A DNA stretch of 64,000 nt, taken from assembly GCA_963751025.1 (NCBI GenBank), contig CAVVTC010000010.1, forward strand, positions 74,121-138,120, read 5' to 3'. The stretch comes from an uncultured Acidobacteriota bacterium (lineage in GTDB: Bacteria > Acidobacteriota > Vicinamibacteria > Vicinamibacterales > UBA2999). Below the pieces are notes generated by a model. The model saw only the letters and a list, made by a program, of their open reading frames with translations. It searched no databases and had not been told where the DNA came from. Made by a program: the position numbers and the translations under genes. Shown in pieces: positions 1-64,000 of the stretch (the first letter of the stretch is position 1; each line of letters opens with the position of its first letter).

Positions 1-586
1 ACCGCTGGAGGAGGCGCCTCCACCCGTGGAGCCCGATCTCCTCTCCAGACGCCGCTGGTGCAGGCCTCCCCCCTTTTGCCCATGACGGCACCGAGAGGCG
101 CATCGTGCGCCCCCAAGACCCTGCTGAACAGACCGATTGTTATAGCGGCAAGAAAAAAGACCACACGGTGAAAAATGTCTTGCTGGTCAATGCGCCGCTC
201 ACGATCCTGTTTCTGAGTGACACCTACGGCGGTCGCACGCATGACAAGCGCATCGCTGACGCCACGCCGTATCCCTTGCCGGCAGGGAGTCAGCTGTTAC
301 AGGACCTGGGTTTTCTGGCCTTCACGCTTCCTGAGGTGGAGATTCTCATGCCGACGAAGAAACCCCGTGGGCAGAGAGCTCACGGTGGAGGAGCAACTGG
401 CCAACCAGGCGCTGCACCAGCGTCGGCTGCGGATCGAGCATGTCAACAGCAGTGTGAAGCGCTGTCGCATCGTCAAAGACCGGCTGCGCTTGTGGAAGAA
501 GGGCAGTCCGAGATCAGGTGATGGAAATCTGCTGTGCGCTGCACAACTTCCGGGTGCGTCTGAGCCCGTGGCAGCCCATGATTTAA
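1..586 (+). pseudogene. IS5-family (DDE_Tnp_4 / Harbinger-like) transposase remnant. The 5' end lies outside the window and the frame is broken near ~365 and ~505.
   Basis: Frame-hopping translation gives ..DGTERRIVRPQDPAEQTDCYSGKKKDHTVKNVLLVN..SDTYGGRTHDKRIAD.., then ..LTVEEQLANQALHQRRLRIEHVNSSVKRCRIVKDRLRLWKKG.., then ..VMEICCALHNFRVRLSPWQPMI*. This is the usual motif order of this transposase class. The pieces lie in three frames: ORFs 105..521 and 217..639, plus a third frame ending at TAA 584-586. Confidence 0.7.
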
Positions 587-659
587 TCGGGATAAACTCA
601 AGTGTCTTCCAGTCCGAAATGCGCTTGACACTTCCATAGACCAATTGTATATTGGAGCT

Positions 660-1835
660 ATGATCATACGCAAGGGCTATAAATACCGGCTTCAGACCAA
701 GCTGGAAACGAGAGAGACCTTTGCTCAATTTGCCGGAGCGTGCCGCTTTGTCTGGAACAAGGTCGTGGCCCTCAATGAAGGCAGGTATCAAGCGGGTGTG
801 CCACGATTGACTTACGGGGACGCTGCCGGTGCGTTGCGGCTCTGGAAGCAGAGCGAGGAATACGGTTTTCTGTCTGACGCGCACTCGCAAGTGCTCCAGC
901 AGTGCCTCAAAGACCTTGAGCGAGCGTATATCAATTTCTTTCAAGGCCGAGCCAAGCCGCCTCAGTTCCGCAAGAAGTTTCTCGACGATACATTCCGTTT
1001 TCCCCAAGGCTTCAAGGTCGATGGCAACCGCGTCTACCTGCCTAAAATCGGTTGGGTATCGTTTTGGAAAAGCCGCGGTATCGAAGGCACGATCAAAAAC
1101 GTCACCGTCTCCAGGCGTGGTGAACACTGGTTTGTGTCTTTTCAGGTTGAAATCGATGTTGATGAGCCTTCGCACCCATCGAGCGCCGCAGTGGGTATCG
1201 ACATGGGTATTGCCTGCTTTGCCGCTCGCTCCGATGGTGAGCGCATTAAGCCGCTGGGCGCCTTCCGTAGACACGAAGCCAAACTGGCGAGGGAGCAGCA
1301 AAAACTCTCTGCCAAGGTGAAATTTTCCAACAACTGGATCAAACAAAAACGCAAGGTGAACCGGGTTCACCAACAGATTGCCAACCTGCGTCATGACTTT
1401 CTGCACAAGGAATCGACGAAGATCAGCAAAAACCACGCGGTCGTTGTAGTCGAGGACTTGAAAGTGTCGAATATGTCCAGGTCGGCAAGCGGTACGATGG
1501 AAGCGCCGGGCCGAAACGTCGCTCAGAAATCCGGCTTGAACAAGGCGATTCTCGACCAGGGCTGGGGCACGTTCCGCACCATGCTGGAATACAAGCAGGC
1601 GTGGAGAGGCGGTACGGTCATTGCCGTTGCCCCGCAATACACCTCGCGGAAGTGTGCCGAGTGCGGCCATGTGTCGTCTGAAAATCGTCCGTCTCAAGCG
1701 GTGTTCTCCTGTGTGGCGTGTGGTCACACGGACCATGCCGATGTCAATGCAGCCCGCAATGTGCTCGCGGCCGGACTGGCCGAGAGTCTAAACGCCTGCG
1801 GACCCGAGCGGTCTTCAGGAATCCCCGTCCTTTAG
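660..1835 (+). CDS. tnpB: TnpB (OrfB), the RNA-guided RuvC-type nuclease of the IS200/IS605 family. It appears intact.
   Basis: ATG at 660 has GGAG 3 nt upstream. RuvC-like residues sit in the expected order: VGIDMGIA (D), AVVVVEDLKV (E), HTDHADVNAARN (D). There is a CxxC..CxxC zinc finger (CAECGH...CVACGH). The N-terminus MIIRKGYKYRL is typical of OrfB_IS605. Confidence 0.9.
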   Translation: MIIRKGYKYRLQTKLETRETFAQFAGACRFVWNKVVALNEGRYQAGVPRLTYGDAAGALRLWKQSEEYGFLSDAHSQVLQQCLKDLERAYINFFQGRAKPPQFRKKFLDDTFRFPQGFKVDGNRVYLPKIGWVSFWKSRGIEGTIKNVTVSRRGEHWFVSFQVEIDVDEPSHPSSAAVGIDMGIACFAARSDGERIKPLGAFRRHEAKLAREQQKLSAKVKFSNNWIKQKRKVNRVHQQIANLRHDFLHKESTKISKNHAVVVVEDLKVSNMSRSASGTMEAPGRNVAQKSGLNKAILDQGWGTFRTMLEYKQAWRGGTVIAVAPQYTSRKCAECGHVSSENRPSQAVFSCVACGHTDHADVNAARNVLAAGLAESLNACGPERSSGIPVL

Positions 1836-1852
1836 GGCGGGGAGGATGTCAA
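1700..1852 (+). ncRNA. Candidate omega-RNA (reRNA) scaffold overlapping the tnpB 3' end. The 5' limit is a guess.
   Basis: Established TnpB biology places the guide RNA over the 3' end of tnpB and the right end of the IS. The sequence shows an 8-bp hairpin, CCCCGTCC (1823-1830) - TTTA - GGGCGGGG (1835-1842, one G-U pair), across the stop codon. The interrupted host frame follows directly from 1853. Confidence 0.35.
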
Positions 1853-2113
1853 GATTCCGGGAGTTGATGAAACGGTTCGGGTCAATGGCACGGTCACCAT
1901 GGTAGATAAAGCAGAACTTGATCGCCGTCAAATCGACATGTCCTTATACAACCCGGACGACAATGCCAAACATTTGCAGGGTATTCTCATCGAAGTCAAT
2001 GAGGCTTATGGCCACTGTCCACGGCCCTGAAATTTTCCCAACTCTGGAATGTTGAGCAAATCAAAGCACATCAGGGCAAACGGCCCGTCTCAGATCGGCC
2101 CTACGACAGCTAG
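1853..2113 (+). pseudogene. 3' fragment of a PPOX-class (pyridoxamine-5'-phosphate-oxidase-like) FMN-binding protein. It is cut by the IS and has one further frameshift near 2025.
   Basis: Translation reads IPGVDETVRVNGTVTMVDKAELDRRQIDM..LQGILIEVNEAYGHCPR. After a 1-nt shift it continues ALKFSQLWNVEQIKAHQG..*, ending at TAG 2111-2113. No matching 5' half is present upstream in the window. Confidence 0.5.
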
Positions 2114-2862
2114 CGCTCGCGGTCGTGCCCAGGAGCGAAGTGCCGCATGAGCACGCCGGGGATATAGGGCATCAGACGCGCAACGATCGCCATTTGCCAA
2201 GGGAAGGTATAAACGCGCCGTTTTTTCCGGATGGCTCGGACAATTTTTTGCACAGCGACATCCGTGGGCAACAAAAAAGGCATATAGAACGCGTTCTCGG
2301 CCGTCATCTCGGAGATGACATAGCCGGGGTTGATGGTCGTCATCGCAATGCCATACGGGCGCAGACTCCAAGCATATCCTTCCATTAACGTACGTACCGC
2401 CATTTTTGTCGCCGCATAGGTGGTGGCCCTCGGGAGCGCACGAAAACCGGCGACCGAGGCCATAGCCACGAGATGGCCTCGGTTTTGCCGTTGCATCGGC
2501 GGGATAAACGGCAAGAAGGTGTTCAGCAATCCGGTAACATTTACCTCGAAGATGCGAGCGTGATAGGCAGGGTCGCCGGAATTGAGATCATCCGGCCCCC
2601 CTACTCCAGCGTTGGCAATCACCAAATCAATCCCGCCTGTCTGCTCAAGAAAGGCTGAGGCATAAGTGCACATCACGGTGTCATCGCACACATCGATCGG
2701 TTCGGCGATGACGGTTGCTCCCTGTCGCTCACACCGCATGGCCACGTCCGCCAGTCGGCCTCGACGGCGGCCGAGCAGTCCAATTGACGTGCCGGGTTGT
2801 GCATAGTAAAACGCAAGTGCTTCGCCAATGCCTGAAGTGGTACCCGTAATGACGACTTTCAT
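2110..2862 (-). CDS. Short-chain dehydrogenase/reductase (SDR) family oxidoreductase.
   Basis: The likely start gives MKVVITGTTSGIGEAL (a TGxxxGIG Rossmann motif). Also present are NAGVGG and the catalytic YAATK (YxxxK). This lies within ORF 2110..2922. Confidence 0.85.
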   Translation of the reverse strand: MKVVITGTTSGIGEALAFYYAQPGTSIGLLGRRRGRLADVAMRCERQGATVIAEPIDVCDDTVMCTYASAFLEQTGGIDLVIANAGVGGPDDLNSGDPAYHARIFEVNVTGLLNTFLPFIPPMQRQNRGHLVAMASVAGFRALPRATTYAATKMAVRTLMEGYAWSLRPYGIAMTTINPGYVISEMTAENAFYMPFLLPTDVAVQKIVRAIRKKRRVYTFPWQMAIVARLMPYIPGVLMRHFAPGHDRER

Positions 2863-2881
2863 AGTCAGGTCCTGTTCGATC

Positions 2882-4366
2882 TCAGACCGCCGCATAGCGC
2901 GAGGAGTAGCGGCGTTCGGCAATGCCGAAACTCACCAATGACGCCCCGATCAACGCCACCAGCCCCAAACCAAAGGCGATATCGTAACTGCCCGTGGTAT
3001 CATACAGCACGCCGGCTAGCCACATGCTGGCGCCAGCGCCCACTGGTGCACCACACCAACAGGGCAATGCCATTGAGCGTTCCCAAGGCGCGCATGCCAT
3101 AGACTTCACTGGTCAAGGCAGACACCGATGTCGGCGTTGCCAGCCAGGACAGACCGGCCAATACGGCAAACGCATACAACGCCAAATCATGACGCCAAAA
3201 CAATAACAGCGCAAACGCCACGCCCGCATGGCATAGGCGAGTCCCATGACATTTTTGCGTCCCAAGCGGTCGGAAATCGCACCGGAGAGCAAGGCCCCTA
3301 TCACAGCAAAGACCGATAGCATACCAAAGATAAACGCCGCTGCCTCGGTTGACAAGGCCTCGGTCGGTGGCCAGAGGAATGAAATGGGTAAACAGGGCAA
3401 CGGTCATGCCACATACAAAGTAGCTGCCGTTGATCTGCCACAGCGGCGCACTGCGTATGGCATCACCCCAGTGTTCGACTTCCAACGGCCCCTGCACGCG
3501 GGGTTGCCGACACGCTCTGCCGCCTCCGGCGATCGCTGCCGAGGAATCAGACACGCCATGGGACCATCATGACCAACGCGACCATGCCCAGGTACACATA
3601 GCTCATGCGCCAGCCGCATGCTCGGAGCATCTGGGCGCTGACCAGTACGAGACAGAATTGCCCCACCGCCCAGCAATCTAATTTTGAAAAAATATCCTCT
3701 ATTTTGCAGGCTTTCTGCCGGGGAATGTGATCTACATATCAATGAGGGTGACAGAGAATTCGTCCATTTTGGACAAAATGTTGACAATTGCCCAATAGAC
3801 TAACCGTCGTAGTCACCTTTCGAGGTCCCTGTTCAACCGCATCGGGCCCAAGATTAGAATTGCCCCACCGCCATGGCCGAATTGTTAATGCCCAGCGCCA
3901 TGCCACGACGATGCGCGGGAAACCACTGCGCCACCAAGGCATTGCATAAGGCAACCGACGTGCCGGCCATCGCCAGCGCCAGAACAAAGCCATAAACGAC
4001 CAGCAAATACGCCACACTGTTACTCAGGCCAATCAATCCGAACCCCACGCCAAAGACCACCGAGCTGACGATAAACAACCACCGAGCCCCATGGCGGTCC
4101 ATGACATAACCGATAAACGGGGTCATAAAACCACCCAGCCAGATGTTGACTGCCGCGACCATCGACAGCGTACCTCGCCCCCAGCCTAATTCGTCGATCA
4201 TCGCTTTGAAAAACACGCCCAGGGTCGAACGCATCCCCAGGGTTATAAAGGTCAGACAAAAGCCACGGCCAACATCACCCAACAATACCCGGCACGATCC
4301 TGTCCCTGGTTCGGCATGTGTGATCAACGCACGTCTCCCCCGGCACGGTATACAGGGCATTATCAA
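2882..4366 (-). pseudogene. MFS transporter (oxalate/formate-antiporter-like) disrupted by a 185-bp insertion and by further frame breaks.
   Basis: The N-terminal half is ORF 3854..4366 (..GFMTPFIGYVMDRHGARW..QWFPAHRRGMALGINNSAMAVGQF*). The frame continues exactly after the insert as AVGQFCLVLVSAQMLRACGWRMSYVYLGMVALV. Later pieces are ORFs 3113..3400 (..SGAISDRLGRKN..) and 2882..3109 (C-terminus). Confidence 0.75.
3654..3872. repeat. Perfect 17-bp direct repeat AGAATTGCCCCACCGCC (3654-3670 and 3856-3872) flanking a 185-bp AT-richer insert.
   Basis: Both copies were read directly from the sequence. Removing the insert plus one repeat copy restores the MFS reading frame. The insert contains the palindrome CATTTTG-GA-CAAAATG followed by TTGACA. 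Confidence 0.85.
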
Positions 4367-5190
4367 TCAGGCGCGTGCGTCCGATATATACGGCCAACGC
4401 CACCAACACAGCCTCCGACAATGTCTCTACAGGCAACAGCGATTTCGGATCGCAGATCACTGCATAGTCAAGCCGGGCCAAGGGTTCGGCGGCGATCACC
4501 TCACGGAGCGCGGCTTCAAGCGGCGCCGCCCGCCGCTCTCCCTCGACAATGCGTGCCTCGGCCACATGAGGGCGCACGTGACAAGACCAAAGCGGCAGGT
4601 CGCTCTTCCGGGTTGAGATAGGCATTTCGTGAACTCATCGCCAAGCCGTCGGTCTCCCGCACGATCGGACACACCACCACCGTCAACGGCATGTTCAAAT
4701 CGGTCACCATGCGTTGAATCACGGCCGCTTGCTGATAATCCTTTTGTCCGAAATAGGCTCGATCCGGCCCGACCATATTGAACAGCTTCGCCACCACGGT
4801 GGTCACGCCATTAAAATGTCCCGGGCGCGAGGCACCGCAAAGCGACGCGGTCAACCCATGAACGGACACCTCACTTTGAAACCCTTCTGGATAAACGTCA
4901 CTGACATCGGGCGTGAAGACCACATCCACACCACCATCCCGCGCCAAGCGTAAGTCATGCTCCATATCGCGAGGATAACTCTCAAAATCCTCACTGGGTC
5001 CAAACTGCTTAGGATTGACGAAAATAGACATGACCACAATATCACAATCCTGACGCGCCGCATGCACCAGGCTGAGATGCCCGTCGTGTAAAAACCCCAT
5101 GGTCGGGACCAAACCAATACATTTGCCCGCCAGCCGTTGTTCACCGAGATACTGCCGCAATGCGGCCACCGAGTCGATGACACGCATCAT
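4275..5190 (-). pseudogene. panC: Pantoate--beta-alanine ligase with one frame break near ~4560-4600.
   Basis: ORF 4516..5190 carries [14 protein letters not shown] (HxGH), [18 protein letters not shown] and AMSSRNAYL. The C-terminus continues in ORF 4275..4625 (..[47 protein letters not shown]). Confidence 0.85.
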
Positions 5191-5433
5191 GTGCCCTCCC
5201 CTAGATTGCCAACCCCAAAACCTTCCTCAACAGGCGGTCTCTCCCGAAGCGCCATCAAACTACGACATCTTATCAAGATACGCAACCGATCCCATTCTGA
5301 CTTCCTATTGGTTTTTCCTATTTGATCTATCCACGATGGATTTATATACTACCGAGATTCTTACCGCAAAGATGGCAATATATGAATATCTGTATGAAAA
5401 GGAAGTGATGGATGTTAAAGCGTTTGATCATGC

Positions 5434-6291
5434 TTGGCACTTAGTCTAGCGATGGTGCTCAGTGCGTCATCTGTACTGGCCCAAGGGGCCTCGAAACCCT
5501 TTACGTTTACGGCGATTCCAGACGAAGATACCGCCCGCTTGCAACAACGATTTTCGAAGGTAGCACAATATCTCTCGGAAAAGCTAGGTGTTGAAGTCAA
5601 GTACATTCCGGTCAAGTCGTACAGCGCTTCCGTCGCCGCCTTTAAAAACAATGAAGTGCAACTCGCCTGGTTCGGCGGCCTCTCGGGTGTACAGGCTCGC
5701 CTCGACGTTCCCGGTTCTATGGCCATTGCTCAAGGGGAGGAAGATCCCGAGTTCATCTCATATTTTATTGCCCATAGCAGTACGGGACTAACTTCCTCAG
5801 AGGCGTTTCCACGCGAGATTGAAGGCAAGACCTTTACCTTTGGTTCCAAAGGGTCGACCTCCGGACGCCTGATGCCGGAGTACTTTATTCGCAAGGAGCT
5901 AGGAAAATCACCTCGTGACGCCTTTAAACGGGTGGGCTATAGTGGCGACCATTCTAAAACGCTGGCGTTGGTACAATCGGGCAGCTATGAAGTCGGCGCC
6001 CTGAACTATAAAGTATGGGAAAACGAAGTGAAAGCCGGCACGGTGGACGAAAGCAAAGTGCGGGTGATCTGGAAAACGCCAAGCTATCCGGACTACAACT
6101 GGACGGTCCGGGGGGATGTCAACGAGACTTGGGGGGAGGGGTTTATCGACAAGGTTCAACAGGCCCTGCTAGACATGAAAGATCCCGAACTGCTCGCCTC
6201 GTTTCCCCGCGCCAGCTTTATTAAGGCTGACAATTCGATGTATCAGCCCATTCTGGACACCGCACGCGAAATCGGCATTTTACAGAAGTAG
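5434..6291 (+). CDS. Phosphonate/phosphite-type ABC transporter substrate-binding protein (PhnD-like).
   Basis: There is a signal-like N-terminus (ALSLAMVLSASSVLAQG), followed by FTFTAIPDEDTARLQQRFSKVAQYLSEKLGVEVKYIPVKSYSASVAAFKNNEVQLAWFGG. The start is TTG. An upstream ATG (MLKRLIML..) lies in another frame, which suggests an N-terminal indel. Confidence 0.8.
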   Translation: MALSLAMVLSASSVLAQGASKPFTFTAIPDEDTARLQQRFSKVAQYLSEKLGVEVKYIPVKSYSASVAAFKNNEVQLAWFGGLSGVQARLDVPGSMAIAQGEEDPEFISYFIAHSSTGLTSSEAFPREIEGKTFTFGSKGSTSGRLMPEYFIRKELGKSPRDAFKRVGYSGDHSKTLALVQSGSYEVGALNYKVWENEVKAGTVDESKVRVIWKTPSYPDYNWTVRGDVNETWGEGFIDKVQQALLDMKDPELLASFPRASFIKADNSMYQPILDTAREIGILQK

Positions 6292-6951
6292 TTGAATATG
6301 TTTGAATTAGACCAGGCAAACATTGCCTACGGCAATCAGGTTGCCTTGCGCAATATCTCCTTGCGTATTGAAGCGGGCGAGCATGTCGCCTTTATCGGCC
6401 CGAGTGGTGCTGGCAAAACCACGTTGCTCAAGACGTTGTACGAACAGCGTCCGCAAGACGCCTCGTTCGTACACCAGCACTATGCGTTGGTGCCCCAACT
6501 CTCGGCCTTTCACAACGTATACATGGGACGGCTCGATCACTATTCAGTGTGGAAAAACCTGCACAACTTGATGTGGCCTCGTAAAGATACCAAAGCGGAA
6601 ATCGTCCCCCTCCTCGACGAACTCGGGTTGGCAACATTTGCCTTCAAGCGCGTGGGTACGCTATCGGGTGGTCAGCAACAGCGTACGGCTATCGCCCGCG
6701 CCATGTACCGAGCCAGCAATGTCATGTTCGCGGATGAACCGGTTTCTTCGGTGGACCCGCATCAAGCAGGCATGGTGCTGGAGCTGATCATGAAACGCCA
6801 GCAGACTGTCATTCTATCGCTCCACGCGGTCGAGCTAGCGCTGGAATTCGCCCAGCGCATCGTTGGGCTGCGCCTTGGGGCGGTTGCTTTTGACCTGCCT
6901 GCCAAACAGGTTTCCCCTTCGCACTTGGCCCAGCTCTATCAACCATGCTGA
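6292..6951 (+). CDS. ABC transporter ATP-binding protein (PhnC-like).
   Basis: Walker A GPSGAGKTT, signature LSGGQQQR and Walker B MFADEP are present. It follows directly after the binding-protein gene. Confidence 0.85.
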   Translation: MNMFELDQANIAYGNQVALRNISLRIEAGEHVAFIGPSGAGKTTLLKTLYEQRPQDASFVHQHYALVPQLSAFHNVYMGRLDHYSVWKNLHNLMWPRKDTKAEIVPLLDELGLATFAFKRVGTLSGGQQQRTAIARAMYRASNVMFADEPVSSVDPHQAGMVLELIMKRQQTVILSLHAVELALEFAQRIVGLRLGAVAFDLPAKQVSPSHLAQLYQPC

Positions 6952-8438
6952 AAACGTCTTTGTTTTTTTTGGGCCTCGCTCTTATCTTACTCGTAGGTTT
7001 CTCAGATGTTGAGATCACCACTCTCGATCCATGGACTGAGCTTTCGCGCCTCGCCTGGGGGGCGCTCACGCCTGACCTGTCTTACCTGCCGGACATTTGG
7101 CGCGCTTTAGCCAACACCATTGCGGTGGCATTTGGTGGCATTTTTCTAGCCTGCATGGCTGGTTCCCTACTGGCTTTTGGTTTTCACTGGACGCCGATTC
7201 GTCTGGCCTGCGCCTGGATTCGCGCGATTCACGAACTGTTTTGGGCCTTTCTGTTCATGCCTCTGGTCGGGCTAAATCCACTCTGCGCCGTGCTCGCGAT
7301 TGGCGTTCCATACGCCGGTATTTTTGCCAAGGTGTACGCCGAGATTCAACAGGAGTCCGACCAGCAGCCGCTCCAAGGGCTGCCGGCTGAGACCGGATGG
7401 CTAAGCCGATTCTGTTTCGGCGTGCTGCCCGTGATTTATCCCGACATCAAACACTATACCGCCTATCGCTTTGAATGTGCTCTGCGCTCGAGTGCGATTA
7501 TGGGGTTCATTGGCTTGCCCACCCTTGGATTTCACCTCGAAACCGCTTTTCGCGAAGGCATGTACGCGGAAGTCTGGGCGATTCTCTACGCTTTTTTTCT
7601 CCTCATCGCCTCCCTCAAACTGTGGGTTAAACCCCGGTTTGTCATGCTGTACGTCATCGCCTCATTTGCCTTCTTTACTCAGGATATCAACCTGTCGTGG
7701 GACAATATCTATCGTTTTATCACCTACGATATCCTGCCCTGGCCCATGCGCAGCGAGGGATTTTACGCAGGGACGCGAGCCGTGACGTTCGCCTGGGGTC
7801 CGGTATGGGAATGGTTTCGCGACATTTGGTACGGCGAAGCCCTGGAAGGTATTTGGAACACGCTGGTTCTGACCCAAATTGTCCTAGCCGGCACCGGTTT
7901 AGTTGCCATGCTGCAGTTTCCCGGTATCAGTCGGCATTTTGCCTCCACGGGGACACGCATGGGCATGCAGGGCTGGCTCATCTTGCTGCGCACCACGCCC
8001 GAGTACATTCTGGCATACATCGGCATTCAACTCTGGGGACCGTCCATGTTGCCAGCCATCATGGCGATTTCGCTACACAACGGCGCCATACTGGCTTACT
8101 TGAGCGGCCAGAACGCCGATCTCGTCGAACTTACCGCAGACGCTTCAAAGCGTCGACCCAATCGCTACTTTTACGAAATCTTGCCTCGGGTATACGGTCA
8201 GTTTCTCGCCTTTTTGTTCTATCGTTGGGAAGTCATGATGCGCGAGTCGGCAATATTAGGGATTCTGGGTGTCTACACCCTGGGGTTTTATATCGACAGT
8301 GCCATTAGCGACAACCAACTAGATAAAGCGGTCGTACTCATCATGATTACCGCTCTGCTCAATATTGGCATCGATACCACCTCGCAGTTCATCCGCCGCC
8401 GCCTAAAAATTTCGGCAAGTCTGGTGACCTCATCCTGA
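6945..8438 (+). CDS. ABC transporter permease, a duplicated PhnE-like fusion.
   Basis: This is a 497-aa polytopic protein with two similar halves, each carrying a PhnE-type loop (ECALRSSAIMGFIGLPTLGFHLE and EVMMRESAILGILGVYTLGFYID). It overlaps the ATPase gene stop. Confidence 0.8.
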   Translation: MLKTSLFFLGLALILLVGFSDVEITTLDPWTELSRLAWGALTPDLSYLPDIWRALANTIAVAFGGIFLACMAGSLLAFGFHWTPIRLACAWIRAIHELFWAFLFMPLVGLNPLCAVLAIGVPYAGIFAKVYAEIQQESDQQPLQGLPAETGWLSRFCFGVLPVIYPDIKHYTAYRFECALRSSAIMGFIGLPTLGFHLETAFREGMYAEVWAILYAFFLLIASLKLWVKPRFVMLYVIASFAFFTQDINLSWDNIYRFITYDILPWPMRSEGFYAGTRAVTFAWGPVWEWFRDIWYGEALEGIWNTLVLTQIVLAGTGLVAMLQFPGISRHFASTGTRMGMQGWLILLRTTPEYILAYIGIQLWGPSMLPAIMAISLHNGAILAYLSGQNADLVELTADASKRRPNRYFYEILPRVYGQFLAFLFYRWEVMMRESAILGILGVYTLGFYIDSAISDNQLDKAVVLIMITALLNIGIDTTSQFIRRRLKISASLVTSS

Positions 8439-8585
8439 GAAGCCAGCCGCCATCCATCGTCCATCTCGAGGAGACGAGCGACTGGATGTCATCGTCGGTT
8501 TGAGGTGTGACCAGACTTCAACAGATAAATCGCACATCCACTCATAAGAGGGTTTACATCTTATATCAGGTATGTAATTATACAA

Positions 8586-8604
8586 AATGATAATAGTTAT
8601 CATT
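8586..8604. promoter_or_regulatory. Fur-box-like palindrome AATGATAATAGTTATCATT.
   Basis: The perfect inverted arms AATGATAA / TTATCATT match the GATAATGATAATCATTATC consensus core. The site lies ~80 nt upstream of the XRE/imelysin gene string. Confidence 0.55.
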
Positions 8605-8680
8605 TTCAATGTGTTAGTCACACACAGTCATCGGCTCATCATGTGTGAACCATCATTATGGGGTGTATAGGGGATATCGA

Positions 8681-8935
8681 ATGTCTGGGGGGATGTGGGC
8701 AGGCGGCAGTAGTGAACGCATTTTACAGGATTTGGGCAATCGGTTACGGGAGCTGCGCAAGGGTCGTAATCTCCGCCAGTTTGACATGGCGTCATTCGGC
8801 CTCAGCTATAAATACTATCAACGACTGGAATCGGGACAAGTCAATCCCACCTTGGTGACGCTGCAAAGGCTGGCGACTGCGTTTGATGTTTCCGTTTACG
8901 ATCTGTTCCGGCCCAAATCACATTCTGAATCGTAG
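8681..8935 (+). CDS. XRE-family helix-turn-helix transcriptional regulator.
   Basis: LGNRLRELRKGRNLRQFDMASFGLSYKYYQRLESGQVNPTLVTLQRLATAFDVSVYDLF is a classic HTH_3 pattern. The start was chosen at the internal ATG of ORF 8645..8935. Confidence 0.75.
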   Translation: MSGGMWAGGSSERILQDLGNRLRELRKGRNLRQFDMASFGLSYKYYQRLESGQVNPTLVTLQRLATAFDVSVYDLFRPKSHSES

Positions 8936-9079
8936 ACACTCAGTTCGCTACGAGATACTGAGTACGACACAGGCGTCGTCATACACCAGCTAGAGCGTAT
9001 GTTCAGATTGAATAAACATTATTCGCCCTGAAGTATGGGATGCGAGAGATAAGGCATACATCGAGGAGATCGGAAAAAC

Positions 9080-10293
9080 ATGTGGTCAATGCTCTGCCAA
9101 ACAACACCATGGTTCGCTGTGTTGTGCGCCATCACCACGTTTGGGCTGGGTGGATCACATTCGCCCCCGCAGCATACCCCGCCGTGACCCAGCCGGCAAC
9201 ATCTGAAGCTGTGCTCAACCAGTACGCCACAATCGTACACGCGAATTATGAAGACGCTTACAAAAGTGCCATGACACTCCGCAACGCACTCAACGCCTTG
9301 GTCGAAGGGTCAACCCCTGAGAAACTTGAAGCGGCGAAAGCGGCGTGGAAACGTGCCCGCATTCCCTACGGCCAAACCGAGGCCTATCGCTTCTACGGCG
9401 GTCCTATTGACGGGGATAATGGCCCGGAGGGCATGCTCAATGCCTGGCCATTAGACGAAAGCTATATCGATTACGTGGAGGGCAGTGCAACCGCAGGGAT
9501 TGTCAACCGTGTAGACGTCCCGATTACGGAGAGCCAACTCCGAGCGCTGAACGAGGACGGTGGCGAAACCAATATTAGTACCGGCTATCACGCCATTGAG
9601 TTCTTGCTGTGGGGCCAGGATCAAAGTGACGATGGCCCAGGCACGAGACCCTATACAGACTACGTGACGACGAACGCAGGCAGCAACGACGGCCGCCGTC
9701 AAAGTCCCCAACAGCGCCGCGGCCAGTATCTCCTCACCGTAACCGAGATGCTGACCCAAGATCTCAAACAATTGGTGGATGCATGGGCGCCGGATCAACC
9801 TCAAAATTATCGTGCCACATTCTTGAGCGCTAATCCCACCGAATCGCTGCGCAAGATACTCTCCGGTATGGGCGTGTTGAGCCGAGGGGAACTGGCGGGC
9901 GAACGCATGGCTGTCGCTCTCTCAACTCGGGATCAGGAAGATGAGCATTCATGCTTTAGCGACAACACCCATATCGATATCAGACAGAACGAACAAGGCA
10001 TCCGCAATGTGTATGATGGGCGCTATGTCCGCATCGACGGTACGGTCATTGACGGACCGGGGATTGGCGATTTAATTAGCCCGGAACTCAACACCGCCAT
10101 GATCCATCAATTGGATGCTACGATGAGCAAAGTCAATGCGATTGCGCCTCCGTTCGACCGCGAGATCCTGAGCGAAGAAGGGCAAAAACGGGTCCAGGCG
10201 GCGATCGACGCCCTGCGGGTCCAGGCCGATATGGTCGTAACGATCGCGAAGTCGCTCGGCATTGCGAATTTACAAGTTGAGCTGCCCGAGTGA
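9080..10293 (+). CDS. Imelysin / IrpA-like (Peptidase_M75) periplasmic protein. The N-terminal signal lies in a different frame, with an indel near ~9150.
   Basis: GYHAIEFLLWGQD (HxxE) and the overall helical pattern are in ORF 9040..10293. A lipoprotein-like signal, MWSMLCQTTPWFAVLCAITTFGLGG.., starts at ATG 9080 in another frame. Confidence 0.8.
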
Positions 10294-10297
10294 GCCT

Positions 10298-11711
10298 ATG
10301 GTATTCTCCCGTTTTCTACCTATCAAGCAGGTCTCTCTGGTCGGATGTGTCCTCGCCATTGCCTTGGGACTCTTGACCTTGGGAGCCAGCGCACCGCCGT
10401 TATCCCGAATGGCGCTCTCTGGCGGCAAAGCCACCGTCGGCGCCACGACACGCCAGGCTTTTGGGCAACCCGTTCCCGGCTTGTCGCCGTCTCAACAAAC
10501 GCAATTCTTTGTTGGCAACTCATTTTTCAACCGCAACTGGGTGGTGGCACCCGCTTCCACCCGGGCGAGAGATGGACTCGGACCGTTGTTCAACGCCCGA
10601 TCCTGCTCTACCTGCCACCAATTCGATGGTCGCGGCCGCCCGCCGCGCCATCCAGACGAACAGATGGTTTCAATGCTCTTGCGGCTGAGCATTCCCGGTC
10701 ATGACGCACGCTCTGGCGTAGTCCCTGAGCCAAACTATGGCGATCAACTTAACGAGCTGGCCATTCCAGACATCGATCCAGAGGGCAGAGCGACCGTTAC
10801 CTATGAGGAGATTACCGGCCAATTTGCCGATGGCGAGGCCTATCAACTACGCCGCCCGACATATACCATTGGCGATCTGCACTACGGCCCGCTCCACCCC
10901 GAAGTCCGCCTCTCGCCTCGCACCGCACCGGCTATGATTGGCCTCGGGCTGTTGGAAGCGATTCCGGAACAGGATCTACTTGCCCTGGCCGATCCCCAAG
11001 ACGCAGATGGCAACGGCATTTCCGGGCGTCCAAATCGGGTCTGGGATCAGACACAGCAGCGGCAGGTGCTAGGGCGCTTTGGGTGGAAAGCCAATCAGCC
11101 CAGTGTGGCGCAGCAGACCACAGGTGCCTTTCTCGGCGATATTGGCATCACCTCGGCCCTCTTGCCGCGTGAAAACTGCACCGCCGTACAAGAGCGCTGC
11201 ACGGCTGCGCCAACCGGTGGACAACCGGAAATATCGCCAGAGATCCTCGGGCAGGTGATCTTTTACAGTCGCACCCTCGCGGTGCCGGCGCGGCGCGATC
11301 TCGACGATACCACCGTCCAACGCGGCGAACAGCTTTTTGTTCAGGCGCAATGCGGGCAATGCCATATTCCGACCCTACACACCGGTCTGGTTGAAGGGGC
11401 TGTCGACGCTATCGCATCAAACCATCCATCCCTATACCGATTTGCTCTTACACGACATGGGCGCAGACCTGGCTGATGACCGAACGGATTTTGAGGCAAC
11501 GGGTCGCGAGTGGCGCACCCCCCCACTATGGGGCATTGGCCTGGTGAACAAAGTGAATGGCCATACGAATTTCCTGCACGATGGACGAGCACGAAATTTC
11601 ACCGAAGCCATTTTGTGGCACGGTGGCGAAGCGGAGGCAGTGCGGGAGCACTTTCGACATCTGGCACGCCCCGAGCGAGAGGCATTGGTGCGGTTTCTGG
11701 AATCGCTATAA
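10298..11711 (+). pseudogene. DUF1111 di-haem protein (thiol oxidoreductase / cytochrome-c-peroxidase-like) with one frame break near ~11400.
   Basis: Two CxxCH motifs are present (CSTCHQ, CGQCHI). The C-terminus continues in ORF 11337..11711 (..HDMGADLADDRTDFEATGREWRTPPLWGIG..FLHDGRARNFTEAILWHGGEA). Confidence 0.8.
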
Positions 11712-11715
11712 CACG

Positions 11716-12871
11716 ATGATAAAGGGGATTGGATCTATGCCTCAACGATCGCATGTCATTGGTTTCAGGTTGCTTTTTCCCGTCGTCTGTGTCATCTTCG
11801 GGCTCCAACTGGCCAGCAGCCAACCTCAGAAGGCGCCTGAAACGCCTTTTGAGCGCGATGCGATGCTAGCGCATTTAGCCTATCACATCATGCTCCCGTC
11901 CTATCTGGATTTCGAAGCAGCCGCCAAGGCGCTGCAGAGCGACACAGAACAGCTCTGTCAGGCCCCTGCCCTCGATCGACTTGCAGCGGCTCAGGCGAGC
12001 TGGAAACAAGCGGCCTTGACGTGGAATCGCGGTGAAGCGTTTCAGCTCAATCTCACACAGACCTATGCCAAATCGATTGGGTTCTGGCCCACAAGAGAGC
12101 GCCGGATACAGAGCGCCCTTGCGAGACAACAAGCCCATTACGCCCACCTATGTCGATTCCATGGGCGCAGCCGCCCATGGAATCTCAGCCATGGAATATC
12201 TCTTGTTCGATGCCGACGCCGGACAGACAGCCCTCCTTCAGGCCATGCAAGAAGGTGCACTGGCCAAACGATGGTGCCCCTATCTCGTTGCCACGGCAAC
12301 GCATCTGGTGGATAAGGCCCAGGCCATAGCGCGACTTTGGCGTCCAGAAGGACTGAATTTTAGCGGCAAAGTGGCCCACGCCGGTCAGGGCGAAACCCTA
12401 TATCCCACATCGCATCGCGCCATTAGCGACATCGTCAATCGGCTGGTCTCGACCGTCGAAACCGTGGCGAACGGCAAGATCGGCAAACCTCTGCGCGGCA
12501 ACGGCCGTCAGCCCTGGCCTAACGCCGTGCAAGCTGGTCGTAGCGGTGCCTCAAAGGCGCTGTTGATTGCCACTTTGGAGGGGGCGCTCGCCGTCTACAG
12601 CGGCGAGGGTGGTACGCAGTCTGGCCCTGGATTTGACGATTTCCTCACCGCTCTCGACTCTGATCTGGGCTCTCGCATCACGGGTCAATTTCAAGCGGCA
12701 CTGACGGCAGCCCACGCCATACCCGACCCGCTACGCGTTGCAATTGTCGAGCAGCCACAGACCGTGCAAGCGACGTATGAAGCGGTGCATCAATTGCTGA
12801 TTCTCTTAAAGGTCGACATGACAAACGTACTGAGTGTCACCGTGGATTTTAGTGACAATGATGGCGATTAA
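11716..12871 (+). pseudogene. Second imelysin-like (Peptidase_M75-like) protein with one frame break near ~12100.
   Basis: ATG 11716 gives a signal-bearing N-terminus (..LLFPVVCVIFGLQLASSQ) and ..AAAQASWKQAALTWNRGEAF... It continues in ORF 12032..12871 (..AHGISAMEYLLFDAD..). Confidence 0.7.
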
Positions 12872-14237
12872 TATCCGTATCAAGCCCCTGTTCGAGCCCA
12901 TTGACATCGCCTCTCTAGCCGTCTTTCGCATGCTATTTGGGCTGCTCATGTGCATCAGTATGGTGCGCTTTCTGGCCAAGGGTTGGGTGGAGACGCTCTA
13001 CCTCCAGCCGACGTTCTTTTTCACCTATCCCGGATTTTCATGGGTTCATCCTTGGCCAGCCTGGGGCATGTATGCCCATGTCGCCCTTCTCGCGCTTCTC
13101 GCCCTCCTGGTCGCCTGTGGGTGGTACTATCGCGTCAGTATCACACTCTTTTGCGCCCTTTTTACCTACTTTGAATTGATTGATCAAACCAACTATCTCA
13201 ACCATTACTACTTGATTAGTCTCGTCAGCTTCCTGATGATCTTTTGCCCCCTATACCGTGCCTTTTCCATCGATGTTAGGCGGTGTGCCCTTCTCACTCG
13301 CGCCACCGTGTCGGCTGGTGTTCTCTGGCTCCTGCGGTGTCAGGTTGCATTGGTCTATTTATTTGCCGGTATCTCTAAAATCAACGGTGATTGGCTTTGG
13401 TATGCGCAGCCTCTGAATATCTGGCTCACCGCCTATGCGGATATGCCGATCCTGGGATGGCTATTCGGCCAGGTATGGGTCCACTACGCCATGAGCTGGA
13501 CAACGATTATCTTCGAACTGACGATTGTCGGCTTCTTGCTGTGGCATCGCACCCGATGGCTAGCCTATCCCATTCTGGTCGCTTTTCATCTCGCGACCTT
13601 AAAATTGTTTCACATCGGGATGTTTCCTTGGATTATGATCGTCATGACCACCCTCTTTTTCCCGCCGGATTGGCCGCGTCGATGGTGGCCGGCACGTCAC
13701 ACGGACACCTACACGCCGACGATCAGCACGCCGCCTCGGTACAAGCGTCAGCGGATTGGGCTGTCACTCGCACTGATCTACCTGTGCATCCAATGCGCCG
13801 TACCACTGCGCGCTTATATGTACCCGGATAGCGTGTTGTGGACAGAAAACGGCATGCGGTTTGCCTGGCGGGTGATGTTGATGGAAAAGACCGGACATGT
13901 GGACTTTGAAGTTCGCGATCCACAACATGGCCGCGTGTGGCGGATCTCTCCAGACGACTACTTGACACCCCGGCAGGCTAAAATGACGGCAACAAGGCCA
14001 GCCATGATTCAACAGCTCGCTCAAGCCATCGCACAGGACTTCAGACAGAAAGGGCTGAGCAACGTGACCGTCCATGCCGCAGCGTATGTATCGCTGAATG
14101 GGCGTCCAAGTCAACGGTTTATTGATTTCGATATCGATCTGGCTCAGACACCGCGTGAACTCTCAGAAGTCCCCTGGATTCTTCCTTTGCAGGAAACCCC
14201 GCCCGTTCGCTTACGGCCTGCCCCTCCCCATAGTTAA
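12858..14237 (+). CDS. HTTM-domain membrane protein (homologue of vitamin-K-dependent gamma-carboxylase).
   Basis: The N-terminus DIASLAVFRMLFGLLMCISMVRF.. matches the DxxSLAxFRxxFG start of HTTM domains. The protein is polytopic, intact, and overlaps the preceding stop. Confidence 0.75.
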   Translation: MMAINIRIKPLFEPIDIASLAVFRMLFGLLMCISMVRFLAKGWVETLYLQPTFFFTYPGFSWVHPWPAWGMYAHVALLALLALLVACGWYYRVSITLFCALFTYFELIDQTNYLNHYYLISLVSFLMIFCPLYRAFSIDVRRCALLTRATVSAGVLWLLRCQVALVYLFAGISKINGDWLWYAQPLNIWLTAYADMPILGWLFGQVWVHYAMSWTTIIFELTIVGFLLWHRTRWLAYPILVAFHLATLKLFHIGMFPWIMIVMTTLFFPPDWPRRWWPARHTDTYTPTISTPPRYKRQRIGLSLALIYLCIQCAVPLRAYMYPDSVLWTENGMRFAWRVMLMEKTGHVDFEVRDPQHGRVWRISPDDYLTPRQAKMTATRPAMIQQLAQAIAQDFRQKGLSNVTVHAAAYVSLNGRPSQRFIDFDIDLAQTPRELSEVPWILPLQETPPVRLRPAPPHS

Positions 14238-14319
14238 CGGACGTCATCGCCGTGCTTTGACTTCTCGGTGTCAAAACGATCATTCAAATAACATGTTGGG
14301 TCAATCATCAGCCTATAAT

Positions 14320-14338
14320 GAGAATGATAGTCATTATA
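14320..14338. promoter_or_regulatory. Fur-box-like site GAGAATGATAGTCATTATA.
   Basis: It matches the 19-bp Fur consensus GATAATGATAATCATTATC at 16 of 19 positions by my alignment. It lies in the AT-rich gap upstream of the ferritin-like gene. Confidence 0.6.
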
Positions 14339-14453
14339 TAATTCATTTTGAATCAATGGTTTATATTGACAGAGAGCTGATTTACAGGTACACTCACCCT
14401 AGACTCAGAAGGATATACAACGCACAGAGACGCAGGCCGTAAGGAGATAGATC

Positions 14454-14912
14454 ATGGATAACGCGCTCGTTATCGACGCCCTGAACAAAGCAGTGGCACT
14501 AGAACACGCGGCGTGTATGCAATACAAACAACACGCCTTACTCGTGCGTGGCTTATGGCGCAAGGTCTACGCGGATTTTTTCTATGATGAAAGCCGGTCG
14601 TCGCAAGAACATGCCTACAAATTCGGCCAAAAAATTGTGGCTCTAGGTGGCATCCCCACCATTGAAGTCGGTGCCCCTGTACAACAATCACTCGATCTCG
14701 TCGAGATGTTACAGCAAGATTTGGAGATTGAACGACAGGCCAAACAGGCCTATGAGGAGGCCTTGGTACTGGGCCAAGATGACACCGCTTTGCGGGTCAT
14801 CTTGGAAGACCAAATCCAAAGTGAACAAGAAGACATCGAAGAACTCGAGATGTACTTAGAGATGGTACAAACGCAAGCGGTAGCCCCGTCTCTAGAGCTG
14901 AAGGTCGTATAG
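14454..14912 (+). CDS. Bacterioferritin/ferritin-like four-helix-bundle protein.
   Basis: The Glu/His ligand pattern is spread over four helices (LEHAACMQY, SSQEHAYKF, LEIERQAKQAYEEA, EDQIQSEQEDIEELE). There is an AGGAG RBS before the ATG. Confidence 0.8.
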   Translation: MDNALVIDALNKAVALEHAACMQYKQHALLVRGLWRKVYADFFYDESRSSQEHAYKFGQKIVALGGIPTIEVGAPVQQSLDLVEMLQQDLEIERQAKQAYEEALVLGQDDTALRVILEDQIQSEQEDIEELEMYLEMVQTQAVAPSLELKVV

Positions 14913-14916
14913 CGCG

Positions 14917-14946
14917 CTGACCGTGTGGTTGCGACCACACGGTCAG
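14917..14946. terminator. Perfect 13-bp hairpin between convergent genes.
   Basis: The structure is CTGACCGTGTGGT - TGCG - ACCACACGGTCAG. It sits 5 nt after the ferritin-like stop and ~45 nt after the stop of the convergent gene. Confidence 0.7.
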
Positions 14947-14990
14947 CAATTGGCTGAAAAACGTAGGTTGATGCCGCCATCAGAGCCGCA

Positions 14991-15518
14991 TCATGTCTGG
15001 CTGATTTTGAGTAGTTTTTTGGATGCATTGATAGACTGTCCTGCCACGGTCGGGCACTTCTTGCAGGCTTTTCCCTTACGTCTGAAACGTTCGCAACACG
15101 TTTTGTTCACCCCTTCAACTCGCCCCCCTTTCACGATCGCTTGATGCCGTATGTCAGAACCGGGCCGCGCCTCTGTAAAAGGAATGATTTTACTGTCTTC
15201 CTGAGCATCACCACGTCTTTTGAGGCGCCTACGGACTTGACCGAGCGATGCGAGTAAGGCATCTGTCGCCGAGGCGTCCAACGACAAACTTTTTTGGCGG
15301 TACCAACCAATCCCATTTGCTCTTGTTAAATAACGTAACTCGACCCGAGCATGATGATCGGCATCATAAGTCACCGCGACTTCCAATACGGTATCATCCG
15401 CCGCTTGGGGAATTGTCGCGATAATTTCTTCATGCATCTCTCGAATCCTCATCGCTAGTATCCGCACAAATTCAGGTGTGATATGCGGCCCGACCTCCGA
15501 AGTCCCCATGGCCATCAA
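14991..15518 (-). CDS. Hypothetical protein with a Cys-rich basic C-terminal tail.
   Basis: This is an intact 175-aa ORF. The tail reads NKTCCERFRRKGKACKKCP (CC-x9-C-x2-C). I did not recognise a family. Confidence 0.55.
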   Translation of the reverse strand: MMAMGTSEVGPHITPEFVRILAMRIREMHEEIIATIPQAADDTVLEVAVTYDADHHARVELRYLTRANGIGWYRQKSLSLDASATDALLASLGQVRRRLKRRGDAQEDSKIIPFTEARPGSDIRHQAIVKGGRVEGVNKTCCERFRRKGKACKKCPTVAGQSINASKKLLKISQT

Positions 15519-15560
15519 ACGTGGTCATCGTACGTATCACCACAGGGTATAGGCGATAAC

Positions 15561-15577
15561 ATGATTTTGAAAATCAT
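15561..15577. promoter_or_regulatory. Perfect 8-1-8 palindrome ATGATTTT-G-AAAATCAT (Fur-family-box-like).
   Basis: It lies ~45 nt upstream of the start of the 14991..15518 gene. Its shape resembles the 7-1-7 Fur/PerR/Zur boxes (TGATAATnATTATCA), but the inner bases differ. Confidence 0.4.
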
Positions 15578-15741
15578 TCTCAACTATAGGATGAGCTCAC
15601 CGGGATGTCAAGCTATAAGCTGAACGTTACTTGACCCTTTTTGCTTTCTGATCAACTCTCCGCTTCCGTTTACACCCAGGCTTTTTATTCAACGCCACAG
15701 TGCCCCTTGTCATGAGGTGTCAGAGGAAACAATTGGCGGCC

Positions 15742-16395
15742 TCAGTGCGAAGGTAAGGTGGCAAAGGCTTTTTCAACAACGCGCGAGATGTAATACCGCA
15801 CATCGTGCCAGGGCTGCGATGCGAGGATTGACACGGGACTATCAAGCCATTCGGCTTCCCATAAAATGCTTTTGGTGTCTATATCCACGAGCGCAAAAGA
15901 CGCGGCTACTATGATCGTATTATCCGTTTTGAGTTTTTGCGTATCCCATCGAGTAATGGTGCTGATGAGGAGGCTATCGGCACCCAGTAGGGCTCTGGCC
16001 TCTGTCGCAGGAAGTTGCAACATATCCTGGCTTTGTTGCGTCCCGACTCGGGTATCCACGACTTCTAGAGGGACGACGCGATAGGCCTTTTTGTACAGCG
16101 TGTGATTGATTTTCCGACGAAAGGACAGCGGCACATCGTTTGCGTCCTGTGGTCGAGAGGCCAGGGCCGCTTCGAATAGAGATTTAAGATAGGCGTGGGA
16201 TGGCGGCGCAGTGAGCGGTTTTCCAGTTTGATTCCGGATTGGCATGACTGCCACACGGGCCGGACGATGCTGGACATCGGTTGGGTTGCGCTGCGATGTC
16301 ACGACTCGTTGCGCACAGCCTGGCAGCGCAAGCAGCGTGAACGCGAGAATCCCTACGGCCAATGGGCGGTGCACAGCGGTACGGTACGGTATCAT
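15742..16395 (-). CDS. Putative lipoprotein.
   Basis: The start MIPYRTAVHRPLAVGILAFTLLALPGC has a lipobox (LPGC). It lies 4 nt downstream of the preceding gene. The family is uncertain. Confidence 0.6.
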   Translation of the reverse strand: MIPYRTAVHRPLAVGILAFTLLALPGCAQRVVTSQRNPTDVQHRPARVAVMPIRNQTGKPLTAPPSHAYLKSLFEAALASRPQDANDVPLSFRRKINHTLYKKAYRVVPLEVVDTRVGTQQSQDMLQLPATEARALLGADSLLISTITRWDTQKLKTDNTIIVAASFALVDIDTKSILWEAEWLDSPVSILASQPWHDVRYYISRVVEKAFATLPSH

Positions 16396-16399
16396 CGGT

Positions 16400-16948
16400 T
16401 TACTCCGCAGGTGCGCGCCGATATCGGATCGGCGGTTTGACAAACCACATCTCATACAGCGGCACAATCGTCAGGGTCAAAAAGCTAATCGTCAATAGGA
16501 GCTCACCGGCAATCAGGAGAATCGCACCGGCAGGCGACACGTATTTAATCACCCATGGCGACCAGATAAACAGAAACATGGCTGCGAATGACGTCAGCCA
16601 TACCGCCTGTTTGAACCGTTCAGGCCAAGATGTCAACTGAAACAAATGCCCGACCATCAGCAGCAACATCGCCATGTCGAAGGTGTGATCATGGGTTAGT
16701 TCAATAAGTTCTGAAAGACTCCGAGGAAAGTAGAGTTCGGCCGCTTCGTTTACCTGATTCGCCGTTCCCTCAGCGCCCCCGTAACGCCAGACCTTCGTTT
16801 GAGTCGTAAAACCGGTTTTATCCCAAATATTGAGAATGCCGACACCGAAGGCCATGAGCAGACTGATCAGAAAGAGCGATACGACCATTTTGCTGGAAAA
16901 CGACGCCCGAGACAGAGGCACATCGCCAAACATCCGAAATTGGCTCAT
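16400..16948 (-). CDS. Small polytopic membrane protein (about four TM helices) with conserved-looking His residues.
   Basis: MSQFRMFGDVPL..VVSLFLISLLMAFGVGIL.., ..THDHTFDMAMLLLMVGHLF.., ..AVWLTSFAAMFLFIWSPW.., ..AGAILLIAGELLLTISFLTLTIVPL... I did not recognise a family. Confidence 0.6.
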   Translation of the reverse strand: MSQFRMFGDVPLSRASFSSKMVVSLFLISLLMAFGVGILNIWDKTGFTTQTKVWRYGGAEGTANQVNEAAELYFPRSLSELIELTHDHTFDMAMLLLMVGHLFQLTSWPERFKQAVWLTSFAAMFLFIWSPWVIKYVSPAGAILLIAGELLLTISFLTLTIVPLYEMWFVKPPIRYRRAPAE

Positions 16949-17020
16949 GAGCAGCCCCCCTCTTGTCCCCCTAGACGACGCTTCCCCTCGCCGATGCATT
17001 GTGGCATCATCTTCTCCCTG

Positions 17021-18133
17021 TTAACTAAATGTGACGGTATGTTTGATGCCACTCGACATGCGGATTTCCAATCCCTCAGGTGATTCGGGACGCTCAATCA
17101 CCACCAGACCTTCGACGTCAGACAGATCTTCTAGCAAGGCGAAACCCTGTTCTGGTCCCAGCACGAAGGCTGCCGTTGAAATAGCATCCGCTTGCATGGC
17201 GGTCTTGGCCAGAACCGTGACACTGGCTACTTTCTCGACCGGATAGCCGGTTCTGGGGTCGATGAGATGGCCATAGCGTTTTCCCTCTTGCTCGAAATAG
17301 TTCTCGTAATTCCCAGAGGTTGCCACGCTTCGATTATGAACGCGAAGGGTAGCGAGGCTACGGTCGGGGACGTGGGGGTGTTGGATATCGACCAGCCACG
17401 CCGTCTCCTTCATCGCCGCACCCATGGCAAACAAATCTCCCCCAGCATTGACAATGGCGTGGTGGACGCCCTGGGCGAGGATTGCGGCCAGCGCCTTGTC
17501 GATGGCAAACCCTTTGGCGATGCCGCCAAAATCGAGTTCCACGCCCTCTCGGTCAAAGCGCATGGCACCTCGGGATGCATCTAAGTGGACGTGCCGATAG
17601 TTGACCAGAGGCAAGGTGGCTTGCAATTCCTCAACCGTCGGTATACGTCCCTCTCGTTGCACAAAACCCCAAAGCCGCATGAGCGGCAAAATCGTGATAT
17701 CCATGGCACCGTCGCTCTCGCGAGACATGTGCAAAGCAGCTTCGGTCACGGCCAGCATATCGGGATCGGTGCGAACCCACCCGCTGGCGGCAAGCCGATT
17801 GAGCCGGGAGAGTTCGCTCGCAGGCTGATAAATACTCATGCGCCGATCGACTTGGCGCAGCGCATGAAAGCCAGACGCCATGGCGCGCTCCGCGCTCTGC
17901 CGGTCTGCAGCAGCCACGGTGATTTCCGCCACAGTTCCCATGACATAGCGCGCCTGTCGAAATTCCCTGAGAGACTGACCACTGGCATCGCGTGACGGCA
18001 ACAGACCGAACCCACCGGCTAGCGCGGCCAACGCGCCGGTCCCAGCGCGGCGAAGCAGGACACGCCGCCCTAGCCTATTGGCCCGAGATACCCTGGGCAC
18101 GGGTATTCGCTCATTCATGTCTATACGCTCCAC
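17021..18133 (-). CDS. apbE: FAD:protein FMN transferase (ApbE family) with a Tat-type signal.
   Basis: RRVLLRRAGTGALAALAG, GGIAKGFAIDKA, ATSGNYENYF and GHLIDPRTGYP are all present. Confidence 0.9.
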   Translation of the reverse strand: MERIDMNERIPVPRVSRANRLGRRVLLRRAGTGALAALAGGFGLLPSRDASGQSLREFRQARYVMGTVAEITVAAADRQSAERAMASGFHALRQVDRRMSIYQPASELSRLNRLAASGWVRTDPDMLAVTEAALHMSRESDGAMDITILPLMRLWGFVQREGRIPTVEELQATLPLVNYRHVHLDASRGAMRFDREGVELDFGGIAKGFAIDKALAAILAQGVHHAIVNAGGDLFAMGAAMKETAWLVDIQHPHVPDRSLATLRVHNRSVATSGNYENYFEQEGKRYGHLIDPRTGYPVEKVASVTVLAKTAMQADAISTAAFVLGPEQGFALLEDLSDVEGLVVIERPESPEGLEIRMSSGIKHTVTFS

Positions 18134-18640
18134 TTAGGGTTTTTTAAAAACTTCTTCACAGATGGCCACCGCTTCCCGGACTCCCGCCGATACGGAATGG
18201 GCCGAGATCGTGGCCCCTGAGATATTTTTGATATCGCGCTGGACCTCGATGGGGTCCTGAATGGTCTTGTTGTGATATTGACGCAGAAATCGCTCTTCTT
18301 TGACCTCATAACCCCGCGGTTCTCGGTAAATCATGATGGCGACATCCTCGACACTGCAGTCGGGCTTGAGTCCGACGATGAACGTAATGGGTCGGTGCCG
18401 CCCTTTTTTATCCGTGATATAGGCATAGCCATCGATCTGGTCGTTGCGCCTGCCAACATAAAAGACAAACGTGTCGGCATCAAGCGGATGATCGGCCTTG
18501 TCGTGTACGCGTTGCTGCTGAGCCGGCGTCAATTCGACTTGCTCGGTACGTATGGTCTGTGCATGGGGCATCGCCACACGCAGAGCCTCCTCCTTGGTGA
18601 GATAGCGGATCGCCATGGCCGGCATGGCTGTCGTGCCCAT
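18134..18640 (-). CDS. FMN-binding-domain protein (NosR/RnfG-type), a likely ApbE substrate.
   Basis: LTKEEALRVAMPHA.., ..GYAYITDKKGRHRPITFIVGL.. and the C-terminal ..ISGATISAHSVSAGVREAV are present; the last contains an SGAT flavinylation-type motif. The stop abuts the apbE start. Confidence 0.8.
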   Translation of the reverse strand: MGTTAMPAMAIRYLTKEEALRVAMPHAQTIRTEQVELTPAQQQRVHDKADHPLDADTFVFYVGRRNDQIDGYAYITDKKGRHRPITFIVGLKPDCSVEDVAIMIYREPRGYEVKEERFLRQYHNKTIQDPIEVQRDIKNISGATISAHSVSAGVREAVAICEEVFKKP

Positions 18641-18706
18641 GATGAGTGACGACGCACAGGAGCACCGAGTACGGGGTTCGCATGCGCAAGCTCCTTCTCC
18701 ACAAAC

Positions 18707-19980
18707 TTAAAAGTAGCTGCTGAATTCAATGACAAATCCCGATTCTGGCAGATTGGCCGGATTGTCTCGGTCATCCATGTCAAAGAGCCATTCAAATTTG
18801 AGAACCGTTTCCGGCAGAGGGCGGAAATTGACCCCGAAGACGAGTCGTTTGCGGTCTCCGCCGGCAGTGGTGCGATCATCGTCGGTGTCGATTTCGTCAT
18901 AGCGCAACACCAGGTTGAAGGAGGGGTCATCACGGGCCAGGAACGTATTATTCAGGAAGTTGCAGGCCAGAAGCGATAGTTGATTTGCGCGTAAAAGCCT
19001 TCCATCTGTGTGGGTACCGGGACACGTTGCCACCCACGACACGATTGCTGAGTCCGGCGTCGAGGTCGGCCCTCGCGCCTTCGAACAAGAAGGTGAACGG
19101 ACCGATCTTGTACGTGATATCGAGGGCAAAGATGCTGATCGCCCGGTCATTAGTCGTCATCGTACATGCCGTAGTAATACGACAAACCGATGTCCAGTCC
19201 ATTCAAGCGCAGCCAGCCGATATTGCCGGGCAACAAGCCAAGACGCCCTGCAAAGGCTTTGTTATCGTTATTGTCACCCGGCGCTCCGAGGGAGCCACGC
19301 GCCTGTCTCAGACCAAAGCCATCGACAATGTTGTCATCGAGCCCGTTAATCAGATACATCTCATAGTTCACTTCGAGCTGATTGCCGAGGGCAAACGCCC
19401 CATGGAGGCCGAAGCCCACCTCGAACCAGGTGGTTGGAATGATGAACAAATCGACCAGCGGCCGCTCGGATAGCTCCCGTTCAGGGGGATCATGATGGGT
19501 GTTAAAGGCCCCACAGGGACCAGCACGACGCCGCCTCGAACATTGATGGCGGGATGGATCAACCAATCGAGATAGGCTTGTTCCAGCAGGACTTCACCCG
19601 GCTCTTTGGTGCCGAAATCCGGGCCTTTGAACGGGGTTCCACCAAATTCGAATTCGATCTCACTGGTGAACCGAAATCGCGGTGAAATTTCGGCGCCGAC
19701 AAAGAGAATCACTCGGCGTGTATTAAAATCTGAAGTTTGCTTTTCGAAATCGTGTAAAGGTGGTCTGGATATAGCCACCAATTAACGTTTTGGCAGCGAT
19801 TTCTTGCTCGGCGGCAAAATCCTGTTCCAGTGACCCCAGGCGTTCGCGCATCTCCTCCAGCTCATGTTGCAGCTGTTGTAGTTGCTCAACCGTAGCGGCT
19901 TCCCCGCCGGTTTGGGCTTGCCCAAATTGAGGTGCTGCGACCATGAGTATCCATATGAGCATCAACAATCGTACTTGCAC
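18707..19980 (-). pseudogene. Outer-membrane porin-like beta-barrel protein split over at least four frames.
   Basis: The N-terminus (ORF 19723..19980) has a signal peptide plus a coiled coil (EQLQQLQHELEEMRERLGSLEQ). Middle pieces are in ORFs 19368..19781 and 19150..19566. The C-terminus (18707..19150) ends ..FVIEFSSYF*, an aromatic terminal residue. Confidence 0.6.
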
Positions 19981-20062
19981 TAAATCGTACCTCCTGGTTG
20001 AACACCTCGCGAGTCATGAGCAAATCTTCTCTTAGCGATACACTCCCTATCTTGTGTCACGA

Positions 20063-21562
20063 TTACCTTCCAGCCGCTTCCGGCGGTGCTGTATCTCCAG
20101 GCGGGAACCAGCGATACAGATCCATCTGCCAGTGCGGATGATGGACGTACCGATCCCGCTCGAAATGCTGCACCAGATACGCATACGGACTTGTGGTGAC
20201 ACCCTGCACATCAGACGTGGCCAGGATGATGGCAGGGCGCTGTTGGGAGCTCTCCAGATCGTGTTGGGCAGTCGCGAGGTCGTGCCGCTGTCTGACATCA
20301 AAGGTTGGCGCATAAAAAGCAAACATACGCCGCGTGCCCCAGGCATAGAGCCGCGTCGAGTGAACGTCTCAAAATGTCTGGTGACGTACTGCAGCACTTG
20401 CAATTGGGGCGGTGGGGTCAGACGATGCACCAGGACAAGCCGGGTTGAGATGACTCCCAGCCCGAGAGCAGAAGGACGCAGGCCAGGCTGCCAACGGATG
20501 TCGAGAGGCGCTGCAGGCGTTCAAGCCCCAATGCTAAGATCATAAGAGCCACAGGAATCAGGGGGAGTAGGTGGCGCGGTTGATCCGCATGTTGCCCGAC
20601 GGCTAATCCACAGGCTGTAGGGCAAGATGTAAAGCAGTAAAAAGCCGGTGATTTTTCCCCAGCGTAAGTCACGGCAGCAGAGGCCAAAGGCAATCAGCAT
20701 CACCAAAGATGGCAGAAGCCGCAGGATGGAGGTATCCGTCCACCAGAATCCCAGGCTGTACGCCAAGAACCCCCAGGCGAACATCGTGGCGCGATAGGCC
20801 CATTGCTGGTGTTGCGGCATGGCGGACGATACAAGTGTGCCACCCCATTGAAAAAAGTGACCTGAGGTAAATGCCAGACCATCGTGCAATAGCTCAATAC
20901 CGCCGGTCAGCGCCAACTGTGGGGCCAACCACAGGCACACCCCAATGATGAGGCCATAACCGCCATCGCTGAGCGGACTCGTTGTGCAGTCGGGCTGCCA
21001 GTATAGATACAGCAGCAAAGCAGCCCAGGAGAGCAGTAACGGCGCGTAGGACAGCCGGACACCAAGCCCGAGACCCAATAACAAACTACCGAGAAACAGA
21101 TGATAGGGTTTGGCGTCCGAGGCGCAGGCGCGGTAGACCATGTAGGCGGCAGCCATCACGAAAAACAAGCCCGATGCATCGGAAAACGCTTTTTCCGCTT
21201 GCAGCCAGCAAGCCGGATTCACCACAAAAAGCAGCGCCGTGAGGATCGCGACACGAGTGATTTGACAATGTCGTGCCAGCGCATAAAGGGGCACGAGCGT
21301 GAGCGAACTCAACACCGCGCCAGGCAAAATGACGGCGGTCACCGGGTCACGGACGAGAAACCGACACAGCCAGCTCAGAAAGATGTAGACCGGATAGCCT
21401 GGAAAGTGCGGTTGGTAGTCGCTTGATATCGTAGCGGTCGAGGGCCAACGCAAAATCCACACTATCCCAGCCTTCCAGAACGGGGCTGAGGCCCATGCAA
21501 CCGGCTGCCCAGGCAAAGAACGTCAACAAAATAGACCGTGCGGTAGCGATAGTGACATGCAA
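20063..21562 (-). pseudogene. DUF2723/TMEM260-like GT-C-fold membrane glycosyltransferase, copy 1 (frame breaks).
   Basis: The N-terminal piece reads ..LEGWDSVDFALALDRYD.. and the main ORF 20521..21516 reads ..QPHFPGYPVYIFLSW..LVPLYALAR... The protein is polytopic. The C-terminal soluble piece in ORFs 20047..20430 and 20063..20326 is paralogous to the copy-2 tail. Confidence 0.6.
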
Positions 21563-21590
21563 GGTATGGTCTGCAGCATCGTTACGGTCC

Positions 21591-23126
21591 TCATCTCGCC
21601 TCTTCTCGTTGCGTATAATCCGCTTCCAACCGGTACAGGGTCAGCGTATGCAACCAGGGATGGAGGTAGCGATTGCGCGTAAAGGTGTGGATGGGGGTCA
21701 GCTGAAAATCCTGTTGCGAAAACCGCCGGCAAAGAAATCTGAAGTGATTAAAATGGTCTGGGCTGAGGGTGTAGAAATGGTAAGTGGCCGCTGAGATATG
21801 CGGCAAACTGCTACGCCAGGCGGATGCGTAGTACTGAAAAAAGCGGCGACTCCACCAACAATAGACCTGAGTGGTGCGGGGATTAAAATGCTCGGTGACG
21901 TACCGCACCAATTGCACCCGAGTGGGAGAAGTGGTGCGGTATTCGTGCACGAGCGGTAGGGTGATGAGACCGAGGGAGCCGATCAGGAGCATGCTGGTGA
22001 CATAGGCGGGCCAGAATCGCCTGGGTCCGCTGACCCAGCCCATACCGGCTATGTCGCAATCCGGCGGCAATGACCATCAGCAGCGGTGGTAGCAGCGGCA
22101 ACACGTGACGCAGGTTATTGGGATTTTGCGCGATATAGAGCCAGAGACCATACGGCACCAGCCACGCGACGAACACGCCTCGCTGATACGAGGGGCGCGA
22201 GACGACCGCCAACACGCGATCAGTGCCATGAGGCAAAGGCCGGTTGGGATGAGCCGTAGCCATGAGGTTCCCGGCCACCAAAAGCCCAATCCGTTGACCA
22301 CACATTCCAGATGTAGAGCTGGACGGCACGCCCGAGATAGTCGATGCGAGGTCACCAGGGTGTCGCCATAGTGATAGACCGTGCCCACGGTATTCATCTT
22401 TGCTGCCAGAGACGATATCCGACAGGCTGACCTTGAGCAGGAATGGCACCAGCCATAAGCCGATCCCGACAACCATACCGTTCAGAGCCGTGGTGACGGG
22501 GAGACGATCGGCACGCCATCGGCATAGGACGTACACCAGTAGGCCCCAGGCAAACACAAACGGGATGTAGGCCAGACGTGCGCCGAGCATAATGCCAAAG
22601 ATCAGGCTACCCCAGTAAAGAGGCCGTAGCGGCAGGCGGGATCGGCTGATCGGCCGACCCGTCCGTTCCCGGTGTTGGGCCAGGGCGGTATAGCCCAGGG
22701 CTGCGGCAGCCACGAGAAAAAAGAGGCCACAGGTATCGGAGTAGGCTTTGCTCGATTCGAGCCAAAGCAACGGGTTGACTATAAACAGCAGGGCGGTGAG
22801 CGTGGCCGTCGTCTCGCCCATCATGCGATAGGCGAGTTGATAAAGTGGATATACCGTCAGGCTGCCAAATAGGGCGGCCGTGAGCGTGAGTGCCTCAACC
22901 TGGTTCCCAACGACCTGAAGGAACAGCCAACTGACGCGAGATAAACCGGATAGCCAGGAAAATGCGGACGGTAGTTCACGAGATCATAGTGTTCCAAAGC
23001 CCAGGCAAAATGAACGCTATCCACTCCTTCAAGCGCCGTGCTATGAAAGGTAAACCGACTCACCAGACACACGAGCGTTAGCGCAAGGGGTTTCATATAG
23101 AGTCTCTGTTGATCCCAAGTAAACAC
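21591..23126 (-). pseudogene. DUF2723/TMEM260-like GT-C-fold membrane glycosyltransferase, copy 2 (frame breaks).
   Basis: The N-terminus in ORF 22857..23126 reads ..ALEGVDSVHFAWALEHYDLVNYRPHFPGYPVYLAS... The body is in ORFs 21883..22824 and 22077..22472, and the tail in 21591..22070. Confidence 0.6.
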
Positions 23127-23143
23127 GTTGGTCTATCCTATAC

Positions 23144-24527
23144 CTATTGACGAGATGCGTGAAGACCGGAGACGTGACATTGCTCCAGGTTTTCCGCTGC
23201 CGCCAAGCCCATGTCGATGGCATGATCCATGTTGCCGTACTGAAAGCGGCCTTGACGACCAATGGTTTGAAGATTGGTAAAGCGGCTGAGATAGGCGAGA
23301 ATCGCCTCGCGATGTTCTCGATAGCTAAGGGTGTAGATCGGATATTCGTGCGCTTCGCGAGTGACAAATCCCCCGCCGACCTCGTTCATATGCAGCAGCC
23401 CCAGCTCTGCAAGACTGTTGGCAACCCGTTCGATGAGTTGATCCGGGTCTGCGTGCCAGATGGCGTCGCCCTGATCACACGTAATCTCGCGCACATACGG
23501 AGGTCCATTCTGAGGGTGCCAAGTAGGGGCTAAAGCTTTTGGGTTCGCTCAGGCGATTAAACGGATACCGGTCATCGGGGACGTACATCCAGTGATCGCC
23601 CGTCAGCCATTCGCGTTTGATCAGCACATTGACCAGGACCAGGCTGCGATACCACAACCCGTCAATCGCCTGTGTCAGATCGTTGTGGCACTACACATAC
23701 GAGCCAGATGCGGCAATGGAATGGTCGAGATGACCCATCGACTTCAGTTCGACCCTCACGGCCTGAGACTGGTTGTCCAGCGTACGGCGACCACCCGATC
23801 CGACCGCGTCTCAAGGCGTCCGTGACCAACGCGTTCAGCGCGATCGAGCCCCCACATGTTTGAACGGCTCCGCCAATCGGTCGGCGATGCTACCGATACC
23901 TTCCAAGGGATAGTAAAAGGTCGAGTCGCATAGGTGCGAGGTGTCTGACGTGCCGGCCATAGCAGGGCTTGTAAGACATGCCAGAGCGTCAACTGATAGA
24001 TGCGTTCAGCGGCCCAATCTGCCGAGATATCAGTTGGGGGGAGCCCCACAACTTGGTCGTATAGTGGCGGAAATGGGTCTCATACAAAACCTGCCCAAAG
24101 CGATTGACAATCCAACTCTCGAAATGCCTATCGGGCGGCGTTTGCCAATGCCACCGGAGGCGACTGTGCACAAAACTTCCCAGGGCAGCAAAATTGTGGT
24201 ATAACGACGTACTGGCAAACAGGCTCTTGGCTTTGAGCGGATAGTCGAGATATTTGCCGCCTTGAAAATACGGCTCTGTCGCTGACACACCTGGAGGTCG
24301 TCCCCGAGCAGCTCTTGCACCAGTTGGAGCACCCGACTACCGGGAGGTGCCAGGAGCCGATGTGGACCGATATCGAAGGTGAATCCCTGTTGAGAAATGC
24401 TCTTGGCGAGCCCACCGACCAGGTGATCACGTTCGAAGATGTTGACGTCGTAACCCCGTGCCACTAGTCCCCGGGCAGCACTGAGACCCGCAAGTCCTGC
24501 ACCTAAAATCGCGATTCGTGGTGCCAT
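23144..24527 (-). pseudogene. FAD-dependent oxidoreductase (amine-oxidase/UDP-galactopyranose-mutase-like fold), paralogue 1, with many frame breaks.
   Basis: MAPRIAILGAGLAGLSAARGL..FERDHLVGGLAKS (GxGxxG). Fragments occur in ORFs 24030..24587, 23989..24288, 23756..24049, 23475..23657 and 23144..23494. The tail ..LQTIGRQGRFQYGNMDHAIDMG matches paralogue 2. Confidence 0.7.
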
Positions 24528-24649
24528 ACCTGATTCCTGGACCTCTCTCCCCAGTGGGCTATCCGTAGTCGCTATAGCGTCGTGCACTGGCGATTTGCCA
24601 GGTTTTTTTCAGTAATCCAGCCGCACCGCGTAGATTGGCCATGGCCACC

Positions 24650-26017
24650 TCAAACTGAGGTCATCCAGCGCAATTGCTCGGCGAGATATGTCGGCCGCAA
24701 ATAAAAGCGCCGATTGGCTCGGACGAGCGCCCGTTTGAGATCTTTGGCGGTCAGACCCTCGGCAATAAACAGCGGTTCACCCCCGGCAGAGGCCGTCTTA
24801 AACGCTGCCAGGGCACGGGCATCGCTGGTGTGCACACGTGGCAAGCGGGCATAAACTTCGGTGCCGGGGAAGGGGACGAGGACATTAAACAGAGCGATGT
24901 TCGGATTCAGCTCGATGGCGAAGTCAATCGTGCGTTCGATAGACGCGAGGGTCTCCCCTGGAAGACCAAACAGAAACGAAGCGAGCGTTTTGAATCCGAG
25001 TTCACGGCTCCACTTTAACGCCCGGCGGGCTTGGTCCAGCGTGGCGCCTTTTTTCATCACTTGCAGCATGTGCGCATCACCTGATTCCACCCCAAAATTG
25101 AGCGCCACGCACCCGGCGCGTTTCATCAGTGGCCAGGAGTTCCGGGCGTGACGGTGTCGACGCGTGAAAAGGCAAACCAGGTGACACCGACATGTTTTTC
25201 GAGGAGCAGCTCGCAAAACTCGCGCGTCCGTTCCATGTCCCAGGTGAAGGTGTCATCATTGAAAATGACGTGTTCGATGCCATAGGCTGGACCAGGTGTT
25301 CGATCTCCGACAGCATATAGGCCGGACTGTGACCGCGGAATTTGTTACCCAGCGTACGCCACGATTCGCAGAAGGTGCACCGAGCCGGACAACCGCGGCT
25401 GCTGATGAGGTTGGCGGTGCGTTTGCCAAGTTCCAGGTGCGCAGGCGACTTGTACGAGGCAAAACCAGCGAGCTCGCGGGCCGGAAAGGGGATGGTGTCG
25501 ATCTCCGCCCGGAGCGCTCGGCGTGGCGTGAGCATTACCTGATGGTGATAGCGGTAGCCGATGCCTTTAATGCCAGCGAGGTGCAGCGGATCGAGCCCAT
25601 GCGACGCAATCGTGGCGGCCAGCTCGACAATGGTCTCCTCGCCTTCTCCCACGACGAGCACGTCAAACTCGGGATGGTGTTGCAAAATTTCACGAGGCAC
25701 TGACGAGGCGTGTATGCCGCCCAACACTGTCACGACGTCCAAATGGTGTTTGATCTGTTGCGCCAACTGCTGCGCCACAATGAAGTTGGGGGTGGCGCAG
25801 CCAATCCCGACTAGCGCCGGATTTTCTGTTGTAGCCGCTGTATCAGGGCTTGATCACTCAGGGCCTGAATCTCTGGGTCCAGAAACACGACATCATGCCC
25901 GGCCTGTTGCAGGGCGGCGGCAATGTATCCCAGTCCCAGGGGGAAATAGCGGGGCGCGCTTTTCCGCATGGGGCCAAAAATCTGTAGATACGGTGCTTTA
26001 ATCAGGGCGATTTTCAC
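24650..26017 (-). pseudogene. B12-binding-domain radical SAM protein (frame breaks).
   Basis: GTG start MKIALIKAPY..PLGLGYIAAALQQAGHDV. Also present are ..VVGEGEETIVEL.., SSRGCPARCTFCES (Cx3Cx2C) and ..ALNFGVESGD... The gene is split over ORFs 25811..26017, 25077..25778 and 24650..25216. Confidence 0.8.
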
Positions 26018-26162
26018 GTCTGCTACCTCTCATGTTAGCCGGCGTAGGGATCAGGTGGTGGCGGGGATCTGACCGTCACCATCACCCCGCCGCCTGGTGG
26101 TGGCACTCACATGCCGTCATCATCGTCAATGCGGGCAGCGAGGATGTCAGCCAGCCGAATCG

Positions 26163-26763
26163 TCATCTGCAATGCCGTTGAGGTGCAAAATCGAGCAGTG
26201 AACCGGGCAGGTTGGGTGTCAGATCGTCCCGGGCCACGATCGTACCATCCATGCTCTCCTCCGGCGCCATGCCATGGAAAGGGAGGGGACCCTCGATGGT
26301 GACCGTGGTCGAGTAGGTCGGCGAATCGCCTGGTAAAATAAGGTTGGCCGCGTAGTGCCAGCCCTCAGCGACGCCAACATGCGGCCGCAAACGCGTCTCC
26401 AAACGCTCGCCGGTGGTGTCATTAACGACGGTGAGTTGCACCATTAAATACGGCACAAACTCGCCTTCGACGTGGCCGCCTAGGTGCTGGCCGGTGTACC
26501 GCAGTTGCGCTTCGACGTGGAGTTGGGCGTCCGCTTTGGGTAGACTGGGCTGGGAAGTGGTTTCGATCTGATCGGGTGGGGCCACCTCGATGACTGCCCG
26601 CACGGCGCCGTCGGCAATTTCTTCTTCCATGAGCAACACTTCATTAAAGTTGTCCGGTAGTTGGTTAATACTGCTCGTGTCACCTTCTGTGGAAGCTGTC
26701 CTCCAACTCCCCATCTCCGGCACAACTGCTTATCAGGAGAGCCTGCCACAGCGCCAGCAACAT
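26163..26763 (-). pseudogene. P19/FetP/Tp34-like periplasmic iron(copper)-binding lipoprotein. There is one frame break after the signal peptide.
   Basis: ATG 26763 gives MLLALWQALLISSCAGDGE (lipobox). After a shift, ORF 26163..26723 reads ..DAQLHVEAQLRY..GEFVPYLMVQLTVVNDTTGERLETRLRPHVGVAEGWHYAANLILPG..YSTTVTIEGP. This parallels the HLEADIHA..WxPYLxVxY..GxHYGxN layout of P19-family proteins as I recall it. Confidence 0.6.
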
Positions 26764-26903
26764 GACGACAGTAGATAGATTCTGCAGAGATCGAATCCAA
26801 TAAGGTCCGATGAGTCACGGTTGAACTTTCCCTCTATTCATCTTCCCTTTCTCCAGCAGCTGGCGAGGAGATCGGCGGTTTTGCCAAATTCGCGATCAAT
26901 ACC

Positions 26904-28855
26904 TTAGGGAGCGAGTGCGTTGAGTCGCCCGAGGAAATCTTCCCCAAGCGTGGTGATGTAAGTTCTGACGATGGCGTCCGCCGCGGTACGTGCAGTGGCA
27001 GCGGCCGTCCGATCCTCGACTGGCAATTGCCGTGATAAGGCCATTGAACGCCTCGGTCAGATCGAGTTTGTCATTCTTGCCGTTGCCGTCATTCACGGTA
27101 TCGCCCAAGATAATGGCGAGATCGTCAATCGTGATGTCATGAACAAGCGCGCTTCTTCGGCTTCAATCAAGCGCCCGTTGTCGCTGTACGTCATTGGGTA
27201 CTCCGGGTAGCAGAAAATTCGCGTTGATCTCGTTGAGTTCCCGAATCGTGCCATTGGCAAAGGCGAGGCTAAACTCTCCAAGGACCGTGGCGACATCCGC
27301 GGTGATGAGCGCTTCCACGGGTAACTCCAGAATGGTCTGAATGGTGCATTGCCCGTAGGATTGTCTGCGCTGACATGCTGTCGAGCATACGATAGTAGGC
27401 CACACCTCGATCGGTTGACCTCCGCCTCACTCAGATTGCCTGCCAGCGACGTTATCCAACACACCATCGAGTTCCCGTAACACCGCGATATAGATACCCC
27501 GGTACAGGGAAAACGGATGATCTGCTGTTGCACGCCAATCGCGTAAAATCGTCATCCGCCCCGCCACTATCACCATCATTGAGATCGTCATCAATGGCCT
27601 GTTGTCCACGTTCAAATGCCGCCGAGACCATCTGGTCCAGCCTGGGTTCCAGGGTGAGGACTGCGAACGTGGTAGTGTCTACGCCGAGTCGGCTGCGGAT
27701 GAAAGCGCATCGCCTCGAGCCAGCCCAATGGTCGTCCGATGGGCATCGAGAACTCGCAACCGACTCTCTCGCCCCACGGTATGGCCGACAAGGCGCGAAA
27801 ATACATAAACGCTGCGTCCCAGCTATGGTAGACGCCTTCTGTATTGACTGACGGTCTTGGCTTCGAAAGTCGTCGCATTGACGGCCTGCCGCAACATTGG
27901 ACAGAGTGGCTTCGAAAAAGACCCTCAACAAGGTTGTTGACAAAATCTGCGTGGCCGCGTCAGGCGCAATTCGGTTGCTCAGATCCGAGAAGGCCTGCAC
28001 GATATCCGCATCGAGACAGAGGGGTGTCGAGCGTGCTCATCGATCTGCTCGGGTGAATACCTGAAGAGACTGAAAATACTGGTCGGCGATGGCTGCCACA
28101 GGCCGTGGATTTTGACGGCGTAGGGACTCAATCGACTGCTGGGCCAGCAGGCGCCGGTCGGCATCGACGGTTTGTGTACGTGCATTAAAGGTGCCATCCA
28201 GGACATTTTCGCGACGCGAGTCGCAATGGGTCCCGTCAAGCGTGTTAGGGGTTGTAGGTCGATATGACTGATACCGCTCAGCGGTAAGGTCAACAGCATG
28301 ATCGAGATACGACCCGACTTCGGCGTCACCAGCAATATCGCTATGTTTAGCAAGCACCAGTGGGAGGCGCGATCCGCAGATGATGTCGTACGCATCGCTC
28401 AGAGGGATCCCAGGGAAAGCGTTATATTGCTGCCGTAGTGCCATCCTTGCTGCAAGCCCGACCAGCGGCGCGAGACCGAAGGTCAGGGTCTCGTTAATCG
28501 TCGTATTGTTTATGGTCAGTGTAACCCGCAAAAACGGGACGAATTCCCCATTCACCCTTGCCCCTAGATTCGGGGCGTCACGGCGATAGCGAATGTGCAG
28601 GGCCAGTGCGCATCTGCGTTTTGAACATGGTCCGGCGAACCATCCCCATCGCTATCTGCAGTGTTCAGCTGGCCATTAAGCACCCCCGGATGCAAGCTGT
28701 CGGCCGAAGTCAGTTCAAGCGTTGCCTGGAGCGCAGCGCCCGACAAAAAAAACTCTCCTAGCATGATACGATCTTGGGCCCGCGCCTGAGGGAGGAACGG
28801 ACTCAGGTGCCACAAGAGCACGAGCAGGCTGGTGATCAGACGTGGGTGCCATCAT
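26904..28855 (-). pseudogene. Long secreted protein with an N-terminal P19-like domain, a helical domain and a Ca-binding-like DxNxDGxxD motif. It is heavily frame-broken.
   Basis: Pieces read ..NADAHLALHIRY..GEFVPFLRVTLTINNTTINETLTFGLAPLVGL(QQ)GWHYGSNITL (frame-hopping). Later pieces read ..VQAFSDLSNRIAPDAATQIL.., ..YHSWDAAFMYFRAL.., ..DTVNDGNGKNDKLDLTEAFNGL.., ending ..TYITTLGEDFLGRLNALAP*. At least six frame changes are needed to join them. Confidence 0.45.
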
Positions 28856-28894
28856 CGGCTCCGTCTTTTCCTTGCAACTTCTTTCCTCCTTGAT

Positions 28895-30310
28895 TCATTG
28901 AACGGCCTTGGCCTCCAGCAAGGTTTTCTCCACTCGGAGATCGTAGATATCCGCTTTGGTGCCCTGTCCTCGCAGGCAGCGGGCGGCCGCGAAGCCCATT
29001 TCCATCGCCGTGTCGGCGAAGATGTACCGAAACGTGCCCTGCCGACCACAGGTAATGAGGTTGTCGTAGCGGTTGACACGTCATAGAGCATTTGTCGGTG
29101 CGCTTTGAATTCGCGTCGATAGATGGGATAGGCATGACGGGCACGCGTTGAAAAACAATCGATCACGTGCCTTTGAATATCGATGCCAAGCGTCTAGAGG
29201 TCTTTGATGCAGCGCTCCAACAGGTTCGCGTCCGCAGCGTTCCAGATGTCGTCTCCGACCTGGCACGGAATTTCCAGCATGAGAGAGGTTTGACCGTTCG
29301 GGGCATTGAACGGACTCCGTTGCTTCGGCTCCTGGATACGCGTCATGAGGTACTTCTTGTTCTGACACGTAGGTCCAGGTATTGCCACTAATCTCGGGTT
29401 GATCGACTAGGAGATTCAAAAACCGCAGGCTGCGAAAGCGGAGCTGCGCCGAGGCCGCCAACGCCTCGGGAGCAACACTCGGGGTGAGCATGCGGACCAG
29501 CTCCGGCAGCGGCAAGGTGGAAATGAGCGCATCGCACTCAGAGATTCTCGCTGGCCACATAGTCAAATTCCACCCGGTGACGCGGTCTTGCCGCACGTGC
29601 ACTCGACGAACCCGGGCCGGAGAGAGGATGTGACCGCCCTGTTGCTCGACGACCTCGCCAATGCGTTCAAAAAGCTGACCGATGCCTTTTTTGGGATAGT
29701 AATATTTCTTGGCATAGGTCCGAGGCGTCCCCCTGCCGATGCCGAACAAACGCCAAAACGCGTCACCTAAATTGAGTAGCGAGATGCGCTGAGCGGCCCA
29801 ATCAGACGAGAGTTGTTGTGGTGCAAGGCCCCATAATTTCTCGGTATACGGCCCAAAAAACGTGCTGTACAAATGACGTCCAAAGCGGTTCACGACCCAC
29901 TCTTCGAACGACTGATCCGAACGCCTTCCGAGGCGATGCATCGCATTGTGCATCAGGTAGTCGACAAAAGCGTAGGTACCAAATCGCAAACCCGTGGTGC
30001 TGAAGACTTCACGCGCAGATAAAGGATAGGTAAATTGTTGTCCGCCCAGCATAATGACACTCTTACGGGTCTGGACGAGCAAGTCTTGCTGCATGAGCGC
30101 GCACACCTTATCGACGAGCTGCTGATCGGGAGAGATAAACCGGTGCCCCCCTAGATCGAAGCGAAAGCCTCGATATTCGGTGGTGCTGGATAAGCCACCG
30201 AGCTTGGTATCCTGTTCGAGCACCGTCACGTTGTCACCCTGAGTCGTGAGCTCCCAAGCCGCGCTGAGCCCACACGGCCCGCCGCCTAAAATCACCACGG
30301 TTTTTGCCAT
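28895..30310 (-). pseudogene. FAD-dependent oxidoreductase, paralogue 2. The C-terminal third is frame-broken.
   Basis: MAKTVVILGGGPCGLSAAWEL..LEQDTKLGGLS (GxGxxG) is intact for ~330 aa in ORF 29081..30310. The protein then continues in ORF 29194..29388 and in the frame of 28852..29166 (..AHAYPIYRREFKAHRQMLYD.. then ..CGRQGTFRYIFADTAMEMG..). Confidence 0.75.
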
Positions 30311-30383
30311 GCCCTAATCTCCCTCAAACCCACTGGAGGTGGTGTTCTGCCTGCCGCTAACGCCACCTCCAGGAAGGCATTGG

Positions 30384-31879
30384 CTACGGCTGCGCCACTG
30401 CAGCTTCGAGCGCACCCGCGATGACGATCTTGCCGTCGGACTGAATAGCGATCCCACGAGCCGTTTCTGCGGTTCCAGCGGTGACGAGATTGATCGATGC
30501 CACCCCGCCCACGCCAAAAGTCGGGTCGAGGATGCCATCGGTGGTCAAACGGGCGACAACCATGTGACTGTCGCCGTTTTCTGTGAGGTGACCTGCCGCG
30601 TAAAGGCGATCCGAGGCGTCGAAAGCAACGCTCCAAAACCGGTTGTCCCCGGCAGGCGAGAGGGGCACTACTTGAGCCACATCGGCGCCCCCCGGCAGAG
30701 GCAACAAGACAAGCGTTGCCTGGCCGTCAAGCCTTCCGTGACGCTATAGCCGACGGCGGCCGCCCAGTTGCCACTCGGCGCCAGAGCCAGGCCATAAAAA
30801 TTCTCATCCGTGCCGCCGAAATCGTAGGTTTTCATCCCATCTTGATCAAAATCGCTCGCCAGGGTGCCATCCGCATTGAGGACGACGACAAGGGCATCGC
30901 CATTGCCAGCCACCGGCGTCGCCGTGCCGACGATGAGGACGCGATCGTCGGGGAGCACGGCGACATTGCGCCCGCGATCGTTTTCCCCAATGAAGTCAAG
31001 GACCACGGTCCCCCCCACACCCCAGGTGGGATCGAGTCGGCCGTCTGGTGTCAGGCGCATCGACACCAGATCGACCGTACCGGTCGCCGCGCTGCGGCCA
31101 TAGCCGGCCGTGACATAGTGCCCCGAGGACTGCTGGGCGAGTCCGTAGGCCTCGACCATCCCCCAGGGTTGCGTCACCGGGTCGTCCGGCATAAAGGGGT
31201 TTTCGTTTGCCACGCCTTCGAACCCAAACGCCACGTCGGGCGTGCCGTCATCATGGAGCCGCAGCAGCACGGCGCGATTGGCCGTCTGGGTTCCCGTTGC
31301 GGTGGGCTGCGCGGCGTAGCCTGCGGCCACGATATGGCCATCGGCCAACACGGTGCCATTGCGGACGTTGTCGTTGAGGTTGCCGACGTTGAGCGTATAG
31401 ATGCCCTCAGTCGCAAACGTGGTATCGAGCGCACCGTCAGCGGTGAGACGAATCACGAGGCGATCGCGATCCACCCGCGTCTCCGGGCCCTTGGCGGCAG
31501 CAAAGACGAGCAGGCGGTCTTGAGCATCGCTTGCCAGGTTCCATACGGTATCTCCCACCCCACCTGCATCAGGGCCAAAATCGAACTGGCGCACACCGTT
31601 TTCGCCAAATGAAGGGTCGATGACCCCATTCGGATCAAGCCGTACCAGGGCGATATTGATGTTGGGTCCCGCCGGCACCACACAGAGGGGCGCTTGGGCA
31701 CCGGCATGACCGACATGCAATAAGGCGACTCCCCACACAGCCCTCAACAGCCACCCGATCTGTCGCCAACGGGCCGGAGCCTCGAACCGATCACATCGTT
31801 CATTGCGTTCATTCGCGTCCCTCCTGACCTGAGCCATAGCCGGATCGGCAACCAGCCACCTGCGGCGATGTCGACTCAT
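30384..31879 (-). pseudogene. Secreted delta-60-repeat beta-propeller-like protein with one frame break near ~30690.
   Basis: The periodic motif DG-x-(L/I)D-x-x-FG-x-x-G recurs (LDPNGVIDPSFGENG, TADGALDTTFATEG, HDDGTPDVAFGFEG, TPDGRLDPTWGVGG, NADGTLASDFDQDG, TTDGILDPTFGVGG). There is a signal-like N-terminus. The tail is in ORF 30384..30707. Confidence 0.7.
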
Positions 31880-31896
31880 GGCATATCTCTACGAAA

Positions 31897-31915
31897 GATT
31901 ATGAGAATCATTATC
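31897..31915. promoter_or_regulatory. Fur-box-like site GATTATGAGAATCATTATC.
   Basis: It matches the Fur consensus at 17 of 19 positions by my alignment. It lies 18-36 nt upstream of the ATG (31879) of the first gene of the long minus-strand array. Confidence 0.65.
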
Positions 31916-32140
31916 ATATTTAAGCGTAAAAGGCTTATCTAGCCTTTGAAAACCCACTTGTAAGGGGTGTTAGAGGTAGTGTCGCATGGCAAGGCGTACG
32001 AGTAGGAATCATGGGGCGAGACAGGCGCCAGCGGCAGTAAAATGCAACGCTCGGGTTTTTCTCAGCCGGGGCTCTGTGTTACGCTTGTATCGCGATAGGG
32101 TGAAAAACGAGACAGTGGCCCTGCTCGCAAAGAAGGTATT

Positions 32141-34006
32141 ATGAACCGAGACACGTTCAAACAGCGGCTGGCAAACGGTCCATTGCTCCTAGATGGGGCG
32201 ATGGGGACGTTGTTATACGGCAAAGGCATCTCTATCGACCAGTGTTTTGATGCGCTCAACCGCCGTGAGCCCCAGGCAGTGGCCAGCATTTATCGCGACT
32301 ACATCGATGCGGGTGCCGACGTGCTGGAGACCAATACCTTTGCTTCCAATCGCTTTAAGTTAGCGGAGTACGGGTTGCAAAATGACGTGCTGGAGCTGAA
32401 TACCGCCGCGGTTGCCATTGCTCGACGGGTCATTGCGGCCTCGTTTAAGCCCATGCTGTTGGCCGGGGCGATTGGTCCGTTAGGGGTGCGTCTTGCACCG
32501 CTTGGGCGGGTGCGTCGCCCGAAGCCGAAGCCGCTTTCCGCGAGCAAATCGAGGCATTGGTGAACGCCGAACCCAAAGGCGTGGACTTACTCATTCTGGA
32601 GACGATGGCCGATCTCAAAGAGGTCGAAATTGCCGTGGACGTGGCGCGACCTGGTTGCTCCCGCATCTACCCATCGTGGCCCAAATGGCCTTTACCCACG
32701 ACGATCGAACCTTCATCGGTCACAGCCCGGATGAGGCCGCACGAACGCTTTCGGGATTTGACGTCGACATGATCGGGGTTAACTGCAGCAGTGGTCCGGC
32801 GCAGAGTGTTACGTCTGATCAGCATGATGAAAGCAGTGGTGCCGGACATGCCCATTGCCGCGGTGCCCAATGCGGGATGGCCCGAGCAAACCAAAGGCGG
32901 CCGGGTGATGTATGCCGCCACGCCAGCATATTTTGCCAGATATACCCGGGCATTCCGTGAAGTGGGAGCCGGCTTGATTGGCGGTTGCTGTGGCACCACC
33001 GACATGCACATCGCGGCCATGCGCCAGGCTCTGGACACACCTGGAGAAAATCCCATCCCCATGCCGCGCGTCAAGCTGACTGCAGCGCGATAGCCACCCC
33101 CACGGAATGGTCGATCAGCCCACCCAACTGGCACAATACTTCAACGAAGGCACGTTTGTCGTGACGGTGGAAATGAGTCCGCCCAAAGGCGTGGGGGCCG
33201 AACCTCTGCTGCAGAGTGCGCACATGCTGAAAGAGGCCGGAGCGAATCATCCTCAATCTGGCCGATAGCCCACTGGCCCGCATGCGGATGAGCGCCTGGG
33301 CCGCAGCCTATTTGGTGCAACGGGAAGTGGGACTGGAAACCATTCTTCACTTTCCCACCCGGGGGCGCAATTTGCTGCGCATTCAGGGCGATCTCTTAGC
33401 GGCCCATGCCATGGGTATCCGCAATCTGTTCGTCACAATGGGAGACCCGACTCGCATCGGCGACTTTCCGGAGGCCATGGATAGCTATGACATCGTGCCG
33501 ACAGGGCTGATGCAACTCATTACCCAACAATTCAATGCCGGGGTAGATAAAGCGGGCACACCGCCTCGATCAGGCAACGTCTTTTGTAGGGGGGTGCGCG
33601 CTCAACTTAACCCCCAAGGACGTCGAGCGCGAGATGACCTTATTGCGCAAGAAAGTCCGCAATGGTGCCGGTTTTGCCCTCACCCAACCCGTGTTTGATG
33701 CGGCGGCAGCCCGCGCTTTTATCGACACCTACGAAACGCGCTATGAGGAGCCAATGATCCCGATCCTCGCAGGCATTAAACTGTTACACAACGGTCGCAA
33801 TGCCGATTTTCTACACAACGAAGTCCCGGGCATGGTCATACCGGAGGCATATCGCCAGCGCATGCATGCGGCCGATCGACCCCCAGCAGACCGGCGTCCA
33901 AATTGCGCAGGAACTCATGGAGGAGATAAAACCATTTGTCCAGGGCGTGTATTTGATGTCCAATTTTGGCCGCTATGACCTCGTCGCGGATGTCATCGGT
34001 AGATAA
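32141..34006 (+). pseudogene. Bifunctional homocysteine S-methyltransferase / 5,10-methylenetetrahydrofolate reductase (YitJ-like) with many frame breaks.
   Basis: The HMT part has LLDGAMGT, LETNTFASN, IGVNCSSGP and GGCCGTTDMHI. The MTHFR part has VTVEMSPPKG, ILHFPTRGRN and AGFALTQPVFD. The gene is spread over ORFs 32141..32563, 32557..32772, 32493..32960, 32791..33093, 33282..33698, 33634..33978 and 33800..34006. Confidence 0.8.
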
Positions 34007-34095
34007 TCCAATTTTTCAATCCACGGCCCCGCCGGGTTGGCCTCTCCATCAGACGCCATTGCCGATCGGGTGTAAACCCTACCTGGGAGAGCCAA

Positions 34096-34824
34096 TTGCC
34101 GGATATAACAAGCTTGCTTGTAGTGGGAAGTGCGGCGACACTCGGCTTCACGATCGCCGGTGTTGCCGGTTTTGGCGGCGGTGTCGTCATGATGCCAGTG
34201 CTGGTGTGGGTACTCGGTCCTCGTGAGGCGATCCCCATTCTGAGCGTGGCGCAGTTTATTGCCTCAGCCGTGCGTTTTTGGATGTACCGTCAGTCCACCA
34301 CTTGGCCCGTTGTTCGCTGGTTCTCGGTGGGTGCCATCCCCGTCGCGATATTGGCTAGTTTGCTCTATGTCCGAACACCTGCGGCTCTTTTCGTGCGATT
34401 TTTGGGCGCCGGTATGTTGGCGCTCGTCGCCTATCGGTTTACGCCCTGGGGCAAACGCACGACCATGCAACTACGCGGTTTTGTTCTTGTCGGTGGCGTT
34501 ACGAGCTTTTTCTCAGGCTATCTCGGAGTTGGAGGCCCTGTACCTGCGCCCTTCCTACTCGCCTATGGTCTCGTTGGCAGCGCCTATATCGGCACAATCG
34601 GCTGCTGCACCATGCTGACCCAATTTTTCAAACTGATCGTCTTTGGCAGCCATTCACTGCTCTCCCCCACCACCCTCTTGATGGGCGCCGGGATTGGCGC
34701 TATTTCCTGGGTCGGGACCTCTCTAGCGCGGCATCTTGTCCACCGATTACCCAGGGCCTGGTTCGTCCGTTTCATTGAAGGCATGCTGATTGTATCAGGC
34801 TTGTTGTTGTTGCTGAGGGGATAA
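34096..34824 (+). CDS. TauE/SafE-family sulfite-exporter-like membrane protein.
   Basis: This is an intact 242-aa polytopic protein with the repeated G-rich helices typical of the family (AGVAGFGGGVVMMPVL.., ..FFSGYLGVGGPVPAPFL). Confidence 0.8.
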   Translation: MPDITSLLVVGSAATLGFTIAGVAGFGGGVVMMPVLVWVLGPREAIPILSVAQFIASAVRFWMYRQSTTWPVVRWFSVGAIPVAILASLLYVRTPAALFVRFLGAGMLALVAYRFTPWGKRTTMQLRGFVLVGGVTSFFSGYLGVGGPVPAPFLLAYGLVGSAYIGTIGCCTMLTQFFKLIVFGSHSLLSPTTLLMGAGIGAISWVGTSLARHLVHRLPRAWFVRFIEGMLIVSGLLLLLRG

Positions 34825-34959
34825 GAGGCGATGAAACCGCCTGGATATTGCGCCGAGTCGCTCTTGAGCCTTTGCGGCGATTACAGTATGGTAAGATAGG
34901 ATTCGGTTGACACAAGCACCTGTGAAAGCAGTTTGATGCGTGCCATCAAGGAGGCAACC

Positions 34960-35273
34960 ATGGCTGAGCAACGTCCAGCAATTTACGACAGCAACCCGAA
35001 ACTAGGCGAACTCCGCGACAACGTGCTGTTCGGCGATGTCTGGGAGCAAGCGGACTTATCCAAGCGCGACCGGAGTTTGGTCACGATTACCGCGCTCATC
35101 GCCTTGTATCGCACGGGCGAGTTGCGTGGTCACCTGAAGCGTGCCCTGGCCAACGGAGTGACCAAGGACGAAATCGTGGCGTCATTACCCATTTAGCGTT
35201 TTACGCCGGTTGGCCCACTGCTGCCAATGCCGTGCAAGTCGCCAAAGAGGTTTTTAACGAAGAGGGCATTTAA
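34960..35273 (+). pseudogene. Carboxymuconolactone-decarboxylase-family protein with one frame break near 35190.
   Basis: AGGAGG precedes ATG 34960. The translation ..DRSLVTITALIALYRTGELRGHLKRALANGVTKDEIVA.. continues after a 1-nt shift as ..HLAFYAGWPTAANAVQVAKEVF..*, ending at TAA 35271-35273. Confidence 0.75.
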
Positions 35274-35502
35274 GAGACGAAGCCTCCATCCAAGATGAGA
35301 TACGGTGCTGGCACTTTCACGGCGACACATGTCGCCGCTGCCGACCCTGTTACAGAGCTGGTTGTTGAACGCGACATGGGAGGGTTTCAATGAGACGTGA
35401 CCGGCTCATCAGGCTTTACATCTGTTGCTATCAAATGGCTTTTTTGATACAACTAGGATCTGATACGGAATCCAAGCGACCGTTTAACAGGAAGGACGCC
35501 CT

Positions 35503-36304
35503 ATGGACGTCTTGTCAATCACACAGATTCCAACCCTCAATCGCCCGATCCTCTTGTTGGCCTTTACCGGTTGGAATGATGCTGGAACGGCTGCGACGTT
35601 TGCCACTAAGTTTCTGCTGCAGCGCCTCGCTGCCCGCAAATTTGCGGATATCGATCCGGAAACGTTTTACAATTTCGTCGAACTCCGACCCGACCGTGCG
35701 GATGAAAAACGGCGAGCGCATCATCAGCTGGCCCAAAAATGAGTTTTCTTACGCCAAAGATTCGGGTCTGGTACAAGATGTCATTCTGGGTCTGGGGGTT
35801 GAGCCCCATTTGCGCTGGCGTTCGTATATGGATGCCATTATGCGCGTCGTCAAAGAATGCAACGTCGAATTGGTCGTCACCTTGGGTGCTCTATTGGCGG
35901 ATGTGGCCTATTCCCGCCCGGTGCGGATTACCGGGACGGCGAGCGAACCCGCTTTGGCACGCCGTCTCAATTTGGGCGTCTCTAAATACGAAGGCCCCAC
36001 TGGCATCGTCGGCGTTTTGAACGATACGTGCCGCCAACAGGGATTGCCGGCCATTAGCATTTGGGCCAACGTACCGCACTACATTGCGGCCACCCCCAAT
36101 GTCAAGGCGGCCTTGGCGATCGTGCGGCGCGTGCTGACCCTGCTCGATTACAGCACCGATCTCACCGACTTGGAGCGGGCCTCGGTTGAATTCGACAAAC
36201 GCGTTGCAGATGTATTGGCCTCGGATCCGAACGTGGCCGACTACGTGCGCCGCCTTGAGGAGCGCGACGACGCTGAAAACGCCGATAGACAGTCAAGACG
36301 ATGA
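35503..36304 (+). pseudogene. PAC2-family (proteasome-assembly-chaperone-like) protein with one frame break near ~35690.
   Basis: ORF 35503..35742 reads MDVLSITQIPTLNRPILLLAFTGWNDAGTAAT... It continues in ORF 35390..36304 (..GVEPHLRWRSY..LVVTLGALLADVAYSRPVRITG..YEGPTGIVGVLN..). Confidence 0.75.
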
Positions 36305-36404
36305 GATTAGCGCCTTGCCAAGCGGCGAGGAATTGGCCCGGGAACTCGAAGCAGTTTCTGCGTGAACAACGGCGTGGTCCTGATGAGAATACTTAGCGTC
36401 CCCG

Positions 36405-37441
36405 GTGACCGCCATGCGCCAGGTTTGTATTCCCCACTATGGGCGGCCGGAGGTGTTGCGTCTGCAGGACGTTCCAGAGCCGCCACTCACACCTGCTGGC
36501 GTGCGCATTGCCGTGCATGCCAGCGGGGTGAACTTCGCAGATGTGCTCGCCCGTCAGGGACTTTATCCAGACTGCCCCAAACCGCCGGTGGTCGTGGGTT
36601 ACGAAGTGGCCGGGCGTGTCTCGAAGTCGGGGCGGAAGTGACGGGTATCGATCAGTGGCCAGCGCGTCGTGGCCCTAACACGTTTTGGGGGTTATGCGGA
36701 CCAGGTGGTGGTGCCGTCCCATCAGGTGTTTGCCCTTCCAGACGACATACCGTTCACCGATGCCGCAGCGCTGCCGGTCAATTATCTAACCGCCTATCTC
36801 ATGCTGTACGTCTGTGGCCACTTGCAGACCGGTGAACACGTGCTGATCCACGGTGCTGCCGGCGGGGTAGGGCTCGCTGCCGTTCAACTTTGCCGCTTGC
36901 GCCAAGCCGATATTTATGCCACGGCTTCAGTGCATAAACATGCCTTTTTGCAGCAGCAAGGTGTGCATCATACCTTTGCGTATACCCCCAAGCCTACTGC
37001 GCCAGGGTATTCAAACCGCGACTGGCCGGTCGCGGCGTCGATATCGTACTCGATCCACACGGGGGCCGATCGTTCGCCCAAAGCTACCGGCTCTTGGCGC
37101 CACTGGGCCGTTTGATCATGTTTGGCGTGTCGCACGCTTGAGTCCAGGCATGCGTCGCAACCCCTTGATCGCGCTCTGGCACTTACTGCGCATGCCATGG
37201 TTTCATCCCATACGTCTCCTCAATGACAATACCGCCGTCATCGGCGTCAACTTAGGGCATCTGTGGGAACACTGGCGCTGTTGCACACAGGCCATGACGC
37301 ACATTCTTGTCCCTGTATCAACAACAACATATTTGTCCTATTATTGCCCGTCAGTTCGAACTTTCTGAGGCATCTGCTGCACATCAGTATATGCAAGATC
37401 GCAGAAATATTGGTAAAATCCTACTCATTGTAGATACCTAA
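36405..37441 (+). pseudogene. Zinc-type/MDR-family quinone oxidoreductase with several frame breaks.
   Basis: GVNFADVLARQGLYP.., ..VLIHGAAGGVGLAAVQL.. and the tail ..ARQFELSEASAAHQYMQDRRNIGKILLIVDT* are present. Pieces lie in ORFs 36405..36641, 36669..37115 and 36916..37368. Confidence 0.75.
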
Positions 37442-37985
37442 GGAAATGTCAGTTGATACGAATTTCTATGACTTATGTGTGTATGCGAAGCGACAACGAA
37501 CAGGAATCTGTTGCGCTTTAGCGACAAAAGACATATTTCCCAAATCAATGATTTAGGATTCAATGGTCGATTTCATGTCGCAAAATGGCAACAAAAAACT
37601 TCTATATTTGCCCTTCAAATCTCCTTCTTATCCCTCAAGCACGCTGTCCATATAGAGAAACACCTAGAAAGAAAACCTCTTTGGCATGAGTTTTGCCTGA
37701 GACTATTTCGAGTATAGAAAAGATCGGTCAATACGATGATATGTAAAGGCTCTTCTTCCATAGTGGAAACGACTTGGTGCCCATCTCTGTCCAAGTGCAT
37801 ATCGGGTGGCAGGAAGGCAGAGCTATAGGAAGGGCATGTTCGATCGTGCACGAGACTATGGTGCCCTCGTCCAATTTAGTTAGTATAGTGTAACTAGAAA
37901 CGGATCGCGCAGTAGCTTCTAGAAGCCATATCGTCAGGATTTTACGAAAACCACATTTCTTGAAATTGAGGGGCTGATCCCCTAC

Positions 37986-39723
37986 GTGAATATCCACCGA
38001 CTGGACCCTGAACCTGCCTTTGCACAACCCCATCGGCCTCCATACGGACTCGAAGCACAAGACTGCCTCGAGTCCCGTCTCACGCCTCCTTCACCATCTG
38101 CAGAGGATCAGCCTCGCTACCGGGAAAGACTCAGCAACCCTCCAAGAGAGACCATGGCCCTATATCTCAGTGGTGATTTATAGTTACAATGGGGCACACA
38201 CGATCCGCGACAGCCTGGAAGTTTATCGCGTCTTAACTATCCCACATACGAAGTCATCGTTGTCGATGATGGCTCGACAGATACGACGGCGTCGATCGTT
38301 CAAGCCTATGGTTCCAGTTTATCAGCACTGAACATCGAGGACTTAGTAATGCCCGCAATACAGGCATGCAGGCAGCTCATGGCGAGATCGTGGCTTATAT
38401 TAATGCCGATGTCTATCCAGACCCACATTGGTTGAGCATCTGGCGATCACCTTTATCGCACCAACCATGTCGGGGTGGGCGGCCCCATCTCATGTCCGAC
38501 GACGGCGGCTGGATTGCCGATTGCGTAGCCAATGCACCGGGTGGGCCCGTCCATGTGCTCCTTTGCGACCGAGATGTCGCGCACATTCAGGTTGCAATAT
38601 GGCCTTTCGCAAAAGTACCCTGCAGTCGATCGGCGGATTCGACCCACGATACCAATAGCCGGCGATGATGTCGATGTGTGCTGGCGACTCCAGCGACGCG
38701 GATGGACACTTGGCTTTCATCCCGAGGCCGTTCTTTGGCATCGCGATCATTACTCAATTCGCACGTACTGGAACCAGCAAAAAGGTCACGGCAATGCCGA
38801 GATTTTACTCGAAGAAAAATGGCCATTGGCAAACCGTGAATTCGGCTATTTGGCCTGGTCGGGTCGGCTCCACAGCAGACATTTAAACCGAGCGATCAAC
38901 CTGCGACAGGACCATATGCCTCAAGGTGGTGGAGCCACGTACGGTGTCAACACTTTCAAGAATCTGGGTCATATGTGCTCCCCGTGCTACCCTTGATGCC
39001 GTCGTGGTATTTGCTAACCGGGGCTCTGACGGTGCTCGCCCTGCTCAGTGTGTTATGGTCACCCTTGCGCTACAGCCTGCCATTGCTGATGATCGCCGTC
39101 AGCGGCCCCCTCGTCCAAGCGGTATTACGGGGGAACGCCGCGATTTTTGCTTCTGGCGTCGCAGTCACCTACCATGCGCTTAAAGTATGGGCTCTTAACC
39201 GCATATCTGCACTTGCTACAACCGATCGCCCGCCTGTATGGCCGTCTCAACAAGCGCCTCACCCGGCAACGGGGCCATCAGCAACTGAGGCTACTCTGGC
39301 CCCGCACCATGACGATTTGGCGCGAGCATCATCGGGCTTCCGCCAATCCGCTACAATCCTTGAAAACGACATTATGCGAGGACGCCCTGTTTGTTCAACA
39401 AGGTAGCAGTCGAGACCGCTGGGATCTGGAAGTGCGCGGGGGATTATTCTGGCAAGGTCCAAACCCGTATGATCGTTAAAGAACCAGGGGCCAACAAACC
39501 CATCGATTCGTTTTCGGGCATGGCCGATGGGATCGATTTATGGCGTTGCCTTAAGCCTACTCTTTACCCTCCTGTGTATAGGAGCGATTTTAGATCAGGC
39601 CTATGGGTCGCAATATTCTCGGCTGTGTACGCCATCACGGTCATTTACCGCATGTGGCAGGAGAGCGCCTGGGCCATGTCAAACCTGCTTGAAGGACTCA
39701 AACGTCTGGGGGCGAGAGAGTAG
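37986..39723 (+). pseudogene. Family-2 glycosyltransferase with a C-terminal membrane domain and many frame breaks. The start is uncertain.
   Basis: ISVVIYSYNGAHTIRDSLE, (V)VVDDGSTDTT (frame-hopping), GEIVAYINADV, GCNMAFRKSTLQSIGGFD and DVDVCWRLQRRGW are present. TM-rich tail pieces extend to the stop at 39723. Confidence 0.65.
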
Positions 39724-39755
39724 GCCGACTCGCCACCCGGGCATGCGCATGTCAT

Positions 39756-40394
39756 CTAGGGTACCTGAACCAAAGCCTCGATGACGGTATCAATATCTAT
39801 CACATCACCGTATTTCGAATCGATATCGAACAGATTGACAGCATGCGACATGGCGACACGATCCGCCACACACTGACGCGGCACGATGACGCGAAATCCT
39901 GCCGAAACCGCATCAATGACAGTTGCACGCACACAGCCGCTGGTCGAATTGCCCGTAATGATCACCGTATCCACCCCGCAAGTCGTCAGATAAGAGTGCA
40001 TGGTCGTGCCATAAAAGCCACTTGGAAACTGCTTTTCGAGCACCAACTCACCTGGCTCCGGTGCGAGTTCAGGGACAATTTGGGTCTCCTTGCTGTCGGG
40101 CCGCAAGGCCTCTAGGGCCGGTACTTTTTTGACAAACCAGCCACCATCGCGAAACTGACCTTCACGGTAGACCACCGTGGTATGCACCACGGGAATGTCC
40201 TTAGCGCGCGCCAGATCGAGCAGTCGGCGGATGTGCTTAATTTCCTCCGACATCTCAATGCCAATGGGCGAGATCGCGGGGTCTGCGCAGCCGTGATTAC
40301 AATCGATAATCAACAGAGCCGGTTTGGCGCCAAAACCAATGCGATTGGCAAATCCAATTTGGCTGTAATAATCCTCAGCTTGAGAGAGGTCCAT
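39756..40394 (-). CDS. Isochorismatase-family cysteine hydrolase (N-carbamoylsarcosine-amidase-like).
   Basis: PALLIIDCNHG and VIITGNSTSGCVRATVIDA (the Cys nucleophile region) are present in an intact 212-aa ORF. Confidence 0.85.
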   Translation of the reverse strand: MDLSQAEDYYSQIGFANRIGFGAKPALLIIDCNHGCADPAISPIGIEMSEEIKHIRRLLDLARAKDIPVVHTTVVYREGQFRDGGWFVKKVPALEALRPDSKETQIVPELAPEPGELVLEKQFPSGFYGTTMHSYLTTCGVDTVIITGNSTSGCVRATVIDAVSAGFRVIVPRQCVADRVAMSHAVNLFDIDSKYGDVIDIDTVIEALVQVP

Positions 40395-40552
40395 CGTCGC
40401 GTGCCTTCTCCAGTAGGGGGCAGGATGTCAGATACGAGCCGAATCCGCTCTGGATTCCACGTGGAGGGGTATTGTACCATGCTTGACAAGGTATTGAATA
40501 TGGCGTCTATCAGACGGCACTTGCATGGATGTTACAGACAGGAGCGTACACA

Positions 40553-42160
40553 TGGACGATCTGCTGATTCGCGGCGCGCAAATTATCGATGGCAGCGGCT
40601 GCGGCTGGCTTTACCGGTGATGTCGCCATACGCGATGGGCGGATTTGCGCGGTGACCACCGAGCCTGCCGGACAGGCGCAGCGCGTCATGGATGGCACCG
40701 GGCTGGTACTGGCCCCCGGTTTTATCGATATTCACACCCACTCCGACTTCACCTTGCCGCTCAACCCCCTGGCAGAGGGCAAAATCCGCCAGGGGGTAAC
40801 CACCGAGGTCGTGGGCAATTGCGGTTTTTCCGTCGCTCCGGCACTGCCGGGTAAAGCGGATTTACTACGGGATTATCTGGCCGCCAGTGCCCCCTGGTAC
40901 GACTTTCGCGAGACCACATTCGCGGCATACATGGAGGCATTCCCTGCCACCTCGGTCAACACCATCATGCAGGCCGGCCATCATACCTTGCGCCTGATGG
41001 CCATGGGCACCGACGATCGGCCCCCAACCGACACCGAACTTTTGCACATGCAGGAGATGCTTGAAGAAGCGCTGCAAGCGGGTGCCATCGGGCTCTCTTC
41101 GGGGTTGTTCACCACCCCAGGCGGCTACGCTTCCAGCGACGAAATGGTGGCCCTGGGTCATGTCTTGCGACGCCACGGCGGCGCCTATTCATCGCACGTC
41201 CGTGATGAAGCAAACCACGTGTTTGACGCCGTGCGCGAGGCCATTGCCGTGGGGGAAACCTGCGGTATCCACGTGCAAATTGCCCATCTCAAGCTTTCCG
41301 GAACCGATAACTGGGGTGGCGCTTCAGAATTGTTGGGCGAGATCGAAGCGGCTCGCGAACGCGGCGTCGAGGTAGACTGTGACCAATACCCTTATACGGC
41401 GGCGACCAACCCCTTGCGCAACCTCTTACCCACCTGGGTGCAAGCCGGCGGGATGGCCGCCATGTTAGCCCGGTTAGCCGATCCAGATACCAGGCAGCGG
41501 CTGCGTCAGGACATCGAGGCGCAAGGACTCAATAATTTTGGTCGCATTGCTTCGTGGGATGACGTCCGCATTGCCATTTCACCCCACCAACCGCAGTACG
41601 CTGGACAAACCATAGGCGCCATCGCTCGCGAGCGCAGCTGTGATCCTTTGGATGCCGTCTGTGATTACCTCGTCGACGATCAGGGACACACGCGCATCTT
41701 GATCACCTCGATGTCAGAAGATGATGTACAAGCCATTTTGCGCTCCCCCAGCATGCTCGTGGGTTCCGATGGGACATCTCTAGCGCCCTATGGCATCACC
41801 GGACAGGGGAAACCGCATCCTCGCTTTTACGGCACTTTTGCCCGCATCCTTGGGCACTACGTGCGCGATTTAGGTCTGTTGCCGCTGCCGCAAGCGATCT
41901 ACAAAATGACGGGTGGTTCGGCTAAAGCACTCGGGTTGGTTGATCGAGGCTTCATTCGCGAGGGCTACTGGGCGGATCTCACCTTGTTTGATCCTCAAAC
42001 GATTGATGCGATGTCGACCTACGAGGAGCCGCATCAGTACGCAAGAGGCATTCAAGCGGTGATGGTCAACGGTCAAGTCGTCATTGACGAGGGCGAGCAT
42101 GTGGGCGCTTTGCCAGGACGTGTCTTGCGTCGCGGCACCCAGGGTGTCGGTGTGGCATAG
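40553..42160 (+). CDS. N-acyl-D-amino-acid deacylase (D-aminoacylase) family amidohydrolase. There is an indel in the first ~20 codons.
   Basis: ATG 40553 gives MDDLLIRGAQIIDGSG... This shifts into ORF 40589..42160 (..DVAIRDGRICAV..PGFIDIHTHSD..VTTEVVGNCG..YSSHVRDE..). Confidence 0.85.
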
Positions 42161-42184
42161 ACGATAGTAGAACCTCAAAGATCA

Positions 42185-42233
42185 GACGCCAACCGTCAAT
42201 GAACTGCTGGTTAACCCAGCAACGGTTGGCGTC
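42185..42233. terminator. Compound hairpin after the D-aminoacylase gene.
   Basis: The outer 12-bp perfect stem is GACGCCAACCGT (42185-42196) / ACGGTTGGCGTC (42222-42233). It encloses an inner 6-bp stem, TGCTGG-ttaac-CCAGCA. Confidence 0.55.
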
Positions 42234-42248
42234 AAGCCATCTCTTCAC

Positions 42249-42524
42249 CTAGCCCGCGAGTGATTTCACATAAAGATACGGATCGATATGACTGACGCGG
42301 CTCATCGCGGCTTCATACTGGGCGTTGGTGTTGGCACAGGCCGGTACATACTGAGGTTCCGTCTTTGTCAATTTCACCCAGATAGAGCGCAGTAAGGTGG
42401 AGAATGAACGGCTTTTTTCTGCTGCTCCGATCACCCTTTTGTCCCGCTTTTGTGGACGTGCCGTAGCGGTGCGGTGGTTGATCGTGGTGGACGTGAGTTT
42501 TGGCGCTGCAAGGACCTGTTGCAT
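42249..42524 (-). CDS. Small basic hypothetical protein (91 aa).
   Basis: An AAGGAG RBS lies ~7 nt before the ATG. The N-terminal half is Lys/Arg-rich. I did not recognise a family. Confidence 0.4.
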   Translation of the reverse strand: MQQVLAAPKLTSTTINHRTATARPQKRDKRVIGAAEKSRSFSTLLRSIWVKLTKTEPQYVPACANTNAQYEAAMSRVSHIDPYLYVKSLAG

Positions 42525-42870
42525 GAGGTGCTCCTTTTAAGGAGGTCAGTGACGTATAGCGAGAGGAGTTAGCGCTGATAACGACCCATGTGCGCTTTGT
42601 ACTTCTGGCTCGTGGAGGCATCGCAGGATGCGCGCGGGCGTAGGAGATGCAAAACAATGAGCTTACTCGTGCTAGCTGATCCCACCTATGCACTGGCCTT
42701 GGCGTTTGAGACAGATCACGATTCCAACCAAACGGTTGGTAGAATATGTTTAAATATATCATGCTAAACTGATTATGTCGAGGGTTTTAAACGATTTTTT
42801 CGGGTGTCTTGCAGGGAAATTTTATGATCGCGCCCTCTGCCAGCAGGCTGCATGGGTCGCGATTTGGCGG

Positions 42871-44046
42871 CTACATGAAATTGCGCGTATGCAGTGCAGA
42901 TAGAGCGGCGGACTGTGCCTCGTCAAAACCGAGTCTGACAAGGCGCTTTTGACGCCCTTCATCCATGTCGCGCTGCAGCTTTTGCACGCGATCCCAGCCA
43001 GCGCGAATCGCATCGTGTTCCCAGCTACCGGCGGCGAGCAGAATGAGCGCGTCAAACACCTCTTCGTTGAGGCCGGCGGTGTAGGCGAGTGCGTCATGAC
43101 GGCGATGGACGGCCACGGCGAGACGCGCCCGTAGTGTGGGGTCCTCAACGGTATGGTGCGCAAGATGCGCAAGGCCAAATGCAACGTGACGTGCTTCGTC
43201 TTGGGCAGCCAGTCGTGCAACCTCTCGCGTGATCAAGTCTGGGGCGTTCTCATGAAGAAACCATAGCAGCGAAAGGAAGCTGCCTTCGCCAAGCACCGAC
43301 AGCAAAAACGACGCAAGCGCAAAGTCCGGTTCATCAACGAGGGTTTTCAGTGAGGACTGCCCTCCGGTAGTCGATAGTCCTGGGTGCGACCGGCGCAGTA
43401 ATATCCGCCGTGTGAAAACTTCGATGTGCCGTGCTTCGTCTGCCGCCTGGATGGCGAGTAGCTGCATGACCTCGCGGAAATGTGGGTGTATCTGAGCGGC
43501 GAACTTGGCGGGGATAATCAGCGCCGCAGTTTCGTTTTCAACCAGGTACGTCATGACCTGCACCACGGCGTCCTCAACCTCATCGGACAGATCACACGGC
43601 GCATCCCATGGGATGGCAGTAGACGGGTCCCACTGTGCCGCTGCGGCCTGGGCATAAAGTCGCGCTGCCTCATCGGCCCACAGATCCGCGCGCTTATGTA
43701 GGGGGAACTCGAACACTGGCGCGCCTGCTTCAACCGTGGCGCCACGCGCTGCCAGCCCCCAGCTTCCCGGAGCGACCGCCACCACGCCGTCGGCCGTGCC
43801 GGCCTGCTGCGCCCCACGCCAGCGGCCAATCTGTGCGCCGCCGCGCGTGATCACCGCACAATGCGGGTCGATGAGGGAGAGCGGATGCCCCTGCGCCCGG
43901 CACCATCCACGCAGATGCACGGCAAACTCAGGGGCGCGACCACTGACTTGTACAGCTCCCCCGATTGGTAATCGGGTCAGGGCGCGCTTGATAAGCACAT
44001 GACCACCCTGATCGAGAGCTAACTCTCCGAGGTCCAAGACCATCAT
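42871..44046 (-). CDS. Ferritin-like di-iron carboxylate protein with an N-terminal extra domain.
   Basis: There are two E..DExRH-type ligand motifs (ENETAA..ADEARHIEVF and GEGSF..AQDEARHVAFG) in an intact 391-aa ORF. Confidence 0.7.
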   Translation of the reverse strand: MMVLDLGELALDQGGHVLIKRALTRLPIGGAVQVSGRAPEFAVHLRGWCRAQGHPLSLIDPHCAVITRGGAQIGRWRGAQQAGTADGVVAVAPGSWGLAARGATVEAGAPVFEFPLHKRADLWADEAARLYAQAAAAQWDPSTAIPWDAPCDLSDEVEDAVVQVMTYLVENETAALIIPAKFAAQIHPHFREVMQLLAIQAADEARHIEVFTRRILLRRSHPGLSTTGGQSSLKTLVDEPDFALASFLLSVLGEGSFLSLLWFLHENAPDLITREVARLAAQDEARHVAFGLAHLAHHTVEDPTLRARLAVAVHRRHDALAYTAGLNEEVFDALILLAAGSWEHDAIRAGWDRVQKLQRDMDEGRQKRLVRLGFDEAQSAALSALHTRNFM

Positions 44047-44898
44047 GCGTAACGCCCTACCAGATCGTCAACAAATGCATCAATCGTTCCGAAACGGGCG
44101 ATCGATCGGTCCAGCAGCGCATACTGCCCCGTGCGACCGGGACGCCATGCCTTCAGCCCTTCGAGATCGAGTAACGGCCGCACCTCCGGATCATCGTAAG
44201 ACATGGACAGCAACAGTTCGCGAAATCGACCAATGAGGGTCCTCGGGTGCATGGTCGAGCACGGTAAAGTTACAGTGGTCGTATTCACTGGTTTGCGTCA
44301 GCACGCGCTTGCTGCCCGAAGGCAGGGTCCCCTCAGTGCCAAACAGCAGATAATTGCCGTCGATCATGCACGCCGCGTCGACCTCACCAGCGATCAATGC
44401 CCTCGCCGCATCGCGTTCGCCCCCGATGTGATCCCCGTGCTTGCCAACCAGCACATCAAACTGTCGGACCTTGAAATCGCGATGGGGCTCCAGCCCCGCT
44501 TCAGCCAGATGCAATAAGGGGATCAAGGTCGCTTGAGGCGAATCGCCAGCGCCCACGCCGATCGTCTTTCCACGCAGATCTTCAATGGACTGAATCGGTG
44601 CATCGGCACGCACGACGACGACACTCGTCAGATCGCAATCGGTGTCTCGCATCGCGATCGCTTCGACTTTCCGGCCCACTCGTGTGGCCACTTGCTTAGC
44701 TTGCAACCAGGCAAGTGGCGAATTCCAGGCGACATGATAATGACCGGCGAAGCAACCTTCCACTTGACGTTCATAGTTCGAGTAGAGAATGTAATCGAAG
44801 TCCAATCCCCGTTGCGCAAACCATTGTTTGAACCCGTCCCAGATGGTGACGACTTTGGGATCGTAGGCAACTGCGCCCATCAGCAGTGTATTAGACAT
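44043..44898 (-). pseudogene. PhnD/periplasmic-binding-fold protein without a signal peptide. There is one frame break near ~44240.
   Basis: MSNTLLMGAVAYDPKVVTIWDGFKQWF..GHYHVAWNSPLAW..LRGKTIGVGAGDSPQATLIPL... The tail continues in ORF 44043..44288. Confidence 0.65.
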
Positions 44899-44907
44899 AG
44901 AATTTCC

Positions 44908-46029
44908 TTAAAAGACCGGGAGACCACACAGCGCCTTGCCAATAAAGTCGTAGAGCTGATCGGTAGTCGGTGCCATCACGGTGCCGGCTCGGGCGTCGCG
45001 GAATCGACGCTCGACGCCGACGTCCTTGCGAAAGGCCGCACCGCCACACACCCGCATAGCCGTGTCGAGTACGGACGTGGATGCCTCACCGACAGCCGCC
45101 TTGCATTCCAACACCCGCAGCATCACGTCCTCACGGCCGCTCTCGACGGCATCGAATGTGTCGAGCCACAGACACCGTGCCTGGTCGGTCGCAATGCGCA
45201 TGCGCGCTACGTAGGCGCGAATCGTCGGGAGTTCCGCCAGATTCGTGCCCAAATGCTCAAATTGCGTGCCAGCCACATGCGCACAGGTTGCAGCCGTCGC
45301 AGCTTCCATGAAGCCGACGCCGCAGGCCGAGGCAAGGAGATTAAAAACCGGTAGCGCCTTTTCCAGCATGATCTGCAATCCCGACCCGTCTGCACCGAGC
45401 CGATTGGCCTCCGGTACGACGACATCCTCGGCGATTACGGGCGTTGAATCATTGCCGCGTAAACCAAGTCCGTCAAATGCGCGAGGCGATGAGAGCCCGG
45501 GACTATCCCCAGGCACCCACCAGATCGTGCTCATCCCGTCAGCAGCGACTGGCGTGCTCGACCAGATATAGGCCGTCGCATGGTTGGCCGACGTCACCCA
45601 GCTCTTGTGCGCGTCCAGATGGACCCCGTCAGGGTGCAGCGTCGCCGTGCTCACGGGTGCCCAGAAGTGGCTCCGCGATCCCGCTTCTGAAAATGCCACC
45701 GTGAGTAGATGGTTACCCGCGGCAGTGGCCTGCCGTATCGTCTCGGATCCCAAGGCCTCCACGACCATCGTGGCCGTGTAGTGCATACACATGATCATCG
45801 CCGTCGAGCCGCACTCACGCGCCAATCGTTCGACCACCATGCCTGCGGCCCGGGGTCCTTCACCCATGCCGCCGACCTCTTTAGCACTCACCAGGCCCAA
45901 CAGACCGGCTTCCCGCAAGGCATTGGTCGATGCGCTCGGAAACAGCCCAGACTGATCCACCTCAAATGCATGGGCAGCGACAACCCCTGAGGCCACGGTT
46001 TCGATCACTTCCAGATAGTTCGACATCAC
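44908..46029 (-). CDS. Acyl-CoA dehydrogenase family protein.
   Basis: This is an intact 373-aa ORF with the ACAD layout (..GLLGLVSAKEVGG.., ..FSEAGSRSHFW.., ..GGAAFRKDVGVERRFRDARAG..). Confidence 0.85.
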   Translation of the reverse strand: MMSNYLEVIETVASGVVAAHAFEVDQSGLFPSASTNALREAGLLGLVSAKEVGGMGEGPRAAGMVVERLARECGSTAMIMCMHYTATMVVEALGSETIRQATAAGNHLLTVAFSEAGSRSHFWAPVSTATLHPDGVHLDAHKSWVTSANHATAYIWSSTPVAADGMSTIWWVPGDSPGLSSPRAFDGLGLRGNDSTPVIAEDVVVPEANRLGADGSGLQIMLEKALPVFNLLASACGVGFMEAATAATCAHVAGTQFEHLGTNLAELPTIRAYVARMRIATDQARCLWLDTFDAVESGREDVMLRVLECKAAVGEASTSVLDTAMRVCGGAAFRKDVGVERRFRDARAGTVMAPTTDQLYDFIGKALCGLPVF

Positions 46030-46066
46030 GTCCTCGGAGAGAAAAGAGTTTCATACGGGATGTGCA

Positions 46067-46792
46067 CTATTGCATGACCATCACTGGGTCGATTGAATAT
46101 CGACGGTTCTCAGGCGCAAACACCAGGCCACTGGCGACCTCTTCAGCTTTCTTTGCGCCGTAAAGTTTCTCCACGACGAACAGCGCAGATTCAAAAGCCG
46201 CGAGCCCGCCATTCGAGGTGATGACATTCCCGGCTTCGACAAAACGTTTGTTTTTAACCGCCTTGATCTGGGGAAACCTGCGCTGGAGCTTGCCAATGGC
46301 AGACGGAAAGGTCGTGGCCTCGCGCCCGTCGAGCAGGCCGGCTTCAGCGAGTGTGAAAGCACCCCAGCAGTGCGACGTGACGTACTGTGCCGAAGACGCG
46401 GTTTTACGGACAAAATCGATCATTGCAACATTCTCTAGATCAGTGGTGAGACTGCCATTACCGCTCGGCACCACCAGGACGTCAATGCGAGGCGCATTGG
46501 CAAAAGTAAAGTCTGCCTGTAGTGTCACGCCTTCATAAGTACGAATAGCATCTTGTGTCTGGGATACCGTAAACACATTCATCTTTTTGCCTACGTGCTT
46601 ATAGATGTCAAAAGGTGCGACAAATTCGGTAATAAAGAGATCGTTAAATAGCAAGATTCCGACATTTTGCGCACCCTCTTTGAGCTCCACGGCTGCAGCA
46701 GGTGCAATGGATAGAGCGAACAGCCCCTTAAGCAAGATAGCGATGGCGATAACGGTAGCGTATGACGTCTTCACAGCTGTTCTCCTTCGCAT
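46067..46792 (-). CDS. DJ-1/PfpI-family protein with a signal peptide.
   Basis: DVLVVPSGNG and the nucleophile elbow VTSHCWGAFTLA are present. The N-terminal hydrophobic signal is AIAILLKGLFALSIAPAAA. Confidence 0.85.
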   Translation of the reverse strand: MRRRTAVKTSYATVIAIAILLKGLFALSIAPAAAVELKEGAQNVGILLFNDLFITEFVAPFDIYKHVGKKMNVFTVSQTQDAIRTYEGVTLQADFTFANAPRIDVLVVPSGNGSLTTDLENVAMIDFVRKTASSAQYVTSHCWGAFTLAEAGLLDGREATTFPSAIGKLQRRFPQIKAVKNKRFVEAGNVITSNGGLAAFESALFVVEKLYGAKKAEEVASGLVFAPENRRYSIDPVMVMQ

Positions 46793-47297
46793 GATACAGT
46801 TCCCATTCTATCTATATCTGTCAGTATATCGTTCAGGTAGACAAGCACGCTGGCCAAGACGGTTTGCGGTTTCCAGCTTCGCATGCGGGTAGCTGATACC
46901 GTTATACTTGCTGCACCACAGATTCGACTATATCGACAAATCTGTATCTATATAGATTTGAATAACGCATATGTCAAATTGGAAATATCAATAAGAAAAG
47001 CCGGACACATAGCCTTTCCAACACGCCTGAGGATGAAAGTGCCCGACGATATCTTGAAATTGGCAAAACAAGCGACAGGGTTGAACAATTGCGAAGCCCT
47101 GAGCAAGCTGCTAGGATGCCCACATCGCTGGCCAAAACTTGCACGATCACGAATTGAAAAAGCAGCGCGGCATGCTTCAGCAACATCGGTGGTTAAACGC
47201 GAAGCCAGCACCCGGTATTGATCGATCAGTTTTTGCCGCGTTCATCTGGAAAGCTATGTAGAACATTAGCGACACACACAAAGAAGGAGACAACTCA

Positions 47298-48083
47298 ATG
47301 CCAGACAACATGATCGCAGAAAAAGACGGCGTCATTGGATGGGTGATTTTCGATCACCCCGAGCGGCTCAATGCCGTGACGCAGGATATGTGGATTGCCC
47401 TGGGTAACATCCTGGATGATTTTGAAAAAGATGATGCCGTGCGAGTGGTCGTGCTCAAAGGGGCCGGCAATCGGGCCTTTGTCTCCGGCGCGGATATTTC
47501 GAAATTTGCCAACAATCGTCGCAACGCAGAGGAAGTCGAGGCCTCGAATCGCCTCACTGGCTATGCGCGGCAAAAATTGGCAAACTTTGACAAACCCACG
47601 ATCGCGATGATCAACGGCTATTGTTTGGGTGGCGGCCTGGCAATTGCGCTGTCTTGCGATCTGCGCTTTGCCGCTGAAGGCTCGACATTCGGCATTCCAG
47701 CCGCCAAACTGGGCGTGGGATATGGGGCTCAGGGTATCGGGGTCTTACAGGCACTGGTTGGACCGGCCTATACGCGGGAAATTCTTTTTACCGGCCGCCG
47801 TTTTGATGGCGAGGAGGCGTTGCGTATGGGGTTGCTTAACCGCCTCATGTCTCGCGACGAATTGGAGCCCTACGTGCGGGAGTACGCGGAGACGATCGGC
47901 CACAATGCCCCCCTCACTTTAAAGGCGGCCAAGCTGGCCAGCACGGAGCTCCTGAAAGACGAAGAACACCGCGATCTGACATTGGTCCAGCAGGCGGTGG
48001 ATACGTGTTTTAACAGCGAGGACTACCAAGAAGGGCGCATCGCGTTTATGGAAAAACGCAAACCGGCTTTCAAGGGCCGCTAA
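47298..48083 (+). CDS. Enoyl-CoA hydratase/isomerase (crotonase) family protein.
   Basis: VVVLKGAGNRAFVSGADI and INGYCLGGGLAIALSCDLRFA are present in an intact 261-aa ORF. Confidence 0.9.
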   Translation: MPDNMIAEKDGVIGWVIFDHPERLNAVTQDMWIALGNILDDFEKDDAVRVVVLKGAGNRAFVSGADISKFANNRRNAEEVEASNRLTGYARQKLANFDKPTIAMINGYCLGGGLAIALSCDLRFAAEGSTFGIPAAKLGVGYGAQGIGVLQALVGPAYTREILFTGRRFDGEEALRMGLLNRLMSRDELEPYVREYAETIGHNAPLTLKAAKLASTELLKDEEHRDLTLVQQAVDTCFNSEDYQEGRIAFMEKRKPAFKGR

Positions 48084-48145
48084 TGGCGATGTGCAGTGGT
48101 GGTTCCGTCTTGTCAGCGATGATGCGAGAACATAGGGAGAAACAC

Positions 48146-48310
48146 ATGGTTTATCGCATGATCACGATAGGTGCCATGGTCATCGTCCTGCTCACAGGAC
48201 AGACCTGGGGCGCACAGCACCAAGCGCCACCTGTCGTCACAGAGACGGCCACACTGCCGTTGTCCAAAATCGTTCTCTACACCAGTGGTGTCGGTTATCC
48301 AGCTCGCTAA
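48146..48310 (+). pseudogene. N-terminal stub (~50 aa) of a signal-peptide protein, cut at the 48.3 kb junction.
   Basis: MVYRMITIGAMVIVLLTGQTWGAQHQAPPVVTETATLPLSKIVLYTSGVGY then runs into a stop within the junction sequence. The family is uncertain. Confidence 0.35.
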
Positions 48311-48435
48311 GTAGCTGTGCGGCGAGCTCTTCGCGACTGGACTCCTTGCGAGTCGGCATCTCGGACCCGAGATGCATCGGTACTCGCGCGGCGCAGGCGG
48401 CCGCCACAGGAACCGCTCTCAGATGGGGCTGGTGG

Positions 48436-48493
48436 GGAACGCCAGGACAGGCGTTCCGGTTTCATCACGGGGAACGCCTTGACGGCGTTCCCC
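48436..48493. repeat. Two tandem hairpins sharing the stem core GGAACGCC/GGCGTTCC, downstream of recA.
   Basis: Hairpin 1 (48436-48457) is GGAACGCC-aggaca-GGCGTTCC. Hairpin 2 (48469-48493) is GGGGAACGCC-ttgac-GGCGTTCCCC. They lie 34-90 nt past the recA stop and may act as a terminator. Confidence 0.6.
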
Positions 48494-48526
48494 AGGAGGC
48501 CTTGCTCGGTTTGGTGAGAACCGTTG

Positions 48527-49555
48527 TCAGACGACGGCGACTTCCGCTTCGCGAACCAGGCCGAGCTCGCGGCGCACGCGCTCCTCGATAGTCCGGCGGA
48601 CGTCCGGGTTGTCCTTGAGGAACTGCTTGGCGTTCTCGCGGCCCTGGCCGAGCCGCTCGCCGCCGTAGGCGAACCACGCGCCGCTCTTCTCGACGATGCG
48701 CTTTTCGACGGCCAGATCGAGCAGGTCGCCCTCGCGCGAGATGCCCTCGCCGTACATGATGTCGAACTCAGCCTCACGGAAGGGCGGGGCGACTTTGTTC
48801 TTCACGACCTTCACGCGCGTGCGTCCGCCGATCACCTGATCGCCGTCCTTGATGCTGGCGATGCGGCGGATGTCGATGCGCACCGAGGCGTAGAACTTCA
48901 GCGCGCGGCCGCCGGTGGTCGTCTCCGGGTTGCCGAACATCACGCCGATCTTCTCGCGGAGCTGGTTGATGAAGATGAGGGTCGTTTTCGATTTGGAGAC
49001 GACGCCGGTGAGCTTGCGGAGCGCCTGCGACATGAGGCGTGCCTGCAGACCCATCTGCGCTTCGCCCATCTCGCCTTCGATTTCCGCCTTCGGCACGAGC
49101 GCGGCCACCGAGTCCACGACGACGACGTCGACGCTGTTCGAGCGGATGAGGACCTCGACGATCTCGAGCGCCTGCTCGCCGTTGTCTGGCTGAGACACGA
49201 GCAGGTTCTCGAGATCGACGCCGAGCTTCTGCGCGTACTGGGCGTCGAGCGCGTGCTCGGCATCGACGAACGCGGCCATGCCGCCGTTTCTGTGAGCTTC
49301 GGCAATGACCTGGAGCGCCAGCGTCGTCTTGCCGGATGACTCCGGCCCGAAGATCTCGATGACGCGGCCGCGGGGCAGGCCTCCGATGCCGAGGGCGTAG
49401 TCGATGCTGATGGAGCCGGTTGAAATGGATTCCATCGGGGCAATGGCCCCGCGCTGTCCGAGGCGCATGATCGAGCCCTTGCCGAACTGCTTCTCGATCT
49501 GGCCGACGGCGTTGTCGATGGCTTTGGTGCGTTCCTTCAGGTCTTCGAGCGGCAT
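48527..49555 (-). CDS. recA: Recombinase A.
   Basis: [19 protein letters not shown] (Walker A), [42 protein letters not shown]. The start was chosen at [14 protein letters not shown].. Confidence 0.95.
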
Positions 49556-49793
49556 GCGATCTCCTTGGCGTGTGGCCGTGTTGAAATCAGTGTGGCTTGG
49601 TGGTGTGACAGAGGTGGTCACGGCCGCGATCGATCCTAAGAGCGTGCCGAGCGAAAGTCAAGCGAAAATATGTGCGATATTCGGAGTGTTTCACGTCATT
49701 CTGAACTGGGGCGTTCGCAGAAACCGCCGAATCCATCGGGGTGTTTTCGCGCAGTTTCTGCAACGGTCCGCGGCTGGTCCGAAAGGACCGGCC

Positions 49794-50978
49794 CTACATT
49801 CGCTCGACCGCGAGCGCGACGCCGTTGCCGCCGCCCAGACACAGCGCCGCGATCCCCTTCTGCATCCGTCGCTGCTTCAAGGCATAGAGCAGCGTCGTCA
49901 GAATGCGGGCGCCGCTCGCGCCAATCGGATGGCCGAGCGCGACCGCGCCGCCATTCACGTTGACCTTCTTGGGATCGAGGCCGAGCTGTCGCATCACCGC
50001 GATCAGCTGAACCGAGAAGGCCTCGTTGATCTCGAAGAGATCGACGTCCTCCATCGTCCATCCCGTCTTCGCGAGCACGCGGCGGATGGCCTCGACCGGC
50101 GTCATCAGCAGGTGCTTCGGGGCCAGACCGCTCGACGCCTGCGCAACGATGCGGGCCATCGGCGTCAGTCCCAGCTCTTTCGCGCGCGCGCTCGACATCA
50201 CGACCAGTGCCGCGGCGCCGTCGTTGACCGGGAGGCGCGTTGCCCGCGGTGACCGTGCCGTCCTTCGGCGAACGCCGGCGCGAGGCGCGGCAGCGCCTCG
50301 AGCGTCGTGTCGCGGCGAATCGACTCGTCGTGCGACGAAGACGATCGCCGCGCCTTTCTTCTGCGGGCAGCGTCACGGGAAGGATCTCCGCGGCGAAGCG
50401 CCCGGCATCGGTGGCCGCGGCCGCCTTCTGGTGACTCTCGAGCGCGTAGGCGTCCTGCGCCTGCCGTCCGATTCCGCACTCGGTCGCCACGACTTCTCCG
50501 GCCTTGCCCATGTGCCAGTTTTCGAAGCTGCACCAGAGGCCGTCGTTGATCATCGAGTCGATGACCTGGCCGTGCCCCATGCGCAGGCCTTCGCGCACGC
50601 GCGCCAGCAGATACGGCGCGCTGCTCATCGACTCCATGCCGCCCGCAACGACGACCGAGGCGTCGCCGGTCGCGATCGCCTGGGCGGCCAGCATCACCGC
50701 CTTGAGCCCGGACCCGCAGACCTTGTTGATGGTCAAGGCCGACACACGGTCGGACAGCCCTCCACGCAGCGCCGCCTGACGGGCCGGCGCCTGTCCGAGC
50801 CCGGCCGAGACGACGTTGCCCATGATGCATTCGTCAACGATCGCCGGGATCGACGCCGGCCCGGCGCACAGCCTCCCGGACGACCATCGCCCCGAGCTGC
50901 GGCGCGGTGAAGTCCTTGAGCGCGCCGAGGAACTTTCCCGTCGGCAGGCGGGCAGCCGAGACGATGACGGTTTCCATG
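49794..50978 (-). pseudogene. Acetyl-CoA C-acetyltransferase (thiolase II) with about three frame breaks.
   Basis: METVIVSAARLPTGKFLGALKD.., ..INKVCGSGLKAVMLAAQ (active Cys).. and the C-terminus ..[34 protein letters not shown] (ORF 49794..50201) are present. The middle is read in the frame of ORF 49696..50823. Confidence 0.85.
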
Positions 50979-51041
50979 ACCTGATTCTAAGTCGTTCGAT
51001 GGGTTCGGGCTCGGAGTGTTAACCGGCGGCCCCGGCCCCCG

Positions 51042-51560
51042 TTGTATCGTCAGCAGCGACCGGACTGGACCGCGGAGGAGCGCATGGACTCAGAAATCAT
51101 CATCGTCCCGTCTCTGTTCTTCATGATTGGCTGGATCGTCTTCGTCATCGTGGACGGGGTCCGGCGGCGACAGCAGACCAGGGTCTTTACCGAGTTTCAC
51201 GGCAAACTGCTGGATCGCATCGGCTCGGCCAAGGAGTTCGGCGAGTTCTTCGCCAGCGATGCCGGGAGTCGTTTCCTGAGCTCGATGTCGAGCAGCGAAA
51301 GCGGCGCGCCGCAGATACGGATTCTGCGCTCGTTGCAGACCGGCCTCATCCTGCTCTCGCTGGGCATCGGCTTGTTCATCCTGACCAACGAGAGGACCTT
51401 TTCTCTCGAGGCCATGGACGGCCTGGTGGTGACCGCGACGGCGGCGGCGGCGATTGGTGCGGGGCTGGTCGTGTCCACCGCGATGTCCTATGTGCTCTCG
51501 AAGCGGATGGGACTCATCGAGCGGTCGCGGGTCAGACGGGATCAGGACGCCTCGGTCTAG
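51042..51560 (+). CDS. Hypothetical membrane protein. The start is uncertain and could be MDSE.. at 51084.
   Basis: TM segments IIIVPSLFFMIGWIVFVIV, LQTGLILLSLGIGLFIL and AAAAIGAGLVVSTAM are present. It lies directly upstream of the ECF sigma gene. Confidence 0.5.
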   Translation: MYRQQRPDWTAEERMDSEIIIVPSLFFMIGWIVFVIVDGVRRRQQTRVFTEFHGKLLDRIGSAKEFGEFFASDAGSRFLSSMSSSESGAPQIRILRSLQTGLILLSLGIGLFILTNERTFSLEAMDGLVVTATAAAAIGAGLVVSTAMSYVLSKRMGLIERSRVRRDQDASV

Positions 51561-51563
51561 ATC

Positions 51564-52064
51564 GTGGCGCGTCTCGACGAGCGGGCGTTTGCGGCGTGCT
51601 ATCAGCACAACTCGCGTGCGCTCTGGTCCTATCTGTATCGCGTGACGGGCAAAGCGTCCGACGCCGACGACCTCGTGCAGGATGCGTTCTGCCGGCTGTT
51701 GCAGGCTGATGTCGGAGCGCTGGGGGATGAAGAGTTGCGGCGATACGTGTTCCGCATCGCCAGCAATCTGATGGCCGATCGGTGGCGCCGATCGAAGCAG
51801 GAGCAGAGCTGGCTGGACCGGTTGCGAGGCGTGAGCGAGGCGCAGATGGACCCGGAGTACGACGACAGCGTCTCGCGCGAGTTTGCGGCCCTGAAATCAC
51901 GGGACCGGGCCCTGCTCTGGTTGGCGTATGTCGAAGGGGAGAGCCACCAGGACATCGCCGACCAGCTGGGCCTGTCGCGTGGAAGCATCAAAGTGCTTCT
52001 GTCGCGAGCCCGGAGCCGGCTCAGGGATTTGCTGGCGGCCAAAGGTCTTACCGCGAGGGCATGA
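51564..52064 (+). CDS. ECF-type RNA polymerase sigma-70 family factor.
   Basis: Region 2 reads DADDLVQDAFCRLL and RRYVFRIASNLMADRWRR. Region 4 reads LWLAYVEGESHQDIADQLGLSRGSIKVLLSRARSRL. Confidence 0.85.
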   Translation: MARLDERAFAACYQHNSRALWSYLYRVTGKASDADDLVQDAFCRLLQADVGALGDEELRRYVFRIASNLMADRWRRSKQEQSWLDRLRGVSEAQMDPEYDDSVSREFAALKSRDRALLWLAYVEGESHQDIADQLGLSRGSIKVLLSRARSRLRDLLAAKGLTARA

Positions 52065-52365
52065 TGCTGGAGTGGGCGAAGTCATGAGCTAGAGTGGTTG
52101 CTGCGGACCATGACGGCGGACGAGGAACAGGACGTCGCGGCGTACATGTCGAAGCTGGCCCATGGCGGCGAGCCGGCATGCCCCCCGTCTGCCCGCCGCC
52201 GATCTGCTGTGGGTGAAAGCGCAGATGCTCGAGCGGTGGGAAGCCGAACGCCGCGTGCAGGCGCCGCTCGACATGATGGAGCCGCTGCAGATCGGCGCCG
52301 GCCTTCTCGCCGCCGGCATTCTGCTGTTCTGGTCGCTGCCGGCGCTGCTACGCGTCATCTCGTAA
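52061..52365 (+). pseudogene. Probable small anti-sigma/membrane-anchored partner, frame-broken.
   Basis: The ATGA start overlaps the sigma stop. Pieces read ..LRTMTADEEQDVAAYMSKLAHGG.. and ..PAADLLWVKAQMLERWEAERRVQAPLDMMEPLQIGAGLLAAGILLFWSLPALL (a C-terminal TM helix), in two to three frames. Confidence 0.4.
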
Positions 52366-52400
52366 CGCGACAGCTCAACACGCACAATCAACGCTGACTG

Positions 52401-52516
52401 CACGTGACTTCGCGTGCGTCAACGAACCGCGGAGACGCGGAGGCACGGAGGTTTTTTTCTCCGCGTCTCAGCGTCTCCGCGGTTCGTGAGTGCACGCGAA
52501 GTCGCGTGAAGTCACG
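52401..52516. terminator. Long nested inverted repeat between convergent genes.
   Basis: ACTTCGCGTGC (52407-17) pairs with GCACGCGAAGT (52492-502). CGAACCGCGGAGACGC (52423-38) pairs with GCGTCTCCGCGGTTCG (52471-86). An alternative inner pairing is GAGACGCGGAG (52432-42) with CTCCGCGTCTC (52459-69). There is a T7 run in the apical region. Confidence 0.6.
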
Positions 52517-55033
52517 CCAGCAACGTTCGCTGACGCGTCGAGACGTCGTTCGCGATCGGCCGCGAAGCGTGTAATCCCCGCCAGGATCGACGGCGCATCC
52601 AGGTGCGCTTCGGCGATGACGTCCGGCTCGAGACCGCCCGTCAACCACTGGTTGTCCCAGTCCGATGTGAGTGAGTATTCGTCGGTGAGCGGCCCGACGG
52701 CTTTGAGCGGCCACACGCGGCGTGTGCCGGTGCTGACGACCATCAGGTCATACAGCGCCTCGGGTGGGAGGACCGCATTCCGGTACGACTCGGGCTGGCG
52801 ATCGAACAACTCCTCGCTGATCGCCGCGATAACCTTCACGTTGACGCCCGCGGCTTCGAGCGTGGGAAGGACGCTCACGAGATTGACCGTCGAACTCGAT
52901 CCCTGCGTGACGACGTAGCCGTGCTTCGGCTGGCCGGGCGCGAAGTCACGAATGACGTAGAAGCCTTTGGCCGCCGCCATCAGATCGGTGTCCGCGAACG
53001 TCGCGCGGTTGGCGACGGGGAAGTCCGGTCGGGCGACTTCGAGCGTGATGATCCCGACCTTCGCTTCGCGCGCGGCGATCTCGGCCGCCGCGAAGTAGGC
53101 CGGCGCCACGTCGTTGTAGTCCCAGAAGTTCAGGTGAATCGCCTGACCGCGCGGGAACAGCTTCCACACCTGCGGCGCGAAGATGCCGAAATGCGTGCGG
53201 CCATCCGCCGCCGTCTCGGGGCCCGAGTGCCCGACCAGGATGTGCAGCACGCCCATGCGGAACTTGCTGTCCTGACTCTGCTGACTCCAGACCCGCGCCG
53301 GCGTGTACATGAGCGGCGTGAACGCGCCGTACGTGCCGCTGATCGCCCACACGCCGGCGAACTTCGCCGGGTCGAGCGACGCGCTCTGACTGACCAGCCC
53401 GATCGCCGTTGACGCGTTGCCGGCCTCCTGGATGGCCGCCTTGATCCGCGTCCCGAGCGGATTGGTCTCGGGGTCGTAGTGTCCCCAGATGCTGCCGTGC
53501 TCGAGATTGATCGACTCGGACAGGTCGGCGGCAATCGTGAGCATGCGATTCCCGGTGACGTAGTTGAGCCACTTCACGATCTCGGAGATTGCGCGTCGCG
53601 TGCCGGCGATCTCACCCGGCTTTCGAAACAGCGTGATCCCGACTTCCTTCTCGGCGCCGGAGACGGCGTTGGACGTCTTGACCTTCTGCGGCTCGACCGG
53701 CAGGTTCTTCACCCGCAGGCGATCGTCGAGGAACGGATCGCGATCCGCCGCGATGCGGAGCGGCACATCGTCGCGCAGCGAATCGCCGATCTCGACCAGA
53801 TGATCGGCGAGCCAGTCGCCCAGGCCGTTGCCATCGAGCACCGACATGACGATGTCGAGGTTGGTCTTGTATTGAATGAGACGCTCGCGAGTGTCCTTCG
53901 TCGGTCCCTGCGTGATCCCCTGGAACTGGACGCCGTAGCGCTTCTCGAACGTCCTGGCCAGCGCGACGAAGTACTCCGAGTTCATCTTCATCGCGTAGGG
54001 GTGGCTTGGATAGCCGACCACCTGCTCGCCATGATCCGGAATCTTGCCGCTGACCGCGGCGGGCCAGTAGCCCTTCGTGGTCTTGCCGATGAGCACGATC
54101 GGACGACGGTCTGCCGGATCTGAGTCCTCCAGGGCTTTGAGCCCGGCGACAACCTGCCCGTAGTCGTTGCCATCGGGAACAAGGAAGACGTTCCAGCCGT
54201 ACGAGGTCCACTGCTCGACGAGGCGATAGCCGTCGTACTTCTTGTTGATGACGCCGCCGATGAGCGAGTCGTCTATACCCGCGTTGTTGTCGGAGATCAT
54301 CACCCGCAGCCGCTTGCCGGTCTGCATGGCCAGGGCCTGCGTCTTCAGCTCCTGCGCGTGACCTTCGGTCATCGCGAACTCGCCTTCGAACGCGACGATC
54401 TTCGGCGCGTCCATCGACGCGCCGGCGATGTCCCAGAACGCCGCCTTGCCGGCGGCGGTGGCGATGCCAATGCCCGAGGGACCGCCGTTGACGTCGTTGG
54501 TGACATCGACGCTCTCGGCATGTCCGGCGAGGGCCTTGATGCCGCGGGCTTTGGCCTGCGCGAACAGCGGCATGTCGGCGAGCCCCTGATCCTGGAGCAG
54601 CGTGGTCGAGCGCTCCGGCACCGCGGCGGAACCCGAGCGCGTCAATCGGCAGGATGGCGACGGCGGGATCGACGTAGTACCGCCGGTTGCCCGTGGCCTG
54701 ATACCGTCGCTCGAGCGCCTGTCCCATCACCATCCAGAGCGCGTAGCAGGTCGGGATGCAGTGCCCGCCGGCGAGCATGAACTTGTCGGAGTAGGGGTGC
54801 TTGGGCCGCCGATAGTCGAACCGCAGTCCGCCCAGCTTCGGGCCGGCGAGATGCAGGGCGACGTTGTACGGGGTGTATGCCAGCGGCCCGCCGAAATGTC
54901 CTGTCTGCGAGTAGTTCCCGAGCAGCACGAGGGCCATGCACGTCATGAACCCCACGTCTTCCATCCGCTGGCGATCGTAGGACGCGTCCAGCGACTGAAC
55001 GGGGGACACCAGTCTTTCGCTCGCAGTAGCCAA
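52468..55033 (-). pseudogene. Long transketolase-family thiamine-diphosphate enzyme (~850 aa) with one frame break near ~54640.
   Basis: The N-terminus in ORF 53612..55033 reads ..GNYSQTGHFGGPLAYTPY..MLAGGHCIPTCYAL... The body in ORF 52468..54645 reads ..NGGPSGIGIATAAG..EGEFAMTEGHAQE..ISDNNAGID..HSGPETAADGRTHFG.. Confidence 0.75.
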
Positions 55034-55070
55034 TCCTCGACCTCCGTGATGGGCCGCGTGAATGCGGTCC

Positions 55071-55343
55071 CTACGAAACCTGTATGTAGCGAACCACCTG
55101 CTCGCCGAGCAGGCTGTCGAGCCGCGATCGGATCAGGGCGGCCGATCGCTCGACCTCACGCTGCCAGTGGGCGTCCTTCGCACGGACGCGGAGCACGCCG
55201 TTGTGCAGCTCGACGGACGTCACCTTGTCCACGGCTGGACCTACCGCTGTACGCCAGGAGAACGCGACCTTCTCCGGTGTCAGCGGCGCACGGCGCAGCA
55301 CCGCGGCGAGCGCGTCTGGCATGACACGATGGACAGGCGTCAC
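55071..55343 (-). CDS. DUF721 (DciA-like) protein.
   Basis: The 90-aa ORF reads ..LAAVLRRAPLTPEKVAFSWRTAVGPAVDKVTSVELHNGVLRVRAKDAHWQREVERSAALIRSRL.., which is the typical DUF721 pattern. Confidence 0.7.
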   Translation of the reverse strand: MTPVHRVMPDALAAVLRRAPLTPEKVAFSWRTAVGPAVDKVTSVELHNGVLRVRAKDAHWQREVERSAALIRSRLDSLLGEQVVRYIQVS

Positions 55344-55384
55344 TGGGCCCTACACGATACCATCCGAGGCCGCGAGGGTGCGAG

Positions 55385-56599
55385 GTGCGAAGGTGCGAAA
55401 GTGCTGTCGCGCCCCGCACTCTCACACCATCGCACCATCGCACCCTGAATTGTGGTCAAATTCTGAACGTGATCGCACCCCAGTTCACTCGCATCTCCCG
55501 TCGGGCCGGCATCGGCGTCGCGGTCTCGATCCTCTTCGCGGTGGCAGTCGCGCCTGGACCGAGCCCGGCCGCCGCACAGCCGCGCGGGCAGACAGCGGCT
55601 TTTCCCTGCGACGTCCAGACCACCGAGCGGATCGTGGCGGTCGGGGACGTGCACGGCGCATTCGACCAGTTCGCCGCCATCCTGCGCACCACGGGACTGA
55701 TCGACATGCGCAACCGCTGGATCGGGAAGAAAGCGGTGCTGGTCCAGACCGGCGACGTGCTCGACCGCGGACCTGATTCGAAGAAGGCCCTCGACTTGCT
55801 GCGCAAGCTCGAAGGAGAAGCACAGCGGGCGGGAGGTCGCGTCGTCGCGCTGCTGGGCAACCACGAGTTCATGCGCCTGGTCTCCGATTGGCGGTATGTC
55901 AGCCAGGGTGAGACGGACGCCTTCAAGAACGCGGACTCGGTGGATCTGCGCGACCGCGCCTTCGTGGTGTTCAGCACCGAGGCCGAGAAGGCGGCTAAGG
56001 CCGTCGGGAAACCCTTCGACGCCGCGGCGTATCGCGAGCAGTTCATGAAGGAGATTCCCCTCGGCAGTCTGGAGATGCGGTTCGCGTTCGACGCCAAGGG
56101 CGAGTACGGGGCCTGGGTTCGTCAGCGCGCGGCGGTCGCACGCATCAACGGCATCCTGTTCCTGCACGGTGGAGTCAGCGACACGGCTGCTTCGATGGGT
56201 TGTGAAGGGATCAACGCGGCCGTGCGCAAGGATCTGCTCTCGCTGCCAATACCGCTCGAGCAGGTGCCGACGCTCTTCTCGGCGAGCGAAACCGGTCCGC
56301 TCTGGTATCGGGGGCTCGCCAACGAATCCGAAGCATCGCTCGCCCCGACGCTCGACTCGATCCTCCAGCGAATGGGAGCGCGCGCCATCGTGATTGGCCA
56401 CACGACCGTGCTGCCGGGAAGAATCAATACCCGCCTCGGCGGCCGCGTCATTCAGATCGACACGGGGATGGTGAACGGCCAGTTCTATCCCGGCGGCGTC
56501 GCCTCAGCCCTCGAGCTGCACGGCGACAAGATGACGGCGATCTATCTCGATCGACGCGAGCCACTCGCCGTACCGAGCCTGGCGCCGGCGACCAAATAA
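55385..56599 (+). CDS. Secreted calcineurin-like metallophosphoesterase. The start is uncertain.
   Basis: GDVHGAF, QTGDVLDRGP and LLGNHEFM (PPP-type motifs) follow a signal-like segment, GIGVAVSILFAVAVAPGPSPAAAQ. Confidence 0.8.
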   Translation: MRRCESAVAPRTLTPSHHRTLNCGQILNVIAPQFTRISRRAGIGVAVSILFAVAVAPGPSPAAAQPRGQTAAFPCDVQTTERIVAVGDVHGAFDQFAAILRTTGLIDMRNRWIGKKAVLVQTGDVLDRGPDSKKALDLLRKLEGEAQRAGGRVVALLGNHEFMRLVSDWRYVSQGETDAFKNADSVDLRDRAFVVFSTEAEKAAKAVGKPFDAAAYREQFMKEIPLGSLEMRFAFDAKGEYGAWVRQRAAVARINGILFLHGGVSDTAASMGCEGINAAVRKDLLSLPIPLEQVPTLFSASETGPLWYRGLANESEASLAPTLDSILQRMGARAIVIGHTTVLPGRINTRLGGRVIQIDTGMVNGQFYPGGVASALELHGDKMTAIYLDRREPLAVPSLAPATK

Positions 56600-56606
56600 C
56601 AACGGA

Positions 56607-57437
56607 TTACAAGGCGAACAGGACGACGGGTTCGCCCAGCCGGGCGATCCGGTCGTCGTAGTGCTTCACGATCAGATCGCGCCGCAACATGATCGCCTCC
56701 TGTTCCTGCCTGGTCAGCGAGTTCCCGACCGCCGCTGCGAGAGCCTCGGGAGTGAGCGTACGCAGGCGCTCGAGCAGACCGCGGTCGCATCGCGTCAGGC
56801 CTTCCGGCTTCAGGAGCGATCGCCCGAGCCGGAACGCGCGCGTGTGATCGATCAGCCACATCGTAAAGTCGCCCGTCCAGAGGATGTTGCCCTGGTTCCG
56901 ATCTTTGTTCTGAATCAACTCGTCGAAGACCCGCATGACCTGGAGCTGCTTCGTGGTCTTGACCGGATCGGGTCCCAGCGTTTTTGCCTTGGTTCGACCC
57001 TTCTCATCCATCTTGACGTCGTCCACCCACCAGGTGACGGCCGCCATCTTGCCGTCGACCGCACGCTCGACCGACATCGGAACCGTCGTGAGGCCGATCA
57101 ACCTGGCGACGCGGTATCCGGCGATGTTGTAGCGGTACGTGTCCTTGAAGTTGACCTCGGTATTGCGTCCCGCTTCGAAGACCGGTTTGGCTTCGTCAAT
57201 CGTCTGGATGTGCACGTCGTGCGTCACCTGTCCGTCCGAGGCCGTGGCGCGACGAGAACCGGTGACACCGCCGCCGGCGTCCCGCGGATTCGAGATCCTG
57301 GCTTTGAGCAGGAAGGTCTCGAGCTGTTCGGTGGACAGCGACGGTAATGCCGCGGGTGTGCCCTGGGCGAGAAGAGCACGAGAAACGCCCGCGAACAGAA
57401 CCAAGCCCAGGACCATCGAGCGCCGACTGACGTCCAT
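56607..57437 (-). CDS. Secreted hypothetical protein with a PI3/PI4-kinase-like catalytic-loop motif.
   Basis: The signal is MVLGLVLFAGVSRALLAQG. The motif is ..ELIQNKDRNQGNILWTGDFTMWLIDHTRAF.. (DRxxxN ... IDH). The 276-aa ORF is intact. Confidence 0.55.
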   Translation of the reverse strand: MDVSRRSMVLGLVLFAGVSRALLAQGTPAALPSLSTEQLETFLLKARISNPRDAGGGVTGSRRATASDGQVTHDVHIQTIDEAKPVFEAGRNTEVNFKDTYRYNIAGYRVARLIGLTTVPMSVERAVDGKMAAVTWWVDDVKMDEKGRTKAKTLGPDPVKTTKQLQVMRVFDELIQNKDRNQGNILWTGDFTMWLIDHTRAFRLGRSLLKPEGLTRCDRGLLERLRTLTPEALAAAVGNSLTRQEQEAIMLRRDLIVKHYDDRIARLGEPVVLFAL

Positions 57438-57476
57438 GCATGCCCCTTTCGTTTTGTGGTTGAGACGGACGAGATT

Positions 57477-60400
57477 CTACGACAGAGCAGCCAGTTTCGT
57501 GTCGGAGTTTCGCAACGCCAACACGCCGCTGAACAGACCCTGCATCAGATCAACGTGGTCGGCGAGCACCGCGAACAGTTCATCGCGATCGAGGCGAAGG
57601 GCCCGGCCGTCGCGTGTGACCGTCGCCCGCCATCCCGACGCCGTCCCGGCCAGCGTGTCAGCGACGCCGATCGTGGCCCCTGGCGGCGCCAGTAACGTTC
57701 CTGTGATCGGGTGCTCCAGGAGGACTTCACCCTGGACGATCTGGTAGACGGCCGGAGGCGCACCCACCTCGAAGAGCACAGCGCCGGCCTTGAGCGGAAT
57801 CTCGGGGGCGACCGCCGTCAACGCCAGCAACTGCGCCGCGGATGCCCTCGACAGCAGCGGATCCTGACGCAGAAATCGGGCGGCCGTCGCCGCGCCTGGG
57901 GCCGATCGGTCAGGTCGAAATCTGGGGAAGCGGCGCGAAGGGGACTCGGGGCGTGTCGCTCGCGAGGATCAGACCGAAGAGACTCTGCGCCAGCAGCACG
58001 TTGTCCGACACCATGGTCATGAAATCGTCCGCCGTGATGCGGAAGCAGACGGTCGGTTCGAGCGCACGCACCGTGCTGTGGAACGCCGTGCCCTGGAGCA
58101 CGTCCTCGAAGCCGATGACCGCGGGCGGAGTAATCTCGGCGCCCGCCCTGGCTCCCTCGATCGTGGCCGCGCCTCCCTCGAGCAGGAACAGGACATCGGC
58201 TGCGGGCGCTCCCGACTGACACAGGTCGCGACCGGAGGGGTGCCGGACCTCTTCGCCGGCCTGCGCGATGCGGAACAGCTCGTCGACCGAGAGCGACGCG
58301 AACAGCGGAATCTCCCGAACGCGGTCGGCGAGCTCGACGATCGGCAGCGACTCGGTCGCCGCAGCTGCCGACAGACCCGGATGCCGTGCGGCCAGCGCCC
58401 ACGAGGCTGCCTCGATCACCACGCGATCGTCTTCGGACCGATGGCTGGCGACGTACCAGAGGTCGTCGGCAAGACCCCAGATCTCGTTGCTGGCCGACGA
58501 AGTGAACCGCTGCGGCGGCAATCACCGGGTCGTCTTCGTGAACGAGCTGCGCCAGCGTGTCTTCGAGATCGCGCGGGCGGCTCTTGAGCACGAGGTTCGC
58601 GTAGCGGACTTTGTCACTCAGCGGCGAGTCGTCCAGGATCGGCATCACGCGTTTGCGCACGACGCCGCCAAGGAGGTTGTCGAGATACTCGACCGCCGCC
58701 GCGCGCCGGCGGGATTCTCCCTGCTCGATCGTGTAGCGGGCCGCCGCGACATCGTCGCTGTGATAGAGCAGCCCCAGCAGCCGGTAGATCCGATCGATCG
58801 TGCGATGCAGCTTGTCGTGCAGAGCCCTGGCGAGCAGGGAGTCTTCGGCGTCGGGGGCGTGTCGCAGGAGGTTCTGTTGGAGCGTCAGGCCGTTGTAGTA
58901 GCGCGACGTTTCGCGTACGACGTGTGACTCGACCACCTGCCGTGGGCATGCGATGGCCGGGTGATCGCGCCGGAGTTTCTCGATGGCCGCGATCGCCTTG
59001 TAGCGCAGGAAGCCGTCGGGATCATCGAGCGACGCGACGAGCGCGTCCATCGACCGTTGCGTGCCGAGCTGCGCCAGCGTCGCGGGAATGTGACGACGAA
59101 TCCACACATGCTCGCGCTGATCGCGCAGCGCGTGGGCCAGGGCGCCAACGATCGTCTCGCCGTATCCGACGAGCGCCTCGCGCGCGGTTCCCTTCAGGGC
59201 TCGATGTCCGAGCAATGAGAGCAACCCGGGCACGAACAGGCCGTCGGACGCTCCCATTGCCCGCGCGCTGCGAATCGCCTTCTGGACCACCGCCTGATCC
59301 CGGTCGTAGAGCAGCGGGATGAGCAGCGCGCGAAACCGTGGATGCTCGATGTGCGCCAGCGCGGTGGCCGCTTCAGCGCGCCCCGCCGACGCGACCTCGC
59401 GGGCGTCCACGATCAGCTGCCGTAGCGCCGCTTCCGCACTCATGACGTCATCCGGTTGTCCCGAATTGGCCAGCGTGATCGCGGACGTCACGACGACGCG
59501 TGGCTCGGCATCGGTCAGGTGGCGGCGCATGAGGACCGTGGCATCCTCATGCTCGAGTTCAGCGAGGGCACGCAGCGCCGCCGCGCGCACGTCCACGTCC
59601 TCGTCCTGCACCATGCGGGTGACGGCCGGCATCCATCCCGCCGCTGCACGCGAGCGCGATACGGCCAGCGCGCGCAGCGTCCGGGCGCGCACGCGCGGCG
59701 AGGGGTGCTGAAGGAGCAGAGGCGTGACCAGATGCCGCTTGTCGAGTGCCTCGAGCATCTCGATGGCGTAGAGCACGGCGGCCTCGTCGGGATGCGAGAG
59801 CTCTTCGACGAGCGTTTCGATCGTCGCCGGATCGACCTCGGTGCGGATCGTCCCTGGCGCGATCGTGCGCGCCCCGATGCTGGCGCGGAACGCGCGCAAG
59901 TACTCACGCCACGCCACGAGCGCGACCGCAATCCAGATGGCAGTCATGACCAGGCTGACGTAGCTCAGACTTCGCCACTCGAGCGCAAGCCCCCACGGTG
60001 AAATCAGCACAAGGAGAAGCACGGCAGCGAAGGCTTTGCCGAACTTCTCCATCGTCACGTCGATGAATGGCTTGGCTCGGAATCGCAGTCCGGCCGGCAC
60101 CGGGAGGAACAGCACTTCCCGCGTGGTCTTGTCGAGCGAGTAGCGCAGCGTGCCGTCCAGCACACGTGCCGCTCCCACGGCCGTGAGCGACGCGGTCAGC
60201 AGAATGAGGGTGGCGCTTGCGCCGAGGCCGACCGGGAGCAGCAGGAGCGCGGCGGTGATTCCCCAGGAGCGGTGAATGCGACTCGTGAGCCCGACCTGCA
60301 CGACGAACCCGAAGATCGAGAGATACGCGCCAACTTCGGCGAGCAAGTCGGCGATCGATTCCTCATCCACCCGAAACGCCTCGGCAGCCATGCTGAGTTG

Positions 60401-61147
60401 CTGATCGACGACCGCCGCACCCATCACCGCGAGACCCACGACCGCCGCGAGGACGCGCAGTTGCCGGGACTCTGCCAGCAGACGCAGCGCCTCGCGTCCT
60501 CCAACTCCGCGATCCTCGTCGAATTCCGCGTGCTGCCCGTCGGTTCGGTGGCGGGCGATGCGCAGAACGATCGCCGCGCACGCCGCCAGGATGGCCGCGC
60601 TGACGAGGAGCAGGTTGTTCGATCCGAGCTCTCGGATCGTGAACTTGGTGATCGAGTTGCCGAGCGCACCGCCCAGGCAGGCCCCGCCGCCGATCAAGCC
60701 GAACAGCCGCTTGGCCTGGCGTGCATCGTAGACGTCGTTGGCCAGCGTCCAGAACTGACTGATGAGAAGAATCCCGAGAATCTGGCCGAAGACGTAGAGC
60801 GCGATCGTGACCCACACGGCCTCTGTCTTCAGCAGGACCCAGAACACACCGAGCAGGACGATGATGGCCGACTGGGTCAGCGGAACGACGTGCCGGCGGG
60901 GAAGGCGGCGCGCGGCGCTCCCGTACAGGTGCATGAGGACGCCGATGAGGACCGAAGACCCCAAGAGCACCCACGGCAGGTTGTCCGCTCCCAGGTGGTC
61001 GATGGCCTTCGACTTGGTGATGGGCTTGAGGATGTTGTACGCCGTCATCGCCAGGAACGAATAGGCGAACATGAGCAGCGCGACCGCGGCTTCGTCGGCG
61101 CGCACCGGCAACACCTTGCTCAGGAACCCGCTCACCCGTGAATCCAT
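57477..61147 (-). pseudogene. Fusion of a TLC/MFS-type (nucleotide-transporter-like) membrane domain, HEAT repeats and two cyclic-nucleotide-binding domains. There are two frame breaks, near ~58500 and ~57860.
   Basis: The N-terminal ~430-aa polytopic part reads ..FAYSFLAMTAYNILKPITKSKAI..QFWTLANDVY... The HEAT-like repeats read ..PRVRARTLRALA..DVDVRAAALRALAE... The cNMP domain in ORF 57910..58521 reads ..IPLFASLSVDELFRIAQ... A second is in ORF 57477..57830. Confidence 0.75.
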
Positions 61148-61213
61148 GAAAGAGTGGGCCGACGCTATCGCGGTTCACACTCGAGACGCAACCTGTTGCC
61201 GGGATAATGGGCC

Positions 61214-61786
61214 GTGCGTCTGATTCTGGCCTCAGCGTCCCCGCGACGCGCCGACCTGCTTCGCGAGGCTGGAATCGACGTCGAGGTTCAGCCGGCCGAC
61301 GTTGACGAGGACGTCATCCCTCACGAGCTGCCGGAGGCATACGTCCGCCGCGTTGCGGAGGCCAAGGGGCGGGCGATCAGCGGTCGCGCGCCGGGCCGCT
61401 TTGTACTCGCAGCCGATACCGCAGTGGTCGTGGACCGGGAGATTCTCGGGAAGCCGTCGCATCCCGAGGACGCGGCGCGGATGCTCCGGTTGCTCTCGGG
61501 CCGCATGCACCAGGTTGTCTCGGGCGTCTGTTTATTGAGGGACTGTCTGCCGGCGGTGGAGACCGTGGTCGAGGTATCGATGGTCGAGTTCGCCGCGTTG
61601 TCGCCGGCTGAGATCGAGTGGTACGTGGCCAGCGGGGAATCAATGGACAAGGCCGGGGGTTATGGGATCCAAGGCCTGGCATCGCGGTTCGTGACCCGGA
61701 TCGAAGGGTCGTATTCGAACGTCGTCGGGCTGCCAGTTGCCGTGGTGTACCGGATGTGCACTGAGGCAGGATTGCTGCTATCCTGA
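61214..61786 (+). CDS. maf: Maf-family nucleoside-triphosphate pyrophosphatase.
   Basis: MRLILASASPRRADLL.., ..DTAVVVDREILGKP.. and ..KAGGYGIQG.. are present. Confidence 0.9.
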   Translation: MRLILASASPRRADLLREAGIDVEVQPADVDEDVIPHELPEAYVRRVAEAKGRAISGRAPGRFVLAADTAVVVDREILGKPSHPEDAARMLRLLSGRMHQVVSGVCLLRDCLPAVETVVEVSMVEFAALSPAEIEWYVASGESMDKAGGYGIQGLASRFVTRIEGSYSNVVGLPVAVVYRMCTEAGLLLS

Positions 61787-61817
61787 CGGGAGCTTCCGCT
61801 TCAAGAAGTCCTTATCT

Positions 61818-62230
61818 ATGAGCCACAAAGCCGCAAAGATTGGCGTCACATCGCTCGTGCTGCTGACCGCGTTCGGGGTCCTGCTCTACACCACGCTGGG
61901 TGAGAGCATGCAGGTACTGACAAGTACGTCGATGAAGTCGTGGCCCAGCCGGACACGTGGAAGGACAAGAACCTCCAGGTGCACGGCAACGTCGTGCCCG
62001 GCTCGATCGGCCGCAAGAAGGATTCGCTCGACTGGCGGTTCGACATTCAGCGGAACGGCCAGACGCTTCGCGCCTACTACACCGGCATCGTCCCCGACAC
62101 CTTCAAGGACGACTCGGAAGTGGTGCTGACCGGCCGTCTCACGTCGGACGGGTTCAAGGCAACCGAGATGACCGCGAAGTGCCCGTCGAAGTACGAGGCT
62201 GCGCCGCCGCTGGCGGTTCCTTCACAGTAG
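61818..62230 (+). pseudogene. ccmE: Cytochrome c maturation haem chaperone CcmE (CXXXY variant) with one frame break near ~61915.
   Basis: The N-terminus with its TM anchor reads MSHKAAKIGVTSLVLLTAFGVLLYTTLGESMQ... ORF 61940..62230 reads ..DKNLQVHGNVVPGSI..RFDIQRNGQTLRAYYTGIVPDTFKDDSEVVLTGRL..FKATEMTAKCPSKYE... The usual His position is occupied by Cys in C-P-S-K-Y. Confidence 0.8.
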
Positions 62231-62240
62231 GGTCCCGACC

Positions 62241-64000
62241 ATGGCCTCCCTCGGCTACTACCTGCTGCTTGCGGCATTCGTCGTCTGTGCGTATGCCGCT
62301 GCGATTTCGGTGGGTGGTGCCAGGCGCCGCTCGCGCGCGCTGACCGAAAGCGGAATCGGCGCCTTCTACCTCGTCACCGCGATCATGGCGGCCGCGTCGG
62401 CCGTGATCGTCTACACCTTCGTCACCGGTGACTACTCGATCAAATACGTCCAGCGCTACTCGGACTCGGCGCAGCCACTCTTCTACAAGCTGACGTCGTA
62501 CTGGGGCGGGCTCGACGGCTCGATCATGTTCTGGGTGTCGCTGCTGTCGGCGTTCGGCTCGACGGCGGTGTATGTCAATCGCGAGCGGCATCGCGAGCTC
62601 ATTCCCTACGTCGTGGCGGTCATTTCAGTGGTGCAGATGTTCTTTCTGTTCCTGATGATCGTGCACAACAACCCGTTTTCGACCTTCCTGACGCAGAACC
62701 CGACCGACGGCACGGGGCTCAATCCGCTGCTGCAGAACTTCTACATGGTGATTCACCCGCCGACGATGTATCTCGGCTTCGTCGGGCTCACCATCCCGTA
62801 CGCGTTCGGCATGGCCGCGCTGATCACCGGTCATCTCGACGACTCGTGGCTGCGCGCCGTGCGCCGCTGGACGATGATCTCGTGGCTGTTTCTGTCGGTG
62901 GGTCTCGGCCTGGGGATGATCTGGGCGTACGAGGAGCTCGGGTGGGGCGGCTACTGGATGTGGGATCCGGTTGAAAACGCCGGGCTGCTCCCGTGGTTCA
63001 CGGCCACCGCGTTTCTCCACTCGGTGATGGTCCAGGAACGGCGCGGGATGTTGCGCGTCTGGAACGTGTCGCTCGTGATTACGACGTTCTTCCTGACGCT
63101 CTTCGGCACGTTCATGACGCGCTCGGGCGTGGTGCAGTCCATTCACGCGTTCGGCGAGGATCCCGAGCTGGCCCGCCTCTTCACCATCTTCATGGTGACA
63201 ACGCTGGTATTCAGCTTCGGCTTCGTGATCTACCGGCTGCCGCTGCTGAAGGCTCGGAACGAGCTGGATTCGTGGGTGTCGAAGGAAGCCGCGTTCCTGG
63301 TGAACAACTGGATCCTGCTGTTCTGCGCGTTCTTCGTGCTGTTCGCCACGATGTTCCCGACGTTGACCGAGGCGGTCACCAATCAGCGCATCACGGTCAG
63401 CGCGCCGTTCTTCAATCGCTGGCTGGTGCCGATTGGACTGGTCCTCCTGCTCCTCACCGGCGTCGGCCCGCTGCTGGCGTGGCGCAAGTCCACGCTGACG
63501 AACCTGCGCGAGGAGTTCCTGTTCTCGACGGTGAGCGGCCTGGCGATCGGCGGTCTCGTCATCGCCCTTGGCGTGCCGTTCTGGAGCTCAGGCCTCTGCT
63601 TCGGGTTCGCGGGATTCGTGATGGGCACCATCATCCAGGAGTTCTGGCGGGGCGCGAGGGTTCGTCAGGAGACCACAGGCACCGATGTATTCACGGCGTT
63701 GATTGGCCTCGTCGGCCGCAACAAGCGTCGCTACGGCGGCTACATCGTCCACGTCGGCATCGTCCTGCTGGCCCTGGGCTTTGCCGGCAGCGGCTTCAAG
63801 CAGATCGAGACCGTCTCGCTCAAGCAGGCTCAGTCGGTGACCGTCGGTGACTACACCGTCCGCTTCGATGGGCTCAAGGTCACCGACGACGGCCGGAAGC
63901 AGATGATCACGGGCACGATGACCGTGCTGAAGGACGGCGCTGAGCTGACGAAGATGTATCCGGCACGCTGGTTCTTCCGGAAGCACGAGAACGATCCGAC
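62241..64000 (+). CDS. ccmF: Cytochrome c-type biogenesis protein CcmF (haem lyase). The 3' end lies beyond the window.
   Basis: It is not in the ORF track because no stop is reached. My translation from ATG 62241 reads MASLGYYLLLAAFVVCAYA..DYSIKYV..YKLTSYWGGLDGSIMFW..WGGYWMWDPVENAGLLPWF (WWD motif)..TRSGVVQSIHAFG... It stays in one frame to 64000. Confidence 0.9.
   Translation, partial: MASLGYYLLLAAFVVCAYAAAISVGGARRRSRALTESGIGAFYLVTAIMAAASAVIVYTFVTGDYSIKYVQRYSDSAQPLFYKLTSYWGGLDGSIMFWVSLLSAFGSTAVYVNRERHRELIPYVVAVISVVQMFFLFLMIVHNNPFSTFLTQNPTDGTGLNPLLQNFYMVIHPPTMYLGFVGLTIPYAFGMAALITGHLDDSWLRAVRRWTMISWLFLSVGLGLGMIWAYEELGWGGYWMWDPVENAGLLPWFTATAFLHSVMVQERRGMLRVWNVSLVITTFFLTLFGTFMTRSGVVQSIHAFGEDPELARLFTIFMVTTLVFSFGFVIYRLPLLKARNELDSWVSKEAAFLVNNWILLFCAFFVLFATMFPTLTEAVTNQRITVSAPFFNRWLVPIGLVLLLLTGVGPLLAWRKSTLTNLREEFLFSTVSGLAIGGLVIALGVPFWSSGLCFGFAGFVMGTIIQEFWRGARVRQETTGTDVFTALIGLVGRNKRRYGGYIVHVGIVLLALGFAGSGFKQIETVSLKQAQSVTVGDYTVRFDGLKVTDDGRKQMITGTMTVLKDGAELTKMYPARWFFRKHENDP

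Follow-up and report, generated by a model that had tools for sequence, protein, structure and literature searches.

A predicted Fur-repressed envelope gene cluster of the Entotheonella lineage sets P19-like proteins beside a widespread four-gene flavinylation unit

In the 64 kb stretch of DNA analysed here (the window), a Fur box heads an array of about 16 kb in which genes for P19-like proteins stand together with a flavinylation module, radical SAM and FAD enzymes and GT-C proteins, and the question raised by this locus is whether the array is one iron-responsive envelope system or several operons packed together. The preliminary description of the locus had listed 13 consecutive, co-directional minus-strand genes (G1-G13), and their order and identities were borne out by Pfam and NCBIfam searches of frame-corrected translations and by intact orthologues. 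The intact relatives (L001 and L011-L014) keep the gene order at 62-90% protein identity and likewise show the small intergenic distances first reported, from 4-nt overlaps to gaps of about 166 nt.

Only Entotheonella-type contigs yielded the eight proximal genes (G1-G8), whose order did not vary. G1 (30387..31879, on the minus strand as are all genes of the array) encodes an exported DUF5122/delta-60-repeat beta-propeller (Pfam 5.5e-32; TIGR02608 4e-68), while G2 (28898..30310) encodes a cytoplasmic FAD oxidoreductase of the Amino_oxidase/GLF-like type, reaching 415 bits against NCBIfam NF005547 (PRK07208.1-3, 'hypothetical protein') at a cut-off of 380. G3 (26904..28884) encodes an exported protein in which a P19 domain is followed by a C-terminal region of ~430 aa that is all-alpha and an orphan. 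The window copy of G3 is too broken for a Pfam match, PF10634 being recorded for its intact orthologues of 654-660 aa, and G3 matches the FetP structure 3nrp (E 3e-6) as well as P19 and FtrA structures. No Pfam or PDB match was found for the ~430 aa C-terminal region, and a relation to imelysin, considered for this helical C-terminus, was not detectable on comparison. G4 (26110..26787) encodes a P19/FetP-like lipoprotein (PF10634, 8e-15) matching 3nrp at 2e-10 and again the P19 and FtrA structures. The Cu and Fe ligands of FetP and P19 we take to be His44, Glu46, Met90 and His97 with an acidic residue at position 94; in the alignment G4 keeps His44, Glu46 and His97, with His in place of Met90 and Glu in place of Asp94, and at the G3 position equivalent to Glu46 some orthologues have Ala and another has Glu. 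G5 (24562..26029) encodes a class-B radical SAM enzyme with B12-binding and Radical_SAM domains that scores below every NCBIfam equivalog cut-off, and G6 (23180..24527) a second FAD oxidoreductase (Amino_oxidase), a paralogue of G2 with ~40% identity between the intact orthologues. G7 (21597..23132) and G8 (20066..21595) encode paralogous GT-C glycosyltransferases (PMT_2/TMEM260-like, DUF2723), the first just below and the second above the Pfam cut-off.

The distal part of the array opens with G9 (18710..19989), the first gene of a conserved four-gene unit, encoding a Porin_O_P-like outer-membrane porin that falls just below the Pfam cut-off and is homologous to six porin-like neighbours in other loci (E 1e-20 to 5e-32). 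G10 (18137..18655) encodes a periplasmic RnfG-like FMN_bind protein (PF04205) with an AMA-type signal peptide and the flavinylation motif DIKNISGATIS, in which SGAT agrees with the definition [S/T]GA[T/S]; SGAT and signal peptide are conserved in 7/8 homologous FMN_bind proteins, the remaining one having AGAT. G11 (17021..18133) encodes an ApbE flavin transferase (PF02424, 3.8e-89), predicted to be exported from its RR-containing N-terminal segment, RRVLLRRAGTGALAALAGG, as read from the sequence. G12 (16400..16948) encodes a four-helix inner-membrane protein, the only small membrane protein in the array, and belongs to PF27139 (Aq_1264_TM), a family precomputed for the 100% identical protein P0001 and for all 96 profile hits. 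The array ends with G13 (15742..16395), encoding a GNA1162-like lipoprotein.

In the window copy about 40 frame-disrupting single-base events (frameshifts or stops) break the nine genes G1-G9, with at least 2 in G1, ~3 in G2, at least 10 in G3, 2 in G4, 4-5 in G5, at least 4 in G6, ~5 in G7 and ~4 in each of G8 and G9, while G10-G13 are intact. The array could on this evidence be a decaying pseudogene cluster, its frameshifts real and the system out of use in this genome, as the events are concentrated in G1-G9 whereas G10-G13 are free of them, as are the regions at 5-19 kb and 40-64 kb. However, the defects run on at undiminished density into opposite-strand and other housekeeping genes, among them a MetH/MTHFR-like gene (32141-34000), a quinone oxidoreductase gene, panC and an MFS transporter gene; they are isolated single-base indels with no larger deletions, and the within-frame segments keep 70-95% identity to the orthologues. 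In addition, the 836 kb source contig suggests a long-read assembly. Since flanking housekeeping genes are affected too and the orthologues are intact, sequence or assembly error appears the likelier cause and decay is improbable.

Judged by gene neighbourhoods, the porin, FMN_bind, ApbE and Aq_1264_TM genes form a self-standing operon in other phyla. Among 80 Gemmatimonadales species representatives, with counts limited to loci with enough flank, the porin and FMN_bind genes were colinear with the Aq_1264_TM gene in 69/69 loci and ApbE in 69/70. Genes for a porin-like protein, FMN_bind and Aq_1264_TM also occur together at six loci of other lineages, five of which have an adjacent ApbE gene, and at the loci of these lineages the frames of FMN_bind and Aq_1264_TM share 4-11 nt. 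Of the 69 Gemmatimonadales loci, 43 have a Fur-type box of 7-1-7 form, TGAAAAT-C-ATTCTC(A), upstream of their porin gene, and all 52 such sites in 906 kb fall within the 19 kb of porin-upstream windows. The porin gene of L005 has a Fur box of E. coli type (17/19) immediately in front of it, and the neighbours of the unit there include FUR and a cytochrome c-FTR1 fusion; FUR also adjoins the unit in L008 and ferritin does so in L006 and L009, as does a ferritin-like gene in the window. In the loci examined, P19, radical SAM, FAD and GT-C genes were never found beside the unit outside the Entotheonella lineage. On this comparison the array is a composite of a distal four-gene block and a proximal eight-gene block, because the former is an autonomous operon in other phyla and the eight other genes turned up in the Entotheonella lineage alone.

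The head of the array had been described as carrying a 17/19 Fur match 18-36 nt upstream of the first ATG. The match itself stands, with the box at 31897..31915, GATTATGAGAATCATTATC, agreeing at 17/19 positions with the consensus GATAATGATAATCATTATC; its 7-1-7 core, TGAGAAT-C-ATTATCA (31902-31916), is common to the Gemmatimonadales operator, and in L011 the box keeps its place ahead of the G1 orthologue. The distance has to be revised, as G1 probably does not begin at ATG 31879. Comparison with the orthologue favours ATG 31812, which has an AGGAGG ribosome-binding site in front of it and one more frameshift after it, so the head box would lie ~85-103 nt upstream of the start. A sigma-70-like promoter on the minus strand (31913..31941; TAGATA, 17 nt spacer, TATGAT) is a consensus match only, whose -10-like hexamer TATGAT overlaps the Fur box. 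The iron link proposed for the cluster is strengthened by three further Fur-like boxes close by. One, with a perfect TGAAAATCATTCTC core, lies beyond the array end at 15563..15581, adjoining a strong promoter-like site of an unknown minus-strand ORF (14991-15518), while the others, each 16/19, precede the plus-strand ferritin-like gene at 14454-14912 (box at 14320..14338) and a plus-strand operon at 9040-14237 (box at 8589..8607) encoding imelysin, di-haem oxidoreductase, imelysin and HTTM. At three mismatches or fewer, the window holds four matches to the Fur consensus against 0.01 expected.

No Fur-like site was found before G9 in either the window or L001. Transcription of all 13 genes as a single iron-responsive unit is probable, because the usual Fur box of the four-gene unit has been lost before G9 and the only box heads G1. 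Internal promoters or terminators might have split the array, and a scan found no excess of such sites within it over chance expectation, although as evidence for a single transcript such a scan is weak. The array may instead consist of several operons lying head to tail, with only G1 or G1-G4 responding to Fur, G5-G8 (perhaps with G2) forming an operon for envelope glycan or lipid that is unrelated to them, and G9-G13 a third one served by a separate promoter that escaped recognition. The autonomy of the porin/FMN_bind/ApbE/four-helix block in other phyla fits such packing, as do the widest gaps, which coincide with the block borders at G3-G4 (~110-166 nt) and G8-G9 (~115-123 nt), and the presence of radical SAM, FAD and GT-C families with no known iron role. 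Nevertheless, the block order is fixed in every recovered relative, 4-nt overlaps join the G2 stop to the G3 start (in relatives) and G7 to G8, internal promoter-like and terminator-like sites are not in excess, and the missing Fur-type box before G9 is hard to explain without upstream regulation. Packed independent operons are accordingly considered unlikely, if a rival of some weight. Where the preliminary description had left the choice between a novel system and unrelated operons, the cluster proves real and iron-linked; it is not a single indivisible system, nor are its genes packed at random.

The reported absence of an FTR1/FetM permease was upheld across the 64 kb, with no match to PF03239 on any window ORF in Pfam scans, no REGLE-type motif in the membrane proteins of the window and no such permease in the syntenic relatives. 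The combination of genes had also been thought undescribed, which holds in part. The pairing of P19 with FMN-binding proteins is not new, with 260 P19 clusters, mostly Gram-positive, having been discussed together with FTR1, and flavinylated proteins, P19 clusters included, have already been implicated in iron assimilation (Meheust et al., 2021, PMC8238504). For the unit of porin and Aq_1264_TM, the literature searched yielded no description. Like the published P19-flavinylation clusters, the array brings PF10634 P19, FMN_bind and ApbE together, and in both cases the role in iron assimilation has been proposed on genomic grounds only. Unlike them, it lies in a window without FTR1 in a Gram-negative-type organism, includes a dedicated porin and two P19 paralogues, one fused to the orphan 430 aa helical domain, has Aq_1264_TM as membrane partner and embeds radical SAM, FAD and GT-C genes. 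The functional tie of these last genes and of the P19 genes to the unit could be mere co-location. With Campylobacter cFtr1-P19, E. coli FetMP and Bordetella/Brucella FtrABCD the array shares a periplasmic protein of the P19 fold, of whose putative metal ligands G4 keeps most, apparent Fur-type regulation and the expectation of a redox accessory, the accessories in FtrABCD being FtrB and FtrD. It differs in that their defining permease is absent from the 64 kb and in that its redox partner would be a protein carrying covalently bound flavin, where theirs is a cupredoxin, polyferredoxin or thioredoxin. The protein families of the array also differ from those of imelysin/di-haem oxidoreductase/HTTM and EfeUOB-type systems. 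The Fur-box-headed imelysin operon and the array lie together in the window as one apparent iron island.

G12 resembles the PepSY-like, MsrQ-like and DUF4405/FezC cytochromes (PMC8238504; PMC10979944) in being a small inner-membrane protein beside apbE and a flavinylated periplasmic protein, with conserved transmembrane histidines and putative iron-responsive regulation. Among the systems of these cytochromes is the Fur-regulated Caulobacter cluster CC_3059-3063, which includes ApbE (PMC3751524). In contrast to the four histidines and two haem sites of the published cytochromes, for whose systems a dedicated porin is not described, Aq_1264_TM has only two invariant histidines, H86 and H88, adjacent as HxH in an invariant THxH motif on helix 2 of the four in its monomer model. 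It shows no sequence or significant fold match to these cytochromes, G12 matches none of the Pfam families of the catalogued partners (NQR/RNF, Nos, Eet, NapH-like, MsrQ-like, PepSY-like, DsbD-like and DUF4405), no recognisable cofactor motif was found in it, and Foldseek comparison of the model with solved structures gave no significant match (best E about 1) and nothing cytochrome-like. An electron-transfer role for Aq_1264_TM is a guess.

It has therefore to be asked whether the four-gene unit serves something other than iron uptake, such as Fur-regulated flavin-sparing or oxidative-stress redox, or whether Aq_1264_TM supplies FAD to ApbE or is itself an iron permease. Aq_1264_TM is fused to ApbE in two family members, as would suit an ApbE partner or flavin supplier, and its conserved residues (YRG loop, THxH and PWLIRY) lie on the presumed periplasmic side; no permease adjoins the unit in any of 80 Gemmatimonadales loci, where the neighbours are only housekeeping genes, which would suit G12 as the permease, and the model has no cytochrome-like match. 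Against this, the FMN_bind/Aq_1264_TM frame overlap suggests a stoichiometric complex, every experimentally characterised membrane partner discussed in PMC8238504 and PMC10979944 is an electron carrier, and L005 has a distinct gene for an FTR1 permease adjoining the unit. These alternative functions are regarded as rather improbable.

The reading preferred here, to which we give a probability of about one in two, is that the array is a Fur-repressed envelope cluster through which iron is acquired by way of periplasmic redox chemistry under the control of Fur. Uptake as such is inferred, because no importer is present and the Gemmatimonadales operons likewise have only housekeeping neighbours. 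The G9 porin would admit iron species across the outer membrane and G11 would attach FMN covalently to periplasmic G10, which may then carry out one-electron redox chemistry on iron, most likely Fe(III) reduction, with G12 as its inner-membrane partner and most likely its link to the membrane electron pool. G3 and G4 would bind periplasmic iron and pass it on to an importer whose gene lies outside the window. G2 and G5-G8 may synthesise a glycan or lipid and attach it to envelope components, and the link of these enzymes to iron is the weakest step of the scheme. The four-gene unit is widespread and unstudied, and in the Entotheonella (Tectimicrobiota) lineage an ancient, self-sufficient form of it would have been placed behind a lineage-specific block.

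On the minus strand, clean ORFs give way to pieces of 50-300 codons from about 19 kb to 31.9 kb, and the genes of the array (G1-G13, window 15742-31915, with G1 first behind the Fur box) were recovered with a codon-usage model trained on the intact ORFs of the window followed by a frame-aware Viterbi path, which gave 13 gene-sized chains, all of them minus-strand. The frame-corrected translations were searched with Pfam and NCBIfam and, together with intact orthologues, bore out the gene-by-gene list of the preliminary description. The order runs from a DUF5122/delta-60 propeller (G1) through an Amino_oxidase/GLF-like FAD enzyme that attains the NF005547/PRK07208.1-3 cut-off (G2), a P19 fusion assigned from intact orthologues (G3), a P19 protein (G4; PF10634, 8e-15), a B12-binding radical SAM protein (G5), a second FAD enzyme (G6) and two PMT_2/TMEM260-like GT-C proteins (G7 and G8) to a Porin_O_P-like porin that is also homologous to porin-like proteins of other loci (G9), FMN_bind (G10), ApbE (G11; 4e-89), a four-helix membrane protein of Pfam family PF27139, Aq_1264_TM (G12), and a GNA1162-like lipoprotein (G13). 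The radical SAM protein falls under all NCBIfam equivalog cut-offs, its top match being BchE with 215 bits against a cut-off of 481. Export is predicted for G1, G3, G4, G9, G10, G11 and G13, a polytopic membrane location for G7, G8 and G12, and a cytoplasmic one for G2, G5 and G6.

Some 40 frame-disrupting events fall in G1-G9 while G10-G13 are intact. Array orthologues are intact in four other contigs, and stop-codon reassignment was rejected as a cause, the breaks being frame changes relative to intact orthologues. The defects are patchy: in two zones (window 19000-39700 and 2900-4600) a single-base indel breaks the frame about every 300-600 nt on either strand, the stretches at 5-19 kb and 40-64 kb being clean. 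Opposite-strand genes are broken as well, including a MetH/MTHFR-like gene (32141-34000), a quinone oxidoreductase and a glycosyltransferase, as are panC (4332-5190) and an MFS transporter at 2.9-4.6 kb. Comparison with L001, an 85%-identical contig of an Entotheonella-type relative, revealed isolated single-base indels with no tie to homopolymers. G12 has a 100% identical counterpart in the database, encoded on a contig of 836 kb. The frame breaks thus look like patchy consensus error from uneven polishing of a long-read assembly, with real pseudogenisation the less likely cause. Elsewhere in the window, an IS605-family OrfB/TnpB gene (645-1835; OrfB_IS605 with a Cas12f1-like TNB domain) is intact, and the G+C content rises from about 55% to about 65% near 48 kb (48000-64000), a step that may reflect either the edge of a compositional island or a chimeric assembly; genes in the high-GC part encode RecA, a thiolase, an ECF sigma factor, a transketolase-like protein, an MFS-HEAT fusion and Maf.

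The Fur box at the head of the array, GATTATGAGAATCATTATC at 31897-31915, matches the consensus at 17 of 19 positions as first described, and overlaps a -10-like TATGAT. Four Fur-consensus matches with three or fewer mismatches occur in the window where 0.01 would be expected. Three further Fur-like boxes of the window lie at 8589, 14320 and 15563. The box had been placed 18-36 nt upstream of the first ATG; that ATG (31879) is probably not the true start of G1. The ATG at 31812 is preceded by AGGAGG and encodes MNAMNDVIGSRLRP, which aligns with MRTTSEVIAQYRIRL of the intact G1 orthologue, with one further frameshift after it. Because orthologue comparison favours 31812 as the start, the box would lie roughly 85-103 nt upstream of G1. 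Its position upstream of G1 is kept in L011, another Entotheonella-type contig. A block of about 25 nt, TTACAAGTGGGTTTTCAAAGGCT, is also conserved upstream of the box between the window (31950-31985) and L011 (2400-2440) and may be a second regulatory site; in L011 a sigma-54 activator gene lies farther upstream of it.

No Fur box was found before G4, G5 or G9 (up to five mismatches to the 19-mer or three to the 14-mer core), nor a Fur-type box before G9 in L001, which fits a four-gene unit of porin, FMN_bind, ApbE and Aq_1264_TM (G9-G12) being driven from the Fur-controlled promoter heading the array. Within the array, promoter-like and terminator-like sites were no more frequent than expected by chance in a simple scan, and the whole is probably read from that one promoter.

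The other boxes of the window mark neighbouring genes. One (16/19) stands in front of an imelysin, di-haem oxidoreductase, imelysin and HTTM operon (8589-14237), in which a frameshift cuts the second imelysin in two (11557-12315 and 12032-12871); an exact-sequence database look-up of the window imelysin returned no record. A ferritin-like gene with its own Fur-like box (14320-14912) lies two genes past G13. Closer to the array, the stretch 14991-15611 holds a 175 aa minus-strand ORF without a match in a Pfam search. Its promoter-like site is near consensus (TTGACA, 17 nt spacer, TATAGT) and is immediately followed by an exact copy of the Gemmatimonadales Fur-type core, TGAAAATCATTCTC (box at 15563); the ORF may belong to the Fur regulon as a new member.

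The preliminary description had named scattering of these genes in homologous genomes as evidence against the array, and the opposite was seen. In L001 and L011-L014 (62-90% protein identity) the order propeller, FAD enzyme, P19 fusion, P19, radical SAM, FAD enzyme, GT-C, GT-C is kept, with L001 going on through porin, FMN_bind, ApbE, Aq_1264_TM and lipoprotein. Spacing in the relatives is tight, with 4 nt overlaps at G2/G3 and G7/G8. In L001 (4754-6909) most of G6 is missing, leaving 145 aa, and the contig's one GT-C gene joins 63 aa from the N-terminus of G7 to the body of G8, reflecting either deletion or recombination between the paralogues or misassembly in a contig of 3x coverage. A metagenome scan found no independent radical SAM block, only the Entotheonella-type orthologues, beyond which the nearest relatives share no more than 33% identity and lie in unrelated contexts.

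The P19 fusion has just seven database relatives, one annotated as Candidatus Entotheonella sp. (lineage Tectimicrobiota). Its P19 domain is more divergent than that of G4, and its C-terminal region of about 430 aa, predicted to be all-alpha, matched nothing in Pfam (E up to 10) or the PDB. An imelysin/EfeO-like identity for this helical tail was rejected (hhalign probability 0.2%, no Pfam match at E up to 10), and the structure model of the fusion is unusable (mean pLDDT 37.7). G4 aligns to FetP (3nrp; 2e-10) with the equivalents of His44, Glu46 and His97 kept, Met90 replaced by His and Asp94 by Glu, positions that are metal ligands in the P19 and FetP structures.

The four-gene unit is found well beyond this lineage. 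A first scan of genome contigs with close Aq_1264_TM homologues gave no confirmed match. A full HMMER scan for PF27139, a new Pfam family, returned 453 representative clusters, and among distant members from several lineages a porin-like gene and FMN_bind lie alongside in six loci, five of which also have ApbE adjacent. Annotations among these records include Gemmatimonadota, Chlorobi, Kapabacteria and Bacteroidota. G9 is homologous to all six porin-like proteins (E 1e-20 to 5e-32). Signal peptides and the flavinylation motif D-I-[RK]-N-[IV]-SGATIS are present in the FMN_bind proteins, whose reading frames overlap those of Aq_1264_TM, and two members of the family are Aq_1264_TM-ApbE fusions. 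Scanning of GTDB species representatives gave 80 loci, nearly all Gemmatimonadales, in which the four genes are colinear (porin and FMN_bind in 69/69 loci with enough flank, ApbE in 69/70). Homologues of P19, FTR1, FUR, ferritin, radical SAM, FAD and GT-C genes were found within 8 kb of none of the 80. No iron importer was found adjoining the Gemmatimonadales operons, their other conserved neighbours having housekeeping roles (histidine kinase, EngB-like GTPase, ClpX, trigger factor and HisF).

Aq_1264_TM (G12) is modelled with confidence (mean pLDDT 86, pTM 0.79) as four transmembrane helices with a short helix in the first loop, and the model has no significant match among solved structures. 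Gly58 in the YRG loop and His86 and His88 in THxH, early in helix 2, are invariant, and the near-invariant motifs PWLIRY and PLYEMW lie C-terminal to THxH. By the positive-inside rule both termini would be cytoplasmic, with the YRG loop, THxH and PWLIRY toward the periplasm.

Judged by sequence, the four-gene unit is iron-linked in its own right. Regions upstream of the porin gene in Gemmatimonadales are enriched for Fur-consensus-like 19-mers (six or fewer mismatches in 28/69, against 4/690 background windows), and their shared core, TGAAAATCATTCTC, is a Fur-type inverted repeat of two 7-nt arms around 1 nt (7-1-7). With up to two mismatches the core precedes the porin gene in 43/69 Gemmatimonadales loci, and the 52 sites of this type in 906 kb are all confined to the upstream windows, 19 kb in total, where they lie between -104 and -15 relative to the estimated porin start. 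In other lineages, L010 has a core copy with one mismatch 5' of the porin gene, ferritin adjoins the unit in L006 and L009, and a FUR gene lies upstream of it in L008. At L005 a 17/19 E. coli-type Fur box sits immediately 5' of the porin gene and a second box precedes an adjacent cytochrome c-FTR1 fusion (655 aa; 5745-7712), with FUR lying between them; no ApbE occurs within 10 kb of this porin/FMN_bind/Aq_1264_TM unit. In L008 (4309-9731) a Tricorn/PD40 beta-propeller lies between FUR and the four genes, an echo of the window, where a propeller of another type (DUF5122) comes first after the Fur box.

The absence of an FTR1/FetM-type permease held up, Pfam scans of ORFs and a motif scan finding none in the window. 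The combination of P19-like proteins with an ApbE/FMN-binding pair, a porin and lipid- or glycan-type enzymes had been called, with reserve, an undescribed iron-uptake architecture; the link between P19 and flavinylation is already published and so is not new, since 260 P19 clusters containing an FMN-binding gene, mostly Gram-positive and discussed with FTR1, have been reported and a redox role in iron uptake proposed (Meheust et al., 2021; PMC8238504). The same group later described DUF4405/FezC membrane cytochromes in apbE clusters that lacked a known membrane partner (PMC10979944), and Caulobacter CC_3059-3063 is another Fur-regulated ApbE cluster (PMC3751524). The literature searched yielded no paper on Aq_1264 or on the porin together with FMN_bind and ApbE, which does not prove that they are unpublished. 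P19-FTR1 systems are defined by an adjacent permease and catalogued flavinylation systems have a recognised membrane electron-transfer partner, whereas the system of the window has neither; it shares with the former a P19-family protein, and with the latter an ApbE predicted to be exported and an FMN_bind protein with a signal peptide and the flavinylation motif.

The cluster is genuine, linked to iron and conserved within its lineage. Of the two possibilities first raised, a novel iron-responsive envelope system or several unrelated operons packed together, neither fits exactly: the array is best understood as a composite of two parts, an ancient, self-standing, Fur-box-headed unit behind an Entotheonella-specific block of propeller, two P19 paralogues, radical SAM, FAD and GT-C genes. 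The function is most likely periplasmic redox processing of iron for uptake; what Aq_1264_TM does, what the porin admits, which importer is used and what the glycosylation and radical SAM genes are for are all inferred. Tentatively, with a chance of roughly three in ten, this would be an unrecognised, widespread, Fur-regulated and TonB-independent route of iron acquisition in which a porin of its own supplies a periplasmic reductase with covalently bound flavin and Aq_1264_TM is a new class of transmembrane electron carrier or a permease replacing FTR1, the Entotheonella lineage having added P19 chaperones and an envelope-glycosylation module.

Flavinylation-linked iron assimilation, the kind of system to which the array probably belongs, is a recent idea based almost wholly on genomics, and the four-gene unit adds a further candidate, one that has its own porin and a membrane partner from a new family. 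The array is noteworthy mainly for this unit, with its sharply defined operator, although the sequence of the present copy is of poor quality. Regulation of the unit is unusually clear, the 7-1-7 operator being specific to the promoter region of the unit over many species, and lineages with the unit include cultivable relatives (Gemmatimonadota, Flavobacteriia), making it testable without the uncultured Entotheonella. The unit provides a lead to the function of PF27139 and suggests a way for P19 proteins to operate without an adjacent FTR1 permease.

Follow-up and report, generated by a model that had tools for sequence, protein, structure and literature searches.

A blunt inter-phylum junction, very probably a chimeric join of a long-read metagenome assembly, between Entotheonella-like and Vicinamibacterales DNA

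The window (the whole stretch of DNA analyzed, 64 kb) changed from one bacterial lineage to another at 48298/48299, and the switch was abrupt, without transition, and with one gene severed on each side. The left block (1 to 48298; G+C content 0.560) was assigned by taxonomy and synteny to Entotheonella-like (Candidatus Tectimicrobiota) chromosomal DNA, while the right block (48299 to 64000; G+C content 0.654) was assigned by its collinear relatives to the chromosome of a soil bacterium of the Vicinamibacterales (Acidobacteriota); the two sides thus came from different phyla. Judged from sequence comparison, the junction is very probably an inter-phylum chimeric contig produced by long-read metagenome assembly rather than a product of biology: DNA of two co-occurring unrelated bacteria would have been fused end to end in one deposited contig of 836,145 bp, severing one gene after 51 codons and the other after 26 codons. 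A preliminary description of the same DNA had placed an abrupt junction, with a truncated gene on each side, at 48280 to 48320 and had preferred a chimeric join of two lineages. The breakpoint found here falls inside that interval, both truncations were confirmed by alignment to the full-length genes of relatives, and the preferred reading was supported by the composition step, the taxonomy switch, and the continuity of the relatives across this point (see below).

The breakpoint was blunt. Homology to the left lineage (contigs L081 and L090) ran to 48298 and homology to the right lineage (contigs L082 to L088) ran from 48299 onward, without filler, shared bases, or repeat, and the two severed genes converged on 48298/48299 and both missed their 3′ parts. 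The missing halves of both genes were absent from the 64-kb window, and the far end of either putative insert lay outside it.

On the left, the last intact gene was that of an enoyl-CoA hydratase (ECH; 47298 to 48083, plus strand; Pfam ECH_1, E = 6.8e-54; exact sequence of P0271). It was followed by the 5′ stub of a gene for a secreted protein of ~660 aa (48146 to 48298, plus strand), of which 51 codons including the signal peptide were present and the 3′ part was missing. The stub started 63 nt past the ECH stop, and the same offset was seen for the next gene in a JGI soil contig of 9,242 bp (ECH 97% identical), in which the post-ECH gene had at least 264 aa and reached the contig end; the post-ECH gene encoded 667 aa in L081 (ECH 91% identical), and its homologue in L090 (ECH 90% identical) encoded ~654 aa. 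The stub aligned to residues 1 to 51 of the L081 and L090 proteins (...LPLSKIVLYTSGVGY); past residue 51, these proteins read on as FERKG or FQRQG, and the DNA homology of the stub to its relatives ceased after TAT at 48298. From there, the frame of the stub entered foreign sequence and ended at a TAA (48308 to 48310). The ORF from 48146 had been described beforehand as stopping after ~50 codons at PAR plus a stop, and this holds in the form of 51 native codons within a 54-codon composite ORF.

On the right, the 5′ stub of a PAS/HATPase_c/receiver hybrid histidine kinase of 648 aa (48299 to 48377, minus strand) retained 26 codons plus 1 base, and its 3′ part was missing. The stub, MHLGSEMPTRKESSREELAAQLLSEL with its start at 48377, matched the N-terminus of the kinase located after recA in L082 to L085; the full kinase (648 aa) in L082, L083, L084, and L085 began MHLGSEMTTRKESSREELAAQVLSELASHISDF (e.g., 11139 to 13085 of L083). 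RecA was virtually identical in these four contigs, and the window matched them nearly base for base from recA through a group of hairpins to ...GAGCTGG, the last base of which was window position 48299; beyond it, the divergence from L082 to L085 was complete. The earlier observation that a minus-strand ORF from ~48380 loses its continuation at the junction was therefore correct, with 26 of the 648 codons left. The stub was identified only through the near-identical contigs L082 to L085: L001 and L002 (recA 86 to 87% identical) had other genes downstream of recA, and tblastn of the stub peptide gave noise. A search of the 90% cluster of the PAS kinase found no member on the 836-kb contig among the members listed, a weak result that agrees with a chimera. 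Assignment of the stub to recX was rejected, since the relatives showed a PAS sensor kinase there.

The first intact gene on the right was recA (48527 to 49555, minus strand; Pfam RecA, E = 3e-140; 100% identical to P0121). Hairpin-forming GGGGAACGCC repeats (48426 to 48501; repeats I9 and D7) lay between recA and the kinase gene and were also present in L082 and L084; these hairpins are evidently native to the right lineage and not part of the junction. The spacer between recA and the kinase gene varied among relatives, with GGGGAACGCC hairpin pairs in the window, L082, and L084 and GGTAGCC-rich repeats in L083/L085 (11028 to 11130).

Each lineage continued differently in independent assemblies, and the junction was unique to this contig. 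All five right-lineage contigs reaching the breakpoint (L082, L083, L084/L086, L085/L087, and L088) read through it with a full-length gene, as did all three left-lineage contigs reaching it (L081, L090, and the JGI 9,242-bp contig) with continuous sequence. The junction 40-mer gave 0 matches in 185,579 species-representative genomes and 241 million JGI metagenome records (stretches of which may be masked), which shows that it is not recurrent in these two collections.

The composition of the window changed at the same place. The G+C content was 0.560 in 1 to 48300 and 0.654 in 48301 to 64000, and the maximum-likelihood single change-point of G+C across the whole 64 kb was located at 48313 to 48319. 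A split at 48298 gained 219.6 nats of log-likelihood, while the best internal split of either part gained at most 9.2 nats, so the local G+C heterogeneity of the left part was comparatively minor. The five G+C counts of 60-nt lines given in the preliminary description (27 at 47281, 32 at 48241, 43 at 48541, 45 at 50401, and 40 at 45001) were all exact on recount. GC3 of long ORFs was ~0.5 to 0.7 on the left versus ~0.8 to 0.88 from recA on, in line with the G/C-rich third codon positions already noted from recA onward. A comparison of tetranucleotide profiles between the sides, which had been proposed as a check, gave distinct profiles: the correlation was 0.83 to 0.91 within the left (8-kb pieces) and 0.97 within the right (0.83 to 0.97 within sides taken together) versus 0.62 to 0.82 between sides. 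Composition and oligonucleotide signature thus stepped at a single point, as looked for in a chimera.

The gene-level taxonomy changed to an unrelated lineage at this same point, as also looked for in a chimera. The left block encoded PanC, a phosphonate ABC transporter (substrate-binding protein, ATPase, and PhnE), imelysin plus di-haem peroxidase, an HTTM protein, ferritin, ApbE, PAC2, isochorismatase, amidohydrolase, acyl-CoA dehydrogenase (ACAD), DJ-1, and ECH. At 90% identity, both its ECH and its phosphonate ABC ATPase clustered with Candidatus Entotheonella proteins (from serta, palauensis, and factor), and the more distant named matches of ECH were from Entotheonellaceae (77%) and Tectimicrobiota (73%). 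Two gene orders were shared with relatives: (i) PAC2, glycosyltransferase, isochorismatase, amidohydrolase, ECH, and 667-aa gene in common with L081 and (ii) amidohydrolase ... phosphonate-binding protein, ACAD, DJ-1, ECH, and next gene in common with the JGI contig. Over its final ~13 kb, as far as the breakpoint, the left block ran collinear with both L081 and the JGI contig. By its sequence and synteny, the left block is evidently ordinary chromosome in the native gene order of its own lineage.

Two further features of the left lineage were observed. The plus-strand region 9040 to 14237 carried genes for imelysin, di-haem peroxidase, imelysin, and an HTTM/vitamin-K-carboxylase-like protein (467 aa, with lumenal domain), and then ferritin; this cluster has the look of a module for iron uptake, in which the HTTM partner is unusual. 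The ECH 90% cluster members P0281 and P0282 came from an NCBI/ENA contig of 14,622,937 bp, which, if not itself chimeric, would mean that public data include a nearly closed Entotheonella-like genome of very large size.

The right block displayed, by Pfam, the order recA, thiolase, small membrane protein, ECF sigma factor, transketolase-like protein, metallophosphatase, 276-aa protein, TLC/MFS-HEAT protein, Maf, CcmE, and CcmF. RecA matches at 95 to 97% carried the name Vicinamibacterales, and the best species-representative genomes for recA were Vicinamibacterales and other Acidobacteriota (86 to 87%). This block shared synteny and a DNA identity of 96 to 98% with five independent contigs of Vicinamibacterales (up to 995 kb long), among which L086 (a 994,928-bp contig) was 97.7% identical over 13.8 kb in a megablast alignment beginning exactly at 48299. 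On the right side, the window differed from its relatives by 17 to 43 substitutions per kb, and the relatives differed among themselves by 16 to 41; the window-specific substitutions in intact right ORFs fell at third codon positions in 45 of 69 cases (22 of 25 in recA), and they follow a pattern of purifying selection. Lying within strain diversity and showing this third-position bias, the right block is that of an ordinary native strain, recA included, from a widespread Vicinamibacterales population, and not an ameliorated or decaying transferred fragment.

It had been suggested beforehand that the gene content on the right pointed to a different lineage, and the taxonomy agreed, the TLC-HEAT-cNMP fusion and CcmE being native to Vicinamibacterales. 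The best hits of proteins on each side, likewise proposed as a check, were from Tectimicrobiota on the left versus Acidobacteriota on the right; best hits in the same taxon on both sides, the outcome named in advance as speaking against a chimera, were not seen. The 1109-aa protein (57818 to 61147, minus strand) had an MFS/TLC-type transporter domain plus HEAT repeats; its relatives had 1078 to 1222 aa and a weak cNMP-binding match, and its position was kept in all Vicinamibacterales relatives.

Exact protein look-ups led to the same place from both sides: (i) the right genes recA (P0121) and Maf (P0256) and (ii) the left genes of ECH (P0271), acyl-CoA dehydrogenase (P0285), ferritin, 409-aa oxidase, PhnE, ABC ATPase, ApbE, and 391-aa protein were each found on an NCBI/ENA contig of 836,145 bp. 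From the matching bp total and sources, both sides appear to lie on one deposited contig of 836,145 bp, and the join would thus be in the deposited assembly and not from cutting or stitching the window. The possibility that two records had been stitched together when the window was built was rejected, since both sides map to one 836,145-bp record.

The consensus of the window was rich in indels. The right flank had 29 window-private indels in 11.3 kb, mostly single-base insertions, versus 8 and 11 for two low-indel relatives; 13 of the 29 lay within 2.7 kb of the junction, where the enrichment was only moderate, and a second cluster lay at 52.1 to 52.5 kb. This indel density gives an indirect hint of low depth. 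The second cluster (52087 to 52540) was located around an anti-sigma-like ORF and the 3′ end of the transketolase-like gene. The thiolase gene (49794 to 50977, minus strand) was broken by five single-base insertions, as seen by alignment to L001 and L003 (frames 3, 1, 3, 1, and 2), while thiolase was intact with 392 aa in L083 to L088 and had 356 aa in L082; either the consensus is very poor in this patch or the gene is a true pseudogene. None of the five insertions lay within a long homopolymer, and the neighboring recA, 725-aa, and 1109-aa ORFs were intact. The transketolase-like gene encoded 725 aa here versus 816 to 839 aa in relatives, and a frame plot of its N-terminal part (54600 to 55330, minus strand) showed frame shifts near 54640 and 55000.

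Split or partial genes were also present in the left block, at 3000 to 5190, 10262 to 12871, 24030 to 25778, 32141 to 33698, 38532 to 39406, and 44043 to 44898. They included an MFS gene as two ORFs, panC without its C-terminus, di-haem peroxidase, the second imelysin, an amine oxidase fragment, B12/radical-SAM, homocysteine S-methyltransferase (two ORFs), an MTHFR fragment, and glycosyltransferase; the left phosphonate-binding protein had 235 aa versus 284 aa in a relative. With this many split genes on the left, frameshifts were not restricted to the right block. Such indel-rich sequence fits, as expected, a weakly polished long-read assembly. The assemblies of the closest relatives bore Flye-style contig names, and several of the best genome matches were Microflora Danica MAGs, for which Nanopore reads had been assembled with metaFlye and the result taken through a single Medaka round; the source of the window was presumably assembled by a similar Nanopore/metaFlye approach.

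Mechanistically, the join most likely goes back either to a chimeric long read or to a mis-join in the assembly graph, at a place where an error-prone long-read assembly had low coverage; two unrelated molecules or partial assemblies would thereby have been linked bluntly at arbitrary points. Blunt joins without a shared repeat are not the commonest route of misassembly. No adapter 12-mers were found at the join, and no direct or inverted repeats were found flanking 48298/48299; a blunt join without shared repeat or adapter makes a chimeric read or graph mis-join likelier than a repeat-mediated collapse. The 54-codon composite ORF and the kinase stub are then by-products of the join, and the site is without function.

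The contigs of a contaminated bin, or those of a scaffold, might instead have been concatenated, on purpose or by a pipeline, without N spacers, so that the junction would be a contig boundary and still an artefact. Two contig ends would look just like this, blunt and mid-gene on both sides, and one record does hold both sides; however, no second blunt junction was evident in the window, the right 13.8 kb being collinear with L086, the left final ~13 kb with L081 and the JGI contig, and the internal G+C splits all being at most 9.2 nats. In addition, related assemblies had plain assembler contig names and sizes of 195 to 995 kb, against which a native contig of 836 kb is unremarkable. Concatenation is accordingly regarded as unlikely.

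A genuine, very recent, and unameliorated inter-phylum integration by illegitimate, homology-free recombination, with one gene broken in the recipient and one in the donor, is considered very improbable. It would have moved at least 15.7 kb including recA from Vicinamibacterales into a large soil Entotheonella-like genome, or at least 48.3 kb in the reverse direction. The junction does sit in the deposited contig and was not made with the window, and illegitimate recombination is able to produce blunt joins without shared bases; but the supposed insert holds recA and core genes at 96 to 98% DNA identity to free-living strains, with no amelioration and with substitutions in the pattern of purifying selection. 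Given this strain-level identity, the transfer would need to be extremely recent, to include recA, to be homology-free, and to cut the donor gene. Its edge showed neither mobile-element machinery nor target duplication, neither missing gene half was present elsewhere in the window, the junction was missing from all eight related contigs, and its 40-mer was absent from the 185,579 genomes and 241 million metagenome records searched.

IS elements had been noted at the window start, and transposase genes were indeed found: a frameshifted fragment of a DDE (IS5/Tnp4-like) transposase gene (105 to 640, plus strand) and an intact 396-aa TnpB-type (IS200/IS605 family OrfB) gene (645 to 1835, plus strand) with a C-terminal CxxC...CxxC / DADVNAA motif. 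An antisense ORF (297 to 1736) gave no family match. Bases 1813 to 1852 had a 97.5% match to the sequence just downstream of an IS200/IS605-associated transposase gene in 95 plasmids (from Klebsiella, Xylella, Variovorax, Allochromatium, and others), and this stretch is probably a conserved element end or guide-RNA scaffold. When the window was compared with plasmids by megablast, the only matches were similarity at the level of recA and a single IS-associated stretch of 40 bp, and neither pointed to a plasmid or ICE setting.

The preliminary description had offered as its alternative the edge of a very large island or integrative element with its far end marked by these IS elements, and this was not borne out: the TnpB gene and DDE transposase fragment at the window start and the lower G+C of the left block are what such an island would show, but it is hardly credible given that the IS elements lie 46 kb off and core genes including recA lie on the right, that the left block, with panC, ApbE, and genes for phosphonate transport and acyl-CoA metabolism, is syntenic with its relatives and is ordinary chromosome of an Entotheonella-like bacterium, that neither an att-like repeat nor an integrase or tRNA occurs at the junction, that the Vicinamibacterales contigs show no similarity to the first 2.2 kb of the window, that the left block does not contain the missing part of the kinase gene, and that an island would not have its own cargo gene cut at codon 51. 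The signs of integration searched for at this edge were an integrase or transposase, a tRNA target, and a direct repeat or att site, and none was found: no integrase, transposase, or IS end was located near the junction (the neighbors being ECH and recA), the tRNA scan of the 64-kb window gave no tRNA, and the Rfam scan found no element. Nor was accessory or mobile cargo found in place of core genes, with recA, Maf, CcmE/F, and thiolase on the right and panC on the left, all in native orders.

A public NCBI/ENA contig of 836 kb thus appears to merge two phyla. Bins holding this contig would gain foreign markers, e.g., a Vicinamibacterales recA beside Entotheonella-like genes, and such markers would skew taxonomy, completeness/contamination estimates, and conclusions about horizontal transfer. 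Natural-product gene clusters are sought by mining Entotheonella-like genomes, to which chimeric contigs could misattribute genes. The join would be of no biological importance, since nothing operates at the site; its relevance is one of data hygiene, and such a join can be placed within ~20 bases by reading sequence alone.

The junction resembles a genomic-island boundary in its composition step and in the change of best-hit taxonomy along the contig. At the edge of an island, a tRNA or att repeat and an integrase or IS are usually seen, together with a target that is intact or duplicated and with cargo of an accessory kind. In contrast, both flanking genes were cut here, and the "cargo" was core chromosome with recA at strain-level identity to a population of another phylum. 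Long-read metagenome assemblers including metaFlye yield inter-phylum chimeric contigs, which can be told by abrupt changes of G+C, of coverage, and of gene-level taxonomy, along with indels that lack read support (bioRxiv 10.1101/2025.04.22.649783). The window shared with these chimeras a G+C and taxonomy step inside one long contig together with frame-breaking indels; they were diagnosed by 100% read clipping and coverage steps, while the present join was judged from sequence comparison. In-silico chimeras usually retain adapter sequence, unlike the join in the window. Chimeric reads of library preparation, in which ligated unrelated fragments bridge low-coverage contigs, would resemble the join in its blunt, filler-free fusion of two unrelated molecules at arbitrary positions, next to which the local quality was poor here.
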